NCBI GenBank assembly: GCA_022646745.1
Contig: CP060262.1
Coordinates: 1,080,001 to 1,112,000 of the forward strand
Source: Planctomycetales bacterium
Lineage (GTDB): Bacteria; 4484-113; JAFGCY01
Length of the DNA stretch: 32,000 bases
Direction: 5' to 3'
In this document: piece by piece, positions 1 to 32,000 of the stretch
How positions within the stretch are numbered: the stretch's first letter is position 1
Layout: each line of letters begins with the position of its first letter
The notes under the pieces: model-generated
What the model was told of the DNA's origin: nothing
The model's input: the letters and a program-made list of their open reading frames with translations, nothing else
The model's database searches: none
Position numbers and translations under genes: made by a program

Positions 1-681
1 GTCAGCTTTGCGCTGGCCGGCGGCGAGTTCCTCGCGGTCGTCGGGCCCAACGGCAGCGGCAAGTCCAGCCTGCTCAAGTGCCTGCTGGGCCTGGCCCCCT
101 TCCAGTCCGGCAGCATCAGCCTGCTCGGGCATGCCCCGGATGAGCTGCCCAGTGAAAAGATCGGCTATGTGCCGCAGGTCAAGACCCTCGACCTGAGCTT
201 CCCCGCATCATCCTGCGAGCTGGTTGCCAGCGGCCTGCGCCGGCGCTGGCCCTGGAAGATCGGCAAGCAGGAGCACGAACGGGCGGAGGCCGCCCTGCGC
301 CAGGTCGGCATCGGCCACCTCTCACACCGCTCGCTGGCGGCACTGAGCGGCGGTGAGCTGCAGCGGGTCTACCTGGCCCGCGCGCTGGCGCGCCAGCCGC
401 AGCTGCTGGTGCTGGATGAACCAGCCACCGGCATCGATGCCACCGCGGAGCAGGACATGTACGACATCCTCGAGCGCGTCAACCGCGAGCAGGGCGTGAC
501 GATCATCATGGTCACGCATGACTGGCTGGCGGCGCGGCACCACTGCAGCCACGCACTGCTCTTGAAGAGCCGCATGATCAGCTTCGGCACAAGCCCCGGA
601 GCGCTCAGTGACGAGAACATGGCAACGGCCTTCGGCCACAGCGGCCACCGCCACAGCCCGGAGGGCCACAGCCATGGATAA
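1..681 (+). CDS. znuC: Metal (Zn/Mn-type) ABC transporter ATP-binding protein; 5' end lies outside the window
   Basis: Frame 1 is open from base 1. Motifs: VSFALAGGEFLAVVGPNGSGKSSLLKCLLG (Walker A), LSGGELQRVYLARAL (ABC signature), LLVLDEPATGID (Walker B), IIMVTHD (H-loop). His-rich tail GHSGHRHSPEGHSHG. TAA stop at 679-681. The listed ORF 169..681 is only the part after an internal Met. Confidence 0.9.
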   Translation, partial: VSFALAGGEFLAVVGPNGSGKSSLLKCLLGLAPFQSGSISLLGHAPDELPSEKIGYVPQVKTLDLSFPASSCELVASGLRRRWPWKIGKQEHERAEAALRQVGIGHLSHRSLAALSGGELQRVYLARALARQPQLLVLDEPATGIDATAEQDMYDILERVNREQGVTIIMVTHDWLAARHHCSHALLLKSRMISFGTSPGALSDENMATAFGHSGHRHSPEGHSHG

Positions 682-1492
682 CATGGTGCTGATCTTCATC
701 CGGATCGTGGCCTGCGGCATGCTGATCGGCTTCAGTGCCAGCTACTACGGCGCATTCGTCGTGCAGCGCGGCATGAGCTTCCTTGGCAACGGCCTGGCGC
801 ATGCGGCCTTCGGTGGCGTGGCGCTCGGCATTCTGCTGGGCAGCGAACCGCTGTGGGTGGCCCTGCCCTTCACGGTGCTGGCGGCGATCGGCATCAACTG
901 GCTCAAGGAACACACCCGCCTCGCAGCTGACAGCGTGATCGGCCTGTTCTTCGCGTTGTCAATGGCAATGGGCATCATCTTCCTTTCGCGCGTGCAGACC
1001 TACAGCCAGGATGCGATGACCTACCTGTTCGGCAGCCTGCTGAGCGTCGGCATGACCAACATGGAACTGTACATCTGCCTCGCGCTGACCGCGATCACGA
1101 TCTGCACCTTCCCGCTCTGGCCACGCTGGGCCTACTCCACCTTCGACCGCGAAAGCGCGCGGATCGACGGCCAGCATGTGCGCCGCGAGGACTACCTGCT
1201 GAGCATCCTGATCGCCGTCACGGTTGTGGTCGCCGCCAAGCTGGTCGGCATTGTGCTGCTGTCAGCCTTCCTCGTGATCCCGGCAGCCGCAGCCCGGCTG
1301 ATCTCCGCCAGCTTCGCGATGATGACGACGCTGTCAGTGGTGATCGGCGTGTTCAGCGTGGCAATCGGTTTCGCCCTGAGCTATCAGGCGGACATGCCGA
1401 CCGGTGCCTGCGTGGTGATGACGCAGATCCTCGTGTTCGCGCTGATGTTCGCTATGAACAAGCGCGGCGTCAGATGGCCTCGGGAAATGTAG
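674..1492 (+). CDS. znuB: Metal ABC transporter permease, ABC-3 (ZnuB/MntB/TroCD) type
   Basis: ORF 608..1492. The in-frame ATG at 674 (MDNMVLIFIRIVACGMLIG...) overlaps the upstream stop by 8 nt (ATGGATAA), which suggests translational coupling. Multiple hydrophobic spans, with family-like strings GNGLAHAAFGGVALG and LLSAFLVIPAAAARL. Confidence 0.88.
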   Translation: MDNMVLIFIRIVACGMLIGFSASYYGAFVVQRGMSFLGNGLAHAAFGGVALGILLGSEPLWVALPFTVLAAIGINWLKEHTRLAADSVIGLFFALSMAMGIIFLSRVQTYSQDAMTYLFGSLLSVGMTNMELYICLALTAITICTFPLWPRWAYSTFDRESARIDGQHVRREDYLLSILIAVTVVVAAKLVGIVLLSAFLVIPAAAARLISASFAMMTTLSVVIGVFSVAIGFALSYQADMPTGACVVMTQILVFALMFAMNKRGVRWPREM

Positions 1493-1501
1493 GCACAGCT
1501 T

Positions 1502-1525
1502 GCAGAATCAGAATGAGAAGCAGCA
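1502..1525 (+). repeat. 24-nt dispersed repeat GCAGAATCAGAATGAGAAGCAGCA, copy 1
   Basis: Read directly from the sequence. Recurs at 1566-1589, inverted at 2110-2133, and inverted at 11156-11176. Confidence 0.85.
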
Positions 1526-1565
1526 AACTGATATCAGGGACTTGTTGGTAGTGTGCTGGACAGTA

Positions 1566-1589
1566 GCAGAATCAGAATGAGAAACAGCA
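1566..1589 (+). repeat. 24-nt dispersed repeat, copy 2 (GCAGAATCAGAATGAGAAACAGCA)
   Basis: 23/24 identical to copy 1, 64 nt downstream of it, and just outside the stop of the four-helix-bundle gene. Confidence 0.85.
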
Positions 1590-1604
1590 GAAGCAACACA
1601 TGTA

Positions 1605-2009
1605 TCAGTTGCTGACATTCCAGCCAGATTTATCCGGAGACAACTTCAGCCGCAGGCTATAAAGCATTCTGCAAACTTCATCCAGTAGTTCCATGCTTGC
1701 TTTCAGGTCACTCTCCGCATTGATGTAACCAAATTCCTTACCCAGAATCAGGAGAGTTTCGACTTCGCGAGCGGACCCCAGAGCAATTGACACGAAGTGA
1801 GCATAATCCTTTGAGGATGACCTGCCATTTCCCTCGGCAATATTTGCCGGAATCGAAACACAGGCGCGGCGCAGTTGTGAGGTCAATCCATAGGTCTCCT
1901 CCTTAGGAAACTCCCTGGACAGGATGTACACCTGTTTGGACAGCTGAATTCCCTTCTGCCAGACTTTCAGATCCTTGTATGTACCCAAAGCAAATCTCCT
2001 AACTAACAT
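1605..2009 (-). CDS. Four-helix-bundle protein (23S rRNA intervening-sequence protein family)
   Basis: ORF 1605..2042. YKDLKVWQKGIQLSKQVY...TSQLRRACVSIPANIAEGNGRSSSKDYAHFVSIALGSAREVETLLILG is the hallmark of this family (TIGR02436/PF05635 type). The start is uncertain: ATG 2009, or TTG 1988, which sits 6 nt behind an AGGAGA Shine-Dalgarno. GC is lower than in the neighbours (about 45-55% on two spot-counted lines). Confidence 0.85.
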   Translation of the reverse strand: MLVRRFALGTYKDLKVWQKGIQLSKQVYILSREFPKEETYGLTSQLRRACVSIPANIAEGNGRSSSKDYAHFVSIALGSAREVETLLILGKEFGYINAESDLKASMELLDEVCRMLYSLRLKLSPDKSGWNVSN

Positions 2010-2109
2010 TTGTATAGTAACATTAATATCATTATATGTCAATATTTGACCATGAGAGAATTGAGTTCAGGCTTGTCGATGAATCCTGACCGTCCCGAAG
2101 GTGAATCTC

Positions 2110-2133
2110 TGCTGATTCTCATTCTGTTTCTGC
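2110..2133 (-). repeat. 24-nt dispersed repeat, inverted copy
   Basis: The reverse complement GCAGAAACAGAATGAGAATCAGCA matches copy 2 at 22/24. Together with 1502-1589 it brackets the four-helix-bundle gene as inverted repeats. Confidence 0.8.
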
Positions 2134-2145
2134 TTCTAAACCTGT

Positions 2146-2170
2146 CTACTGCCAACTGCCTACTGCCTAC
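2146..2170 (+). repeat. Heptanucleotide tandem array (CTACTGC CAACTGC CTACTGC CTAC)
   Basis: Period-7 repeat read directly. Coordinates were cross-checked against the translation of ORF 2010..2192. Confidence 0.85.
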
Positions 2171-2175
2171 TTTCT

Positions 2176-2194
2176 TGTTAGCATCCTGCTAACA
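2176..2194. promoter_or_regulatory. Perfect 8-3-8 inverted repeat TGTTAGCA-TCC-TGCTAACA; candidate operator upstream of the Met/His-rich protein gene
   Basis: 19-bp palindrome 68 nt upstream of the ATG at 2262, next to a metal ABC transporter. The TGTTA/TAACA half-sites resemble Fur/Zur-family boxes. Function is inferred only. Confidence 0.35.
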
Positions 2195-2261
2195 TGAGTT
2201 CAGGACAGCGTGCGCCTGCGTGCGCGCGGCCCGCACAATCATGCAATTCAGGGAGACTGAT

Positions 2262-3641
2262 ATGAAGCGCCTCACATGGCTGGTTGAGTTCACGATCGTC
2301 ATTCTGGCAATGCCGCTCGCGGCATGGGCCGGCGGCAGCGGGGAAGGTGGAAACAGGCAGAAGCAGGAGCAGCGGGTCGAGATCCGCGTGGAGCGTGAGG
2401 ACGGTGGTGGCCGGCGCGAAGGGCGGCGTGATGGTGAGAAGGCACGCGACCGGCGCGGCGATGATGGACAGCGTGGCGGTGGCTGGCGAGATGGCGGCAT
2501 GGACCGTGACGGCGGCATTATGCGCCGCTGGATGGAAGGCATGGGCGGCGAGCACATGGGAATGCGCGACCATGCGATGCAGATGTTCCGCGGGATCCAC
2601 GACCGGGCGATGAACATCCACTTCCAGCCGAATGTGTCTGATTCACAGGTGGCGGTCGGCTTTGGCAACAAGAATGTCACGGCGGACACGATCAACATAA
2701 ACATCAACATCGGCGACGTGAACATCGCCGGCAACAGCCTCGAAGGTGGCGACGCCGGTGAGATGATCGAGATGATCATGGAAATGATGATGAAGGGACA
2801 CGGCCAGGGCGGACCGGGAGCACCATCCGGCATGTGGAGTCCGCATGCTCCGGACGGACCGGGGATGCACGGCGGTCCAGGCGGCCCCGGCATGCAGGGA
2901 CCGCACGGAGGACCAGGCAACAACGGCCCCGGCCCCTGGCATGACCGCTTCGGAGGCGAGCGCCCGCCGCATCCGGACATGCCTCCCCACGAAATGCACC
3001 CGGAAATGAATGACGGCGAGTGGCACGGCATGCTCGATGGCGCAGAGGGCCTGAAGCGGGCCCAGTTCGTCGGCCGCGATGACGACGGCCGCATCGTGCG
3101 CTACGAGATGCTGATCCGTGGTGACGAGGCCCCGGTCGAACCCGGCGAGGTGCGCAGCCCCTACCACGACTTCTACTTCGGCAGCGGCCGGATGCCCGAG
3201 CGGGCGATGGAGATCGTCGAGGAGCATATCGTCGAGGGCCAGCCGATGCCGCCCCACACTGCCCAGCAGGATGCAAATGGCATGCCGATGATGCATGAGC
3301 GGATCGAGCGCCACATCATGCGCGAGGGCCCGGACAGCGCCCAGCGCTTCCACGAATTCATGGGCGACCCGCACTGGGATGGACAGCCGCATGGCTTCCA
3401 GGGCCAGTTCGACATGCGCCCGGAGGTGATGGAACTGGCGATGCAGATCCCGGACGAGATCCCCGTCGAATTCGTCGAGTTGATCTTCACGCTGGGGCGG
3501 ATGGCCTGGGAGGACCCGGCCCTTGCCGATCAGATCCGTGACATGGTCGCCGCCCACCAGCTGAGCGAACATGTGGACAAGCAGGAGATCAAGCGCCTGA
3601 TCGAGGAGAAGCTGCGGAGCGCCCAGCAGGACCAGCGCTGA
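2262..3641 (+). CDS. Secreted Met/His/Gly/Pro-rich low-complexity protein, no recognised family (possible periplasmic metal-binding protein)
   Basis: ORF 2220..3641. ATG 2262 is preceded by GGGAGA. Signal-like N-terminus MKRLTWLVEFTIVILAMPLAAWA. Low-complexity tracts include GMHGGPGGPGMQGPHGGPGNNGPGPWHD, PPHPDMPPHEMHPEMNDGEWHGM and EMIEMIMEMMMKGHGQGG. The TGA stop shares a base with the cdd ATG (cTGATGa). Confidence 0.7.
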   Translation: MKRLTWLVEFTIVILAMPLAAWAGGSGEGGNRQKQEQRVEIRVEREDGGGRREGRRDGEKARDRRGDDGQRGGGWRDGGMDRDGGIMRRWMEGMGGEHMGMRDHAMQMFRGIHDRAMNIHFQPNVSDSQVAVGFGNKNVTADTINININIGDVNIAGNSLEGGDAGEMIEMIMEMMMKGHGQGGPGAPSGMWSPHAPDGPGMHGGPGGPGMQGPHGGPGNNGPGPWHDRFGGERPPHPDMPPHEMHPEMNDGEWHGMLDGAEGLKRAQFVGRDDDGRIVRYEMLIRGDEAPVEPGEVRSPYHDFYFGSGRMPERAMEIVEEHIVEGQPMPPHTAQQDANGMPMMHERIERHIMREGPDSAQRFHEFMGDPHWDGQPHGFQGQFDMRPEVMELAMQIPDEIPVEFVELIFTLGRMAWEDPALADQIRDMVAAHQLSEHVDKQEIKRLIEEKLRSAQQDQR

Positions 3642-4051
3642 TGAAGCTCAGCGCTGAGCAGCGGGATGCGATGCTGGCTGCCGCCATGCTGGTGCGCAGC
3701 CAGGCGCATGCCCCCTACTCACGTTTCCGGGTCGGCGCGGCAGTGCTCAGCTCATCCGGCAGGGTGTTCCTCGGCTGCAATGTGGAGAACCTGAGCTACG
3801 GCCTGTCCTGCTGCGCAGAGCGCAATGCGATCGCGGCCGCAGTGGCCGGCGGGATGCAGCCAGGCGGGCTGGCGGCAGTGGTTGTGGTTGGCGACACGCC
3901 GGAGCCGATCTCCCCCTGTGGCGCCTGCCGGCAGGTGATCGCGGAATTCGCTGCCGCCGACTGCAGCATCACCGGTGCGAACCTGGCCGGACAGACCCGC
4001 AGCTGGACCATCGACGGACTGCTGCCGGACCGCTTCAAGGCGGAGCTGTAA
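3641..4051 (+). CDS. cdd: Cytidine deaminase (homotetrameric type)
   Basis: 136 aa with the zinc-ligand motifs CAERNAI and PCGACRQVIAEF. The ATG overlaps the preceding stop. Confidence 0.95.
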   Translation: MKLSAEQRDAMLAAAMLVRSQAHAPYSRFRVGAAVLSSSGRVFLGCNVENLSYGLSCCAERNAIAAAVAGGMQPGGLAAVVVVGDTPEPISPCGACRQVIAEFAAADCSITGANLAGQTRSWTIDGLLPDRFKAEL

Positions 4052-4075
4052 GCCTGCGCAGACTAGAATAGTGGG

Positions 4076-5689
4076 ATGCTGCACAGACTGGGACTGATCA
4101 CGCTGCTGTTCGCGCTTTTCTGCGCACTGCCTGCCTTGGCGCAGGATGAAACCACCGCCGAGGCACCGGACGAGGTCGCTATCTGGACCACGGAGAACCT
4201 TCCGGAAGGCGTGGACCGCGAGGCCGCCGCGAACTCGCTGCGTGACGCCGGTGAGAACTGGACGCAGCTTGCCGCCTCGCTCGAGGCCTGCGCTGGCAAC
4301 GAAGCGGACCTGGCGGACATGCTCTGGCTGCTGGCCAACGCGCCGCACCTCGACCGGCTCGAGCTGCAGTCCGCGATGCTGGCTGACAACCTGGAGCTGG
4401 CCCGCCAGTGGTGCGGCGAGTCCGGCTACGAGCAGGGCAGCGAGTTCTTCCGCCGCTACATCCTCAACTACCGGATTGACGACGAGCCGGTGACGGACTG
4501 GCGCCGTGAACTGATGACCCGCTACCAGCCGGAAGTCGTGATTGACCGGGCCACGGAGACAATCGGCAAGGACCTCGCCAGCGAGCTGGTCAGCCGTGTG
4601 GCCGACGGCTTCACCATCGTCGAGCGCGGCTACTTCGGCAACCTGGCGGACCCGGTGGCGATTGACAATGCGCGGGCCGGCACCGAGCGCGAGCTGGCAC
4701 TGCTGTGTGCCGCCGTGCTGCGCAGCCAGGGCTATGCCACGCGCTTCACCCGCGAGAACATGACCGGCAAGAGCTGGGTCGAGGTCTACGGCGGCGACCG
4801 GATGGAGTACGACCCGGATGCCTGGCTGCCGCTCTACCCGCAGGCCCCGCAGGAGAACGGACGCGGCAGCTACGCGCTGGAGCTCTGCGGCGGCAGCATC
4901 GCCGTCGTCACCGCAGGTGACGCCTTCGGCCGCGAGCAGGTCACCGCACGCTATACGAATGTCGGCATGGTCCGTCCGAAGTTCAGCCGGGACGGGCACT
5001 TCCTGCCGGAGTTCGAGCACTGGACGGTGACCGCCTGGCATGAGGGTGACTATGTCCCGCTGGATGACCTCGGCTACCCGACGGCAGACGCGGACTACCC
5101 ACTCACCAATGGTGCCAACGTGGGGGATGGCGCTGTGCCGGCCTACGTGCTCGGCGCACCCGCCGACTACCGCCTGCAGGCCGGCGTGCGCTACCCCGGC
5201 GGCACCGTGCAGGTGCTGACCCGCGACTTCACCATCAAGCCCGGCGATGACCTGCCGCTGGATCTCGACATCGTCACGCCGCTGGACCTGCCGGATGAGG
5301 CGCTGCGTGAGCGGCAGATCGCAACCGAGATCCCGGATGAATTCAGCTGGCTCAACGAGGGCACGCAGTTGTTCTTCATCCATGATGACAGCGAACCCTC
5401 GATCCGCACCGCTGTGCTGGTGCAGCAGTTCGACCGCCGCGATGACATCAGCTTCCACTCCGAGCAGTGGGCGGACCGGCCGGAGGGCTGGCAGAAGCCG
5501 GAGGACTACCAGCCGGAGCTGCTGCGCGATGTGCTGCGTGTGAATGACAATGACGGGAAGCCGGTGCTGATCCTCATTGTCAACGGAGAGCTGAAACTCT
5601 ACCTGCGCGGTTACAACCTGAACGTGGCGGACTGGATCCACCGCCAGCTCGGCGAAGCGCAGGAAGGCACGGCCGCTGCCGTCGAATAG
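4076..5689 (+). CDS. Exported protein with a degenerate transglutaminase-like core
   Basis: 537 aa. Signal-like MLHRLGLITLLFALFCALPALAQD. GTERELALLCAAVLRSQGYATRF...GKSWVEVY...EYDPDAW lines up by eye with the transglutaminase-core pattern (GxCxxF...GIPAR...HAWVEVY...D), but the Cys and His positions are substituted. CDS confidence is high; product confidence is moderate. Confidence 0.7.
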   Translation: MLHRLGLITLLFALFCALPALAQDETTAEAPDEVAIWTTENLPEGVDREAAANSLRDAGENWTQLAASLEACAGNEADLADMLWLLANAPHLDRLELQSAMLADNLELARQWCGESGYEQGSEFFRRYILNYRIDDEPVTDWRRELMTRYQPEVVIDRATETIGKDLASELVSRVADGFTIVERGYFGNLADPVAIDNARAGTERELALLCAAVLRSQGYATRFTRENMTGKSWVEVYGGDRMEYDPDAWLPLYPQAPQENGRGSYALELCGGSIAVVTAGDAFGREQVTARYTNVGMVRPKFSRDGHFLPEFEHWTVTAWHEGDYVPLDDLGYPTADADYPLTNGANVGDGAVPAYVLGAPADYRLQAGVRYPGGTVQVLTRDFTIKPGDDLPLDLDIVTPLDLPDEALRERQIATEIPDEFSWLNEGTQLFFIHDDSEPSIRTAVLVQQFDRRDDISFHSEQWADRPEGWQKPEDYQPELLRDVLRVNDNDGKPVLILIVNGELKLYLRGYNLNVADWIHRQLGEAQEGTAAAVE

Positions 5690-5707
5690 GCGGGTTTTGC
5701 AGCATTC

Positions 5708-8134
5708 CTAATCCGGCAGGCCGGAGTCGTTGGACAGCATGTAAAGCTTGTTGTCCGTGCTGATCACATAGGCCCGGCCCTCCGCCAGCGCGATGCTGGA
5801 ACGGTGGAAGCCACTGGCAATCACTGCACTTGAGTGCAGCGGGTTGCCATCACCGATCGGCAGGTCCGGGTTCCAGGCGATGCGGTGCACCGCACCGGTG
5901 TCATCCGTGAAGTAGCAGGTCAGGTTGACATCCACCGCCGGCTTGCAGCTGACGGTCACCAGCCCGGTGGACACCCCCCATACGCTGTTCTGGGTCGGCG
6001 GGTTGTCGTCATTGAAGCTGTTGCAGTGGAAGCTGGCGAAGCCGCTGAAACCGCCGCCCTGGTCCTCCGCGAAGAACAGGAACTGCCCGTCGCCGCTGCG
6101 TGCCGGTGAACCGGACATGTTGACGATTCCCTCGTACTCGTCATGCACGCTGCCATCCGCCGGGTCGATGCTGCGCAGCTTGTTGCCGGCCGGGTAGTAG
6201 AAGAAGCCGTTTGGCAGGTAGATCCCGCCGAGGATGTGCTGTGCGCTGCCGAGCTGCTTGTACTCCTGCAGCTTCAGCCCGTCGCTGGCGGACAGGCTGT
6301 CCCAGTGCGGGCGCGGATCGATCCAGATCCCGTCCAGCCAGAGTGGCATGCCGATCTCACCGTTGCCATCCATCGCGATGTCCGCATGGAAGTGCCGGCC
6401 CTCCGAGGTTTCAGTGGCGTTGTTCCACAGTTCATTGCCGTCCTGGTCAATCCCGAACAGCACGGTGTTGTCCTTGCCGGCACAGATGATCGCACCGGGC
6501 ACGATGTTCAGGTCGGCCGCCGGGCGCCGCGGGTCCGTCGGCAGCACCCCGAGGTCGAAGCGCCAGCGGTACTCGCCGTCCTTGTCAAAGCTCAAAAGCC
6601 AGCCCTGGCCGTTCTCGCGCTCGCCGTCATCCTCGATGCCGACGAAGTAGATGTTGCCGGCGCTGTCCAGCAGCGGGGCCTGGCTCGGGATGCCCAGTGG
6701 GTCGTGTCCCACCCGGTCCGCCAGAGCATCATTGGCATCCACCTTCCAGACCGGCAGCGACAGGTTTGCCGGGTAGCAGACCAGGATGCCATCCTGGCTG
6801 AGGCCGTACACGCGGCCATTGGCATCGATCACCGGTGAGGTGCCGCAGTCCCGGGCTGACCTGTTGGACAGGCTGACAATGACATCATTGCGCAGGTTGA
6901 GCGGCCCGGCCACACTGCTGTAGCCGGAACTCGTGATGTCTCCACCGAAGCGCGGCCAGACGCCGTCCATCAGCTCGAACGGGGCGGCACCGGGCACGCA
7001 GTCCGCAATGTTTGAATAATCACTTTCAAGCAGGGCTGCCTGCCACCAGGCAGTCAGTGCGAAGTAAAACGTCGTGCCTTCGACTAGTCCCTCCACTGTG
7101 TAGTTCGTGTTCGAGGGGTCAAGCTCAGCCTCGAGGCTGGCGGCGGACATGTCGCTGTTCTCACTGACATAGACGCGGATGTGGCTGGCGCGCGGGTCAG
7201 TGTAGGGATCCCAGCTGAGCTGGGCCGACTGCGGACCCGGGCTGGCCGCGAGATTTGCCGGCGGCAGGAAGGTGTCCGCCACCGGGCCGCTTGGCTGGCA
7301 GGAGGCGATGTTGCTGTCCACTGACTCCTGGTCCAGTTCAATCACATAGCTTCTGATGGTGAAGTAGTGCAGCACCGTGTGGTCAAGGTCCTCGTACAGC
7401 TTCTGCGTCAGGCCCGGGCCGACTGTGCCGAGCAGGCTGGCACCAGCCATCGAGCTGTCCAGCGAGTGGTAGATCCGCAGCTCACTGACGCGCGCATCCT
7501 GCACCGCATCCCATTCGAGCAGGGCGGACAGCTCACCGGGCGTCGCCGTCAGGTTGGCAGGCGGCTCCGGCGGCAGGTTGTTGTCAACCTGGAAGTTGAT
7601 GTAGTCCACATGGCACTGCCCGGCCGTGGCCAGCACCAGGCAGTACACGAATCCACCGGGGCTGGCATAGTCCTGCCAGTTGTCACCATAGGCAAAGGAC
7701 TGGCCGAGCTGGTTGCCATAGCTGGTGAACTCCCAGCGGCCGGTCTTGTAGTTGGCCACCGCGAACCAGCAGGAGCCGGTCGGCACCACGATGTAGCGCG
7801 CGATGTTGAGCGGCACGTAGTCCTCGCCCACGCCCGGCAGCTGGTACATCGCCCAGGCCGGTGCGCCATCCGGCTGCAGGATTGCATTGCCACCGCCGCC
7901 GGCCACTCCATCGGAGATCGCGTACCACTGGTCAGCCTCAAGCTGCAGGGACTGGAACACGCTGCCGCTGCGCGGGGCGACGGCCTCCAGATCAGAGGGC
8001 AGGCCAGGCAGGACAGCGTCTGCCGGCACGGGCTGCAATGCAGCATCCGTACGCACGGAAGCGCTTCCCCCGCAGGCTGCCAGCAGGCAGCAGGACATGA
8101 AAATGACAACCGGTAACAATCTTTGAACTGACAT
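5708..8134 (-). CDS. Lipoprotein with two FN3-like repeats and a PQQ/BamB-like beta-propeller region
   Basis: 808 aa. MSVQRLLPVVIFMSCCLLAACGGS is a signal peptide plus lipobox. FN3-like units: PPANLTATPGELSALLEWDAV...LRIYHS and PPANLAASPGPQSAQLSWDPY...IRVYVS. Propeller-type repeats: DANGRVYGLSQDGILVCY, DSAGNIYFVG, DKDGEYRWRFDL, DQDGNELWN. Confidence 0.85.
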   Translation of the reverse strand: MSVQRLLPVVIFMSCCLLAACGGSASVRTDAALQPVPADAVLPGLPSDLEAVAPRSGSVFQSLQLEADQWYAISDGVAGGGGNAILQPDGAPAWAMYQLPGVGEDYVPLNIARYIVVPTGSCWFAVANYKTGRWEFTSYGNQLGQSFAYGDNWQDYASPGGFVYCLVLATAGQCHVDYINFQVDNNLPPEPPANLTATPGELSALLEWDAVQDARVSELRIYHSLDSSMAGASLLGTVGPGLTQKLYEDLDHTVLHYFTIRSYVIELDQESVDSNIASCQPSGPVADTFLPPANLAASPGPQSAQLSWDPYTDPRASHIRVYVSENSDMSAASLEAELDPSNTNYTVEGLVEGTTFYFALTAWWQAALLESDYSNIADCVPGAAPFELMDGVWPRFGGDITSSGYSSVAGPLNLRNDVIVSLSNRSARDCGTSPVIDANGRVYGLSQDGILVCYPANLSLPVWKVDANDALADRVGHDPLGIPSQAPLLDSAGNIYFVGIEDDGERENGQGWLLSFDKDGEYRWRFDLGVLPTDPRRPAADLNIVPGAIICAGKDNTVLFGIDQDGNELWNNATETSEGRHFHADIAMDGNGEIGMPLWLDGIWIDPRPHWDSLSASDGLKLQEYKQLGSAQHILGGIYLPNGFFYYPAGNKLRSIDPADGSVHDEYEGIVNMSGSPARSGDGQFLFFAEDQGGGFSGFASFHCNSFNDDNPPTQNSVWGVSTGLVTVSCKPAVDVNLTCYFTDDTGAVHRIAWNPDLPIGDGNPLHSSAVIASGFHRSSIALAEGRAYVISTDNKLYMLSNDSGLPD

Positions 8135-8330
8135 CCGTCACACTCCTGCGGGGCCAGTTGGCAACTGCCGCCGCATACATCGCATAGCCTTCACAGGCCC
8201 GCTTCCCCCAGGCCGGTTCATTATAACTTCACCTGCCCTTGACCTATCGGAAACACCGATATTGGCCTGTCCAGTTACCCTTCCTTGCGCCTGAGGGCGC
8301 ATCAGTACTTATATGACCGGAAGGCTAAAC

Positions 8331-10901
8331 ATGAGACATCCTATCGGTAGACCTATAACGGCTATAGTCGCCATCCTCGGCGCCGCGCTGTGTGCCTCCT
8401 GCACGATCGGCGGCTCCGGTGATGCGCAGGACAGCTTCACGCCGACCAGCCAGGGCCAGCTGCTGGCCAGCGGGCCGCAGGATGTGCAGCCCGCACCGGG
8501 CTACCTCGATGGCAGCGTGGTCTGGGAGGAACAATCTGAGCAGGTTGTCAACGTCGGGGTCAACCCGGACCAGCCGCTCAGTGCGCAGGGCATGCGCAGC
8601 GGCTCCTCGGTCGCGACTGTGCCCTGGACCGAACCGCAGGACGGCCCGGGCCACTCCAGCGGGCTGGAGTGCGATGCGCTGGCCACCTACGACTCCGGCA
8701 ACGCCGGCCCGTCCGAGGTGCAGGGACTGACATTCGACCCGAACGGCGGCAGCGCCTGGGCCTGCTTCGAGCTGAAGACCGACAGCAGCCTGCCCACGAG
8801 TGTGGCAATCGCCTGGTACAGCCTGCCGCTGGACTTCGGCAGCTACTACGTCGGCATCGGCGACCGCGCCACCTCGCAGTGGCAGTGGTTCCAGGGCCCG
8901 GATGACGGCGTGCTGAGCTTCGATGCCTCCGGCATGCAGCTCGGTGACAGCGCGCTCGTCGCCATCCTGCTGGAGGGCCAGCAGAAAGCCGACCTCTGGA
9001 AGCTGCGCTGGGGCGTGAGCGAACTGCGCGGCACCGGCCTGCTGGTTGACAGCGAGCCGGCCCGTGGCGCCAGCGCCTGGAGCCCGGGCAAGAGCGCCAG
9101 CTCGACCCTGCCGTCCAGTGTGGACCTGAACCATTACGCCCCCTGGGTGCACAACCAGGGCAGCTTCGGTTCCTGCACCGCCTTTGCGGTAAATGACACC
9201 GGCTTTGGCATCATGCTCTCGCGCACCTATGGCAGCGAGGGCTGGGACAGCACGACCAGCGCCAACAGCACCAGTCCGCTGTGGAGCTACGTCAAGAGCG
9301 GCATGCCGCCGGTTGCCAGCACGACCTTCAACCCATTGTGCGCCGGCTCAAGCGGACGCTACATGAGCGATGCCTTCGAGGTGCTGGAGATGCTAGGCAC
9401 CTCCACCGAGGCATCAGCACCTTACACCACGGCGACGGACTGCAGCCAGGACTTCGGCAGCGAGGCCTACTCCGATGCCGACTACGTGAAGATTGACAGC
9501 TGGTACTGGCTGAACAGCACCGGCCAGCAGCTGGTGACCGACATCAAGAACGTGCTGGCGACCGACACCCCGGTACCGATGGCGACCTACGGGCTGGAGA
9601 CCAGCCTGCTGTACTACAGCGGTGGCGTGTATGAGTTCGGCGGTACCGCCGGTGTCAACGGCGGGCATGCGATGTGCATCGTCGGCTATGACGACAGCCT
9701 GCAGGCCTTTGACATCCGCAACCAGTGGGGCAGCAACTGGGGCGTCGGCGGGCATGTCTGGTTCAGCTACAACAGCGTGGCCCAGATGAGCCAGATCGGC
9801 CGCTTCTACGCCTACTACATGGACGTCAGCTACGACCAGTCGCTGGCCGGGCACTTCCTCGGCGGTGGCAACGGCGGCGAGCCGGAAGACATGGGCGAGC
9901 CGAATGACAGCCAGCCGTCCGCCATGCAGCTGCCGGCCTTCCCGCTCGAGCAGCAGCACAGCCTCGGCTACAACGGCGACGAGCTGGACTGGCTGAAGTT
10001 CAGCTATGCCAGCGGCGACACCACGACATTCAGCTTCACCAGCAACGCATCCCAGCTCGTGCTCGGGGTGGAACTGTACGATGCCAACGGCAACATGCTG
10101 GCTGACAGCTATGACGCCGGCGGCACGCAGACGATCAGCGGCAGCTGGAGCTCCAGCGGCACGGCCTGGCTGAAGGTGCAGCCGACCTACGGCATCGGTG
10201 CCTACACCATCGCCGCGGTGAAGACGAATGTACCGGCCGTCCCGACCGGCCTGGAAGCTGTTGCCAACGACTCCGTCGGCTACGGCATCAACCTCAGCTG
10301 GCAGGCCAGCAGCGGGGCCGAGTCCTACATCGTGCAGCGTGCCAGCGCCGCCAGTGGGCCGTTCACGAACCTCGGCTCCTCCTACTCAACCGAATACTTC
10401 GACTTCAGCGCCCGCGACTGGGGCACCTACTGGTACCGCCTGGTGGCCAGCGGCCCCGGTGGCAACAGCGCCCCGAGCGCGACGGCCAGTGCAGCAGTGG
10501 AGATCCCGCTGGTGCTGAACCTCGCCACCAGCCAGGGCAGCTATTCCGACAAGGTCAGCCTCAGCTGGGATGCGCTGGAAGGCGCCGAGCAGTACCAGCT
10601 TTTCCGTGCCACGAAGGGCAGCGGGATGTTCATGCCGCTCAGGCGCGTGGAAGGCAGCAGCTTCTCCGACACCTCTGCGGTTCCCGGCGCGCACTACCTC
10701 TACCGCGTTGCGGCGATGGCCGGTGGGCATACCGGACCGCGCTGCGAATCCAGGGAAGGCTGGCGCAGCGGCAGCCAGGTGATCGTGCAGGGCGAACTGG
10801 GCCCGAACAGTGATGAGCATGTGGTGCCGAGCGAGGGACTTGACAACTCCGCCGATGGCGACGTCAGCCCCGACGGCGGTGGCCGGGTGCCGATCAAATA
10901 G
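8331..10901 (+). CDS. Secreted papain-family (C1) cysteine peptidase with PPC-like and two FN3-like C-terminal modules
   Basis: ORF 8313..10901. ATG 8331 has GGAAGG 6 nt upstream. Signal-like MRHPIGRPITAIVAILGAALCASC. Catalytic motifs: NQGSFGSCTAFAV (Cys), GGHAMCIVGYDD (His), IRNQWGSNWGVGGHVWFSY (Asn/Trp). Then EPNDSQPSAMQL...DELDWLKFSY (pre-peptidase C-terminal type) and FN3-like INLSWQASSGAESYIVQRA...YWYRLVA and VSLSWDALEGAEQYQLFRA...YLYRVAA. Confidence 0.9.
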   Translation: MRHPIGRPITAIVAILGAALCASCTIGGSGDAQDSFTPTSQGQLLASGPQDVQPAPGYLDGSVVWEEQSEQVVNVGVNPDQPLSAQGMRSGSSVATVPWTEPQDGPGHSSGLECDALATYDSGNAGPSEVQGLTFDPNGGSAWACFELKTDSSLPTSVAIAWYSLPLDFGSYYVGIGDRATSQWQWFQGPDDGVLSFDASGMQLGDSALVAILLEGQQKADLWKLRWGVSELRGTGLLVDSEPARGASAWSPGKSASSTLPSSVDLNHYAPWVHNQGSFGSCTAFAVNDTGFGIMLSRTYGSEGWDSTTSANSTSPLWSYVKSGMPPVASTTFNPLCAGSSGRYMSDAFEVLEMLGTSTEASAPYTTATDCSQDFGSEAYSDADYVKIDSWYWLNSTGQQLVTDIKNVLATDTPVPMATYGLETSLLYYSGGVYEFGGTAGVNGGHAMCIVGYDDSLQAFDIRNQWGSNWGVGGHVWFSYNSVAQMSQIGRFYAYYMDVSYDQSLAGHFLGGGNGGEPEDMGEPNDSQPSAMQLPAFPLEQQHSLGYNGDELDWLKFSYASGDTTTFSFTSNASQLVLGVELYDANGNMLADSYDAGGTQTISGSWSSSGTAWLKVQPTYGIGAYTIAAVKTNVPAVPTGLEAVANDSVGYGINLSWQASSGAESYIVQRASAASGPFTNLGSSYSTEYFDFSARDWGTYWYRLVASGPGGNSAPSATASAAVEIPLVLNLATSQGSYSDKVSLSWDALEGAEQYQLFRATKGSGMFMPLRRVEGSSFSDTSAVPGAHYLYRVAAMAGGHTGPRCESREGWRSGSQVIVQGELGPNSDEHVVPSEGLDNSADGDVSPDGGGRVPIK

Positions 10902-11155
10902 GTATGCGGGACGTGGGATGCGTGATGCGCGGAATCAAGCCCGTCCCCCATCCCTCAATTTCAGCCCGACCCGCTGGCAACGGATGTGCCAGCGCAAGGC
11001 AAGACCAGTGAGCCCTTGGGCGAACTGGAGAATCACATCGGATGAAACCACAATGGCGGCTCCCGCGAGGGGGCCGTCGTTGCGTTTCAAGCACTGCATG
11101 GATTATGCACCTGCCATTACTTGATGGTTGTGCTTCTGCTACCTGCCCACTCCCC

Positions 11156-11176
11156 TGCTTCTCATTCTGCTTCTGC
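11156..11176 (-). repeat. Solo inverted copy of the 24-nt dispersed repeat
   Basis: The reverse complement GCAGAAGCAGAATGAGAAGCA matches copy 1 (1502-1522) at 20/21. It lies in the convergent gap 10902-11211. Confidence 0.75.
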
Positions 11177-11214
11177 CCACTGCCCACTGCCCACTGACTA
11201 CTGACTACTGACTA
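11173..11214 (+). repeat. Heptanucleotide tandem array (CTGCCCA)x3 (CTGACTA)x3
   Basis: Six perfect period-7 units read directly. The last unit contains the TAG stop (11212-11214, minus strand) of the lipoprotein gene. Confidence 0.95.
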
Positions 11215-11721
11215 ACTCTTCCGCACCTTCCGCTCGAAGTCACTCAGCTTGCTGCCATCACTGAATTTGTAGTAGGAAAACAGCGCCTGTACGCCCTTGC
11301 CACCCGGCCCGTAGTTCCAGAACTCCAGTGCGCTGTCCTCAGTCACGCCGACCAGGGCGAAGCTGCTGCCACGCTCCGGCACGACTTCAATCCTGTACCA
11401 GCCCAGGCCCTTGAAACAGGAGACAAAGTTGTCCATTGCCGCCTGGTCCGCGAAGTCAATCGTGTATGTGCGCGCCCCGGTCTCGGCATTGGCCGGGGCA
11501 CTGGCCGGCTGGAAGTCCAGCACCAGCTGCGTGGGTATCAGCTCCTCGCGGCCGGCGATCTCACGCGCAAACTGGATCACGCGCGCCTCATGCTTGCCAA
11601 CCGGGTTCGTTGCACTCTTCGATGACTTGTTGCATGCCGGCAGGGCTGCCAGCATCAGGAGGCACAGCATCAGGCCTGCCAGCATCGACAGGCGGGTGGT
11701 TTTCATTCCCATGTTATCCAT
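11212..11721 (-). CDS. Small lipoprotein, no recognised family
   Basis: 169-aa ORF. MKTTRLSMLAGLMLCLLMLAALPACNKSS is a signal peptide plus lipobox. Three in-frame ATGs (11721, 11712, 11706) cannot be told apart. Confidence 0.75.
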   Translation of the reverse strand: MDNMGMKTTRLSMLAGLMLCLLMLAALPACNKSSKSATNPVGKHEARVIQFAREIAGREELIPTQLVLDFQPASAPANAETGARTYTIDFADQAAMDNFVSCFKGLGWYRIEVVPERGSSFALVGVTEDSALEFWNYGPGGKGVQALFSYYKFSDGSKLSDFERKVRKS

Positions 11722-11813
11722 GCACTGATGCTAGCAGAAATCCATGTCCGGTAACATTTGCCGCCGGCTGCGCATCAGGTAAGTGCGGGATCCAGCTACC
11801 GCAGGGGTGTTGC

Positions 11814-13094
11814 ATGCAAAGCGGGGAGAGACAGCCCATTGGCAGGCAGGGCGATGGCTGGCGCCAGCTGCACCGCTCGCAGCGCCTGGTGCGCATCGCC
11901 ATCATCTTGCTGCCCCTGGTCATGCTGGGCGGCTGGCTTGTGCTGCGTCTAAGCCACGGCCCGACCGTGCAGGCCCTCCAGAGCTTTGAACTGCCGCAGG
12001 ATGATACTCACGCCGTCCACTGCGAAATGTCCGGCTCCGGTCCTGTAATGCTGTACAGGTACTTCGATTCCGTATTCATCTACGATCCGGCCAGCGCCAA
12101 CTGTGCAATCTGTCCCGACTATCCGGATTTCGAATGCTCCATCCCGGCCAGCGTCTCCCCGAGTGGAATGGCCTACATGCTTTCCACGCAGCTGATTGCA
12201 CTGGAGAGTGATGGCACAATCCGCTGGAAGTACTCCGCTGACAACTATGGCTTCCGCGCGGTGGTGGCCACGCCTGAGAGGGTCTATGCCACAGACCATG
12301 ACAACGCCCTGTATGCCTTCGACCACGACGGCCAGCTGCTTTGGAAGTTCGACCAGGGCTGGGAAACCGACTGCGGTGGCTGCACCGGCTGGGAGGATAT
12401 CCCGCTCGCCGTCGGCAGGGACGGCAGCGCGGTCTATGAGACGCGCAGCTACATGGGCGGTTCGGCTCCGCGCATCGTCGCGGTCAGCCCGGATGGGGAG
12501 CTGGCCTGGCGCATCAACTACGGATCCGGCAACACCCCCTCCCTGCTCAGCTCCGGGCTGGTTGGCGACTACGTGCTGACACTGTTTCGCGATCCAGCCA
12601 ACAACTGGAGCGTGACGGCGCGGGACTGGCAGGGCCGGAAGATGTGGGTGGAGCCCAGTGACTTCGTCTACGGCTTCCGCAGCGTACGGCAGCTGGAGGA
12701 CTACACACTGCTCGACACGGAAGAAGGCATCGTCTGCATGGAACATGACGGTACAGTCCGCTGGCAACTGGCTGACCCGCAGAACCGCTTCGGCCTGCCC
12801 TGCGTGCTGCCGGACGGCAGGCTGTTGGCAACGGAGCGTGATTCCAGTTCACTGCTAGACTGGCTTGGGGATTGGCTGCCGGATTACGACATCCGCAACA
12901 GCAGCAGCCTGGGCAGCATCTTCGGCAATGCCAACAGCTACAACCTCGCCGTGCTGAGCAAACAGGGTCGTGTACTGCGACGGCTGCGCCTGCCGCTGGA
13001 GTACCCGGCGACGCCAGTCTACTGCGATGCCCAGGAGCAGGTCGTGGTGGCAAATGGCCGGACGATGCTCGTACTGCGCGCCAGCGAGATCTGA
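11814..13094 (+). CDS. Membrane-anchored PQQ/BamB-like beta-propeller repeat protein
   Basis: ORF 11436..13094, but its first 126 codons overlap the opposite-strand lipoprotein gene and look non-coding. ATG 11814 gives MQSGERQPIGRQ...RLVRIAIILLPLVMLGGWLVL (tail plus one TM). Repeats follow: ESDGTIRWKYSA, ATDHDNALYAFDHDGQLLWKFD, SPDGELAWRINYG, EHDGTVRWQL. Confidence 0.8.
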   Translation: MQSGERQPIGRQGDGWRQLHRSQRLVRIAIILLPLVMLGGWLVLRLSHGPTVQALQSFELPQDDTHAVHCEMSGSGPVMLYRYFDSVFIYDPASANCAICPDYPDFECSIPASVSPSGMAYMLSTQLIALESDGTIRWKYSADNYGFRAVVATPERVYATDHDNALYAFDHDGQLLWKFDQGWETDCGGCTGWEDIPLAVGRDGSAVYETRSYMGGSAPRIVAVSPDGELAWRINYGSGNTPSLLSSGLVGDYVLTLFRDPANNWSVTARDWQGRKMWVEPSDFVYGFRSVRQLEDYTLLDTEEGIVCMEHDGTVRWQLADPQNRFGLPCVLPDGRLLATERDSSSLLDWLGDWLPDYDIRNSSSLGSIFGNANSYNLAVLSKQGRVLRRLRLPLEYPATPVYCDAQEQVVVANGRTMLVLRASEI

Positions 13095-13103
13095 TCGCGA
13101 TTG

Positions 13104-16100
13104 TTAATTGTCCTTCAGCATAAGCCTGATCGGATGTTCGGCGGCCCCGAGCGGGTCCCGGCCAATGCCCATCATGCACAGCCGGCCATCCAGTTCACAC
13201 AGTCCTCGCAGCCTGGTTTGCATCCAGGGGACCTCATAGTCCAGCTGAATTGGCGACCAGCTGAGTCCCGCCGCATCGCCAGCCTCGAACACGGCATTCT
13301 GGCGGCCCATGCTGCCATCGAAACTGGTCAGGCAGATCACAGGCAGCCCATTGACAACCGCATAATCAAGTCCCTCAAACACATAGCCCAGGTCCTCAAG
13401 CACAGTTCCCGCATCCCAGCTGCTTCCCACGGCATCAGTTCCACGCAGCATGTACAGCCTCGTATCCCAGCCGTAATGCTGGAAGCCAGCGGCGAACACC
13501 ACCGGCCTGGAGTCCAGTTCCACAAGCGCCTGCGCGGAGCGGCTGTCATGCAGCACCTGCGCTGCATCCCATGCGCTGCCCGTAGCATCCTGTGCCCTGC
13601 TGTACTGCAATTTCATCGTCCCACTGGATTCATATGTTGAATAGACAATCGCCGGGTGCCCGGCAATCGAAGCGGCATACAGGTAGTCAGCCCGCCGGCC
13701 CGTTGTCATCATGTACTGCCCGGCATTCCAGCTGCTGCCACTGGCATCCGCCGCCCGGTGCATCCAGATTTCGTAGGAGGGGGCATTGTAGTTGCTGCGG
13801 AAAATGCTCGGGATTCCGTCAATCACGGCAAAGCAGGCGGTGTTCACATTGCTGGGCATGGCCAGTTCCAGCTTCTGCTCCCAGGCCTGCCCGCTGGCAT
13901 CAGTTGCCAGCATGAAGTGGATCAGTTCGTCATCCGGGTCATTGCCCCTGGTGCAGACATAGGGCACACCTGCAATGTCACCGGCCCCCAGCAGCCTGCC
14001 GTCATGGTTGACAAGCACCGGATCGGTTACCTGCGGCCCGCCACTCCAGTCCAGCTTGCGAAACAGGATCGAGCCGAGGCCGACCTCTGAGAAGTGGTAG
14101 ACATGCAGTTCGCTGCCTGTGTCATGCAGCAGCCCGCCGGACTCCGAATACATCTCGTCCGGTGAGGGTCCGGAGGGGATGTCACTGTCCAGGTAGTAGT
14201 CATGCCAGCCGTAGTACAGGTCTAGGGACAGCGGGTCAGATTCGTATCCAAGCTCGTCAACCACCACAAGGCGGATTGCCCTGGCCAGGCTGTCCCCCGG
14301 ATCTTCGAAAACGAGCACTGGATCCTTGCCTGCCACGTCCGGATCGTCCTGGCCCAGCCAGGTGTAGTACCAGCGGTACTCGGAGATCCCGCCGTGGATG
14401 CTGGCTGACGCAGAGGCATCAATTGTCACACTGCGGCCCGGCAGGCCGTACTGCTGGTCGATCTGCACACTGGCCTGCGGACGCTGCAGGACGTTGATCG
14501 TAAAGCTGCCATATGTATACTGGTTCAGCACATCCCTCAGCTGCAAGTCGATCTCATAGGTGCCTGGCTCGTCAAAGGAAACGTCGAAGTAATCGCTTGT
14601 CGAGTAATTCTGTGATGCATGGTCCGGTGCCGTCCACTGGTAGCTCAGAGCGCCACCGACCAGCGAATAGCACGAGTTGGCCCTGAATCTGAGCTTCTCA
14701 TCTGTCAGCACTGTTGCCGGCTCCTCGAAGTTCCAGACCAGTACAGGGTGGGGAGCGATGTCCAGCACGAGGCTGTCGGTGTCCGTCGAACCGAGGCTGT
14801 CACTGACTTCAAGCTCGACCAGCTTGGTGCCACCGGTCTCGAATACGTAATCGAATTCCACTTCGCTGTTTGCGAAGTCCTCGTCCACTTCGTCCGAGAA
14901 CGGGTTGTCAACAGACCAGCTGTAATCAAGCGCTGATCCCTCCGGGTCATGGCTGTCACTGCCGCTGAAGCTGATCTGCCAACCTGGTTGTGCCTCCAGT
15001 CTTGAAGCGCTCGCCACCGCGACCGGACGCTGATTGCCTGTCTGCGGAATCTGCGAAACCGTGACTGTCCTGCTGTCCACCGCCACTCCTCCGTATTCAT
15101 CGGATACGGTCAAGGTGCCGGTATAAATGCCGGTTTCCAGGTAGAAACTCTGCACGCTGTTGATTGCCACTGGACTATCGATCAGTGTTGCGTCAGCGCT
15201 GCGCAGCTTGAAGTGCAGCTGCAGGTCCAGGCCCTGTGGGCTGGAGCTTTCCGCAAAGCTGAAGTTCATCACCAGCGGGGAGAAACCCGATTCGTGGCTT
15301 GCCCGCAGGACAGCAGCCGGAGGCTCACCGACGACGAGCCGCTGGCTTGTCCAGTCCACGCCACCGTGGTCATCCGTTACCCTGAGCGAGACCTCGATGT
15401 CCACTGCGCTGTCATAGTAGCCACTCACCTGCTTCAGCTGCGGGCCGCTCAGTTCCAGCTGGCCATCGCCATCCAGGTCCCATTCATAGAGGACTATCTC
15501 TCCCGTTTCATCATTGCTGGCTGACGCGTCAAACGTGATCTTCTGCGGCACGGTGCCCAGCAGGTCATCCACCGTGAAACTGGCAACTGGCGGCGTATTG
15601 CGAAAGTGGCCAGCCAGGTTGCTGGCCGGGCCTTCCTCGTCCTCCGCCACGTTGTAGGTCGTCACGAAGTACTCCGCTGCGCCAAGCACCGGTGCGTAGT
15701 CGACGTACTGCTGGATGCCAAGGCCGGGAGAACTGCCGTCACGTAGTGCCACGCTCAGCGGTGCTTCCGGTGCATTCGGCCAGGGCAGCATTTCCGCTTC
15801 CGCGCCTGGCAGCCGGCGGTATACACGGTAGCCATCGAGACGTTCGCCGTAATGCCTGGCAATCGTTGCCAGGTCCCCCAGCCCGAGCAGGCCATTGTGG
15901 TCACCGTCTATCCGGGCCAGCCTCCAGTTCACCGGATCCGTGCGGAAATCCCCGGCCGGCTGGCGCAGCGGGTCGCCGGCTGTGCTGCCATCGACATATC
16001 CGATCGCCTGCCCGAAGTTGGCTGCCAGCGGCACGAGGTCGGAGCTTTCCACGAGGCCATTGCCATTGTAATCACCCTGCAGGTTGTCAGTCCACTGCAG

Positions 16101-16457
16101 CCTGACCAGGCTCTCGCCATCCACATCAATCTCCTCAGCCCGCAGGCTGAACACGCTGTTCGTGGGGTCGAGTGCGCCACTGCCTGACTGGGCTGCACTG
16201 GCCTGTGCAGCCAGTGTGGCACGCAGCTGGGCCTGCATGCTCCCGAGGAGCTGTTCATACTGCTCGTCGTTCCCGGCCTGCCTGAACCGCTGACCTGCCG
16301 GAATGCTTCCCTGCTCCGGGTCATCCGCAATGAAATTGCCATTTCCACCCGGTGAAGGCAGCTCAGTGTTCGATGCATTGATTCCGCATCCCGCATGGAA
16401 TAGCAGGCATACAGTGACGGACAGGATCAGCAGCGAGGTTCTTTTGATATCTTGCAT
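13104..16457 (-). CDS. Large exported lipoprotein: dockerin-like repeat pair + PKD-like array + Asp-box (BNR-like) C-terminal region; paralogue 1
   Basis: ORF 13104..16478. ATG 16457 (MQDIKRTSLLILSVTVCLLFHAGCG) has AGGA 6 nt upstream and avoids overlapping the upstream gene. Dockerin-like: GDYNGNGLVESSDLVPLAANFG and DGDHNGLLGLGDLATIARHYGE. PKD-like: FDASASNDETGEIVLYEWDLDGDGQLE...LRVTDDHGG, FSGSDSHDPEGSALDYSWSV...LEVSDSLGS. Asp-box-like: ATDASGQAWEQ, AADASGSSWNAG, AQDATGSAWDAA, GTDAVGSSWDAG, AGDAAGLSWSP. Confidence 0.85.
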   Translation of the reverse strand: MQDIKRTSLLILSVTVCLLFHAGCGINASNTELPSPGGNGNFIADDPEQGSIPAGQRFRQAGNDEQYEQLLGSMQAQLRATLAAQASAAQSGSGALDPTNSVFSLRAEEIDVDGESLVRLQWTDNLQGDYNGNGLVESSDLVPLAANFGQAIGYVDGSTAGDPLRQPAGDFRTDPVNWRLARIDGDHNGLLGLGDLATIARHYGERLDGYRVYRRLPGAEAEMLPWPNAPEAPLSVALRDGSSPGLGIQQYVDYAPVLGAAEYFVTTYNVAEDEEGPASNLAGHFRNTPPVASFTVDDLLGTVPQKITFDASASNDETGEIVLYEWDLDGDGQLELSGPQLKQVSGYYDSAVDIEVSLRVTDDHGGVDWTSQRLVVGEPPAAVLRASHESGFSPLVMNFSFAESSSPQGLDLQLHFKLRSADATLIDSPVAINSVQSFYLETGIYTGTLTVSDEYGGVAVDSRTVTVSQIPQTGNQRPVAVASASRLEAQPGWQISFSGSDSHDPEGSALDYSWSVDNPFSDEVDEDFANSEVEFDYVFETGGTKLVELEVSDSLGSTDTDSLVLDIAPHPVLVWNFEEPATVLTDEKLRFRANSCYSLVGGALSYQWTAPDHASQNYSTSDYFDVSFDEPGTYEIDLQLRDVLNQYTYGSFTINVLQRPQASVQIDQQYGLPGRSVTIDASASASIHGGISEYRWYYTWLGQDDPDVAGKDPVLVFEDPGDSLARAIRLVVVDELGYESDPLSLDLYYGWHDYYLDSDIPSGPSPDEMYSESGGLLHDTGSELHVYHFSEVGLGSILFRKLDWSGGPQVTDPVLVNHDGRLLGAGDIAGVPYVCTRGNDPDDELIHFMLATDASGQAWEQKLELAMPSNVNTACFAVIDGIPSIFRSNYNAPSYEIWMHRAADASGSSWNAGQYMMTTGRRADYLYAASIAGHPAIVYSTYESSGTMKLQYSRAQDATGSAWDAAQVLHDSRSAQALVELDSRPVVFAAGFQHYGWDTRLYMLRGTDAVGSSWDAGTVLEDLGYVFEGLDYAVVNGLPVICLTSFDGSMGRQNAVFEAGDAAGLSWSPIQLDYEVPWMQTRLRGLCELDGRLCMMGIGRDPLGAAEHPIRLMLKDN

Positions 16458-16465
16458 GAGTTTTC

Positions 16466-19400
16466 CTAGGGTGCCCATGGGGCGTCCAGCGGGTAATAGA
16501 TGTCCATCTTCCTGTTCCAGTGTCCAAGGTCGTCGCCATAAGTGAAGGTCAGCGGATAGCCATCGATGTCTAGCACCTTGCAGCTGAGCAGGGCTGACGG
16601 TCCGTAGTTGTCAACGAAACGCACCTCCGGCAGCCAGGCCTGGCCCGCACTGTCCGCCGCCTCCATGAAGCAGTGGCAACCACTCCAGTAACTGAGCACA
16701 GGCCGCCCCTGCAGCCAGTCCAGCTGTACCGGTTCCTGGCTCGGCAGGCTGGTCAGCCCGGGAATGTAGCTCCGGTTGGTCCAATCCCCTCCATCAGCGG
16801 CTGTCGCCCTCGCAAAGTAGAAGTCCTGTTCCTTGTAGTACCCCCTGCCAATCATCATGGCCACGGGCTTGCCGTCAAGTTCCACAAGATTGGCAACCAG
16901 CATGCCGTCATCCTGCTGCATGTCTATCGCCGGGTACCAGTCCTCTCCCCCTGCGTCCAGTGCTCTGGAGTAATAACTGCGAACGGGGTAGTTGCTGTTG
17001 TAGATGCTCCATGCCATCGCCGGTTTTCCCGCGACCACTGCCGCATACAGGTAGCATTCGTAGTAGGGTTGCTCGTGGTAGAGAATGATCTGTTCGTCTG
17101 ACCAGTCCGGCGATACCAGCGGATCCAGGTAGCGCATGGTGATGAACTGGTCACTGCTGTCCAGCATGATGATCCGGTCACCACTGAGCAGGAACTGGTA
17201 GTCCTGGTAATCCTGGTCCCCCCCGTAGCCAATGTATTCCGTCTCGGACCAGTTCGCCAGGCTCATGTCATCACTGACAATGTACCCGAGCGCATTTGGG
17301 CGGAAGAAGCAGACGTGCATCCGGCCCCCGATCACGGCTGCCAGCAGCGGCTGGCTCGCACCGGGCAGTTTCACCGGATCGGAAATCTGCAGTGATCCGC
17401 CTGCAGAGCTGATCTTCACCAGTGATCCGTTGTAGCCATCCTTCGGAAAGGCCAGGTAGCTGTCATCGCCATCCCTGGTACTGACGCAGTAATGCTTTAT
17501 GCCACGCCCACCCGGGCCGAAATGCAGGTCAATATCCGTGTCGATCCTGCCCCAGCCGGAGTTGAGATAATCCAGCGTGTACTTGGCCCAAGTGTCTTCG
17601 GCGTAAATCTCCAGGGTGACCCACATGCTGCCTTCCCACTGGAAGGGCTGGTGCTCGAATATCGGTTCCGAGGTTTCGATCACCTCGCCAGTCTGCAGTT
17701 TCCAGCGGTACTTCTGGATCCGTGCTCCGATGCTGCCGCTGGCATCGAATTCAACCACCCGGCCAGATGGGCCTTCCCGCTCCCGCAGTTCACTGACTGA
17801 TTTCGGGGCCGGTGCGTACTCTATCTCCAGGCTGGCAGTGTCGCTCAGCCCGATGCTGTCCGTGATCCTTACGCCAAGATTGATCAGGCCGGTGCCGGCC
17901 GGGGCTGTCAGGTTGACAATAGTGCCGGCATCCAGCGTTTCGAAGCTGCCGTCCCCATCAAGGTCCCAGTCGTAGGTCACTGGTCCGAATGTGAATACAT
18001 TGCTTGAAGCTGCCGAGTATTGCCGCGTGGTGCCGGCACGCATCCAGTCCTTTCCACTGATTTCGGCGATCGGTGGACCACCAATGCTGACCTGGGTATT
18101 GTTCGTTGCCGTATGGCCCTTGTCATCCGTGACGCTCAGCACCACATACTTGGTTCCGCCGGTTGCAAAGGACAGGCTGGCAAGCGCTTCATTCTCACCT
18201 GAGATGAACTGCGCTCCGTAGGCGCTCCATGCATACTGGACTATCGTGCCGACATTGCTGAAGCTCTGGCTGCCATCGGCCGTGATCACTTCACCTGGCG
18301 CTGCGATCTCAGTACTGAGCTCTATCACCGGTTGTGGCCTGTCATCATAACCCCACACCCGCAAGGACCTTGTCACAGCGGAGGTCCGTTGCTCTGAATC
18401 CGTGGCCAGCAGCCTGATTTCGTAGGTACCAGGCACCGGTAGTTTGAGGATGCCTTCGTAGTAGTCCGTATCGAAGAGTATCTCCCTGGGCTCCGGGCCT
18501 GTCACTTCCACCTTGCGGAGGATGACGGGAAGGAGGCCGGGGATCACCTCAGCACTGAGCAGGATGCCATCGTAGGTAAAGGTATCATCCGAGGAAAGGT
18601 TGAGCTTGACCTGCGGGGCACCGTCGACGGCGATCAGCCGGCTCAGTTCGGCTGTCCGGCCGAAGTTGTCAGTCACGAGCAGCCGGCAGCTGAAGCCGCC
18701 TGATGTTTCATATGTATGCTGCGCCAGCTGCGAATCCCCGGACTGGTCGATGCTGCCATCGCTATCAAAGTCCCAGGCATAGTCCAGGATCTCACCGTAC
18801 TCACAGGTGCTGGCCGAGGCATCAAACGCCACCGGCAGCGGACTGTCACCTGCTGCGGGCACAGCGCTGAACTCCGCAATGAGCTCACCCGGCCTCGTGT
18901 AATCCAGCGGCAGGCTCAGTGACCCCTCCGCTCCGGCGGCAATCGTGTACGGTGCCACGGAAAGCGTATGCACGCCGATTTCAGGCAGCTTGACAATGAA
19001 GCTGTAGCGCCGGTTGTTCAGCGCGATGATTTCGCTGTCCAGCCGGGAGATGCTCATCGGCGCTTCCGGCAGGCCCGGCCAGGGCAGCAGCTCGGCTTCC
19101 GCCCCGTTGAAGCTGTGGTAGACCCGGTAGCCGTCCAGCAGTTCGCCGAAGTGCTGCGCGATCGTTGTCACATCCGCCAGGCTGATTATGCCGTCGCGGT
19201 TGCCATCCACGCGGGAGCGCTCCCAGTTCGTCGTATCCCAGCCGTAGTAGTTGCCGTCCGGCCAGTACGCCACGCCATTGGCATCCAGCGGATCACGATA
19301 GGCAACAACTTCATCGAAATGCCTTGCCAGCGGCACGAGGTCCGCTGCATTGACCTGGCCGTTCCCGTCGTAGTCGCCACGCAGCACTTCCGTCCAGCTC

Positions 19401-19756
19401 AGTTCATACAGGTTGCCAGAACCGGGCAGTTCCTCAATCACCAGGCTGAATACCTCATTGCCTGCGCCGACGGCTGCCTCAGAAATGCCGCGGTCAGTGG
19501 TCTCACCGAGCTGCCGCGATAGCTCGCGCTGCAGTTCATCAAGCAGGCCGGACTGCATGTTTCCGATGCTGGCTGCAATATCCGCATCAGCGGATATCAC
19601 TTCGTTGGCAGCGGGAGCAGACGATCCCGGCTGGTTCGCCGCCTGTGTGGTAACACTGGAGTTGCCGGAGCATGCCGGCAATGCAAGCGCAAATGTAAGG
19701 GACAGCAGCCGTGCCGCCGTCCGCGGGCCTGTCGTCCGCAGCAATCTCAGATCCAT
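16466..19756 (-). CDS. Large exported lipoprotein: dockerin-like repeat pair + PKD-like array + Asp-box C-terminal region; paralogue 2
   Basis: ORF 16466..19768. ATG 19756 gives MDLRLLRTTGPRTAARLLSLTFALALPACSG (lipobox); 19768 is an alternative start. Dockerin-like: GDYDGNGQVNAADLVPLARHFDE and DGNRDGIISLADVTTIAQHFGE. PKD-like: FDASASTCEYGEILDYAWDFDSDGSID...LLVTDNFGR, VQYAWSAYG...LSVTDDKGH, VTYDWDLDGDGSFE...VRITDSIGL. Asp-box-like: ALDAGGEDWYP, ATAADGGDWTN, AADSAGQAWLP. Collinear with paralogue 1 (shared LDGYRVY..AEAE.LPWP..PEAP). Confidence 0.85.
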   Translation of the reverse strand: MDLRLLRTTGPRTAARLLSLTFALALPACSGNSSVTTQAANQPGSSAPAANEVISADADIAASIGNMQSGLLDELQRELSRQLGETTDRGISEAAVGAGNEVFSLVIEELPGSGNLYELSWTEVLRGDYDGNGQVNAADLVPLARHFDEVVAYRDPLDANGVAYWPDGNYYGWDTTNWERSRVDGNRDGIISLADVTTIAQHFGELLDGYRVYHSFNGAEAELLPWPGLPEAPMSISRLDSEIIALNNRRYSFIVKLPEIGVHTLSVAPYTIAAGAEGSLSLPLDYTRPGELIAEFSAVPAAGDSPLPVAFDASASTCEYGEILDYAWDFDSDGSIDQSGDSQLAQHTYETSGGFSCRLLVTDNFGRTAELSRLIAVDGAPQVKLNLSSDDTFTYDGILLSAEVIPGLLPVILRKVEVTGPEPREILFDTDYYEGILKLPVPGTYEIRLLATDSEQRTSAVTRSLRVWGYDDRPQPVIELSTEIAAPGEVITADGSQSFSNVGTIVQYAWSAYGAQFISGENEALASLSFATGGTKYVVLSVTDDKGHTATNNTQVSIGGPPIAEISGKDWMRAGTTRQYSAASSNVFTFGPVTYDWDLDGDGSFETLDAGTIVNLTAPAGTGLINLGVRITDSIGLSDTASLEIEYAPAPKSVSELREREGPSGRVVEFDASGSIGARIQKYRWKLQTGEVIETSEPIFEHQPFQWEGSMWVTLEIYAEDTWAKYTLDYLNSGWGRIDTDIDLHFGPGGRGIKHYCVSTRDGDDSYLAFPKDGYNGSLVKISSAGGSLQISDPVKLPGASQPLLAAVIGGRMHVCFFRPNALGYIVSDDMSLANWSETEYIGYGGDQDYQDYQFLLSGDRIIMLDSSDQFITMRYLDPLVSPDWSDEQIILYHEQPYYECYLYAAVVAGKPAMAWSIYNSNYPVRSYYSRALDAGGEDWYPAIDMQQDDGMLVANLVELDGKPVAMMIGRGYYKEQDFYFARATAADGGDWTNRSYIPGLTSLPSQEPVQLDWLQGRPVLSYWSGCHCFMEAADSAGQAWLPEVRFVDNYGPSALLSCKVLDIDGYPLTFTYGDDLGHWNRKMDIYYPLDAPWAP

Positions 19757-19899
19757 AGTCGTTCCCATTGCGGAACCAGTCCAGCCCCGACTGTCCCGTC
19801 TACAGCGTACAGCACTTCCCCAGTGCAGTAGATATATGGACGGCTATCAAGCTGCGAGGTTACAGATGAGGACGCTGCCCCGGTACTGACATGACCGGC

Positions 19900-19934
19900 C
19901 TGCCTTTTGCCTCCTGCCTTCTGCCCACTGCCTA
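19900..19934 (+). repeat. Heptanucleotide tandem array (CTGCCTT TTGCCTC CTGCCTT CTGCCCA CTGCCTA)
   Basis: Five period-7 units read directly, between the start of paralogue 2 and the clpC terminator. Confidence 0.85.
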
Positions 19935-19935
19935 C

Positions 19936-19961
19936 TAAAAAGGCCCCGGCGGACCGGGGCC
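19936..19961 (-). terminator. Rho-independent terminator downstream of clpC
   Basis: On the minus strand: GGCCCCGG-TCCG-CCGGGGCC followed by TTTTT (plus-strand A run 37-41). Perfect 8-bp GC stem, about 50 nt after the clpC stop. Confidence 0.7.
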
Positions 19962-19980
19962 TCTCGAAGATCCTTCTGTT

Positions 19981-20008
19981 GTCTGACCACTGAGGTCTGA
20001 CCACTGAC
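19981..20008 (+). repeat. Tandem 14-nt (2 x 7) repeat GTCTGACCACTGAG / GTCTGACCACTGAC
   Basis: Two units, 13/14 identical, ending 3 nt before the clpC stop codon (20012-20014). Confidence 0.9.
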
Positions 20009-20011
20009 CCG

Positions 20012-22525
<2,514 letters not shown>

Positions 22526-22622
22526 ATGTTCTCAGACTCTCCGTGGCGGCGGCACCCTTGCCGCCGTCATCATTGCCCCGCCGGTGCCATCCTGGCACCA
22601 ACCGATTCGCCCCGCTCATGCA

Positions 22623-22691
22623 AGGCCAGATGTAGGGAAGGGCTACCATGCCCTTCCAATAGGGTGTCATGATGCATGCATCATGGCACAC
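22623..22691. repeat. 69-nt direct repeat, copy 1 (in the clpC leader)
   Basis: 62/69 identical to 22847-22915. Contains hairpin GGAAGGGC-TACCAT-GCCCTTCC (22636-22657) and the palindrome listed separately. Confidence 0.9.
22664..22689. promoter_or_regulatory. Perfect 18-bp palindrome CATGATGCATGCATCATG (22668-22685; 26 bp with one mismatch); candidate operator in the clpC upstream region
   Basis: Self-complementary, read directly. On the clpC (minus) strand it lies just downstream of the AT-rich GGTATATATAAAGGG stretch (22692-22706), the only -10-like string in this GC-rich leader. The second repeat copy has a degenerate version. Function is inferred. Confidence 0.35.
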
Positions 22692-22846
22692 CCTTTATAT
22701 ATACCTTGTGAGACCCCGGTTCACCTGAAACGGGACACTCGGAAGATTAACACGGGGTGAATTGACGTGCGATGCAAAAGGGGAGAAGACCATGAGAGTC
22801 GAGTGCACAGCACGAAATCACGCCGAAGGCGTGACCCATCCATCCG

Positions 22847-22915
22847 AGGCCAGATGTAGGGAAGGGCTACGATGCCCTTCCAACAGGATGCCAAGAAGCA
22901 CGCATCATGGCACAC
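22847..22915. repeat. 69-nt direct repeat, copy 2 (22 nt beyond the methyltransferase stop)
   Basis: Same element as 22623-22691. Hairpin GGAAGGGC-TACGAT-GCCCTTCC is conserved; the palindrome half is degenerate. Confidence 0.9.
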
Positions 22916-22937
22916 ATTTAACTTATGAAAGAATAAA

Positions 22938-25900
22938 TCAACTTAGTAGTGCAGACTTTCCCATCCTGTATTTCAATTGATAATTACAAATGTAATCTAA
23001 TTCATGCTTACTCATATGTAGAGCTTCTGCAAGTCTTACATCTAATTCATCAATTATTGCTTTGCACCTACTGGGCTGAAACTGCTGATATGTTACGGAT
23101 CCAGCAATACTATGTTTTGTTGGTATCATTTTACTATTTTCTAAAAGACAGTTCCAAAGTGATTCATTAATGCTTTTGAAATTTAGTTCCAATATTGACT
23201 TAGAAATCGGAAAATCCTTCACATCTCCGGGATTAAAATCGCGGCAATTGGTATTCATTATGTAGTATATGTAAAACAGTGAGCTATTGAAAAGTGCAAA
23301 TGCGAGATTCATTATCTGCTCATCCTTACACGGCATTACTGCTTCGCGGGTAGAGTTACCAACGACATTGTTATTAATGTACTTAGGAGGTTCTAACGTT
23401 ATTGTAAACCAATGTGCTATCCCTGTTTTCTTGTAATAGACATTGTAATCGCTCTTTCTTTTCAACTGAGAACCGAATCTGAGATTGCCATCTTTGAGTT
23501 TCGAATCAATTGATATTTGATGACGATCGCCATATTTCGGAATACAATTGTCATATTGATGTTCCTTATGCAATGCAAACATGATCTTCGAAGTAAACAA
23601 ATCCTCACGTTCGTCTTGATACCATTTAAGATATGAAGTTGTTCGAACCTGTTGATATTTAGTTGTTCTAGCCCTCAAATAGATTGCTAATCTAAAGTTT
23701 ACTCCATTAAACAGAACACTTGGATGTGCATCGGCACTCAAATTAATTATGAACAGTTGGCAATTACTACAATAGTGTTTATTAATCAGTGGGTTCATTC
23801 TGATTGTGCTATGACCACTCAGCGGCACAATCATAGAATCAATTCCGGTTGTTGAAACAAGATTTGAAACTCTTTCAATTATAAATGCGTAAAGATTGCC
23901 ACATTTCAGGGTATCATAGTTGATAATTTTATATTCCTTTATACCTCTAGGGTATTCTACGTATGGAGGATTCCCTATTACAACATCAAAACCCCCTTTT
24001 GAAACAATCCCGTGGAATTCTGCCCACCAATGAAATGGTGCGTGCTTGGTTTTCCATTTTAGATATTCGACAGTATTATCTGGATCTACTTTGTACTGTC
24101 TTGCTAAGTATTGATTCAGTTTGTTTGTCAAGTTAGATAATGCAACAATCAATTTCTCCTTCTCATCGCTAAACACCAAAGCACTTACGCCGGTTTGAAC
24201 TTGAAGATTTCTGTACTTGCGATACTGCTGATCTACATTCGATGCCGCATCTTTTATTGCTGGCAACTCATCCTCAAAATCAAATGAGGCATTTCCGCCT
24301 ATCGGTTGAAGTGCCCTTTTAACATCCATTTCGTTTGCAAAACCCACTAGCGAATTTCCAGCCCTGATATTGAAATCAATATCCGGCAGTGGCTCAATCT
24401 TCCCCACATCATCAATCTGGGCTACTAGCTTCAGGAATAGCCGGAGTTTGCAGATCTCACAGGCCTCATCCATTATGTCCACTCCATAGAGGTTGTCCAC
24501 AGCTATGGATTTCAGAATGAAGTACTCGCGGTTCGGATGCTGTGCAATGTTGTCCAGGACCTGTTCAAAGAACTTCTCATCGCCCAGGAAGGGCTTTCCC
24601 GCCGCATGCTTGTCGGATACATAGTCATTCATCCTGTTCAGGCAGGCATCGTATAGGGGCTGCAGCACATTGAGAGCTGCGAACAGGAAAGCACCACTGC
24701 CGACCGTCGGGTCCAGAACTGTAATGCCCAAGCTGACCTCCCCGCGGTGCACAGCGGTATGGTCACCATGCAAGGCGATCCAGCAGGCCTTGATCAGGTC
24801 CGTTCCCCCGGCAAGTTCAATCACATCCTGCATGAACTGGCGGATATCCAGGTTGTAAGTGATCAGGTCATTGATTTCGTGGAGATCCCCTCTGCTGAGT
24901 TTCTCCCTCAGCTCCAGGCAGCGTTGCCTGCGCTCTGAATATTCACGCCAGGTTTCCGTTGGCAGGCCAAGTTCGTCTCCAACCAGCCCGAGGTTATAGC
25001 GCTTTTCGAACATGCGCTTCTCTGGGTCCTGCATGCCTATCTTCACAAAGTCAGGCAGAGTATCCTCTGGAATGATGCCCCCATCTTCGTTAACCACACC
25101 CTTGCGAACTGCATCGTAGATATACCTGTCTGGGTCTTCCTGCAGCAGCTTCCAGACTGAGCCACCCTTCTCAAACGCAACAGCGCACTGCTCCTTCATG
25201 CGTTGCAGGATGAAAGGGATAATCGTGTTCTGGCTGATGTAACCTGTGATGTCCTCCTTCGTGTAGTAGGCCCCCATTTGCTTCTGGTTGATGTACTTCT
25301 CAAAGATGTAGCCAAGGACGTCCGGGTTGATTTCCTTGTCGTTGACAATCGCTGTCTCGTCAAGGTGCCACTTGAACTCATCAAAGAAGGCAAACAGCTT
25401 GTCAAATGCCTTGTCCGGGATGTCGATCTGCTCCCCACAGTGCTGCTCAACCTGGTGCTTCATGAAAAGGCCGCCGTTCAGATATGGCACCTGCTCCAGC
25501 AGTTCGTTCATCTTCTTTGAGCGGTCAGACTCTGGCTTGGCAAAACCCTCAAAGAACAGCGGGCAGAGGAATCTCCGGTAGTAGCTGTCCTTGCCAAGGT
25601 TCTTCTTTGCATACTTGAGGCGTTCTGAAAGGTAATCTATGTCCCCGTTGCCAAGGAACCCGCGCTTCTGGATGAAATAGATGAACATCAGCCGGTTGAT
25701 CATCACTGACACATACCAGCTCTGCTCATGGGCGTCATCAATTCCCGTAATGAGCTTTTCAAAGGCCTTGCGTTCCTTGTCAAACTTAGTGTAGAAGCTC
25801 TTTGTAACCTTGTCCTTGTTGAAGGCCGAACGCAGCCTTCCTGTTACATCGAGGATGTTGAGATTGCCAGCCTGCTCAAAGCTGAAACTGAATTTCTGCA

Positions 25901-26297
25901 GTGTCTGCAGCATCAACTCACCTGATTGTTGCCTGTTGAACTCCAGACTACGGGAAACCCGACGGCCATCTTCACGGTTGAACCAGTTCCAGAGCTGCTT
26001 CTCTTGTTTTGCATCGACAAAAATCAGGAGGTGCTCATGGGCTTGCTTCCTGATCTGCACGTGCAGCCTTGAACGGTGTGGGGTTATCGGAATCTGGCCG
26101 TTCTTGCCTGGATGCACCAGGAATATCTGCACGCCCTCCTGATCGGCGATAGCTTCAATCTTGTAGCTTTCGCCATCAAGCTTGATCGGGTCTATCCTGT
26201 TCTCATTCCTGCCCCAACCCAGTGCTTCCACGAACAGGTTACGGAAATCAAAAGCCTGGAGATACTTCCTAGCAAGTTCCTTATTGAAGGCAGCCAT
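22938..26297 (-). CDS. Gamma-class N6-adenine DNA methyltransferase, MmeI/PglX/Eco57I-like, with a C-terminal specificity region
   Basis: ORF 22938..26300. ATG 26297 overlaps the upstream TGA (TGATG), with GAGGTGA upstream. Motif X: QMGAYYTKEDIT. Motif I: VLDPTVGSGAFLF (nt 24681-24719). Motif IV: VVIGNPPYV (NPPY = nt 23961-23972). Helical-region strings RLMFIYFIQKRGF, YLNGGLF and INPDVLGYIFEKYIN are typical of MmeI/PglX/type ISP enzymes. About 340 aa follow NPPY and end in an LDVRLAEALHMSKHELDYI helix, as TaqI-C/TRD-type domains do. Confidence 0.92.
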   Translation of the reverse strand: MAAFNKELARKYLQAFDFRNLFVEALGWGRNENRIDPIKLDGESYKIEAIADQEGVQIFLVHPGKNGQIPITPHRSRLHVQIRKQAHEHLLIFVDAKQEKQLWNWFNREDGRRVSRSLEFNRQQSGELMLQTLQKFSFSFEQAGNLNILDVTGRLRSAFNKDKVTKSFYTKFDKERKAFEKLITGIDDAHEQSWYVSVMINRLMFIYFIQKRGFLGNGDIDYLSERLKYAKKNLGKDSYYRRFLCPLFFEGFAKPESDRSKKMNELLEQVPYLNGGLFMKHQVEQHCGEQIDIPDKAFDKLFAFFDEFKWHLDETAIVNDKEINPDVLGYIFEKYINQKQMGAYYTKEDITGYISQNTIIPFILQRMKEQCAVAFEKGGSVWKLLQEDPDRYIYDAVRKGVVNEDGGIIPEDTLPDFVKIGMQDPEKRMFEKRYNLGLVGDELGLPTETWREYSERRQRCLELREKLSRGDLHEINDLITYNLDIRQFMQDVIELAGGTDLIKACWIALHGDHTAVHRGEVSLGITVLDPTVGSGAFLFAALNVLQPLYDACLNRMNDYVSDKHAAGKPFLGDEKFFEQVLDNIAQHPNREYFILKSIAVDNLYGVDIMDEACEICKLRLFLKLVAQIDDVGKIEPLPDIDFNIRAGNSLVGFANEMDVKRALQPIGGNASFDFEDELPAIKDAASNVDQQYRKYRNLQVQTGVSALVFSDEKEKLIVALSNLTNKLNQYLARQYKVDPDNTVEYLKWKTKHAPFHWWAEFHGIVSKGGFDVVIGNPPYVEYPRGIKEYKIINYDTLKCGNLYAFIIERVSNLVSTTGIDSMIVPLSGHSTIRMNPLINKHYCSNCQLFIINLSADAHPSVLFNGVNFRLAIYLRARTTKYQQVRTTSYLKWYQDEREDLFTSKIMFALHKEHQYDNCIPKYGDRHQISIDSKLKDGNLRFGSQLKRKSDYNVYYKKTGIAHWFTITLEPPKYINNNVVGNSTREAVMPCKDEQIMNLAFALFNSSLFYIYYIMNTNCRDFNPGDVKDFPISKSILELNFKSINESLWNCLLENSKMIPTKHSIAGSVTYQQFQPSRCKAIIDELDVRLAEALHMSKHELDYICNYQLKYRMGKSALLS

Positions 26298-29200
26298 CAA
26301 TCAGTCACCTCGTTACGCAGCCCCATTGAACAGATAATCTGCGGTTCTTCATTCGGGCCTTCCGTTGGCAGGGAGCAAAGCCTGCCATCCTTGCGCAATG
26401 CAAGAACGGATTCCGCCAACTGGTGATCAGCAGCCTTAAGCCGCATCTGCCTGTTCAGGACATCCGTTGCATGGCCCGTCAAGGGATAGTTATAAATTTC
26501 CTGGATTGCTTCCTTGAGTGTTGTCAATTCCTCAGTACTGGCAAACAGGGAGTTCTTCTGTCTTTCAAGGTACCCGGACATTTTCTCATATGTCCGGTAG
26601 CGTGCACCCCGTGGGTTGCCAAGCTGGCCTCCCGCAAGCCTCGCCTGATCAGCAATCAGCAGTGCCCCCTGGGCGACCAGCTCATGGTGGTTTTCCAGTC
26701 TGCCTATGGCAGGCGTGGCCGCCGTACATTCGGCAATTTCAAGGATCCTGCTCTGGGACTCTGTCACGCTGTTTCCATTTTCATCCAACCACGCGAGGGC
26801 ATCCTGTCCCTCGCCGGTCCTCATGTAAAGCAATACTCCAGTGGGCGCATTCTCCCGCGGGTCATGCTGCTTAGTTGAATAGACCACGTTTGGCAGGGCA
26901 GGAATGATCTTCTTCAGCTTTGGATCAGCATCAGATGCATTCTTCCAGATCTGGTATGCACGTGATGTGAGATCAACGTCATCATCCTCCAGGTCATCCA
27001 GAGCAGATGACTTCTCGGTATAAAGGTCTCGCAGGTGCTGCTCAGGCATTGCATCCTCGAAGCCATATTCCTCATCAGTGCCAATAACCAGTGCATTTTC
27101 GCGAAGGCGGTTCTGCACCTTGCGCCGCAGCAGGATGATGTTCTCCACCCCTTCTGCCGGCAGGAAGGTGTAGCAGTAAATGCTGTCACTCTTCTGCCCG
27201 ATGCGATCAACACGGCCAGCCCGCTGTATCAGCCTGATGATTGCCCAGGGAATATCAAAGTTCACCACGATTGCGCAGTCCTGCAGGTTCTGTCCTTCGG
27301 ACAGGATGTCAGTTGTCAGCAGGACTCGGTGCTCATCCTCCGGCTTGATTCGATGCCTCTGCTCATTGCTGTCAGGGCTGAAGCGATATGCTGCCTCTGT
27401 GGGGTTGGAGGATGAACCAGTCACGCAGGCCAGCTTGTCAATTCCTGTGTCTGTCAGCTCGTTGTAAAGATACCTCACAGTATCTGCAAACTGAGAGAAT
27501 ACGAGGAACTTGGAACTTGGATGCTGCGCCAGCAGTGTCTTTAGTTCCTTTAGCTTGTTGTCCTTTGATGAGTCCCAGTTGCCAAACAACTCAAGCAGGC
27601 TGATGAGCGCTTCACAATCCTCAGAAAGATGCTCTGCAAGTTTCCCCGTCAGCAAGCTGCTGCGCAGCCACTTGTATCTCTTGCCAGTGCGGGACCGCAT
27701 CCAGTCATAATGCTGGCGAGCTAGATCCTTGAGTCCCGCTATTGCATCAGCAGTTTGCAGGTTCTCATCTGACTCGAACTCGGATTCGGAATCTTCATTG
27801 AGGAACTCGAGTTCGCCCTGGGCGCTGTCAACATCCTCGTCTGAATAGCGCGCATTCTGGATGCCTGCATCTAGGGTGCCGATGGGCACATCCAATCCGT
27901 TTTCGATCGCATATAGGAAAATGAAGTTTCGCAACAGGTGACTTCTAAGTGACAGTAAGAACACCTGTCCGCTGCTCTCCAGCCGCTTGAAAAGATTCGT
28001 ACGACAGAACCCGATAAGCCGCTGGCCAGCTTTGGTGAGATTTGCAAGCTGCTCCTTCTCTGAAGTAGTCGGTGCCTTGACAGGTACTTCATCGATGTAA
28101 CTTGCCAGGCCGTAGCGCGGCAGATGAAGCCGGTTTATCACCTTGACAACTTCATCGCTGTACATCAGTGCGTACTGATCAGTTTGGTCTTCATCATCAA
28201 CGGAAAACTTGATGGTCTTCGGAACTCGCTTGGGCAGGTAGAACCTGCGATCATCAGCGAATTCCATGTAATGGCGATCCTTCTGTTCGTCCAGCACTGC
28301 ATAGTTTGTCTTAATAAAAGAACGCGTGCGACGAACCATATACAGGCGCATCAGCTCCTGCCAGTCTTCCGTGTAGTCGCTGAGCATGAATGCCTTCAAA
28401 GTGTTTGGCTGGCATTGATGCTTGGCGGAAAAGACCGTCGCACTCATGGAGCGAAACAGTCTCTCGGGACGAAGTGTTAGTGCTTTTTCTGCATCAAGGA
28501 ACAGGTTGAGCTGGTTGCCAAGGTCCAGGAAGCACTTGTTGTATGGCGTAGCTGTCAGCAGAATGCACTTGCTGTCATTCTTGCCAATGTAATCCTGTAC
28601 GGTCTTGAATACCCGAGAGTCAGAGTTCCTCAGGTTGTGGCTCTCGTCGATAATCACTAGCCTGAAGCGCTTGAGATCCGGCAGCTCCTTGTTGACCATG
28701 CTCATTGACATCACCTGAGCATTGACAGCGAACTGTGTGCGGTAATCATTCCACATCGGTACAAGATTCTTTGGACAGATGATCAGAGTCTCATATGAGT
28801 AATCTTCCTGAATGACTTTTGCCAGTGCAGTTGCCATCAGGGTCTTGCCCAGTCCAACCACGTCCGCAAGCATGACGCCACCACGATTGATCAAGTGCCG
28901 AGCAGCAATCAATACCGCCTGCTCCTGGAAGGGCAGGAGTTTCCCCTGCATATCCTTGGGAATGGCAAAAGTTGCCAACCCTGCGCGTGCTTCCTGGGAA
29001 AGGTGGTACGCCATCTTGAGGTAGATATGATAAGGAGGCGGATCATCGGGACCAGCCCAGCTCTCCTCAATAATGTCAATCAGAGCTTGCGTGATGTCAA
29101 GGCTGCAGCGGTCATTCCAGCGTTCCTCAAACCAGTGGGCAAGTTTGTCCGCTGCATCGTTGTCAGTTACTTCCGTGTTCAATTCACCCTGAAGTGAAAG

Positions 29201-29704
29201 TCCGGACTTGGTCAGGTTGCTGCTGCCAAGGTAGCCTACCCTTGGCGTGATATTGTCATTTCTGTGGCATAGGTAAAGTTTCGCGTGCAGGCTATGCCTG
29301 AGGAATACCTTTACCTTTAGCTTTCCTGCGCGCAGCTGACCAACCAGCCGTTGCAGGCCAGCCTCGTCCTCTCCAGTGGGAATGCCAAACTCAAGTTGCT
29401 TGCGGAACTGCCTGGCTATTTCATCCTGCATTTCCTTAAGCTGCTTGTTATCCGGTGCTTCATGATCACCCTTGAGGGAATGCAGGCTGGCTTTCAGTTC
29501 ATCGTCAAGTGTGTAGCCCATCCCGACAAGCAGTCGGCAATAGTCGTTCTCTATGCCAGAGAATTTCTCGATTTCGGAGTCAATGATCTTCCAGCCACGA
29601 AGGTTAAAGTAACCAACGCTGAAGTCTGCCCTGTGAGAACCCTGTAGCGTTTCTCTTAGCGCAGGGGCTAATTCATTTTCTATGTTGTCGAAGATACGTG
29701 GCAA
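26297..29704 (-). CDS. Fusion protein: N-terminal PLD-family (single HKD) nuclease domain + SNF2-family helicase/ATPase + unassigned C-terminal domain
   Basis: 1135 aa. TTG start at 29704 with AAGAGG 6 nt upstream. PLD motif: LHAKLYLCH...GYLGSSNLT (aa 139-165). SNF2 motifs: LLPFQEQAV, DVVGLGKT (aa 281-288), IIDESHNLRN (351-360), LLTATPYNK, TTDILSEGQNLQDC, IQRAGRVDRIGQ (826-837). The stop TGA (26297-26299) overlaps the methyltransferase start. Confidence 0.92.
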   Translation of the reverse strand: MPRIFDNIENELAPALRETLQGSHRADFSVGYFNLRGWKIIDSEIEKFSGIENDYCRLLVGMGYTLDDELKASLHSLKGDHEAPDNKQLKEMQDEIARQFRKQLEFGIPTGEDEAGLQRLVGQLRAGKLKVKVFLRHSLHAKLYLCHRNDNITPRVGYLGSSNLTKSGLSLQGELNTEVTDNDAADKLAHWFEERWNDRCSLDITQALIDIIEESWAGPDDPPPYHIYLKMAYHLSQEARAGLATFAIPKDMQGKLLPFQEQAVLIAARHLINRGGVMLADVVGLGKTLMATALAKVIQEDYSYETLIICPKNLVPMWNDYRTQFAVNAQVMSMSMVNKELPDLKRFRLVIIDESHNLRNSDSRVFKTVQDYIGKNDSKCILLTATPYNKCFLDLGNQLNLFLDAEKALTLRPERLFRSMSATVFSAKHQCQPNTLKAFMLSDYTEDWQELMRLYMVRRTRSFIKTNYAVLDEQKDRHYMEFADDRRFYLPKRVPKTIKFSVDDEDQTDQYALMYSDEVVKVINRLHLPRYGLASYIDEVPVKAPTTSEKEQLANLTKAGQRLIGFCRTNLFKRLESSGQVFLLSLRSHLLRNFIFLYAIENGLDVPIGTLDAGIQNARYSDEDVDSAQGELEFLNEDSESEFESDENLQTADAIAGLKDLARQHYDWMRSRTGKRYKWLRSSLLTGKLAEHLSEDCEALISLLELFGNWDSSKDNKLKELKTLLAQHPSSKFLVFSQFADTVRYLYNELTDTGIDKLACVTGSSSNPTEAAYRFSPDSNEQRHRIKPEDEHRVLLTTDILSEGQNLQDCAIVVNFDIPWAIIRLIQRAGRVDRIGQKSDSIYCYTFLPAEGVENIILLRRKVQNRLRENALVIGTDEEYGFEDAMPEQHLRDLYTEKSSALDDLEDDDVDLTSRAYQIWKNASDADPKLKKIIPALPNVVYSTKQHDPRENAPTGVLLYMRTGEGQDALAWLDENGNSVTESQSRILEIAECTAATPAIGRLENHHELVAQGALLIADQARLAGGQLGNPRGARYRTYEKMSGYLERQKNSLFASTEELTTLKEAIQEIYNYPLTGHATDVLNRQMRLKAADHQLAESVLALRKDGRLCSLPTEGPNEEPQIICSMGLRNEVTD

Positions 29705-29851
29705 TTATTAGCCTCTTAACAACCCACCGGTTAGTTCCTCGGCGTTGGCATTTCGGGCCGTCGCCACTGGGAATTTATCATAGCATTAACAATCCCAGGC
29801 CGCTGGGCTCTGGGCTCGGGCCTGTCTTCCAACGTGTCGCAATTCCGGGGC

Positions 29852-29952
29852 GTAACGATACGTAGGCCCCAAACCTGCGGCCAGTGGCCTGTCGCATTTA
29901 TGCGATGTAACGATACAAAGGCCTGCTCCCTGCGGCCAGCGGCCTGTCTCAT
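29852..29952 (+). repeat. Tandem repeat with 55-nt period (two 46-nt cores, 37/46 identical), plus a partial earlier copy
   Basis: 29852-29897 is GTAACGATACGTAGGCCCCAAACCTGCGGCCAGTGGCCTGTCGCAT. 29907-29952 is GTAACGATACAAAGGCCTGCTCCCTGCGGCCAGCGGCCTGTCTCAT. GGGCCTGTCTTCC at 29818-29830 looks like the tail of a third unit. Palindrome TCGCATTTATGCGA at 29892-29905. Confidence 0.8.
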
Positions 29953-29977
29953 CCCTGTTCGACACTGATACCTTCTG

Positions 29978-30103
29978 AACACTGCCCACTGTTAACTGCT
30001 CACTGATTAACATCCCACATCCCCCATCCCGCATCCCGCTCCTGTCTCATCCCCTTCTCCCAACTGCGACCCCCTGATCCCCGGTCCCCGGTCCCAGGTC
30101 CCT
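29978..30103 (+). repeat. Three successive heptanucleotide arrays: (NNCACTG)x4, (ATCCCNN)x4, (GGTCCCN)x4
   Basis: 29978-30005: AACACTG CCCACTG TTAACTG CTCACTG. 30012-30039: ATCCCAC ATCCCCC ATCCCGC ATCCCGC. 30076-30103: GATCCCC GGTCCCC GGTCCCA GGTCCCT. Coordinates were cross-checked against flanking ORF-track boundaries. Confidence 0.9.
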
Positions 30104-30169
30104 GATTAACAACCGGTCCCCTGTACCAGTTGTCAGCAGAAAAACCCCGATTGTTGGGACATTTTCCGG

Positions 30170-30213
30170 CTGGAGGGGCTGCCGAGGGGGTCTGGAGGGG
30201 TGCTCAGGGGGGT
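30170..30213 (+). repeat. Tandem 22-nt G-rich repeat
   Basis: CTGGAGGGGCTGCCGAGGGGGT / CTGGAGGGGTGCTCAGGGGGGT. Five G4-G6 runs between 30174 and 30251. Confidence 0.85.
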
Positions 30214-30313
30214 CTCGCGACAGTTAGGTTAATAACGTCCGCAAAGGGGGGATCAGGCCCGATGGATACTGCCGATGCCGCCGGTGGCCGGGGATTAACT
30301 GTTAAAAGAGTAA

Positions 30314-30348
30314 CCAGTGGTCAGTGGTCAGTGGGCAGTAGGAACAGT
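30314..30348 (-). repeat. Heptanucleotide array in the opposite orientation (CCAGTGG TCAGTGG TCAGTGG GCAGTAG GAACAGT)
   Basis: This is the reverse complement of the CCACTGA/CTACTGC-type units seen elsewhere in the window. Confidence 0.9.
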
Positions 30349-30351
30349 TGA

Positions 30352-30441
30352 AATAGTATTGATAGTTTCAATAGTCAGATTTGAGAACGGACACTCCCGT
30401 GTACTCACTATTCGCACTATTCAGACTATCCAAACTATTCA
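30352..30441. repeat. Inverted pair of 9-nt-period arrays: (nATAGTnnn)x3 and (nACTATnCn)x4 around a 27-nt spacer
   Basis: 30352-30378: AATAGTATT GATAGTTTC AATAGTCAG. 30406-30441: CACTATTCG CACTATTCA GACTATCCA AACTATTCA. The hexamer cores are mutually complementary. The pair lies 44-133 nt upstream of the transporter start. Confidence 0.85.
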
Positions 30442-30484
30442 TACCTGGTCTCAAGTGCGTATGCGTGCCCGATAATTAAAGGAG

Positions 30485-32000
30485 GTGGATACAGCACCCA
30501 GAGCAGCGCAGACCAAAAACCAGTTCGGCACCTTCGCCGGGGTCTACGTGCCGTCCATCCTCACCATCCTCGGCGCGATCATGTTCATGCGCGCCAACTT
30601 CGTGACGGGCGAGGCCGGCATCATCGGCGCGCTGTCCATCCTGCTGTTAGCCAAGGCTGTATCAGTGCTCAGCGTGATCAGCGTCTCGGCGATCGCCACC
30701 AACATGACGGTGCGCGGCGGCGGGGCCTACTTCCTGATCTCGCGCTCGCTGGGGCCGGAATTCGGCGGCTCGATCGGCCTCGCGTACTTCCTCGCGCAGG
30801 CGCTGTCCATCCCGTTCTACATCCTCGGTTTCACCGAGGCGATGGCCTTCGCCCTGCCGCAGTACAGCGCCTGGAGCGCGGACATCGCCTATGCCGCGGC
30901 GGCGCTCCTGCTGGTCGTGGCCTGGGTCGGGGCCTCCTGGGCGATCCGCGTGCAGTACGTCGTGATGGGGGCGCTCGCGCTGTCGGTGGCGGCGATCTTC
31001 ATCACCGGCGGCATGCACTGGAGCGAGGCCACCTTCATGCACAACCTGGCGGCGAACTACACCCAGCACGTGGTGCCGACGCCCGAGGGGCAGGAGCCGC
31101 ACAACTTCTGGAGCATCTTCGCGATCTACTTCCCGGCGGTGACGGGCTTCCTGGCCGGCGTGAACATGTCCGGCGACCTGAAGGACCCCAGCCGCTCGAT
31201 CCCCAAGGGCTCGCTCCTGGCCGTGCTGACAGGCTTCATCGTGTACCTGCTGATCATCCTCGTGAACGGCGGCGCGTTCTCCCGCGAGCAGCTGATCAAC
31301 CAGCCGTTTGAGATCATGGGGCAGATGGCGCCCTTCGGCATGGGGGTGCTGATCGCGCTTGGGGTGGTGGCGGCCACGCTGTCGTCCGCGCTCGGCAGCT
31401 ACCTCGGAGCGCCGCGTATCCTGCAGGCGGTGGCGCGGGACAGGCTGCTGCCGTTCCTGAACCCCTTCGCCGGCGGATCGAAGAAGGGCGATGAGCCCCT
31501 GCCGGCGCTGGCGCTGACGGCGGTGATCACCTTCGGCGTGCTGTACTGGAGCTACAACATCGCCCAGGGGGACAGCTTCAACATCGTGGCAAGCGTGATC
31601 ACGATGTTCTTCCTTTATACATATGGCACGCTGAACCTGGCCGCCTTCACCGAGGCCTTCGGGCGCAACCCGAGCTTCCGCCCGCGCTTCAAGCAGTTCC
31701 ACTGGTCCACGGCACTCGTCGGCTTCCTGGCCTGCGGCGCGATCGCCTTCATCATCGACCCGCCGGCCGCCGTGGTGGCGGTGCTCGTGATCGGCGCGCT
31801 GTACTGGTACCTGCACCACCGCGAGCTCAGGGCCGCATTCGGTGATGCGCGGCGCGGCTTCATATATACAAATGTGCGCAACCAGCTGCTGCGCCTGCGC
31901 TCGATGCCGGCCGACCCGAAGAACTGGCGCCCGACGATCCTCGTGTTCACCGGCAACCCGAGCACGCGCGACTTCCTCGTGCGCTACGCCAACTGGCTGG
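30485..32000 (+). CDS. Cation-chloride-cotransporter (SLC12)-like amino acid/cation permease of the APC superfamily; 3' end lies outside the window
   Basis: Absent from the ORF track because it runs off the window. The frame is open from TAA 30473-30475 to base 32000. Signature strings: QFGTFAGVYVPSILTILGAIMFMRANFVTGEAG, GGGAYFLISRSLGPEFGGSIGLAYFLAQ, FPAVTGFLAGVNMSGDLKDPSRSIPKGSL, PKNWRPTILVF. The only in-frame start upstream of the conserved first TM is GTG 30485, which sits inside AAGGAGGTG, so the exact start is uncertain. Confidence 0.88.
   Translation, partial: MDTAPRAAQTKNQFGTFAGVYVPSILTILGAIMFMRANFVTGEAGIIGALSILLLAKAVSVLSVISVSAIATNMTVRGGGAYFLISRSLGPEFGGSIGLAYFLAQALSIPFYILGFTEAMAFALPQYSAWSADIAYAAAALLLVVAWVGASWAIRVQYVVMGALALSVAAIFITGGMHWSEATFMHNLAANYTQHVVPTPEGQEPHNFWSIFAIYFPAVTGFLAGVNMSGDLKDPSRSIPKGSLLAVLTGFIVYLLIILVNGGAFSREQLINQPFEIMGQMAPFGMGVLIALGVVAATLSSALGSYLGAPRILQAVARDRLLPFLNPFAGGSKKGDEPLPALALTAVITFGVLYWSYNIAQGDSFNIVASVITMFFLYTYGTLNLAAFTEAFGRNPSFRPRFKQFHWSTALVGFLACGAIAFIIDPPAAVVAVLVIGALYWYLHHRELRAAFGDARRGFIYTNVRNQLLRLRSMPADPKNWRPTILVFTGNPSTRDFLVRYANWL

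Follow-up and report, generated by a model that had tools for sequence, protein, structure and literature searches.

A low-GC operon of a Planctomycetales bacterium pairing a PLD-SNF2 protein with an adenine methyltransferase: a candidate minimal restriction-modification system

The operon and its chromosomal slot

The window analyzed here, a stretch of 32,000 nucleotides from a Planctomycetales bacterium (GCA_022646745.1; CP060262.1:1080001-1112000), contains an intact, translationally coupled, low-GC operon of two genes on the minus strand. Gene 1 (26297..29704, minus strand) encodes a PLD(HKD)-SNF2 fusion of 1135 amino acids, delimited by the ORF call, Pfam matches, homologue N-termini and an exact-sequence look-up. 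Its TTG start codon (29704-29702) follows the Shine-Dalgarno sequence AAGAGG (29717-29712), both read from the sequence at 29702..29717, and the N-terminus (M)PRIFDNIE agrees with those of the homologues. Gene 2 (22938..26297, minus strand) encodes a gamma-class N6-adenine DNA methyltransferase of 1119 amino acids, identified by Pfam (Eco57I), PADLOC (PDLC03628) and an exact-sequence look-up; its ORF call spans 22938..26300, with the ATG start at 26297. The initial annotation had described a one-base TGATG overlap preceded by GAGGTGA, and both are seen in the sequence at 26295..26311 of the minus strand, where GAGGTGA occupies 26311-26305, the TGA of gene 1 26299-26297, and the ATG of gene 2 26297-26295. 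Base 26297 is therefore common to the stop and the start codon (...GAT TGA TGG...). In GenBank the exact sequences are annotated as "NgoFVII family restriction endonuclease" (gene 1; UNM09289.1) and "SAM-dependent methyltransferase" (gene 2; UNM09288.1). Because thousands of full-length homologues are known for each protein, chance open reading frames are excluded.

The low-GC island reported between clpC and a transporter was also recovered. The GC content is 33-57% over positions 22900-29800 versus 60-70% in the flanks, and the lowest block, from 22938 to about 24400, has 33-40% GC versus about 51% in the remaining operon. On one side lies ClpC (20012-22525) and on the other a plus-strand transporter of the SLC12/amino-acid-permease type, which by sequence reading starts near 30490 and whose orthologue carries the SLC12/amino-acid-permease Pfam families. 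Both flanks are collinear with the sister genome L082 (GCA_041395205.1). In blastn comparisons, clpC is 94% identical, the match ending at window position 22527, the transporter is 92% identical, the match reaching 30520, and 97% identity is also seen in a patch of 77 nt (29791-29715). The slot that these matches enclose (22528..29714) holds the operon in the window and unrelated low-GC cargo in L082, and no similarity to gene 1 or gene 2 was found in L082 by tblastn. The operon is horizontally acquired, strain-variable cargo. That DISARM or BREX genes might lie just outside the window is not supported, as the cargo edges are fixed by L082 and the flanks are housekeeping genes.

Domain content of the two proteins

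A PLD motif followed by SNF2 motifs had been read in gene 1, and the Pfam matches bear this out (PLDc_2, E value 2.9e-10; RE_NgoFVII PLD, E value 2.6e-6, which at 27.3 bits is above its cutoff of 23.8; SNF2-rel_dom, E value 4.5e-14; Helicase_C, E value 3.1e-15). In an alignment with 20 homologues, the residue numbers of which are one below those of the full-length protein, HxK (H140 and K142), GSSNLT, GLGKT, DESH and QRAGRVDRIGQ are all invariant. The single HKD/PLD nuclease domain (residues ~1-205; 29090..29704, minus strand) is matched by PLDc_2 and RE_NgoFVII at residues 120-201; the predicted catalytic H140 and K142 fall within LHAKLY, and GSSNLT follows at 160-165. With one HKD per chain, a dimer would be needed to build one active site, by analogy with BfiI, MtsD and SauUSI. 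The SNF2-type SF2 ATPase core (residues ~245-836; 27197..28972, minus strand), matched by SNF2-rel_dom, ResIII, DEAD and Helicase_C, consists of an N-lobe, which carries GLGKT and DESH, and a Helicase_C lobe, which carries QRAGRVDRIGQ, with a long insert between the two lobes. Its closest PDB sequence matches are SNF2 remodellers and RapA, and the ResIII match is confined to the generic DEAD-box region (residues 336-388). The conserved C-terminal domain (residues 878-1135; 26300..27073, minus strand) includes conserved Cys and His residues and was modelled by AF2 with a pLDDT of 69. It has no Pfam match, even at E<=10, and Foldseek searches with the model returned no modified-base reader fold, the top match being the C-terminal part of RapA at a non-significant E value of 0.03. 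The gene 1 product is predicted to be the restriction (R) subunit. Its conservation, ~55% identity between phyla and 77% mean column identity in the 20-homologue alignment, is unusual for a defence gene and could reflect a housekeeping-like role.

The product of gene 2 is predicted to be the modification-plus-specificity (M/S) subunit. Its designation as a gamma-class methylase with GAYYT, DPTVGSGAF and NPPY was upheld by a match to the Eco57I methylase family (E value 1.3e-20), together with a weak one to MmeI_Mtase, and by the motifs themselves, which are in the order X, I, IV within the catalytic region (residues ~340-790; 23928..25280, minus strand). Motif X is GAYYT at 342-346, motif I is DPTVGSGAF with D529 and GSGAF at 533-537, and motif IV is NPPY at 776-779. 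The residues G342-Y345, D529, G533-F537 and N776-P778 are invariant in the alignment, and T346, P530, T531 and Y779 are nearly so. The recognition domain that had been presumed to follow also has a counterpart in the alignment, where column conservation drops to 0.35-0.49 over residues 800-1050, between conserved flanks, and rises again at the C-terminus. This target-recognition region, with the conserved C-terminal helices that follow it (residues ~800-1119; 22941..23900, minus strand), lies inside the block of 33-40% GC, and the best homologue has 57% identity in the N-terminal half of the protein versus 37% in the C-terminal half.

The first 145 residues of gene 2 (25863..26297, minus strand) form a family-specific N-terminal domain (AF2 pLDDT 88.9) with the predicted topology a-a-b-b-b-a-b-b-b-a, which is present in 1488 cluster representatives and is N-terminal in 149 of the 150 listed. 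The residues G27, W28, E88, H89, W103, W105 and G111 are invariant, and no D...(D/E)xK motif was found among the conserved residues; at the family's near-invariant K53 the window protein has Gln, and Slr6050, the Synechocystis homologue, has Ser at E88. The domain has no Pfam match, its AF2 model gave no PDB fold match in Foldseek at E<0.001, and neither MmeI_N nor any nuclease family was detected by Pfam anywhere in gene 2, even at E<=10. The modelled a/b topology is compatible with a degenerate, inactive restriction-endonuclease fold, and we propose that the domain serves to dock or couple the PLD-SNF2 partner.

Pairing, neighbourhood and published homologues

Co-occurrence of the two genes as an isolated adjacent pair, raised in the initial annotation as a point to check, was found throughout: whichever gene was used as query, the partner is adjacent and on the same strand in 145/145 informative loci. 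With gene 1 as the query, the methylase is on the same strand in 74 of the 80 genome loci, and the other six end at a contig edge. With gene 2, the PLD-SNF2 gene is adjacent and on the same strand in 71 of 80 metagenome loci, the remaining nine being uninformative because their upstream sequence is shorter than 800 nt. The pair is spread over more than 20 bacterial phyla, and members of the family are also found on plasmids. No third conserved gene stands beside it; the commonest true neighbour, a small DprA-like protein, is present in 21/75 loci (28%), while toxin, Abi-like or other hitchhiker genes lie between the gene 1 and gene 2 homologues in approximately one fifth of the loci. The reported absence of DISARM and BREX partners from the window extends to the relatives, as no DrmA/B, PglZ, BrxC or DUF499-like family is recurrent in flanks of up to 10 kb at the 80 genome loci. 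The variable recognition region with its differing GC content, the inserted hitchhikers, the occurrence on plasmids and the strain-variable slot are the reasons why the locus can be said to behave like a restriction-modification system.

Gene 2 shares 41% identity over its full length with Slr6050 (M.Ssp6803IV) of Synechocystis and is a true member of the same family. The one-strand motif GAm6AGGC was assigned to this methylase tentatively, by elimination and from REBASE and without direct proof, and the slr6050 deletion mutant never segregated, i.e., the gene could not be fully deleted (PMC6105098). A live cognate restriction activity would be expected to produce such behaviour, but it could have other causes. 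On pSYSX a PLD-SNF2 gene is located directly upstream of slr6050, and the pair adjoins ThiF/E1, E2/UBC, multiubiquitin and DUF6527 genes, which we read as a ubiquitin-like defence cluster. The same pairing of a PLD-SNF2 gene with a methylase was recorded in passing, and left unnamed, by Milman et al. in 2023 (PMC9881135).

Relation to known systems and proposed mechanism

Taken together, the pair is best explained, with a probability that we put at about 0.7, as a self-contained, minimal two-subunit ATP-dependent restriction-modification system in which the methylase provides the specificity and the PLD-SNF2 protein cuts. The idea of a methylation-guarded, ATP-driven PLD restriction module with the logic of Mod/Res holds as far as the comparative evidence goes, on account of the 145/145 pairing, the lack of any DISARM, BREX or MANTIS partner, the lack of a recognizable nuclease in the methylase, the strain-variable island and the failure to delete slr6050 fully (PMC6105098). 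Further support comes from the catalytic motifs, which are intact in both genes and conserved across homologues, from pairing that is obligate in both directions with no third conserved gene, from the restriction-modification-like behaviour of the locus and from the precedent of MANTIS.

Alternatively, gene 2 might be an autonomous Type IIG enzyme that both cuts and methylates, while gene 1 would act separately or in an auxiliary role, for instance as a back-up nuclease or as a modification-dependent (Type IV) one resembling SauUSI. PADLOC profile PDLC03628 (REase_MTase_IIG) matches gene 2 at 874 bits over practically its full length (protein residues 5-1114; profile positions 4-1096 of 1100), and classifiers would therefore label the locus as RM type IIG. 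The "Type IIG" (self-cleaving) label that PADLOC and REBASE attach to the gene 2 family was counted against our preferred explanation. Like the Type IIG/IIL enzymes MmeI, Eco57I and Cj0031, gene 2 has an N6A methyltransferase core, a recognition region and C-terminal helices in that order in one chain, and Milman et al. relate such methylase genes by homology to Cj0031, itself a Type IIG enzyme (PMC9881135). The a/b sandwich topology of its N-terminal domain and the weak HSDR_N similarity reported for Slr6050 by Hagemann et al. (PMC6105098) point in the same direction, and the PLD-plus-SF2 architecture of gene 1 is that of SauUSI. However, gene 2 lacks the same-chain, MmeI-type N-terminal PD-(D/E)XK endonuclease domain, its N-terminal domain has neither a conserved D...(D/E)xK nor a significant fold match, and two conserved residues are replaced (K53 by Gln in the window protein, E88 by Ser in Slr6050). 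The PADLOC label stems, in our reading, from predicted REBASE types and not from assays on this family. Moreover, translational coupling and invariable pairing would be unexpected for independent systems, classical Type IIG enzymes needing no PLD-SNF2 gene, and the C-terminal domain of gene 1 has no modified-base reader fold of the kind a Type IV enzyme would call for. We consider autonomous cleavage by gene 2 unlikely.

It is quite improbable that the pair is a non-defence epigenetic or DNA-transaction module, i.e., a SNF2 remodeller and a site-specific methylase serving in repair, in the regulation of genes or, purely by addiction, in plasmid maintenance. The very high conservation of gene 1 between phyla would suit such a role, as would the RNA polymerase recycling factor RapA being the top, weak PDB match of its ATPase and C-terminal part, the seemingly essential nature of the Synechocystis methylase and the DprA-like gene linked in 28% of loci. 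Against this speak the invariance of the HKD nuclease residues, a recognition region that is hypervariable and, in Bacteroides, invertible, the toxin and Abi-like genes found within the operon, the low GC and strain variability of the slot, the occurrence of the family on plasmids, and the position of the pSYSX pair beside the ThiF/E1, E2/UBC, multiubiquitin and DUF6527 genes. That the pair is what remains, as a fragment or in degenerate form, of class 1 DISARM, BREX or MANTIS (BREX-related type 2), the other genes being lost or elsewhere, is scarcely credible: gene 1 has partial matches to DrmD, BrxHII, DpdE, PbeA and the "phospholipD_antiphage" family and gene 2 to PglX and DrmMI, but the NCBIfam scores are far under the cutoffs (DrmD, NF038317, 129.7 bits versus 610; phospholipD_antiphage, NF042964, 139 versus 1100; PglX, NF033452, 64 versus 500), both proteins are intact and strongly conserved, the cargo edges are set by the sister genome between housekeeping genes, and the partner families are not recurrent in up to 10 kb of flank at the 80 genome loci.

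Several named systems were compared with the pair and set aside. Class 1 DISARM (DrmA, DrmB, DrmC PLD, DrmD SNF2, DrmMI) likewise unites SNF2, PLD nuclease and large N6A methylase components, but PLD and SNF2 are fused in gene 1, the DrmA helicase and DrmB (DUF1998) are absent from the window and not recurrent in 80 related loci, and the best PADLOC DrmMI match is 60.9 bits. The BREX proteins PglZ and BrxC are missing both from the window and from the related loci. SauUSI, CglI/NgoAVII and PbeA all cleave in an ATP-dependent manner, by means of an HKD nuclease coupled with an SF2 motor. SauUSI-type Type IV enzymes are solitary, methylation-dependent and have their own recognition domain, whereas gene 1 always has a methylase partner. 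In the CglI/NgoAVII type, R is a PLD with a B3-like DNA-binding domain, H is a separate DEAD-Z1 protein and the methylase is a C5 enzyme; of these, only the PLD part matches. Gene 1 has its SNF2-type motor in one chain with the nuclease, and its partner is an N6A methylase. The partners of PbeA are a CxC ABC ATPase and DndE.

Type III and MANTIS offer parallels in logic. As in Type III systems (Mod/Res, e.g., EcoP15I), there are two genes, and the methylase would recognize the sequence for an SF2 motor-nuclease partner, with one-strand methylation of an asymmetric site suggested by the homologue's tentative GAAGGC. The parts are non-homologous: Mod is beta-class and gene 2 is gamma-class and Eco57I-like, while the nuclease of Res is a C-terminal PD-(D/E)XK and that of gene 1 an N-terminal HKD on a SNF2-family motor, and the pair falls outside the Type III class. 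In the four-gene MANTIS system (Gao_RL; MtsABCD), a dimeric effector with one HKD/PLD domain and an SF2 helicase-like ATPase is directed by an N6A methylase and restricts phage and plasmids, although in vitro reconstitution of restriction by this effector is still outstanding (bioRxiv 10.64898/2026.09.23.753747). A dimer sharing one PLD site is likewise proposed for gene 1, and the methylase in both cases bears a specificity region within a methylation-guarded logic. In MANTIS short asymmetric sites are hemimethylated and inverted site pairs favour restriction; hemimethylation may apply here too, as the tentative GAm6AGGC of Slr6050 indirectly suggests (PMC6105098). The systems differ in that methylation by MANTIS needs the DUF499 AAA+ loader MtsA and MtsB, both absent from the window and not conserved near the homologues. 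Gene 1 is only a distant relative of MtsD (NF042964, as above; PADLOC PLD_Helicase, 78.5 bits), with a SNF2/RapA-like motor and an additional C-terminal domain of 260 residues, and gene 2, an Eco57I/IIG-like protein of ~1100 residues, differs by its unique N-terminal domain. The description of the system as undescribed thus stands insofar as the pair is unnamed, but not with regard to the PADLOC IIG model, the REBASE entry M.Ssp6803IV, the record of Milman et al. (PMC9881135) and the effector architecture of MANTIS.

In the proposed two-subunit restriction-modification mechanism, the variable region of gene 2 would read a short asymmetric site, and its methyltransferase would mark one strand of the host DNA. 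The SNF2 motor of gene 1 would travel on double-stranded DNA with ATP, and its HKD/PLD half-site would have to combine with the half-site of another gene 1 molecule, the two together making a single nuclease centre that would cut unmethylated DNA. The N-terminal domain of gene 2, devoid of a nuclease motif, probably serves to tether or license the PLD-SNF2 protein, much as Mod loads Res in Type III systems and MtsC directs MtsD in MANTIS. The identity of the cleaving subunit, hemimethylation and dimerization are inferred, as would be a need for two sites or for a given site orientation. With intact catalytic motifs, obligate pairing and a variable recognition region in strain-variable cargo, the pair has the look of a common but still unnamed restriction system.

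Operon layout and the slot between clpC and the transporter

The ORF scan of the window places two ORFs on the minus strand, 26297..29704 (gene 1, 1135 aa) and 22938..26300 (gene 2). At the junction, GAT TGA TGG, base 26297 is common to the stop codon of gene 1 (26299-26297) and the ATG of gene 2 (26297-26295), and GAGGTGA lies ahead of the gene 2 start at 26311-26305, which confirms the single shared base and the upstream motif described in the initial annotation. Gene 1 starts at a TTG codon (29704) with AAGAGG upstream (29717-29712), and translation from this start gives (M)PRIFDNIE, the N-terminal sequence conserved in the family. By exact-sequence look-up, ClpC (UNM09287), which adjoins the gene 2 side, gene 2 (UNM09288, "SAM-dependent methyltransferase") and gene 1 (UNM09289, "NgoFVII family restriction endonuclease") are three successive GenBank proteins. 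On the other side, a plus-strand transporter of the SLC12/amino-acid-permease type, with a start near 30490, was read from the sequence, and the orthologue matches those Pfam families. Between these neighbors the operon has the low GC content first noted for it: 33-40% in the 3' half of gene 2 (22938-24400) and about 51% in the remainder, against 60-70% in the flanks. Elsewhere in the window, domain annotation found PKD-domain proteins, a papain-type protease and PQQ-like beta-propeller proteins, and no defence partner gene, as had been stated. Scanning the window for tRNA genes and Rfam families returned no matches, and hence no tRNA-linked integration site was found. Promoter and terminator scans gave counts no higher than those of shuffled controls.

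The sister genome (GCA_041395205.1) is collinear with the window on both sides of the slot. Identity is 94% in clpC as far as window position 22527, 92% in the transporter as far as 30520, and 97% in a 77-nt patch at 29791-29715. The slot itself (positions 3400-10000 of the sister locus, L082) holds about 6.3 kb of other low-GC DNA (39-46% GC) in which no similarity to gene 1 or gene 2 was found; the operon is mobile, strain-variable cargo. Only short ORFs are present in the sister slot; one encodes a 39-aa N6_N4_Mtase fragment, and others encode sub-threshold PD-(D/E)XK-like pieces (TnsA/RE_endonuc-like and PDDEXK_5-like). This cargo may be a decayed restriction-modification system, in which case the clpC-transporter intergenic site would be a hotspot for defence cargo.

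Several features of the surrounding DNA were also recorded. In the 412 nt that separate clpC from the stop codon of gene 2, an 86-nt element is present in two copies (22617-22702 and 22841-22926; 84% identical), each with a GC-rich hairpin (GGGAAGGGC...GCCCTTCC); both copies lie within the strain-variable segment, and the element may represent a terminator or a small repeat. Ahead of gene 1, the non-coding leader (29796-30400) is dense in short repeats, including a 55-nt tandem pair (29835-29944) with 75% identity, G-rich runs (GGGATG and GGGACC), and CCACTGA repeats with a 29-nt inverted pair (29981-30009 and 30311-30339), and the gene 1-proximal 77 nt (29715-29791) are the sole part of the leader common to the sister genome. 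Downstream of clpC, the PKD-domain proteins are the products of two neighboring genes of about 1100 aa (13104-19768), unrelated to the operon, which share 83% DNA identity with the sister genome, where a third copy occurs.

The PLD-SNF2 protein and the methylase

The order of domains proposed for gene 1, a PLD motif followed by SNF2 motifs, agrees with the Pfam results: a single HKD/PLD domain (PLDc_2, E value 2.9e-10, with RE_NgoFVII also over threshold) precedes SNF2-rel_dom (E value 4.5e-14) and then Helicase_C (E value 3.1e-15). H140, K142, GSSNLT, GLGKT, DESH and QRAGRVDRIGQ do not vary across an alignment of 20 homologues (mean column identity 77%), in which positions are one lower than in the full-length protein because the first codon was dropped. 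Among solved structures, only generic SNF2 and DEAD helicases match by sequence. Since each chain has one HKD motif, a dimer would be needed to form a single active site, by analogy with MtsD, the PLD-SF2 effector of MANTIS, and with BfiI and SauUSI, in which the PLD active site is formed by a dimer. The last 258 residues are conserved and have no Pfam match at E≤10; the AF2 model of this C-terminal domain is of moderate confidence (pLDDT 69), and its top fold match in Foldseek, the C-terminal part of RapA, is not significant (E value 0.03). Reader folds of the SRA, YTH or EVE type are absent from the fold matches. Within this domain (26300-27073, aa 878-1135), C993, H1006/H1007, C1110 and C1125 (full-length numbering) are invariant or nearly so, and may form a metal site.

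The assignment of gene 2 to the gamma-class adenine methyltransferases also held. Its product matches the Eco57I methylase family in Pfam (E value 1.3e-20), with MmeI_Mtase just under the cutoff (25.6 bits against 27) and DUF7814 just over it (30.4 bits against 27), and the motifs GAYYT (342-346), DPTVGSGAF (529-537) and NPPY (776-779), which follow one another in the gamma-class order, show little or no variation across 26 aligned sequences. Conservation falls to 0.35-0.49 at aa 800-1050 and rises again in the C-terminal helices, a pattern typical of a swappable recognition region. Identity with the best homologue is 57% in the 5' half and 37% in the 3' half; together with the distinct GC content of the 3' half, this points to module exchange, and the specificity half seems to be of other origin than the rest of the system. 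No long inverted repeats occur within or beside gene 2, and thus the window has no invertible specificity cassette, in contrast to the loci that Milman et al. described in Bacteroides.

The first 145 residues of gene 2 form a confidently modeled domain (a-a-b-b-b-a-b-b-b-a; pLDDT 88.9, AF2). Foldseek returned no PDB match at E<0.001; SAS-6, SPARDA and HPF were weak matches with TM below 0.4 and were rejected as its fold. Pfam had no match even at the lenient E≤10, a setting at which all three unassigned regions of the two proteins were blank, and no conserved D...(D/E)xK motif was found in the domain. From these three results we conclude that gene 2 has no recognizable nuclease of its own. By sequence, gene 2 has no match among solved structures. 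Invariant residues of the domain are G27, W28, E88, H89, W103, W105 and G111; K53 is replaced by Q in the window's gene 2, and E88 by S in Slr6050, its homologue from Synechocystis. A profile of the domain matched 1488 cluster representatives (50% identity clusters), and among the matches listed it is N-terminal in 149 of 150 proteins, the full-length ones being about 1040-1190 aa. The lone listed exception (P0275, 1050 aa) has four stretches matched by the profile, of which residues 628-741 score best.

The PADLOC model "REase_MTase_IIG", with a full-length match to gene 2 (874 bits), would suit an autonomous IIG enzyme with gene 1 as an auxiliary or Type IV-like partner. Given the lack of a recognizable nuclease in gene 2 and the constant pairing with gene 1, we consider this reading unlikely, although it is the strongest of the rivals. 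On the classification asked of PADLOC, gene 1 obtained only a distant best match, "C3a139 HKD+Snf2" (161 bits), a model whose origin is a list of accessory genes of type III CRISPR systems; an identity as C3a139 was rejected.

Distribution and neighbors of the pair

A gene 1 profile scan of species-representative genomes gave at least 600 matches, and the best 80 loci, which were examined, span more than 20 phyla. A gene 2 homologue lies on the same strand in 74 of these 80 (72 downstream, 2 upstream); in the remaining six, less than 420 nt of sequence follow gene 1. In the reverse direction, gene 1 is adjacent and on the same strand in 71 of 80 metagenome loci found with the gene 2 profile (69 upstream, 2 downstream), the other nine having less than 800 nt of upstream sequence. 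Over both query directions, the partner is present in every one of the 145 informative loci. The two genes are an obligate pair, and the isolated adjacent arrangement anticipated for them is borne out, as all-against-all clustering of flank ORFs found no conserved third gene. Each protein's search returned at least 8000 cluster representatives (90% identity, E≤1e-10). Plasmids of cyanobacteria and actinobacteria carry the family, one Halorussus record matched too, and about 13 true members were found among viral contigs, the other matches there being distant SNF2/PLD proteins.

Apart from antisense shadow ORFs, the commonest neighbor (21 of 75 loci) is a DprA-like small protein (PF02481; 150-230 aa) encoded behind the methylase in the same orientation, directly after it in several loci (e.g., L033 16725-17255, L023 16931-17488 and L054 17554-18015). 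It is an optional third component and is absent from the window. In about one fifth of the loci, the PLD-SNF2 and methylase genes are separated by an insert of 0.4-1.9 kb (L001, L007, L011, L022, L024, L029, L030, L034, L036, L049 and L054); an insert is also present at 10478-11111 of L081, the Synechocystis plasmid pSYSX. As read from translated ORFs, the inserts are diverse: PIN/VapC toxins, KilA-N-like proteins, a P-loop NTPase-like protein (575 aa), AlbA_2/Schlafen-like regulators (about 570 aa), Uma2 and DUF3800. Hitchhiker genes of this kind are known from Type I restriction-modification operons.

Relation to described systems and proposed mechanism

No NCBIfam model exceeded its cutoff for either protein (DrmD 129.7 against 610, phospholipD_antiphage 139 against 1100, PglX 64 against 500). 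Given the absence of partner genes from the window and of any conserved third gene in the flanks of related loci, a remnant of DISARM, BREX or MANTIS is very improbable. MANTIS (Gao_RL) is the closest characterized system. Its four components are a DUF499 ATPase, MtsB, an N6A methylase and a PLD-SF2 effector, which is a dimer whose two chains share a single active site; the methylase hemimethylates 6-bp asymmetric sites, and the system favors inverted site pairs (bioRxiv 10.64898/2026.09.23.753747). The BREX-related "BR" systems (PMC12839542) were rejected because the class is defined by a DUF499 ATPase, which the window lacks. PbeA is another HKD-SF2 fusion (PMC10853773).

On pSYSX of PCC 6803, the gene of a "helicase-related protein", the PLD-SNF2 homologue (WP_011153866, pSYSX 43696-47151), is followed by an inserted antitoxin-sized ORF and VapC toxin gene and by slr6050, a "DNA methyltransferase" whose product shares 41% identity with gene 2 along the entire protein. 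In the work of Hagemann et al. (2018), Slr6050 received the name M.Ssp6803IV and, tentatively, by elimination and a REBASE entry, the one-strand motif GAm6AGGC; the slr6050 deletion could not be segregated, and the upstream gene is unmentioned (PMC6105098). An asymmetric m6A motif and an apparent essentiality of the methylase would be carried over to gene 2 from this homologue. Beside the pair on pSYSX (L081 14915-17435) are DUF6527, ThiF/E1, E2/UBC and multiubiquitin-domain genes, a cluster that can be read as a ubiquitin-like (Bil-type) defence system; on that reading the pair would be in a defence island. A non-defence epigenetic or repair module, to which a methylase with apparent essentiality might belong, is improbable beside the strain-variable status of the operon, and we rate it below an autonomous IIG enzyme.

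Our preferred reading of the pair is an ATP-dependent restriction-modification system of two subunits. Gene 2 would recognize and hemimethylate an asymmetric site and, at unmodified sites, recruit or license gene 1, probably via its N-terminal domain; the SNF2 motor of gene 1 would travel on DNA, and two HKD half-sites would pair and cut. The analysis itself shows the domains and motifs, the pairing, the strain-variable status of the cargo and the variability of the specificity region; which subunit cuts, the dimerization and any site-orientation rules are what we infer. We give a probability of about one half to the fuller claim that this is a widespread, unclassified type of ATP-dependent restriction-modification, in which a remodeller-type SNF2 motor and a half-site HKD nuclease are steered by an IIG-like methylase via the N-terminal domain of 145 aa, an adaptor of new fold without a PDB match, with two proteins and no loader ATPase as against the four of MANTIS.

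The function proposed in the initial annotation, a minimal restriction module, was largely right, but its novelty was overstated: the components, the logic and even the pairing have precedents, and databases already list the methylase family. Milman et al. reported the pairing in Bacteroides and neither named nor tested it (PMC9881135), and full-text searches of openly available papers found none naming or testing the two-gene pair or recognizing it as one system. The family is large, extending over more than 20 phyla and onto plasmids, and in present annotation one gene of the pair is a "Type IIG" or "SAM-dependent methyltransferase" and the other a "helicase-related protein". Should the PLD-SNF2 protein be the real nuclease, a common system is mislabeled in defence-system censuses and in REBASE typing; if the fuller claim is true, many 'Type IIG' genes in databases are mis-typed, and the restriction activity would reside in the neighboring 'helicase-related protein'. 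As a minimal two-protein model of how unmodified sites pass from a methylase to a motor-nuclease, the pair can be compared directly with Type III enzymes and the four-gene MANTIS, and Synechocystis PCC 6803, with its apparently essential methylase, is a tractable system in which to test it.

What the first reader, a model, noticed from the sequence alone, without database searches (positions are those of the whole stretch)
22938..26297. Methyltransferase has an extra ~150-aa N-terminal module and an abrupt GC drop inside the gene (mosaic specificity end)
Seen in the sequence:
- The first ~150 aa (MAAFNKELARKYLQAFDFRNLFVEALGWG...HLLIFVDAKQEKQLWNW) precede the helical region and contain no methyltransferase motifs.
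- MmeI-type enzymes keep their PD-(D/E)xK nuclease in exactly this position, whereas PglX does not. Here the only nuclease-like trace is D-x-K after a hydrophobic strand (LLIFVDAK).
- Spot GC counts fall from about 52-57% (lines 25021, 25441) through 45% (24241) to 33-35% (24061, 23581, 23221). The 3' ~1.2 kb, covering NPPY and the whole presumed TRD, is therefore compositionally distinct from the rest of the gene and from the helicase gene.

Inference:
- The specificity end was swapped in by recombination. Domain shuffling is well known for type I S subunits and type IIG enzymes.
- The N-terminal module is either a cryptic nuclease or the adaptor for the PLD-SNF2 partner.
Basis: partly seen in the sequence, partly recalled or inferred. 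Interest (0 to 1): 0.65.

Follow-up and report, generated by a model that had tools for sequence, protein, structure and literature searches.

The report
Mosaic methyltransferase gene in restriction system
A DNA methyltransferase gene, paired with a motor-nuclease gene in a widespread but unstudied bacterial defence system, has had its target-recognition half replaced by a copy from a much AT-richer donor; this is a clear example of a known way restriction systems acquire new specificities.

Summary
GC falls in one step inside the methyltransferase (MTase) gene. GC3 drops from 0.68 to 0.33 at codon 638 (window ~24382, support 24360-24443). The low-GC tract runs about 20 nt past the stop codon, to ~22916.

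The break lies in an invariant block, EPLPDIDFN. The locus is a two-gene island (GC 0.52) in a high-GC host (neighbouring gene GC3 0.95). It encodes a PLD-SNF2 motor-nuclease and, translationally coupled to it, a PglX-like N6-adenine MTase.

The pair is conserved in at least 589 species. One member is Synechocystis Slr6050 (M.Ssp6803IV), whose knockout does not segregate.

Across the family, recognition domains do not track the rest of the protein. Close backbones fall to 13-30% identity right after NPPY. Eight loci keep an orphan copy of the gene's tail downstream. So replacement of the 3' end is well supported. However, 77 of 78 relatives also show a GC drop, and the window is only the second most extreme.

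The 160-aa N-terminal module is real and family-wide. It models confidently (pLDDT 91) but matches no Pfam family or PDB fold. Its D-x-K is not conserved, so a cryptic nuclease is unsupported. It co-varies best with the partner's PLD domain, which weakly favours a coupling role.

Overall: a new member of a known kind, moderately interesting.

The parts
26297..29704 (-). PLD(HKD)-SNF2 motor-nuclease gene (1135 aa), the restriction partner
   Evidence: Pfam hits: PLDc_2, RE_NgoFVII, SNF2-rel_dom, ResIII, Helicase_C. PADLOC 'HKD+Snf2' scores 7e-48. Its stop TGA at 26299-26297 overlaps the MTase ATG. It is conserved directly upstream of the MTase in 62 of 78 related loci, and most of the rest are cut by contig ends.
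29210..29287 (-). Single HKD catalytic motif (H140-x-K142 ... G160-S-S-N163) of the PLD nuclease domain
   Evidence: There is one HxK...GSSN motif per chain, at least 90% conserved in 38 relatives. A single motif implies the active site forms by dimerisation, as reported for MtsD and BfiI (bioRxiv 10.64898/2026.09.23.753747).
28637..28855 (-). ATPase motifs of the SNF2 core (GLGKT 284-288, DESH 353-356)
   Evidence: Conserved at 90% or more across the family.
22938..26297 (-). PglX/Eco57I-like gamma-class N6-adenine DNA methyltransferase gene (1119 aa), mosaic
   Evidence: Pfam Eco57I, MmeI_Mtase and DUF7814. PADLOC PDLC03628 matches end to end at 4e-263. The best fold matches are BrxX/PglX 9ewz and 8c45. 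It is 41% identical over 99% of its length to the pSYSX MTase identified as Slr6050/M.Ssp6803IV.
25818..26297 (-). N-terminal alpha/beta module (residues 1-160), a family-specific domain of unknown fold
   Evidence: The AF2 model has pLDDT 90.8 and topology aa-bbb-a-bbb-aaa. Foldseek finds no PDB hit (best E 0.047, TM at most 0.31). There is no Pfam hit and no PDB sequence hit. A profile finds 1525 cluster representatives, at the N-terminus in 149 of the 150 listed.
24738..25817 (-). Helical region (residues 161-520), the most conserved part together with the MTase N-lobe
   Evidence: Mostly helical in the full-length model. Identity to the top hits is 59%. DUF7814 matches residues 244-291.
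24684..24713 (-). MTase motif I (DPTVGSGAFL, residues 529-538), AdoMet binding
   Evidence: Read from the sequence. Invariant in the alignment.
24369..24395 (-). Invariant block EPLPDIDFN (residues 635-643), the inferred left recombination junction
   Evidence: Every residue of EPLPDIDFN is invariant in 31 sequences. The change point at codon 638 falls inside it. Sixteen family genes have their GC3 change point within -9 to +50 codons of this block.
22916..24382 (-). Low-GC tract (GC 0.36, GC3 0.33): codons 639-1119, the stop codon and about 20 nt of 3' flank; the replaced specificity half
   Evidence: Its amino-acid composition is also of the low-GC kind: FYMINK ranks 2nd of 70 and GARP 64th of 70.
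23961..23972 (-). Catalytic motif IV NPPY (residues 776-779); in most relatives this is the cassette junction
   Evidence: Thirty-two family genes have their change point at +100 to +200 codons from EPLPDIDF, which is at NPPY. Identity between close backbones collapses right after this motif.
23118..23930 (-). Variable C-lobe and target-recognition region (about residues 790-1060)
   Evidence: Mean pairwise identity is 0.30 and is uncorrelated with every other segment. It is shared at 60-80% between otherwise distant backbones.
22941..23117 (-). Conserved C-terminal tail (residues 1061-1119), which travels with the recognition region
   Evidence: Tail and TRD identities correlate at 0.36, while tail versus backbone gives 0.0-0.25. 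Orphan copies lie downstream of complete genes in 8 related loci.
22617..22926 (.). Two copies of an 86-nt two-hairpin element (22617-22702 and 22841-22926). Copy B abuts the 3' end of the low-GC tract
   Evidence: No Rfam family reaches threshold. The link to the recombination event is unproven.

Best explanation
What it is
- A two-gene, ATP-dependent restriction-modification-like island of about 7.8 kb (roughly 22.7-30.5 kb).
- It was acquired horizontally by a high-GC host.

The two proteins
- The MTase is a PglX-like gamma-class N6-adenine enzyme. By analogy, its C-terminal half reads a short asymmetric site and methylates one strand. This step is inferred.
- The upstream, translationally coupled protein is an SNF2 motor with an N-terminal PLD nuclease. 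It carries a single HKD motif, so it must dimerise to cut. This step is also inferred.

The mosaic
- Codons 639-1119 plus about 20 nt of 3' flank were replaced by the homologous part of a family member that had long resided in a genome of about 35% GC.
- The replaced part covers the helical insert, motifs IV-VIII, the recognition domain and the C-tail.
- The left crossover lay in the invariant EPLPDIDFN block. The right end lay just past the stop codon.
- The likely result is a new recognition specificity on an unchanged backbone and partner. The compositional step and the family-wide cassette exchange are shown; the change of specificity is inferred.

The N-terminal module
- It is a family-defining domain of unmatched fold and not a recognisable nuclease.
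- It most likely couples the MTase to the PLD-SNF2 partner. This is inferred from weak evidence.
For: The step
- It is single and abrupt. GC3 falls from 0.677 to 0.330 at codon 638 (support 619-646). logLR is 67.7 on GC3 and 40.6 on all positions, against a shuffle maximum of 7.9.
- It lies inside the invariant block E635-N643.
- GC1 and amino-acid usage shift as well, so this is not synonymous drift alone.
- The equally variable N-module keeps the backbone's GC3: 0.63 in the window, residual z of -0.14.
- The window's C-half lies 2.5-2.8 sd below the family regression.

Not a chimera
- The same sequence is found in independent assemblies.

Family-wide exchange
- TRD identity is uncorrelated with the backbone and the helicase (Spearman 0.02-0.16).
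- Close backbones (80-100% identity) drop to 13-30% right after NPPY. Distant backbones share TRDs at 60-80% identity.
- Change points cluster at the two invariant blocks.
- Orphan C-tails lie downstream of 8 complete genes. In L073 and L055 the orphan has backbone-like GC.

Precedents in the literature
- Programmed inversions target a 3369-nt Type II RM gene with an adjacent PLD+SNF gene (PMC9881135).
- LlaGI and LlaBIII share more than 95% amino-acid homology across their first three domains, that is, outside the TRD (PMC3553950 abstract).

The system
- Domains and motifs are intact.
- The gene pair is conserved in 62 of 78 loci.
- On Synechocystis plasmid pSYSX the helicase is 49% and the MTase 41% identical. 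That MTase, Slr6050, is tentatively assigned GAm6AGGC, and its knockout cannot be segregated (PMC6105098).

The N-module
- It co-varies with the partner's PLD domain at 0.60 and its C-terminal domain at 0.56. Partial correlations given the backbone are 0.45 and 0.39.
Against: - No donor or close relative of either half exists among 5.8 billion proteins. The C-half reaches at most 39% identity and the N-half at most 57%. The transfer therefore cannot be shown phylogenetically for this gene.
- A lower-GC C-half is nearly universal in the family (77 of 78). Part of the drop needs another, unexplained cause.
- No orphan tail, partial copy, inverted repeat or recombinase lies near the gene in the window.
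- No methylation motif, restriction activity or protein-protein contact was tested.
- The mirror-tree correlations use non-independent pairs from 42 loci and carry no significance test.
- In one close pair (L048 and L077) the N-module diverges without an obvious matching block in the helicase.
Confidence: 0.72

Rival explanations
1. There was no discrete transfer in this lineage. The low GC of the 3' half is an intrinsic, family-wide property of the fast-evolving specificity half. Possible causes are relaxed codon selection, AT-biased mutation, or selection for AT-rich sequence. On this view the window is simply the tail of that distribution.
For: - 77 of 78 relatives have a lower-GC C-half, with a mean drop of 0.074 in GC and 0.156 in GC3.
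- Even Slr6050, in a low-GC plasmid, shows a small drop.
- The direction is almost always downward, which random exchange among lineages would not predict.
- No donor was found.
Against: - The N-module is as variable as the TRD (34% against 32% identity to hits) yet keeps backbone GC3 (slope 0.91, r 0.93).
- The step is abrupt, with a support interval of 28 codons and no gradient.
- The window is 2.5-2.8 sd beyond the family trend.
- Identity patterns and orphan tails show real cassette replacement in relatives.
- The conserved C-tail is also low in GC (GC3 0.20 over codons 1051-1100).
Confidence: 0.15
2. The N-terminal module is a cryptic or degenerate PD-(D/E)xK nuclease, as in MmeI-type Type IIG enzymes. 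The PADLOC/REBASE-style label 'Type IIG restriction enzyme-methyltransferase' would then be literally correct.
For: - The module sits where MmeI has its nuclease (established knowledge of MmeI).
- Residues 18-94 have an a-bbb-a-b order of elements, as in restriction-endonuclease cores.
- E88, H89 and D95 are conserved.
- PADLOC model PDLC03628 is named Type IIG and matches end to end.
- Weak Foldseek neighbours include nuclease-containing chains: a SPARDA complex chain at TM 0.30 and BsaXI at TM 0.27.
Against: - No Pfam MmeI_N hit or any nuclease family hit in 28 of 28 members, even at E up to 1.
- No PDB sequence hit.
- No fold hit with E below 0.04.
- K97 of the window's D-x-K is variable. 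The nearly invariant K53 is Q in the window.
- No D...(D/E)xK triad is conserved.
- An intact nuclease is supplied by the strictly co-occurring partner.
Confidence: 0.07
3. The mosaic is an artefact: a chimeric metagenome assembly that joined two homologous genes at a conserved motif.
For: - The junction lies in a block conserved across the family, where assemblers can cross over.
- All related records are metagenome assemblies.
Against: - The exact 1119-aa protein is on three contigs.
- L001, from a different assembly, covers both junctions and both flanks. It is identical across the island while differing at 23 flank positions. L002 is identical over 8.4 kb.
- The reading frame is intact and every motif is present.
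- The low-GC tract is flanked on both sides by the same context.
Confidence: 0.03
4. The 3' half is switched in situ by programmed inversion with a silent cassette (a shufflon), as shown for related PLD-SNF-associated MTase genes.
For: - Long-read-confirmed inversions occur in a Bacteroides ovatus locus with the same gene pair (PMC9881135).
Against: - There is no second copy of any part of the MTase gene in the 32-kb window, whether direct or inverted, at DNA or protein level.
- No recombinase gene was seen next to the two island genes. Pfam scans of the adjacent large ORFs found none, and small ORFs in the flanking gaps look non-coding.
Confidence: 0.03

Closest known systems
Slr6050 = M.Ssp6803IV and its upstream 'helicase-related protein' on Synechocystis sp. 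PCC 6803 plasmid pSYSX (PMC6105098; NC_005232.1)
   Same: - Orthologous gene pair. The MTase is 41% identical over 99% of its length, N-module included. The PLD-SNF2 protein is 49% identical end to end.
- The order is the same: helicase first, then MTase.
- The MTase is tentatively assigned an asymmetric m6A motif, GAAGGC.
- Its knockout does not segregate, as expected if the partner restricts unmethylated self DNA.
   Different: - A VapBC pair lies between the two genes on pSYSX.
- The C-half is unrelated beyond family level.
- Only a small GC drop is seen (0.372 to 0.322).
- The paper does not mention the helicase partner ('helicase' occurs 0 times).
- That this CDS is slr6050 rests on plasmid, length (1100 aa) and annotation; it was not checked by accession.
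PLD+SNF helicase gene next to a Cj0031-like Type II RM gene, targeted by programmed inversions (Bacteroides ovatus CP083813.1; PMC9881135)
   Same: - Same two-gene architecture and gene size (3369 nt against 3360 nt).
- The MTase gene is diversified by DNA rearrangement.
   Different: - Diversification there is by in-locus inversion. The window has no silent cassette or inverted repeat.
- Sequence homology to the window's genes could not be tested, because that genome is not in the collections at hand.
Type ISP restriction-modification enzymes (LlaGI, LlaBIII)
   Same: - A nuclease, an SF2 motor, a gamma-class N6A MTase and a TRD acting on asymmetric sites.
- Close homologues differ mainly in the TRD (PMC3553950).
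- LlaGI (5ffj) is a structural neighbour of the MTase model.
   Different: - Type ISP is one polypeptide with an Mrr-family nuclease. Here there are two polypeptides, a PLD nuclease and an SNF2-type motor.
- The N-module is absent from Type ISP.
BREX PglX/BrxX
   Same: - Best structural match (9ewz_C at E 1.8e-9, also 8c45).
- Best PDB sequence match over motifs I and IV.
- The order of regions is the same: helical region, MTase, TRD.
   Different: - No PglZ or BrxC was found in the flanking ORFs scanned (13.1-31.8 kb).
- NCBIfam BREX_1_MTaseX scores 64 bits against a cut-off of 500.
- BrxX starts with a helical bundle and has no alpha/beta N-module (PMC12839542).
SNF2 helicase + PglX-like MTase pairs of Class 1 DISARM (DrmD-DrmMI), BREX type 3 (BrxHII-PglXI) and ARMADA (ArmA-ArmB)
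   Same: - An adjacent SNF2-family helicase gene and PglX-like MTase gene.
- Weak profile hits to DrmD, DrmMI and BrxHII.
   Different: - Those systems need further genes: DrmA/DrmB, PglZ/BrxC or a YprA-like helicase. None was found in the window ORFs scanned.
- Their helicases lack the fused N-terminal PLD.
- DrmD scores 130 bits against a cut-off of 610.
MANTIS (Gao_RL) MtsD and SauUSI
   Same: - An N-terminal PLD domain followed by an SF2 ATPase.
- One HKD motif per chain, with the active site formed by a dimer (bioRxiv 10.64898/2026.09.23.753747).
   Different: - MANTIS has four genes, including an AAA+ loader and an alpha-class MTase.
- SauUSI is a Type IV enzyme that cuts modified DNA.

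Membership tests
Type IIG (MmeI/Eco57I-like) single-chain restriction-methyltransferase, the label of PADLOC model PDLC03628 | Nuclease domain (PD-(D/E)xK) in the same polypeptide as the MTase | tested here: not met
   MmeI_N is absent from the protein and from 28 of 28 N-modules. No conserved D...(D/E)xK. No fold or sequence match to any nuclease.
Type IIG (MmeI/Eco57I-like) single-chain restriction-methyltransferase, the label of PADLOC model PDLC03628 | Gamma-class N6A MTase with Eco57I-type motifs and a C-terminal TRD | tested here: met
   Pfam Eco57I at 1.3e-20 and MmeI_Mtase at 8e-6. Motif I and NPPY are present.
PLD-SNF2 + Slr6050-like MTase two-gene system (unnamed; REBASE name M.Ssp6803IV for one MTase) | MTase homologous end to end, including the N-terminal alpha/beta module | tested here: met
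   41% identity over residues 4-1114 to the pSYSX MTase. More than 8000 full-length relatives. The N-module profile finds 1525 cluster representatives.
PLD-SNF2 + Slr6050-like MTase two-gene system (unnamed; REBASE name M.Ssp6803IV for one MTase) | PLD-SNF2 gene directly upstream on the same strand | tested here: met
   The stop and start codons overlap in the window. 49% identity to the pSYSX helicase. The partner is present in 62 of 78 loci; most others are contig-limited and L058 is solitary.
PLD-SNF2 + Slr6050-like MTase two-gene system (unnamed; REBASE name M.Ssp6803IV for one MTase) | Methylates an asymmetric site and restricts unmethylated DNA | not testable with these tools
   The only evidence is indirect: the tentative GAm6AGGC assignment and the non-segregating slr6050 knockout (PMC6105098).
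BREX (PglX) | Operon with PglZ and BrxC, and a PglX model score above the curated cut-off | tested here: not met
   The flanking ORFs scanned encode a Clp-type ATPase, PKD-domain proteins and one protein with no Pfam hit; a transporter-like frame at about 30480 was read by eye only. BREX_1_MTaseX scores 64 bits against 500.
Class 1 DISARM | DrmA and DrmB (DUF1998) together with DrmD and DrmMI | tested here: not met
   No DrmA or DrmB in the window ORFs scanned. DrmD scores 130 bits against 610. DrmMI hits are weak (1.4e-17).
Type ISP | Single polypeptide with Mrr nuclease, helicase, MTase and TRD | tested here: not met
   There are two reading frames and the nuclease is PLD. The resemblance is functional only.
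MANTIS / Gao_RL | Four genes, including an AAA+ MtsA, MtsB and an alpha-class MTase | tested here: not met
   The island has two genes. The MTase has the gamma-class motif order, with motif I before NPPY and the TRD at the C-terminus.
Programmed-inversion (shufflon) MTase loci | A silent partial gene copy in inverted orientation, plus a recombinase | tested here: not met
   No second copy in 32 kb at DNA or protein level.

The most novel reading that the evidence does not exclude
This family may diversify its specificity by '3'-end displacement'. An incoming C-terminal cassette recombines at one of two invariant motifs (EPLPDIDFN or NPPY) and pushes the old gene end downstream. That would leave the orphan tails seen here, much as polymorphic toxin loci (Rhs, CDI) replace their tips. 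The cassettes would come from a shared, AT-rich pool that moves across phyla faster than it can adapt to host composition, which would explain the near-universal GC deficit. In addition, the N-terminal module could be a previously undescribed fold that licenses the partner's PLD nuclease. It also appears to be exchanged or to evolve fast (L048 against L077), and it recurs as four tandem copies in an unrelated cNMP-binding/4Fe-4S protein.
Probability: 0.3. Interest if true: 0.6.

Novelty: new member of a known kind. Interest (0 to 1): 0.42.

Why it matters
- **A clear worked example.** The junction of a specificity-domain replacement can be read straight from base composition, down to a 9-residue invariant block.
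- **A large, neglected family.** The two-gene PLD-SNF2 + PglX-like MTase system is encoded in at least 589 species representatives and more than 8000 protein clusters. No functional study of it turned up in the searches made here. Annotation tools label its MTase 'Type IIG', although no nuclease domain could be found in it.
- **A tractable model.** The link to Slr6050 (M.Ssp6803IV) gives a testable explanation for why that gene cannot be deleted: the neighbouring motor-nuclease would attack the unmethylated genome.
- **Possible engineering use.** If the junctions at EPLPDIDFN and NPPY are natural swap points, they are obvious places to re-engineer specificity.

Tried and rejected
- **Donor search.**
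  - Separate searches with the C-half and the N-half found nothing closer than 39% and 57% identity. The 'different lineages' test cannot be run.
  - The negative correlation between segment scores is a selection artefact of taking the top total scores, so I discarded it.
- **Silent-cassette idea.**
  - The C-half hits were all 403-832 aa long, which suggested silent cassettes.
  - Two that I checked (L085, L087) are split or decayed genes instead. I dropped the idea. Why no full-length proteins were listed remains unexplained.
- **N-module identity.** All of the following were negative:
  - Pfam.
  - PDB sequence profile.
  - Foldseek against PDB and BFVD.
- **Helicase block matching N-module divergence.** I looked for one in the L048 pairs and found none that was clear.
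- **The 86-nt repeat.**
  - Rfam gave only sub-threshold hits.
  - Two exact-pattern scans of metagenome contigs found no copy.
  - No copy lies in the other fetched loci.
- **Orphan tail or partial copy in the window.** None found.
- **Named multi-gene systems.** BREX, DISARM, MANTIS, ARMADA and the BR systems were each rejected, because their other defining genes are absent and scores fall below the curated cut-offs.
- **Small ORFs in the flanking gaps.** They do not look like coding sequence.

Full report
**The locus**

Two long minus-strand genes fill a compositional island.
- Gene 26297-29704 encodes a 1135-aa protein. It has an N-terminal PLD/HKD nuclease domain and an SNF2-type ATPase core (Pfam PLDc_2, RE_NgoFVII, SNF2-rel_dom, ResIII, Helicase_C). 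PADLOC 'HKD+Snf2' scores 7e-48.
- Gene 22938-26297 encodes a 1119-aa Eco57I/PglX-like N6-adenine methyltransferase (MTase).
- The helicase stop codon TGA (26299-26297) overlaps the MTase ATG (26297-26295), so the two are translationally coupled.
- The island has GC of about 0.52. The flanks are at 0.62-0.69.
- The adjacent Clp-type ATPase gene has GC3 of 0.95, against 0.60 for the helicase. The whole pair is therefore foreign to its host.
- The island's right edge is near 30526.

**The GC step**

- A two-segment likelihood model puts the break at gene nt 1915, codon 638, window 24382. GC is 0.517 before and 0.362 after. logLR is 40.6, while 200 shuffles reach at most 7.9.
- On third codon positions the step is 0.677 to 0.330, with 2-lnL support at codons 619-646. 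Neither side has a second step.
- The low-GC tract ends at 22916 (support 22892-22923), about 20 nt after the stop codon.
- GC1 falls from about 0.6 to about 0.4.
- The amino-acid make-up of the C-half is of the low-GC kind. FYMINK ranks 2nd of 70 family members and GARP ranks 64th.
The tract begins 138 codons before NPPY.

**Not an assembly artefact**

- The exact protein is on three public metagenome contigs.
- L001 covers window 20096-30950 at 99.79% identity. Its 23 differences are all in the flanks, and 22 of them lie in 30604-30936. The island itself is identical. L002 is 100% identical.

**Where the break falls in the protein**

- An alignment with 30 full-length relatives shows that E635-P-L-P-D-I-D-F-N643 is invariant. 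Codon 638 lies inside this block.
- The block sits between motif I (residues 529-538) and NPPY (residues 776-779).
- The replaced part therefore comprises four pieces:
  - the helical insert between these motifs;
  - the rest of the catalytic domain;
  - the recognition region;
  - the conserved C-terminal tail.

**The family**

- The MTase has more than 8000 relatives. Of the 120 listed, nearly all cover 99% or more of the query and are about 1075-1140 aa long, but none exceeds 47% identity.
- A scan of one genome per species found at least 589 species with a relative. The 80 kept are all environmental MAGs from many phyla.
- The PLD-SNF2 gene lies directly upstream in 62 of 78 loci. Most exceptions are contig ends, and one MTase (L058) is solitary.
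- A member is on plasmid pSYSX of Synechocystis sp. PCC 6803. There the helicase is 49% identical end to end and the MTase 41%, with a VapBC pair between them.
- By plasmid, length (1100 aa) and annotation, that MTase is Slr6050 = M.Ssp6803IV.
  - It is tentatively assigned the asymmetric motif GAm6AGGC.
  - Its knockout could not be segregated (PMC6105098).
  - That paper never mentions a helicase.
  - My reading is that the neighbouring motor-nuclease makes the MTase indispensable, as in any restriction-modification pair. This is an inference.

**Is the GC drop special?**

Only in part.
- Splitting each homologue at the EPLPDIDF block, 77 of 78 have a lower-GC C-half. The mean drop is 0.074 in GC and 0.156 in GC3.
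- The regression is gC = 0.02 + 0.83 gN. The window lies 2.5 sd (GC) and 2.8 sd (GC3) below it, the second most extreme of 70.
- The N-terminal module is about as poorly conserved as the C-terminal region (34% against 32% identity to hits). Yet it tracks backbone GC3 (slope 0.91, r 0.93; window z of -0.14). Weak constraint alone therefore does not explain the drop.
- The 54 genes with a clear step (LR above 10) have change points in two places:
  - within -9 to +50 codons of EPLPDIDF: 16 genes, including the window;
  - at +100 to +200 codons, which is the NPPY motif: 32 genes.
- I cannot fully explain why the direction is almost always downward.

**Direct evidence for cassette exchange in the family**

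- Pairwise identities of the recognition region are uncorrelated with every other part of the MTase and with the helicase (Spearman 0.02-0.16). Backbone segments and the helicase correlate at 0.3-0.6.
- Among closely related Dehalococcoidia loci (L048, L057, L065, L077, L083), identity is 80-100% up to about residue 780. It then falls to 13-30% immediately after NPPY, and in several pairs it recovers in the C-tail.
- Conversely, distant backbones share recognition regions at 60-80% identity (L042/L046, L008/L039, L042/L072).
- Eight loci with a complete gene carry a second, orphan copy of the conserved C-tail. It lies 260-3700 nt downstream on the same strand. These loci are L016, L018, L019, L026, L031, L055, L066 and L073.
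- In L073 and L055, which have strong GC steps, the orphan has backbone-like GC. This is the footprint expected if a new 3' end displaced an old one.
- The window has no such remnant and no partial or inverted copy.
- Published precedents exist:
  - Programmed inversions target a 3369-nt Type II RM gene with an adjacent PLD+SNF gene in Bacteroides ovatus (PMC9881135).
  - The Type ISP enzymes LlaGI and LlaBIII share more than 95% homology across all domains but the TRD (PMC3553950).

**The N-terminal module**

- Residues 1-160 model with high confidence (pLDDT 90.8). The topology is two helices, three strands, a helix, three strands, then helices.
- It has no significant match in any library tried:
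  - Foldseek against the PDB (best E 0.047, TM at most 0.31);
  - Foldseek against viral models;
  - a PDB sequence profile;
  - Pfam, with MmeI_N absent in 28 of 28 members.
- A profile search of 1.84 billion representatives finds 1525 proteins. Of the 150 listed, all but one carry the module at the N-terminus of proteins of this family or of fragments. The exception is P0310, which has four tandem copies fused to cNMP-binding and 4Fe-4S domains.
- Conserved residues include L21, G27, W28, R75, E88, H89, D95, Q101, W103, W105 and R116.
- A cryptic PD-(D/E)xK nuclease is therefore unsupported.
- BrxX/PglX, the best structural relatives of the whole protein (9ewz_C at E 1.8e-9), start with a helical bundle (PMC12839542). 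The module is thus extra relative to PglX.
- Its divergence tracks the partner's PLD domain (0.60) and C-terminal domain (0.56) better than any other MTase segment does. Partial correlations given the backbone are 0.45 and 0.39. That fits a coupling role, but it is weak evidence.

**How the system most likely works (inferred)**

1. The MTase reads an asymmetric site with its C-terminal half and methylates one strand.
2. On unmethylated sites it engages the SNF2 motor.
3. Each PLD-SNF2 chain has a single conserved HKD motif (H140, K142, GSSN 160-163) and intact ATPase motifs.
4. Cleavage should therefore need two chains to form one active site. This is reported for MtsD of MANTIS and for BfiI, and it recalls the collision mechanism of Type ISP enzymes.
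5. None of these steps was tested here.

**Classification**

- The PADLOC model that matches end to end is named 'Type IIG restriction enzyme-methyltransferase'. The defining same-chain nuclease could not be found.
- BREX, DISARM, ARMADA, MANTIS and the DUF499-centred BR systems share parts. Their other defining genes are absent, and curated cut-offs are not reached.
- The locus is best filed as a new member of the unnamed PLD-SNF2 + Slr6050-like MTase pair. This is a split relative of Type ISP enzymes with a PLD nuclease.

**Verdict**

- Recombination at the specificity end is well supported in kind and probable for this gene (about 0.72). It is one case of a family-wide habit rather than a singular event.
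- The cryptic-nuclease idea is not supported. The adaptor idea remains open.

Noticed in passing
window 22617-22702 and 22841-22926: An 86-nt direct repeat (84% identical) lies in the gap between the MTase stop and the Clp-type gene. Each copy folds into two hairpins (z of -2.7 to -3.7). Copy B abuts the 3' end of the low-GC tract. No Rfam family reaches threshold, and there are no other copies in the window, in the other fetched loci, or in two metagenome scans.
   Followed up: partly
window 29705-30480: About 780 bp upstream of the helicase gene appear to be non-coding. The stretch holds a tandem 55-nt repeat (29835-29944), an inverted repeat (29981-30009 / 30311-30339) and short G/C-rich iterations. 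Its function is unknown; it could hold the promoter or an integration scar.
   Followed up: no
window 30604-30936 compared with L001: Of the 23 differences between the window and contig L001, 22 cluster in 330 bp of the right-flank gene, which by eye reads as a transporter-like frame on the + strand. Most are spaced at multiples of three. The 7.8-kb island is identical in both. This suggests either recent spread of the island between diverged strains or strain mixing at a contig end.
   Followed up: partly
window 13104-19768 and 20012-22525: Two tandem proteins of about 1100 aa with PKD domains, and a ClpB/ClpC/ClpV-like double AAA+ ATPase with very high GC3 (0.95), flank the island. They do not appear to be related to defence.
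   Followed up: no
P0310 (1050 aa, from the representative search): Four tandem degenerate copies of the MTase N-module (keeping the LGW...FTD...QxW signature) lie inside a protein with cNMP-binding and 4Fe-4S dicluster domains. The module is thus an independent domain used outside methyltransferases.
   Followed up: partly
L016, L018, L019, L026, L031, L055, L066, L073 (260-3700 nt after the MTase stop): Orphan copies of the conserved C-terminal tail (…VLAxHYGFTDEELDFIINYDIKYRMG…) lie downstream of complete MTase genes, and some carry in-frame stops. In L083 and L028 the tail is instead separated from a truncated gene by an insertion of about 1.1 kb.
   Followed up: partly
L088 (Synechocystis pSYSX 41833-57114): On pSYSX a VapBC toxin-antitoxin pair sits between the helicase and MTase genes. 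The pair lies next to a ThiF/E2/multiubiquitin gene set, an HTH-ImmA pair and an integrase, which looks like a defence island.
   Followed up: no
P0275 (1280 aa) and P0023 (1314 aa): Some family members carry extra domains. P0275 has a Schlafen AlbA_2 domain inserted between motif I and the Eco57I domain. P0023 has a Peptidase_S24 (PF00717) domain.
   Followed up: no
one search hit list; L085, L087: All 119 non-self top hits to the C-half are 403-832 aa long, although full-length relatives with similar C-half identity exist. Two that were examined are split or decayed genes, and in L085/L086 they lie among transposases. The reason for the length bias in the list is unexplained.
   Followed up: partly
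L048 compared with L077, L065, L083 (MTase residues ~20-160): Between otherwise close backbones (82-100% identical), the N-module alone drops to 41-60% identity. The N-module may therefore also be exchanged, or it may evolve fast.
   Followed up: partly

Follow-up and report, generated by a model that had tools for sequence, protein, structure and literature searches.

A PLD nuclease-SNF2 helicase fusion encoded with an adenine methyltransferase: a predicted restriction subunit on a horizontally acquired insert

What function should be assigned to a protein that combines a PLD-type nuclease and an SNF2 motor in one polypeptide and is encoded next to a DNA methyltransferase? The gene that raises this question lies in a stretch of 32,000 nucleotides from a Planctomycetales bacterium (the window). 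The list of open reading frames and the translation placed it on the minus strand at 26297-29704, and the following features define the locus.

26297..29704, minus strand: gene for the PLD-SNF2 helicase-nuclease, the predicted restriction subunit (1135 aa, stop codon included in the coordinates; from the open reading frame list, domain matches and more than 8000 full-length homologue clusters)
29702..29717, minus strand: ribosome-binding site AAGAGG (29712-29717), 7-nt spacer and TTG start codon (29702-29704), read directly from the sequence
26295..26299, minus strand: TGATG, a one-base overlap of the helicase stop codon and the methyltransferase ATG, read directly from the sequence
22938..26297, minus strand: gene for an N6-adenine DNA methyltransferase with a target-recognition region (1119 aa; Pfam Eco57I, PADLOC PDLC03628)
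22530..30470, no strand: low-GC insert of ~8 kb, from the composition profile (35-55% GC against a host background of 60-67% GC)

The TTG start behind AAGAGG, reported in a preliminary description of this DNA that gave no strand, was seen in the sequence. The TTG falls on the Met that is conserved in MPRIFDNI, the N-terminus typical of the family, and is preceded immediately upstream by two TAA codons in the same frame. The same description allowed that the fusion might be an assembly or frameshift artefact of two genes. This explanation was rejected: full-length homologues exist in the thousands, and the fusion is therefore genuine. The length of 1135 aa together with four independent domain matches is no chance feature. 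The insert holds the helicase and methyltransferase genes only, plus repeat-bearing non-coding flanks, and is bordered by two housekeeping genes, one ClpC-like and the other encoding a permease. Attachment-site-like direct repeats bounding the insert were looked for and none were found, and scans of the insert and its flanks with Rfam, tRNA and promoter/terminator models returned nothing above background. The TGATG overlap suggests that translation of the two genes is coupled. The pair is an ordinary member of its family, carried on a horizontally acquired insert.

The N-terminal part of the protein was assigned to the PLD fold.

29060..29704, minus strand: nuclease domain of the PLD (single-HKD) type at the N-terminus, about aa 1-215 (cut-offs passed by Pfam PLDc_2 and RE_NgoFVII; alternating strands and helices in the model)
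29216..29287, minus strand: catalytic motif H140-A-K142-LYLC-H147 ... G160-S-S-N163, conserved in 117 and 74 family members

Both Pfam models exceeded their curated cut-offs (PLDc_2, 40.5 bits against 27; RE_NgoFVII, 27.3 bits against 23.8), which agrees with the initial proposal of a PLD-type N-terminus. A single HxK is present in the whole 1135-aa protein, H140-A-K142, and it is followed by G160-S-S-N163. H140 and the G160-S-S-N163 segment were invariant in both sets of relatives (n=117 and n=74), K142 was invariant in the 117 and present in 73 of the 74, and E174, invariant or nearly so in the 117, was invariant in the 74 genomic relatives, which are 36-57% identical. The usual Asp position of HxK(x)4D is occupied by His147, so that the single HKD-type motif with His instead of Asp had been read correctly. 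The family has Phe at this position (114 of 117) or, in the 74-member set, Phe, His or Tyr, and Asp was absent among the commonest residues listed for either set. This is no argument against activity, because SauUSI has Glu there. The invariance of the catalytic residues argues that the PLD domain is the working nuclease.

The remainder of the protein comprises the motor, an acidic linker within it and a C-terminal domain.

28505..28972, minus strand: SNF2 motor lobe 1, about aa 245-400, with GLGKT (284-288), DESH (353-356) and TATP (384-387) (Pfam SNF2-rel_dom, ResIII and DEAD; motifs kept across the family)
27740..27871, minus strand: acidic, disordered linker joining the two lobes, aa 612-655 (contains aa 621-650; pLDDT <50 at model residues 611-648)
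27080..27547, minus strand: second lobe of the SNF2 motor, about aa 720-875, containing motif VI QRAGRVDR (827-834) (Pfam Helicase_C, 717-836)
26300..27052, minus strand: C-terminal domain peculiar to the family, aa 885-1135, made of a small sheet plus a helical insert (conserved among relatives; unmatched by any family model or PDB entry)

Pfam matches, the PDB profile search and Foldseek agreed on an SNF2-type motor, as had been proposed. SNF2-rel_dom scored 52.7 bits and Helicase_C 56.8 bits, both above the Pfam cut-offs, and the top PDB and Foldseek matches were RapA, ISWI, Chd1, CSB and SRCAP. The best PDB profile match of lobe 2 was RapA lobe 2 (1.4e-10; hhalign probability 96.7%). GLGKT, the D and E of DESH and residues Q827, R828, R831 and R834 of motif VI were invariant in the 74 genomic relatives, and TATP and QRxGRxxR were conserved among relatives. 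SNF2 motors, RapA for example, function outside defence too, a point against a restriction role. The acidic insert at aa 621-650 (13 D/E in 30 residues) was found as first quoted, between motif III (TATP) and lobe 2 and within the segment predicted to be disordered. Across the 74 relatives the linker was 20-92 aa long (median 45) and always net acidic, with an excess of D/E from +5 to +18, and its sequence was unconserved.

Residues from about 870 to 1135, in which no motif had been recognised initially, gave no match to models of Pfam, NCBIfam or PADLOC or to sequences of the PDB. The C-terminal domain carries the conserved motifs GGQLGxPxGAR (1025-1035) and ICSxG (1124-1128). In a search of 1.84 billion representative proteins it was found only at the extreme C-terminus of this family, in full-length proteins of about 1050-1250 aa, plus fragments. 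RapA/BrxHII-type helicases carry degenerate REase-like and alpha+beta C-terminal domains, and RapA was the best full-length Foldseek match of the helicase-nuclease model. A RapA-like identity of the domain was unsupported. Its isolated model gave RapA as the best Foldseek match, weakly (E=0.032, probability 0.47, TM 0.24), comparison of the C-terminal families of the two proteins by hhalign gave a probability of 0.1%, the full family profile aligned to RapA at lobe 2 only, and Pfam RapA_C had no match in the domain. Alignment A4 takes in two loci with guessed coordinates (L073 and L079), both of which align poorly and add some noise. Searches of the C-terminal domain with Pfam profiles and Foldseek found nothing resembling SRA, EVE or YTH. 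Docking of the methyltransferase, suggested earlier, is a possible role for its surface.

Two parts of the methyltransferase itself were distinguished.

25818..26297, minus strand: methyltransferase N-terminal domain, aa 1-160, with LFxEELGW ... EHxIIFxD ... QxWQW (alignment A6; common to MmeI-like partners downstream of PLD-SNF2 genes)
22941..24350, minus strand: C-terminal methyltransferase module of low GC content, aa about 650-1119, with NPPY and a variable target-recognition region (GC3 0.32-0.36)

Motif I (DPTVGSGAF, 529-537) precedes NPPY (776-779). The protein matched the PADLOC model REase_MTase_IIG (PDLC03628) from end to end at 874 bits, and its closest solved relatives in the PDB profile search were BrxX/PglX (2e-11). 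The C-terminal part is the least conserved region of the methyltransferase family, and the GC3 of the C-terminal module contrasts with 0.67-0.69 for aa 1-600, which marks its base composition as foreign. An actinobacterial clade has an MmeI-like methyltransferase as partner instead, and this carries a similar ~160-aa N-terminal domain (hhalign: 98.9% for the Streptomyces partner, 97.9% for the one on the Rhodococcus plasmid; a third example is L084). Spacer, methyltransferase, recognition and C-terminal MmeI families were detected in these MmeI-like partners, and no N-terminal family. Conserved residues of the domain (E88-H89, D95 and Q101-x-W103) form no D...(D/E)xK pattern, and no nuclease family matched it even at E<=10. 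A profile search with the domain gave only 33 short fragments, so its distribution could not be mapped; one follow-up confirmed a helicase neighbour. From co-occurrence, this N-terminal domain is a candidate docking partner of the helicase C-terminal domain.

The full-length helicase-nuclease architecture was present in more than 8000 protein clusters (90% identity) from many bacterial phyla and archaea. Among 80 related loci of equally broad origin (many bacterial phyla and archaea), 69 had a methyltransferase homologue in their flanks, almost always immediately downstream on the same strand, which supports the earlier view of the neighbouring gene as a methyltransferase; in most of the others the contig ends too soon. 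Homologues of the helicase-nuclease were found on 106 plasmid records. The preliminary description held the fusion of nuclease and motor to be the unusual feature, and this view is refuted by the cluster count, by existing models for the PLD-helicase type (PADLOC 'HKD+Snf2' and 'PLD_Helicase', NCBIfam PLD anti-phage helicase), by the SauUSI and MtsD structures and by the HKD-Swi2/Snf2 helicases of Type-2 BREX-related systems, which occur in 921 taxa. The fusion is real and not unusual, and PLD-helicase fusions have already been solved or described (SauUSI, MtsD, Type-2 BREX-related helicases). The family is already catalogued and very large, with a function predicted from sequence; our literature search found no paper characterising or assaying the PLD-SNF2 plus methyltransferase two-gene family. 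An orthologous pair is present on Synechocystis pSYSX, with an upstream gene, SGL_RS01585, for a helicase 49% identical and a methyltransferase, slr6050, 41% identical over its full length. The one-strand motif GAm6AGGC has been tentatively assigned to slr6050, the slr6050 knockout could not be segregated, and the authors drew no link to the helicase (PMC6105098). An unsegregated knockout is the expected outcome if the restriction partner is active.

Comparison with known systems placed the pair outside each of them. SauUSI (PDB 7CLG, crystal structure) dimerises via its PLD domains, translocates and cuts DNA, and its nuclease has been proposed to be regulated by an unstructured linker of negative charge (PMC7913695). 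Like the helicase-nuclease, it is a single polypeptide with an N-terminal single-HKD PLD domain, an SF2 translocase and an extra C-terminal domain, and it too has a non-Asp residue, Glu in its case, at the canonical position of the HxK motif. Unlike the helicase-nuclease, it works without a methyltransferase partner and cuts methylated DNA, which it recognises via an SRA-type domain that reads 5mC, and its acidic linker sits between nuclease and motor rather than between the motor lobes. The family profile matched 181 PDB sequences, and SauUSI was not in the best 60 of these. Membership in a SauUSI-like Type IV group was rejected on the lack of an SRA-like match, the methyltransferase homologue in the flanks of 69/80 loci and the TGATG overlap here.

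MtsD of MANTIS (Gao_RL, Type-2 BREX-related) resembles the helicase-nuclease in its N-terminal HKD/PLD domain, its SF2 ATPase and the N6-adenine methyltransferase encoded alongside. Cryo-EM shows this PLD-SF2 fusion as a dimer that contains a single PLD active site; MANTIS restriction is specified by the methyltransferase, targets unmethylated DNA and is stimulated by inverted sites, and in vitro nuclease activity of MtsD is yet to be shown (bioRxiv 10.64898/2026.09.23.753747). MANTIS differs in its need for four proteins, among them a DUF499 AAA+ loader and a small protein of the DUF3780/DUF3870 kind; in BR systems the methyltransferase bears a DUF1156 N-terminal domain. No DUF499, DUF3780/DUF3870 or DUF1156 methyltransferase was among the window open reading frames, and the methyltransferase here is Eco57I/PglX-like. 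The NCBIfam PLD anti-phage and PADLOC PLD_Helicase models, which are taken to represent the MANTIS group, aligned with lobe 2 of the helicase-nuclease. The NCBIfam model scored 139 bits against a cut-off of 1100, and the 250-aa C-terminal domain falls past the alignment end of its 895 positions.

In class 1 DISARM (DrmD and DrmMI), BREX type 3 (BrxHII and BrxXI) and ARMADA II (ArmA and ArmB), an SNF2 RapA-like helicase likewise adjoins a PglX-like adenine methyltransferase; unlike the present pair, these are embedded in multi-gene systems and the helicase lacks a PLD nuclease. The DISARM nuclease DrmC is a separate protein. Window proteins gave partial matches to DrmD, BrxHII, DpdE, DrmMI and PglX models, all far below curated cut-offs (DrmD, 130 bits against 610; PglX models, 64 bits against 500). 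Membership in DISARM, BREX and MANTIS was rejected because defining partner genes are absent from the window: DrmA and DrmB (DUF1998) for class 1 DISARM, PglZ phosphatase and BrxC ATPase for BREX, and those named above for MANTIS.

Type ISP enzymes (LlaGI, LlaBIII) are ordered as nuclease, SF2 translocase, coupler, gamma-class N6-adenine methyltransferase and recognition domain. The same order of functions appears here across two genes with overlapping stop and start, and the Synechocystis orthologue suggests a further likeness, one-strand methylation of an asymmetric site. In contrast to the present pair, a Type ISP enzyme keeps everything in one polypeptide, cuts with an Mrr-type PD-(D/E)xK nuclease and uses a motor outside the SNF2 family; PDB profile searches with helicase and methyltransferase found no sequence match to this type. 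With two genes and a PLD nuclease the pair is no Type ISP enzyme, and the resemblance is an architectural analogy, not homology. Type III systems share the two-subunit logic; membership was rejected on the N-terminal PLD nuclease in place of a C-terminal PD-(D/E)xK nuclease and on the Eco57I/PglX-like methyltransferase (motif I before NPPY) as against a beta-class Mod. CglI and NgoAVII, ATP-dependent Type II enzymes, carry a B3-type recognition domain on the nuclease subunit, and methylation is left to a separate C5 methyltransferase. The RE_NgoFVII model that matches the helicase-nuclease points to this group, which differs in having nuclease and ATPase on separate subunits. In CglI/NgoAVII (R2H2) the NgoFVII-type PLD nuclease works with an SF2 ATPase (PMC7913695).

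These findings suggest that the two genes probably form a stand-alone, ATP-dependent restriction-modification system, acquired horizontally, in which the helicase-nuclease is the restriction subunit. In such a system the methyltransferase would methylate one adenine in a short asymmetric site of the host DNA and would be the only sequence reader. Two copies of the helicase-nuclease may pair via their PLD domains and together build a single active site, a pattern known from BfiI, SauUSI and MtsD. It had been proposed that two motors may have to collide or dimerise for cleavage. The SauUSI and MtsD precedents, both constitutive dimers held by their PLD domains, favour the part that calls for two PLD domains per active site, a need established for both of them; collisions find no such backing, as SauUSI is reported to cleave DNA without them. 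We infer that the methyltransferase at an unmethylated site recruits or activates the helicase-nuclease, possibly by contact of its ~160-aa N-terminal domain with the helicase C-terminal domain. ATP-driven movement along DNA would then be followed by cutting at a distance, presumably best between inverted unmodified sites, to judge from the Type III, Type ISP and MANTIS systems. The disordered inter-lobe linker may be an autoinhibitory DNA mimic. The two genes together, in the order nuclease, motor, coupler, methyltransferase and recognition region, would thus amount to a Type ISP enzyme split in two.

A broader proposal is more tentative. The pair might represent a widespread, unrecognised class of ATP-dependent restriction-modification systems, in which the C-terminal domain is coupled to a docking domain that replaced the Type IIG/IIL nuclease domain in both the Eco57I/PglX and the MmeI lineages. 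The acidic loop would be a DNA mimic that holds motor or nuclease off until an unmodified site is reported, and defence tools would mis-file the pair as Type IIG and miss the nuclease.

Three other readings were weighed against the two-gene restriction-modification system. The methyltransferase might be a bifunctional Type IIG enzyme with its own N-terminal nuclease, the PLD-SNF2 protein being an accessory second nuclease or a degrader acting after the cut. The full-length PDLC03628 match speaks for this, as does a conserved ~160-aa domain placed where Type IIG/IIL enzymes have their nuclease, together with the weak resemblance of slr6050 to HSDR_N noted by Hagemann et al. (PMC6105098). Even so, we consider it unlikely: that domain matches no nuclease family at E<=10 and its conserved residues do not form the D...(D/E)xK pattern, MmeI was matched only at motif I in the PDB profile search, the MmeI-like partners show every MmeI family except the N-terminal one, and the catalytic residues of the PLD domain are invariant.

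Those same invariant residues, kept despite wide divergence, also speak against a module for BREX/DISARM-like exclusion or a RapA-like factor of transcription or repair, with a motor that remodels or blocks DNA and a PLD domain that degrades no invaders. In favour of this reading, the motor is nearest to DrmD, DpdE, BrxHII and RapA, the methyltransferase is nearest to BrxX/PglX among solved structures, and pairs of an SNF2 helicase with a PglX-like methyltransferase are known inside ARMADA II and, as DrmD and DrmMI, in class 1 DISARM. This reading is nonetheless very unlikely, as PglZ, BrxC, DUF499, DrmA and DrmB are all missing from the window, the pair lies on an insert of foreign composition and on many plasmids, and the accessory domains of RapA are not detectably shared. 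The helicase-nuclease could also be an autonomous modification-dependent Type IV enzyme of the SauUSI kind, with a C-terminal domain that reads modified bases and an unrelated methyltransferase. The shared domain order (N-terminal PLD, SF2 motor, extra C-terminal domain) fits, and a C-terminal domain with no family match leaves room for a reader. However, the near-constant downstream methyltransferase on the same strand and the stop/start overlap are hard to reconcile with functional independence, no SRA, EVE or YTH-like match was found, SauUSI was missing from the best 60 of the 181 matched PDB sequences, and an enzyme cutting m6A-DNA would, with an m6A methyltransferase beside it, turn on the DNA of its own host. 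We regard this as highly improbable, the least probable of the readings considered.

If the restriction-modification reading is true, a compact restriction system of two genes is present in thousands of genomes, its nuclease labelled only 'helicase-related protein' and its methyltransferase counted as a Type IIG enzyme, which would affect the census figures of defence systems. The interpretation of one-strand m6A motifs in methylomes, such as GAAGGC in Synechocystis, would be affected too, and the resistance of some 'orphan' methyltransferases to deletion would be explained. The pair would also provide a minimal model for the hand-over of an unmodified site from methyltransferase to PLD-motor nuclease, a step also at issue in MANTIS and BREX-like systems. 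Rare open reading frames in metagenomes fuse helicase and methyltransferase (P0127); these are possibly sequencing errors.

The helicase gene lies at the coordinates given in the preliminary description, but on the minus strand, and the gene pair was found to contain the following features, with the start region read from the sequence and the helicase domains taken from Pfam matches above curated cut-offs:

26297-29704, minus strand: PLD-SNF2 helicase gene, an ORF of 1135 aa
29702-29704, minus strand: TTG start codon of the helicase gene
29712-29717, minus strand: ribosome-binding site AAGAGG, with a 7-nt spacer to the TTG
Helicase aa 120-201: PLDc_2 and RE_NgoFVII
Helicase aa 272-388: SNF2-rel_dom, ResIII and DEAD
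Helicase aa 717-836: Helicase_C
22938-26297, minus strand: N6-adenine methyltransferase gene, 1119 aa, the next gene after the helicase gene
Methyltransferase: Eco57I domain (Pfam), motif I at aa 529-537, NPPY at aa 776-779

In-frame TAA codons lie just 5′ of the TTG, and this start behind AAGAGG is sound because the homologues begin with MPRIFDNI at the same position. The helicase stop overlaps the methyltransferase ATG in the sequence TGATG. What the preliminary description observed held as a whole; its interpretation was supported in part, and its headline claim, that the fusion of nuclease and motor is itself unusual, was not borne out. A word-indexed homologue search returned at least 8000 scored candidates, all with E≤1e-10, and the best 120 of these, which measure 1122-1299 aa and for the most part about 1125-1150, align over the whole query with a Pfam content identical to that of the window helicase. 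An assembly or frameshift artefact is thus ruled out, as the fusion is full-length across the family and not rare. PLD-helicase fusions are already established in SauUSI, MtsD and the Type-2 BREX-related helicases, and HKD-Swi2/Snf2 helicases of Type-2 BREX-related systems are recorded in 921 taxa (PMC12839542). When one genome per species was scanned, 80 related loci emerged from many bacterial phyla (including Acidobacteriota, Chloroflexota, Planctomycetota, Cyanobacteriota, Bacteroidota, Actinomycetota and Spirochaetota) and from archaea (including Nitrosopumilaceae and Bathyarchaeia), and helicase homologues occur on 106 plasmid records. Within its family, itself a very large and uncharacterised variant of a known system type, the window helicase is typical; literature searches found no paper on this two-gene PLD-SNF2 and methyltransferase family.

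The helicase has one HxK, H140-A-K142, followed by G160-S-S-N163, and residue 147, the canonical Asp position, is His, in agreement with the single HKD-type motif described from the sequence. In relatives position 147 is Phe, His or Tyr, with Asp not among the commonest listed residues in either set. Across 74 full-length genomic relatives (36-57% identical) H140, G-S-S-N163, E174, GLGKT, the D-E of DESH and the motif VI residues Q827, R828, R831 and R834 are invariant, and K142 is kept in 73. This near-invariance of the catalytic residues argues that nuclease and motor are both under selection for activity. An AlphaFold2 model (117 sequences, mean pLDDT 76; model numbering is protein numbering minus one) has four parts: an alpha/beta domain at the N-terminus, the two RecA-like lobes separated by a long helical insertion, a disordered segment (model residues 611-648), and a C-terminal domain standing apart. 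The leading PDB matches in Foldseek and sequence searches are RapA and then eukaryotic SNF2 remodellers, so the motor is of SNF2 type. At aa 621-650 the acidic stretch matches the earlier quotation exactly. In the 74 relatives the equivalent of aa 612-655 ranges from 20 to 92 aa, with a median of 45, and is always net acidic, by an excess of 5-18 residues, while its sequence varies; what the family conserves in the linker between the motor lobes is its character and not its sequence. For BfiI and SauUSI it has been proposed that negatively charged linkers act as DNA mimics and hold the nuclease back (PMC7913695), and by analogy it is reasonable to suppose a similar restraining role here.

We consider a two-subunit ATP-dependent restriction-modification enzyme, following the logic of Type III and Type ISP, to be the most likely mechanism, and we hold this with reasonable confidence. 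The methyltransferase would read an asymmetric site and hemimethylate it, the PLD-SNF2 subunit would probably work as a PLD-mediated dimer, and unmodified sites would activate that subunit for translocation and then cutting. The window pair resembles Type ISP in its order of nuclease, motor, coupler, methyltransferase and recognition region, here spread over two genes. In MANTIS (Gao_RL), MtsD is a dimer by cryo-EM with one PLD site, and restriction is methyltransferase-specified with inverted sites favoured (bioRxiv 10.64898/2026.09.23.753747). The defining extra genes of MANTIS, DISARM and BREX are absent from the window, which matches the curated models of all three far below threshold.

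Three other readings were weighed against this enzyme. A PADLOC model labelled Type IIG matches the methyltransferase end to end, as would fit a true Type IIG enzyme with the PLD-SNF2 protein as an accessory nuclease; in the N-terminal ~160 aa of the methyltransferase neither a nuclease family nor a D...(D/E)xK pattern is detectable, and we regard this reading as unlikely. SauUSI dimerizes through its PLD domains, translocates on DNA and shreds it (PMC7913695, bioRxiv 10.1101/2025.10.16.682607), and collisions are not required for its cleavage (bioRxiv 10.1101/2025.10.16.682607). It is very improbable in our estimate that the window helicase is likewise an autonomous enzyme, of Type IV; a methyltransferase homologue is present in 69 of the 80 related loci, almost always immediately 3′ and on the same strand, and most of the loci without one end before the gene could appear.

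A non-degradative role for the pair is very improbable too.

For the restriction-modification reading, the orthologous pair on plasmid pSYSX of Synechocystis sp. PCC 6803 offers experimental hints. The helicase-related SGL_RS01585 is 49% identical to the window helicase, and slr6050 is 41% identical to the window methyltransferase over its full length. Hagemann et al. tentatively assigned the one-strand motif GAm6AGGC to slr6050 (M.Ssp6803IV), found that its knockout never fully segregated, and are silent on the helicase (PMC6105098). An active nuclease encoded next door would be expected to make such a methyltransferase impossible to lose, a link that we infer. In pSYSX the two genes are split by an inserted VapBC cassette (L081:9478-10111), made up of a small gene and, downstream of it, a gene for a VapC-type toxin, and insertions of 0.5-2.4 kb occupy this junction in several other loci too.

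The closest solved structures to the methyltransferase are BREX BrxX/PglX (about 2e-11) and then TaqI; the MmeI structure matches at motif I only in the PDB search. The variable part of the family is the C-terminal third, consistent with a predicted target-recognition region. In a divergent, mainly actinobacterial clade an MmeI-type methyltransferase replaces the Eco57I/PglX type after the PLD-SNF2 gene, in three cases:

L073 (Streptomyces), 11303-14095: MmeI-type partner gene
L083 (Rhodococcus plasmid), 8462-11005: MmeI-type partner gene
L084 (metagenomic contig), 7001-9174: MmeI-type partner gene

These match the spacer, methyltransferase, recognition and C-terminal MmeI families, with no match reported for the N-terminal family. 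For the N-termini of partner METHYLTRANSFERASES, the MmeI-type aligns with the window methyltransferase family (hhalign 98.9% and 97.9%), and LFxxxLxW and xxLVIFxxxxxQxWxW are common to both. Thus the same N-terminal domain occurs in two methyltransferase lineages when they stand behind a PLD-SNF2 helicase. Because the two partner lineages share this domain and both helicase clades retain the helicase C-terminal domain, their co-occurrence makes these two domains the best candidates for the subunit contact. The annotated start of the Rhodococcus-plasmid methyltransferase probably cuts off part of the shared domain.

Helicase aa ~880-1135, within the region (~870-1135) already described as carrying no recognised motif, gave no match in Pfam, NCBIfam, PADLOC or PDB sequence searches. 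In the AlphaFold2 model this C-terminal domain runs from helices through 3-4 strands (about 940-980) and five helices (1005-1104) to a strand (1121-1129). Conservation across the domain is high: many single residues are invariant (W920, R1035 and D1081 among them), as are the stretches G1025-G-x-L-G-x-P, N1084-R and I1124-C-S-x-G. Searched against 1.84 billion representative proteins, the domain gave 688 matches; in full-length proteins (about 1050-1250 aa, most 1085-1170) the domain is always at the extreme C-terminus, and the remaining matches are fragments. RapA was the best PDB match of the isolated domain model (pLDDT 74.5), with E=0.032 and TM 0.24, and profile-profile comparison with the RapA C-terminus gave a probability of 0.1%. 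Identity with the RapA/BrxHII C-terminus is therefore unsupported, and the domain is family-specific, without assignment.

Both genes lie within a low-GC segment, and the methyltransferase gene is itself mosaic in composition:

~22530-30470, about 8 kb: low-GC segment with both genes (35-55% GC against a 60-67% background)
22941-24450: low-GC3 half of the methyltransferase (aa about 620-1119), including NPPY and the recognition region

GC3 is 0.67-0.69 over aa 1-600 and 0.32-0.36 over aa 700-1119, and the switch adjoins the highly conserved EPLPDIDFNIRAGN motif (24354-24395). This drop beside the motif suggests that the specificity-bearing half was replaced by recombination; the pattern has the look of a recent exchange, with a low-GC donor supplying the half that bears NPPY and the recognition region. 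The segment is bordered by a ClpC-like gene on one side and a permease gene extending past the window end on the other.

No defence genes were found among the other window neighbours of the pair. Several related loci have defence-island-like surroundings (L013:4358-7900, L039:3393-6920 and L017:14700-17414, for example), with a SIR2-DUF4020 protein, a STAND NTPase with TPR repeats, Schlafen/AlbA_2, RhuM-Fic and an IrrE-like peptidase; unlike in those loci, the window pair sits between housekeeping genes. A DprA/Smf-like gene (DNA_processg_A) lies 3′ of the methyltransferase in 22 of the 80 loci, sometimes immediately after it (examples are L005:15322-15966 and L017:17419-18255), with none in the window, and its product may be an optional third component. 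In some metagenomic database ORFs, P0127 and P0138 among them, the reading frame continues past the helicase C-terminal domain and through the N-terminal domain of the methyltransferase. Protein P0127 looks like a clean fusion whose linker spans about 30 aa, and others have frameshifted stretches; either rare natural fusion or sequencing error may account for these ORFs.

Of the 410 nt that separate the methyltransferase stop from the ClpC-like gene, part is taken up by two direct copies of an 86-nt element, 84% identical (22617-22702 and 22841-22926). Palindromes occur within each copy (GGGAAGGGCTACCATGCCCTTCC; GTGTCATGATGCATGCATCATGGCACAC), and there is no Rfam match; the copies could be terminators or a small repeat element. 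About 770 nt upstream of the helicase gene (29705-30475) are non-coding, gave neither an Rfam family nor a promoter signal over background, and contain several repeats:

29835-29944: tandem 55-nt repeat pair
30170-30213: tandem 22-nt pair
29981-30009 and 30311-30339: 29-nt inverted arms, CAGTG-rich

Beyond these, a 385-aa minus-strand ORF (30662-31819) has an implausible Arg/His/Asp-rich translation with no family match and is probably spurious; on the plus strand at 30475-32000 a frame stays open for more than 500 codons, running past the window end, and reads as an amino-acid or cation-chloride permease. Two paralogous minus-strand genes (13104-16478 and 16466-19768, ORF overlap 13 nt) encode PKD-domain proteins of about 1100 aa each; with the papain-like protease and PQQ-like beta-propeller proteins nearby, they form a cluster whose proteins are presumably secreted and which has no tie to the helicase pair.
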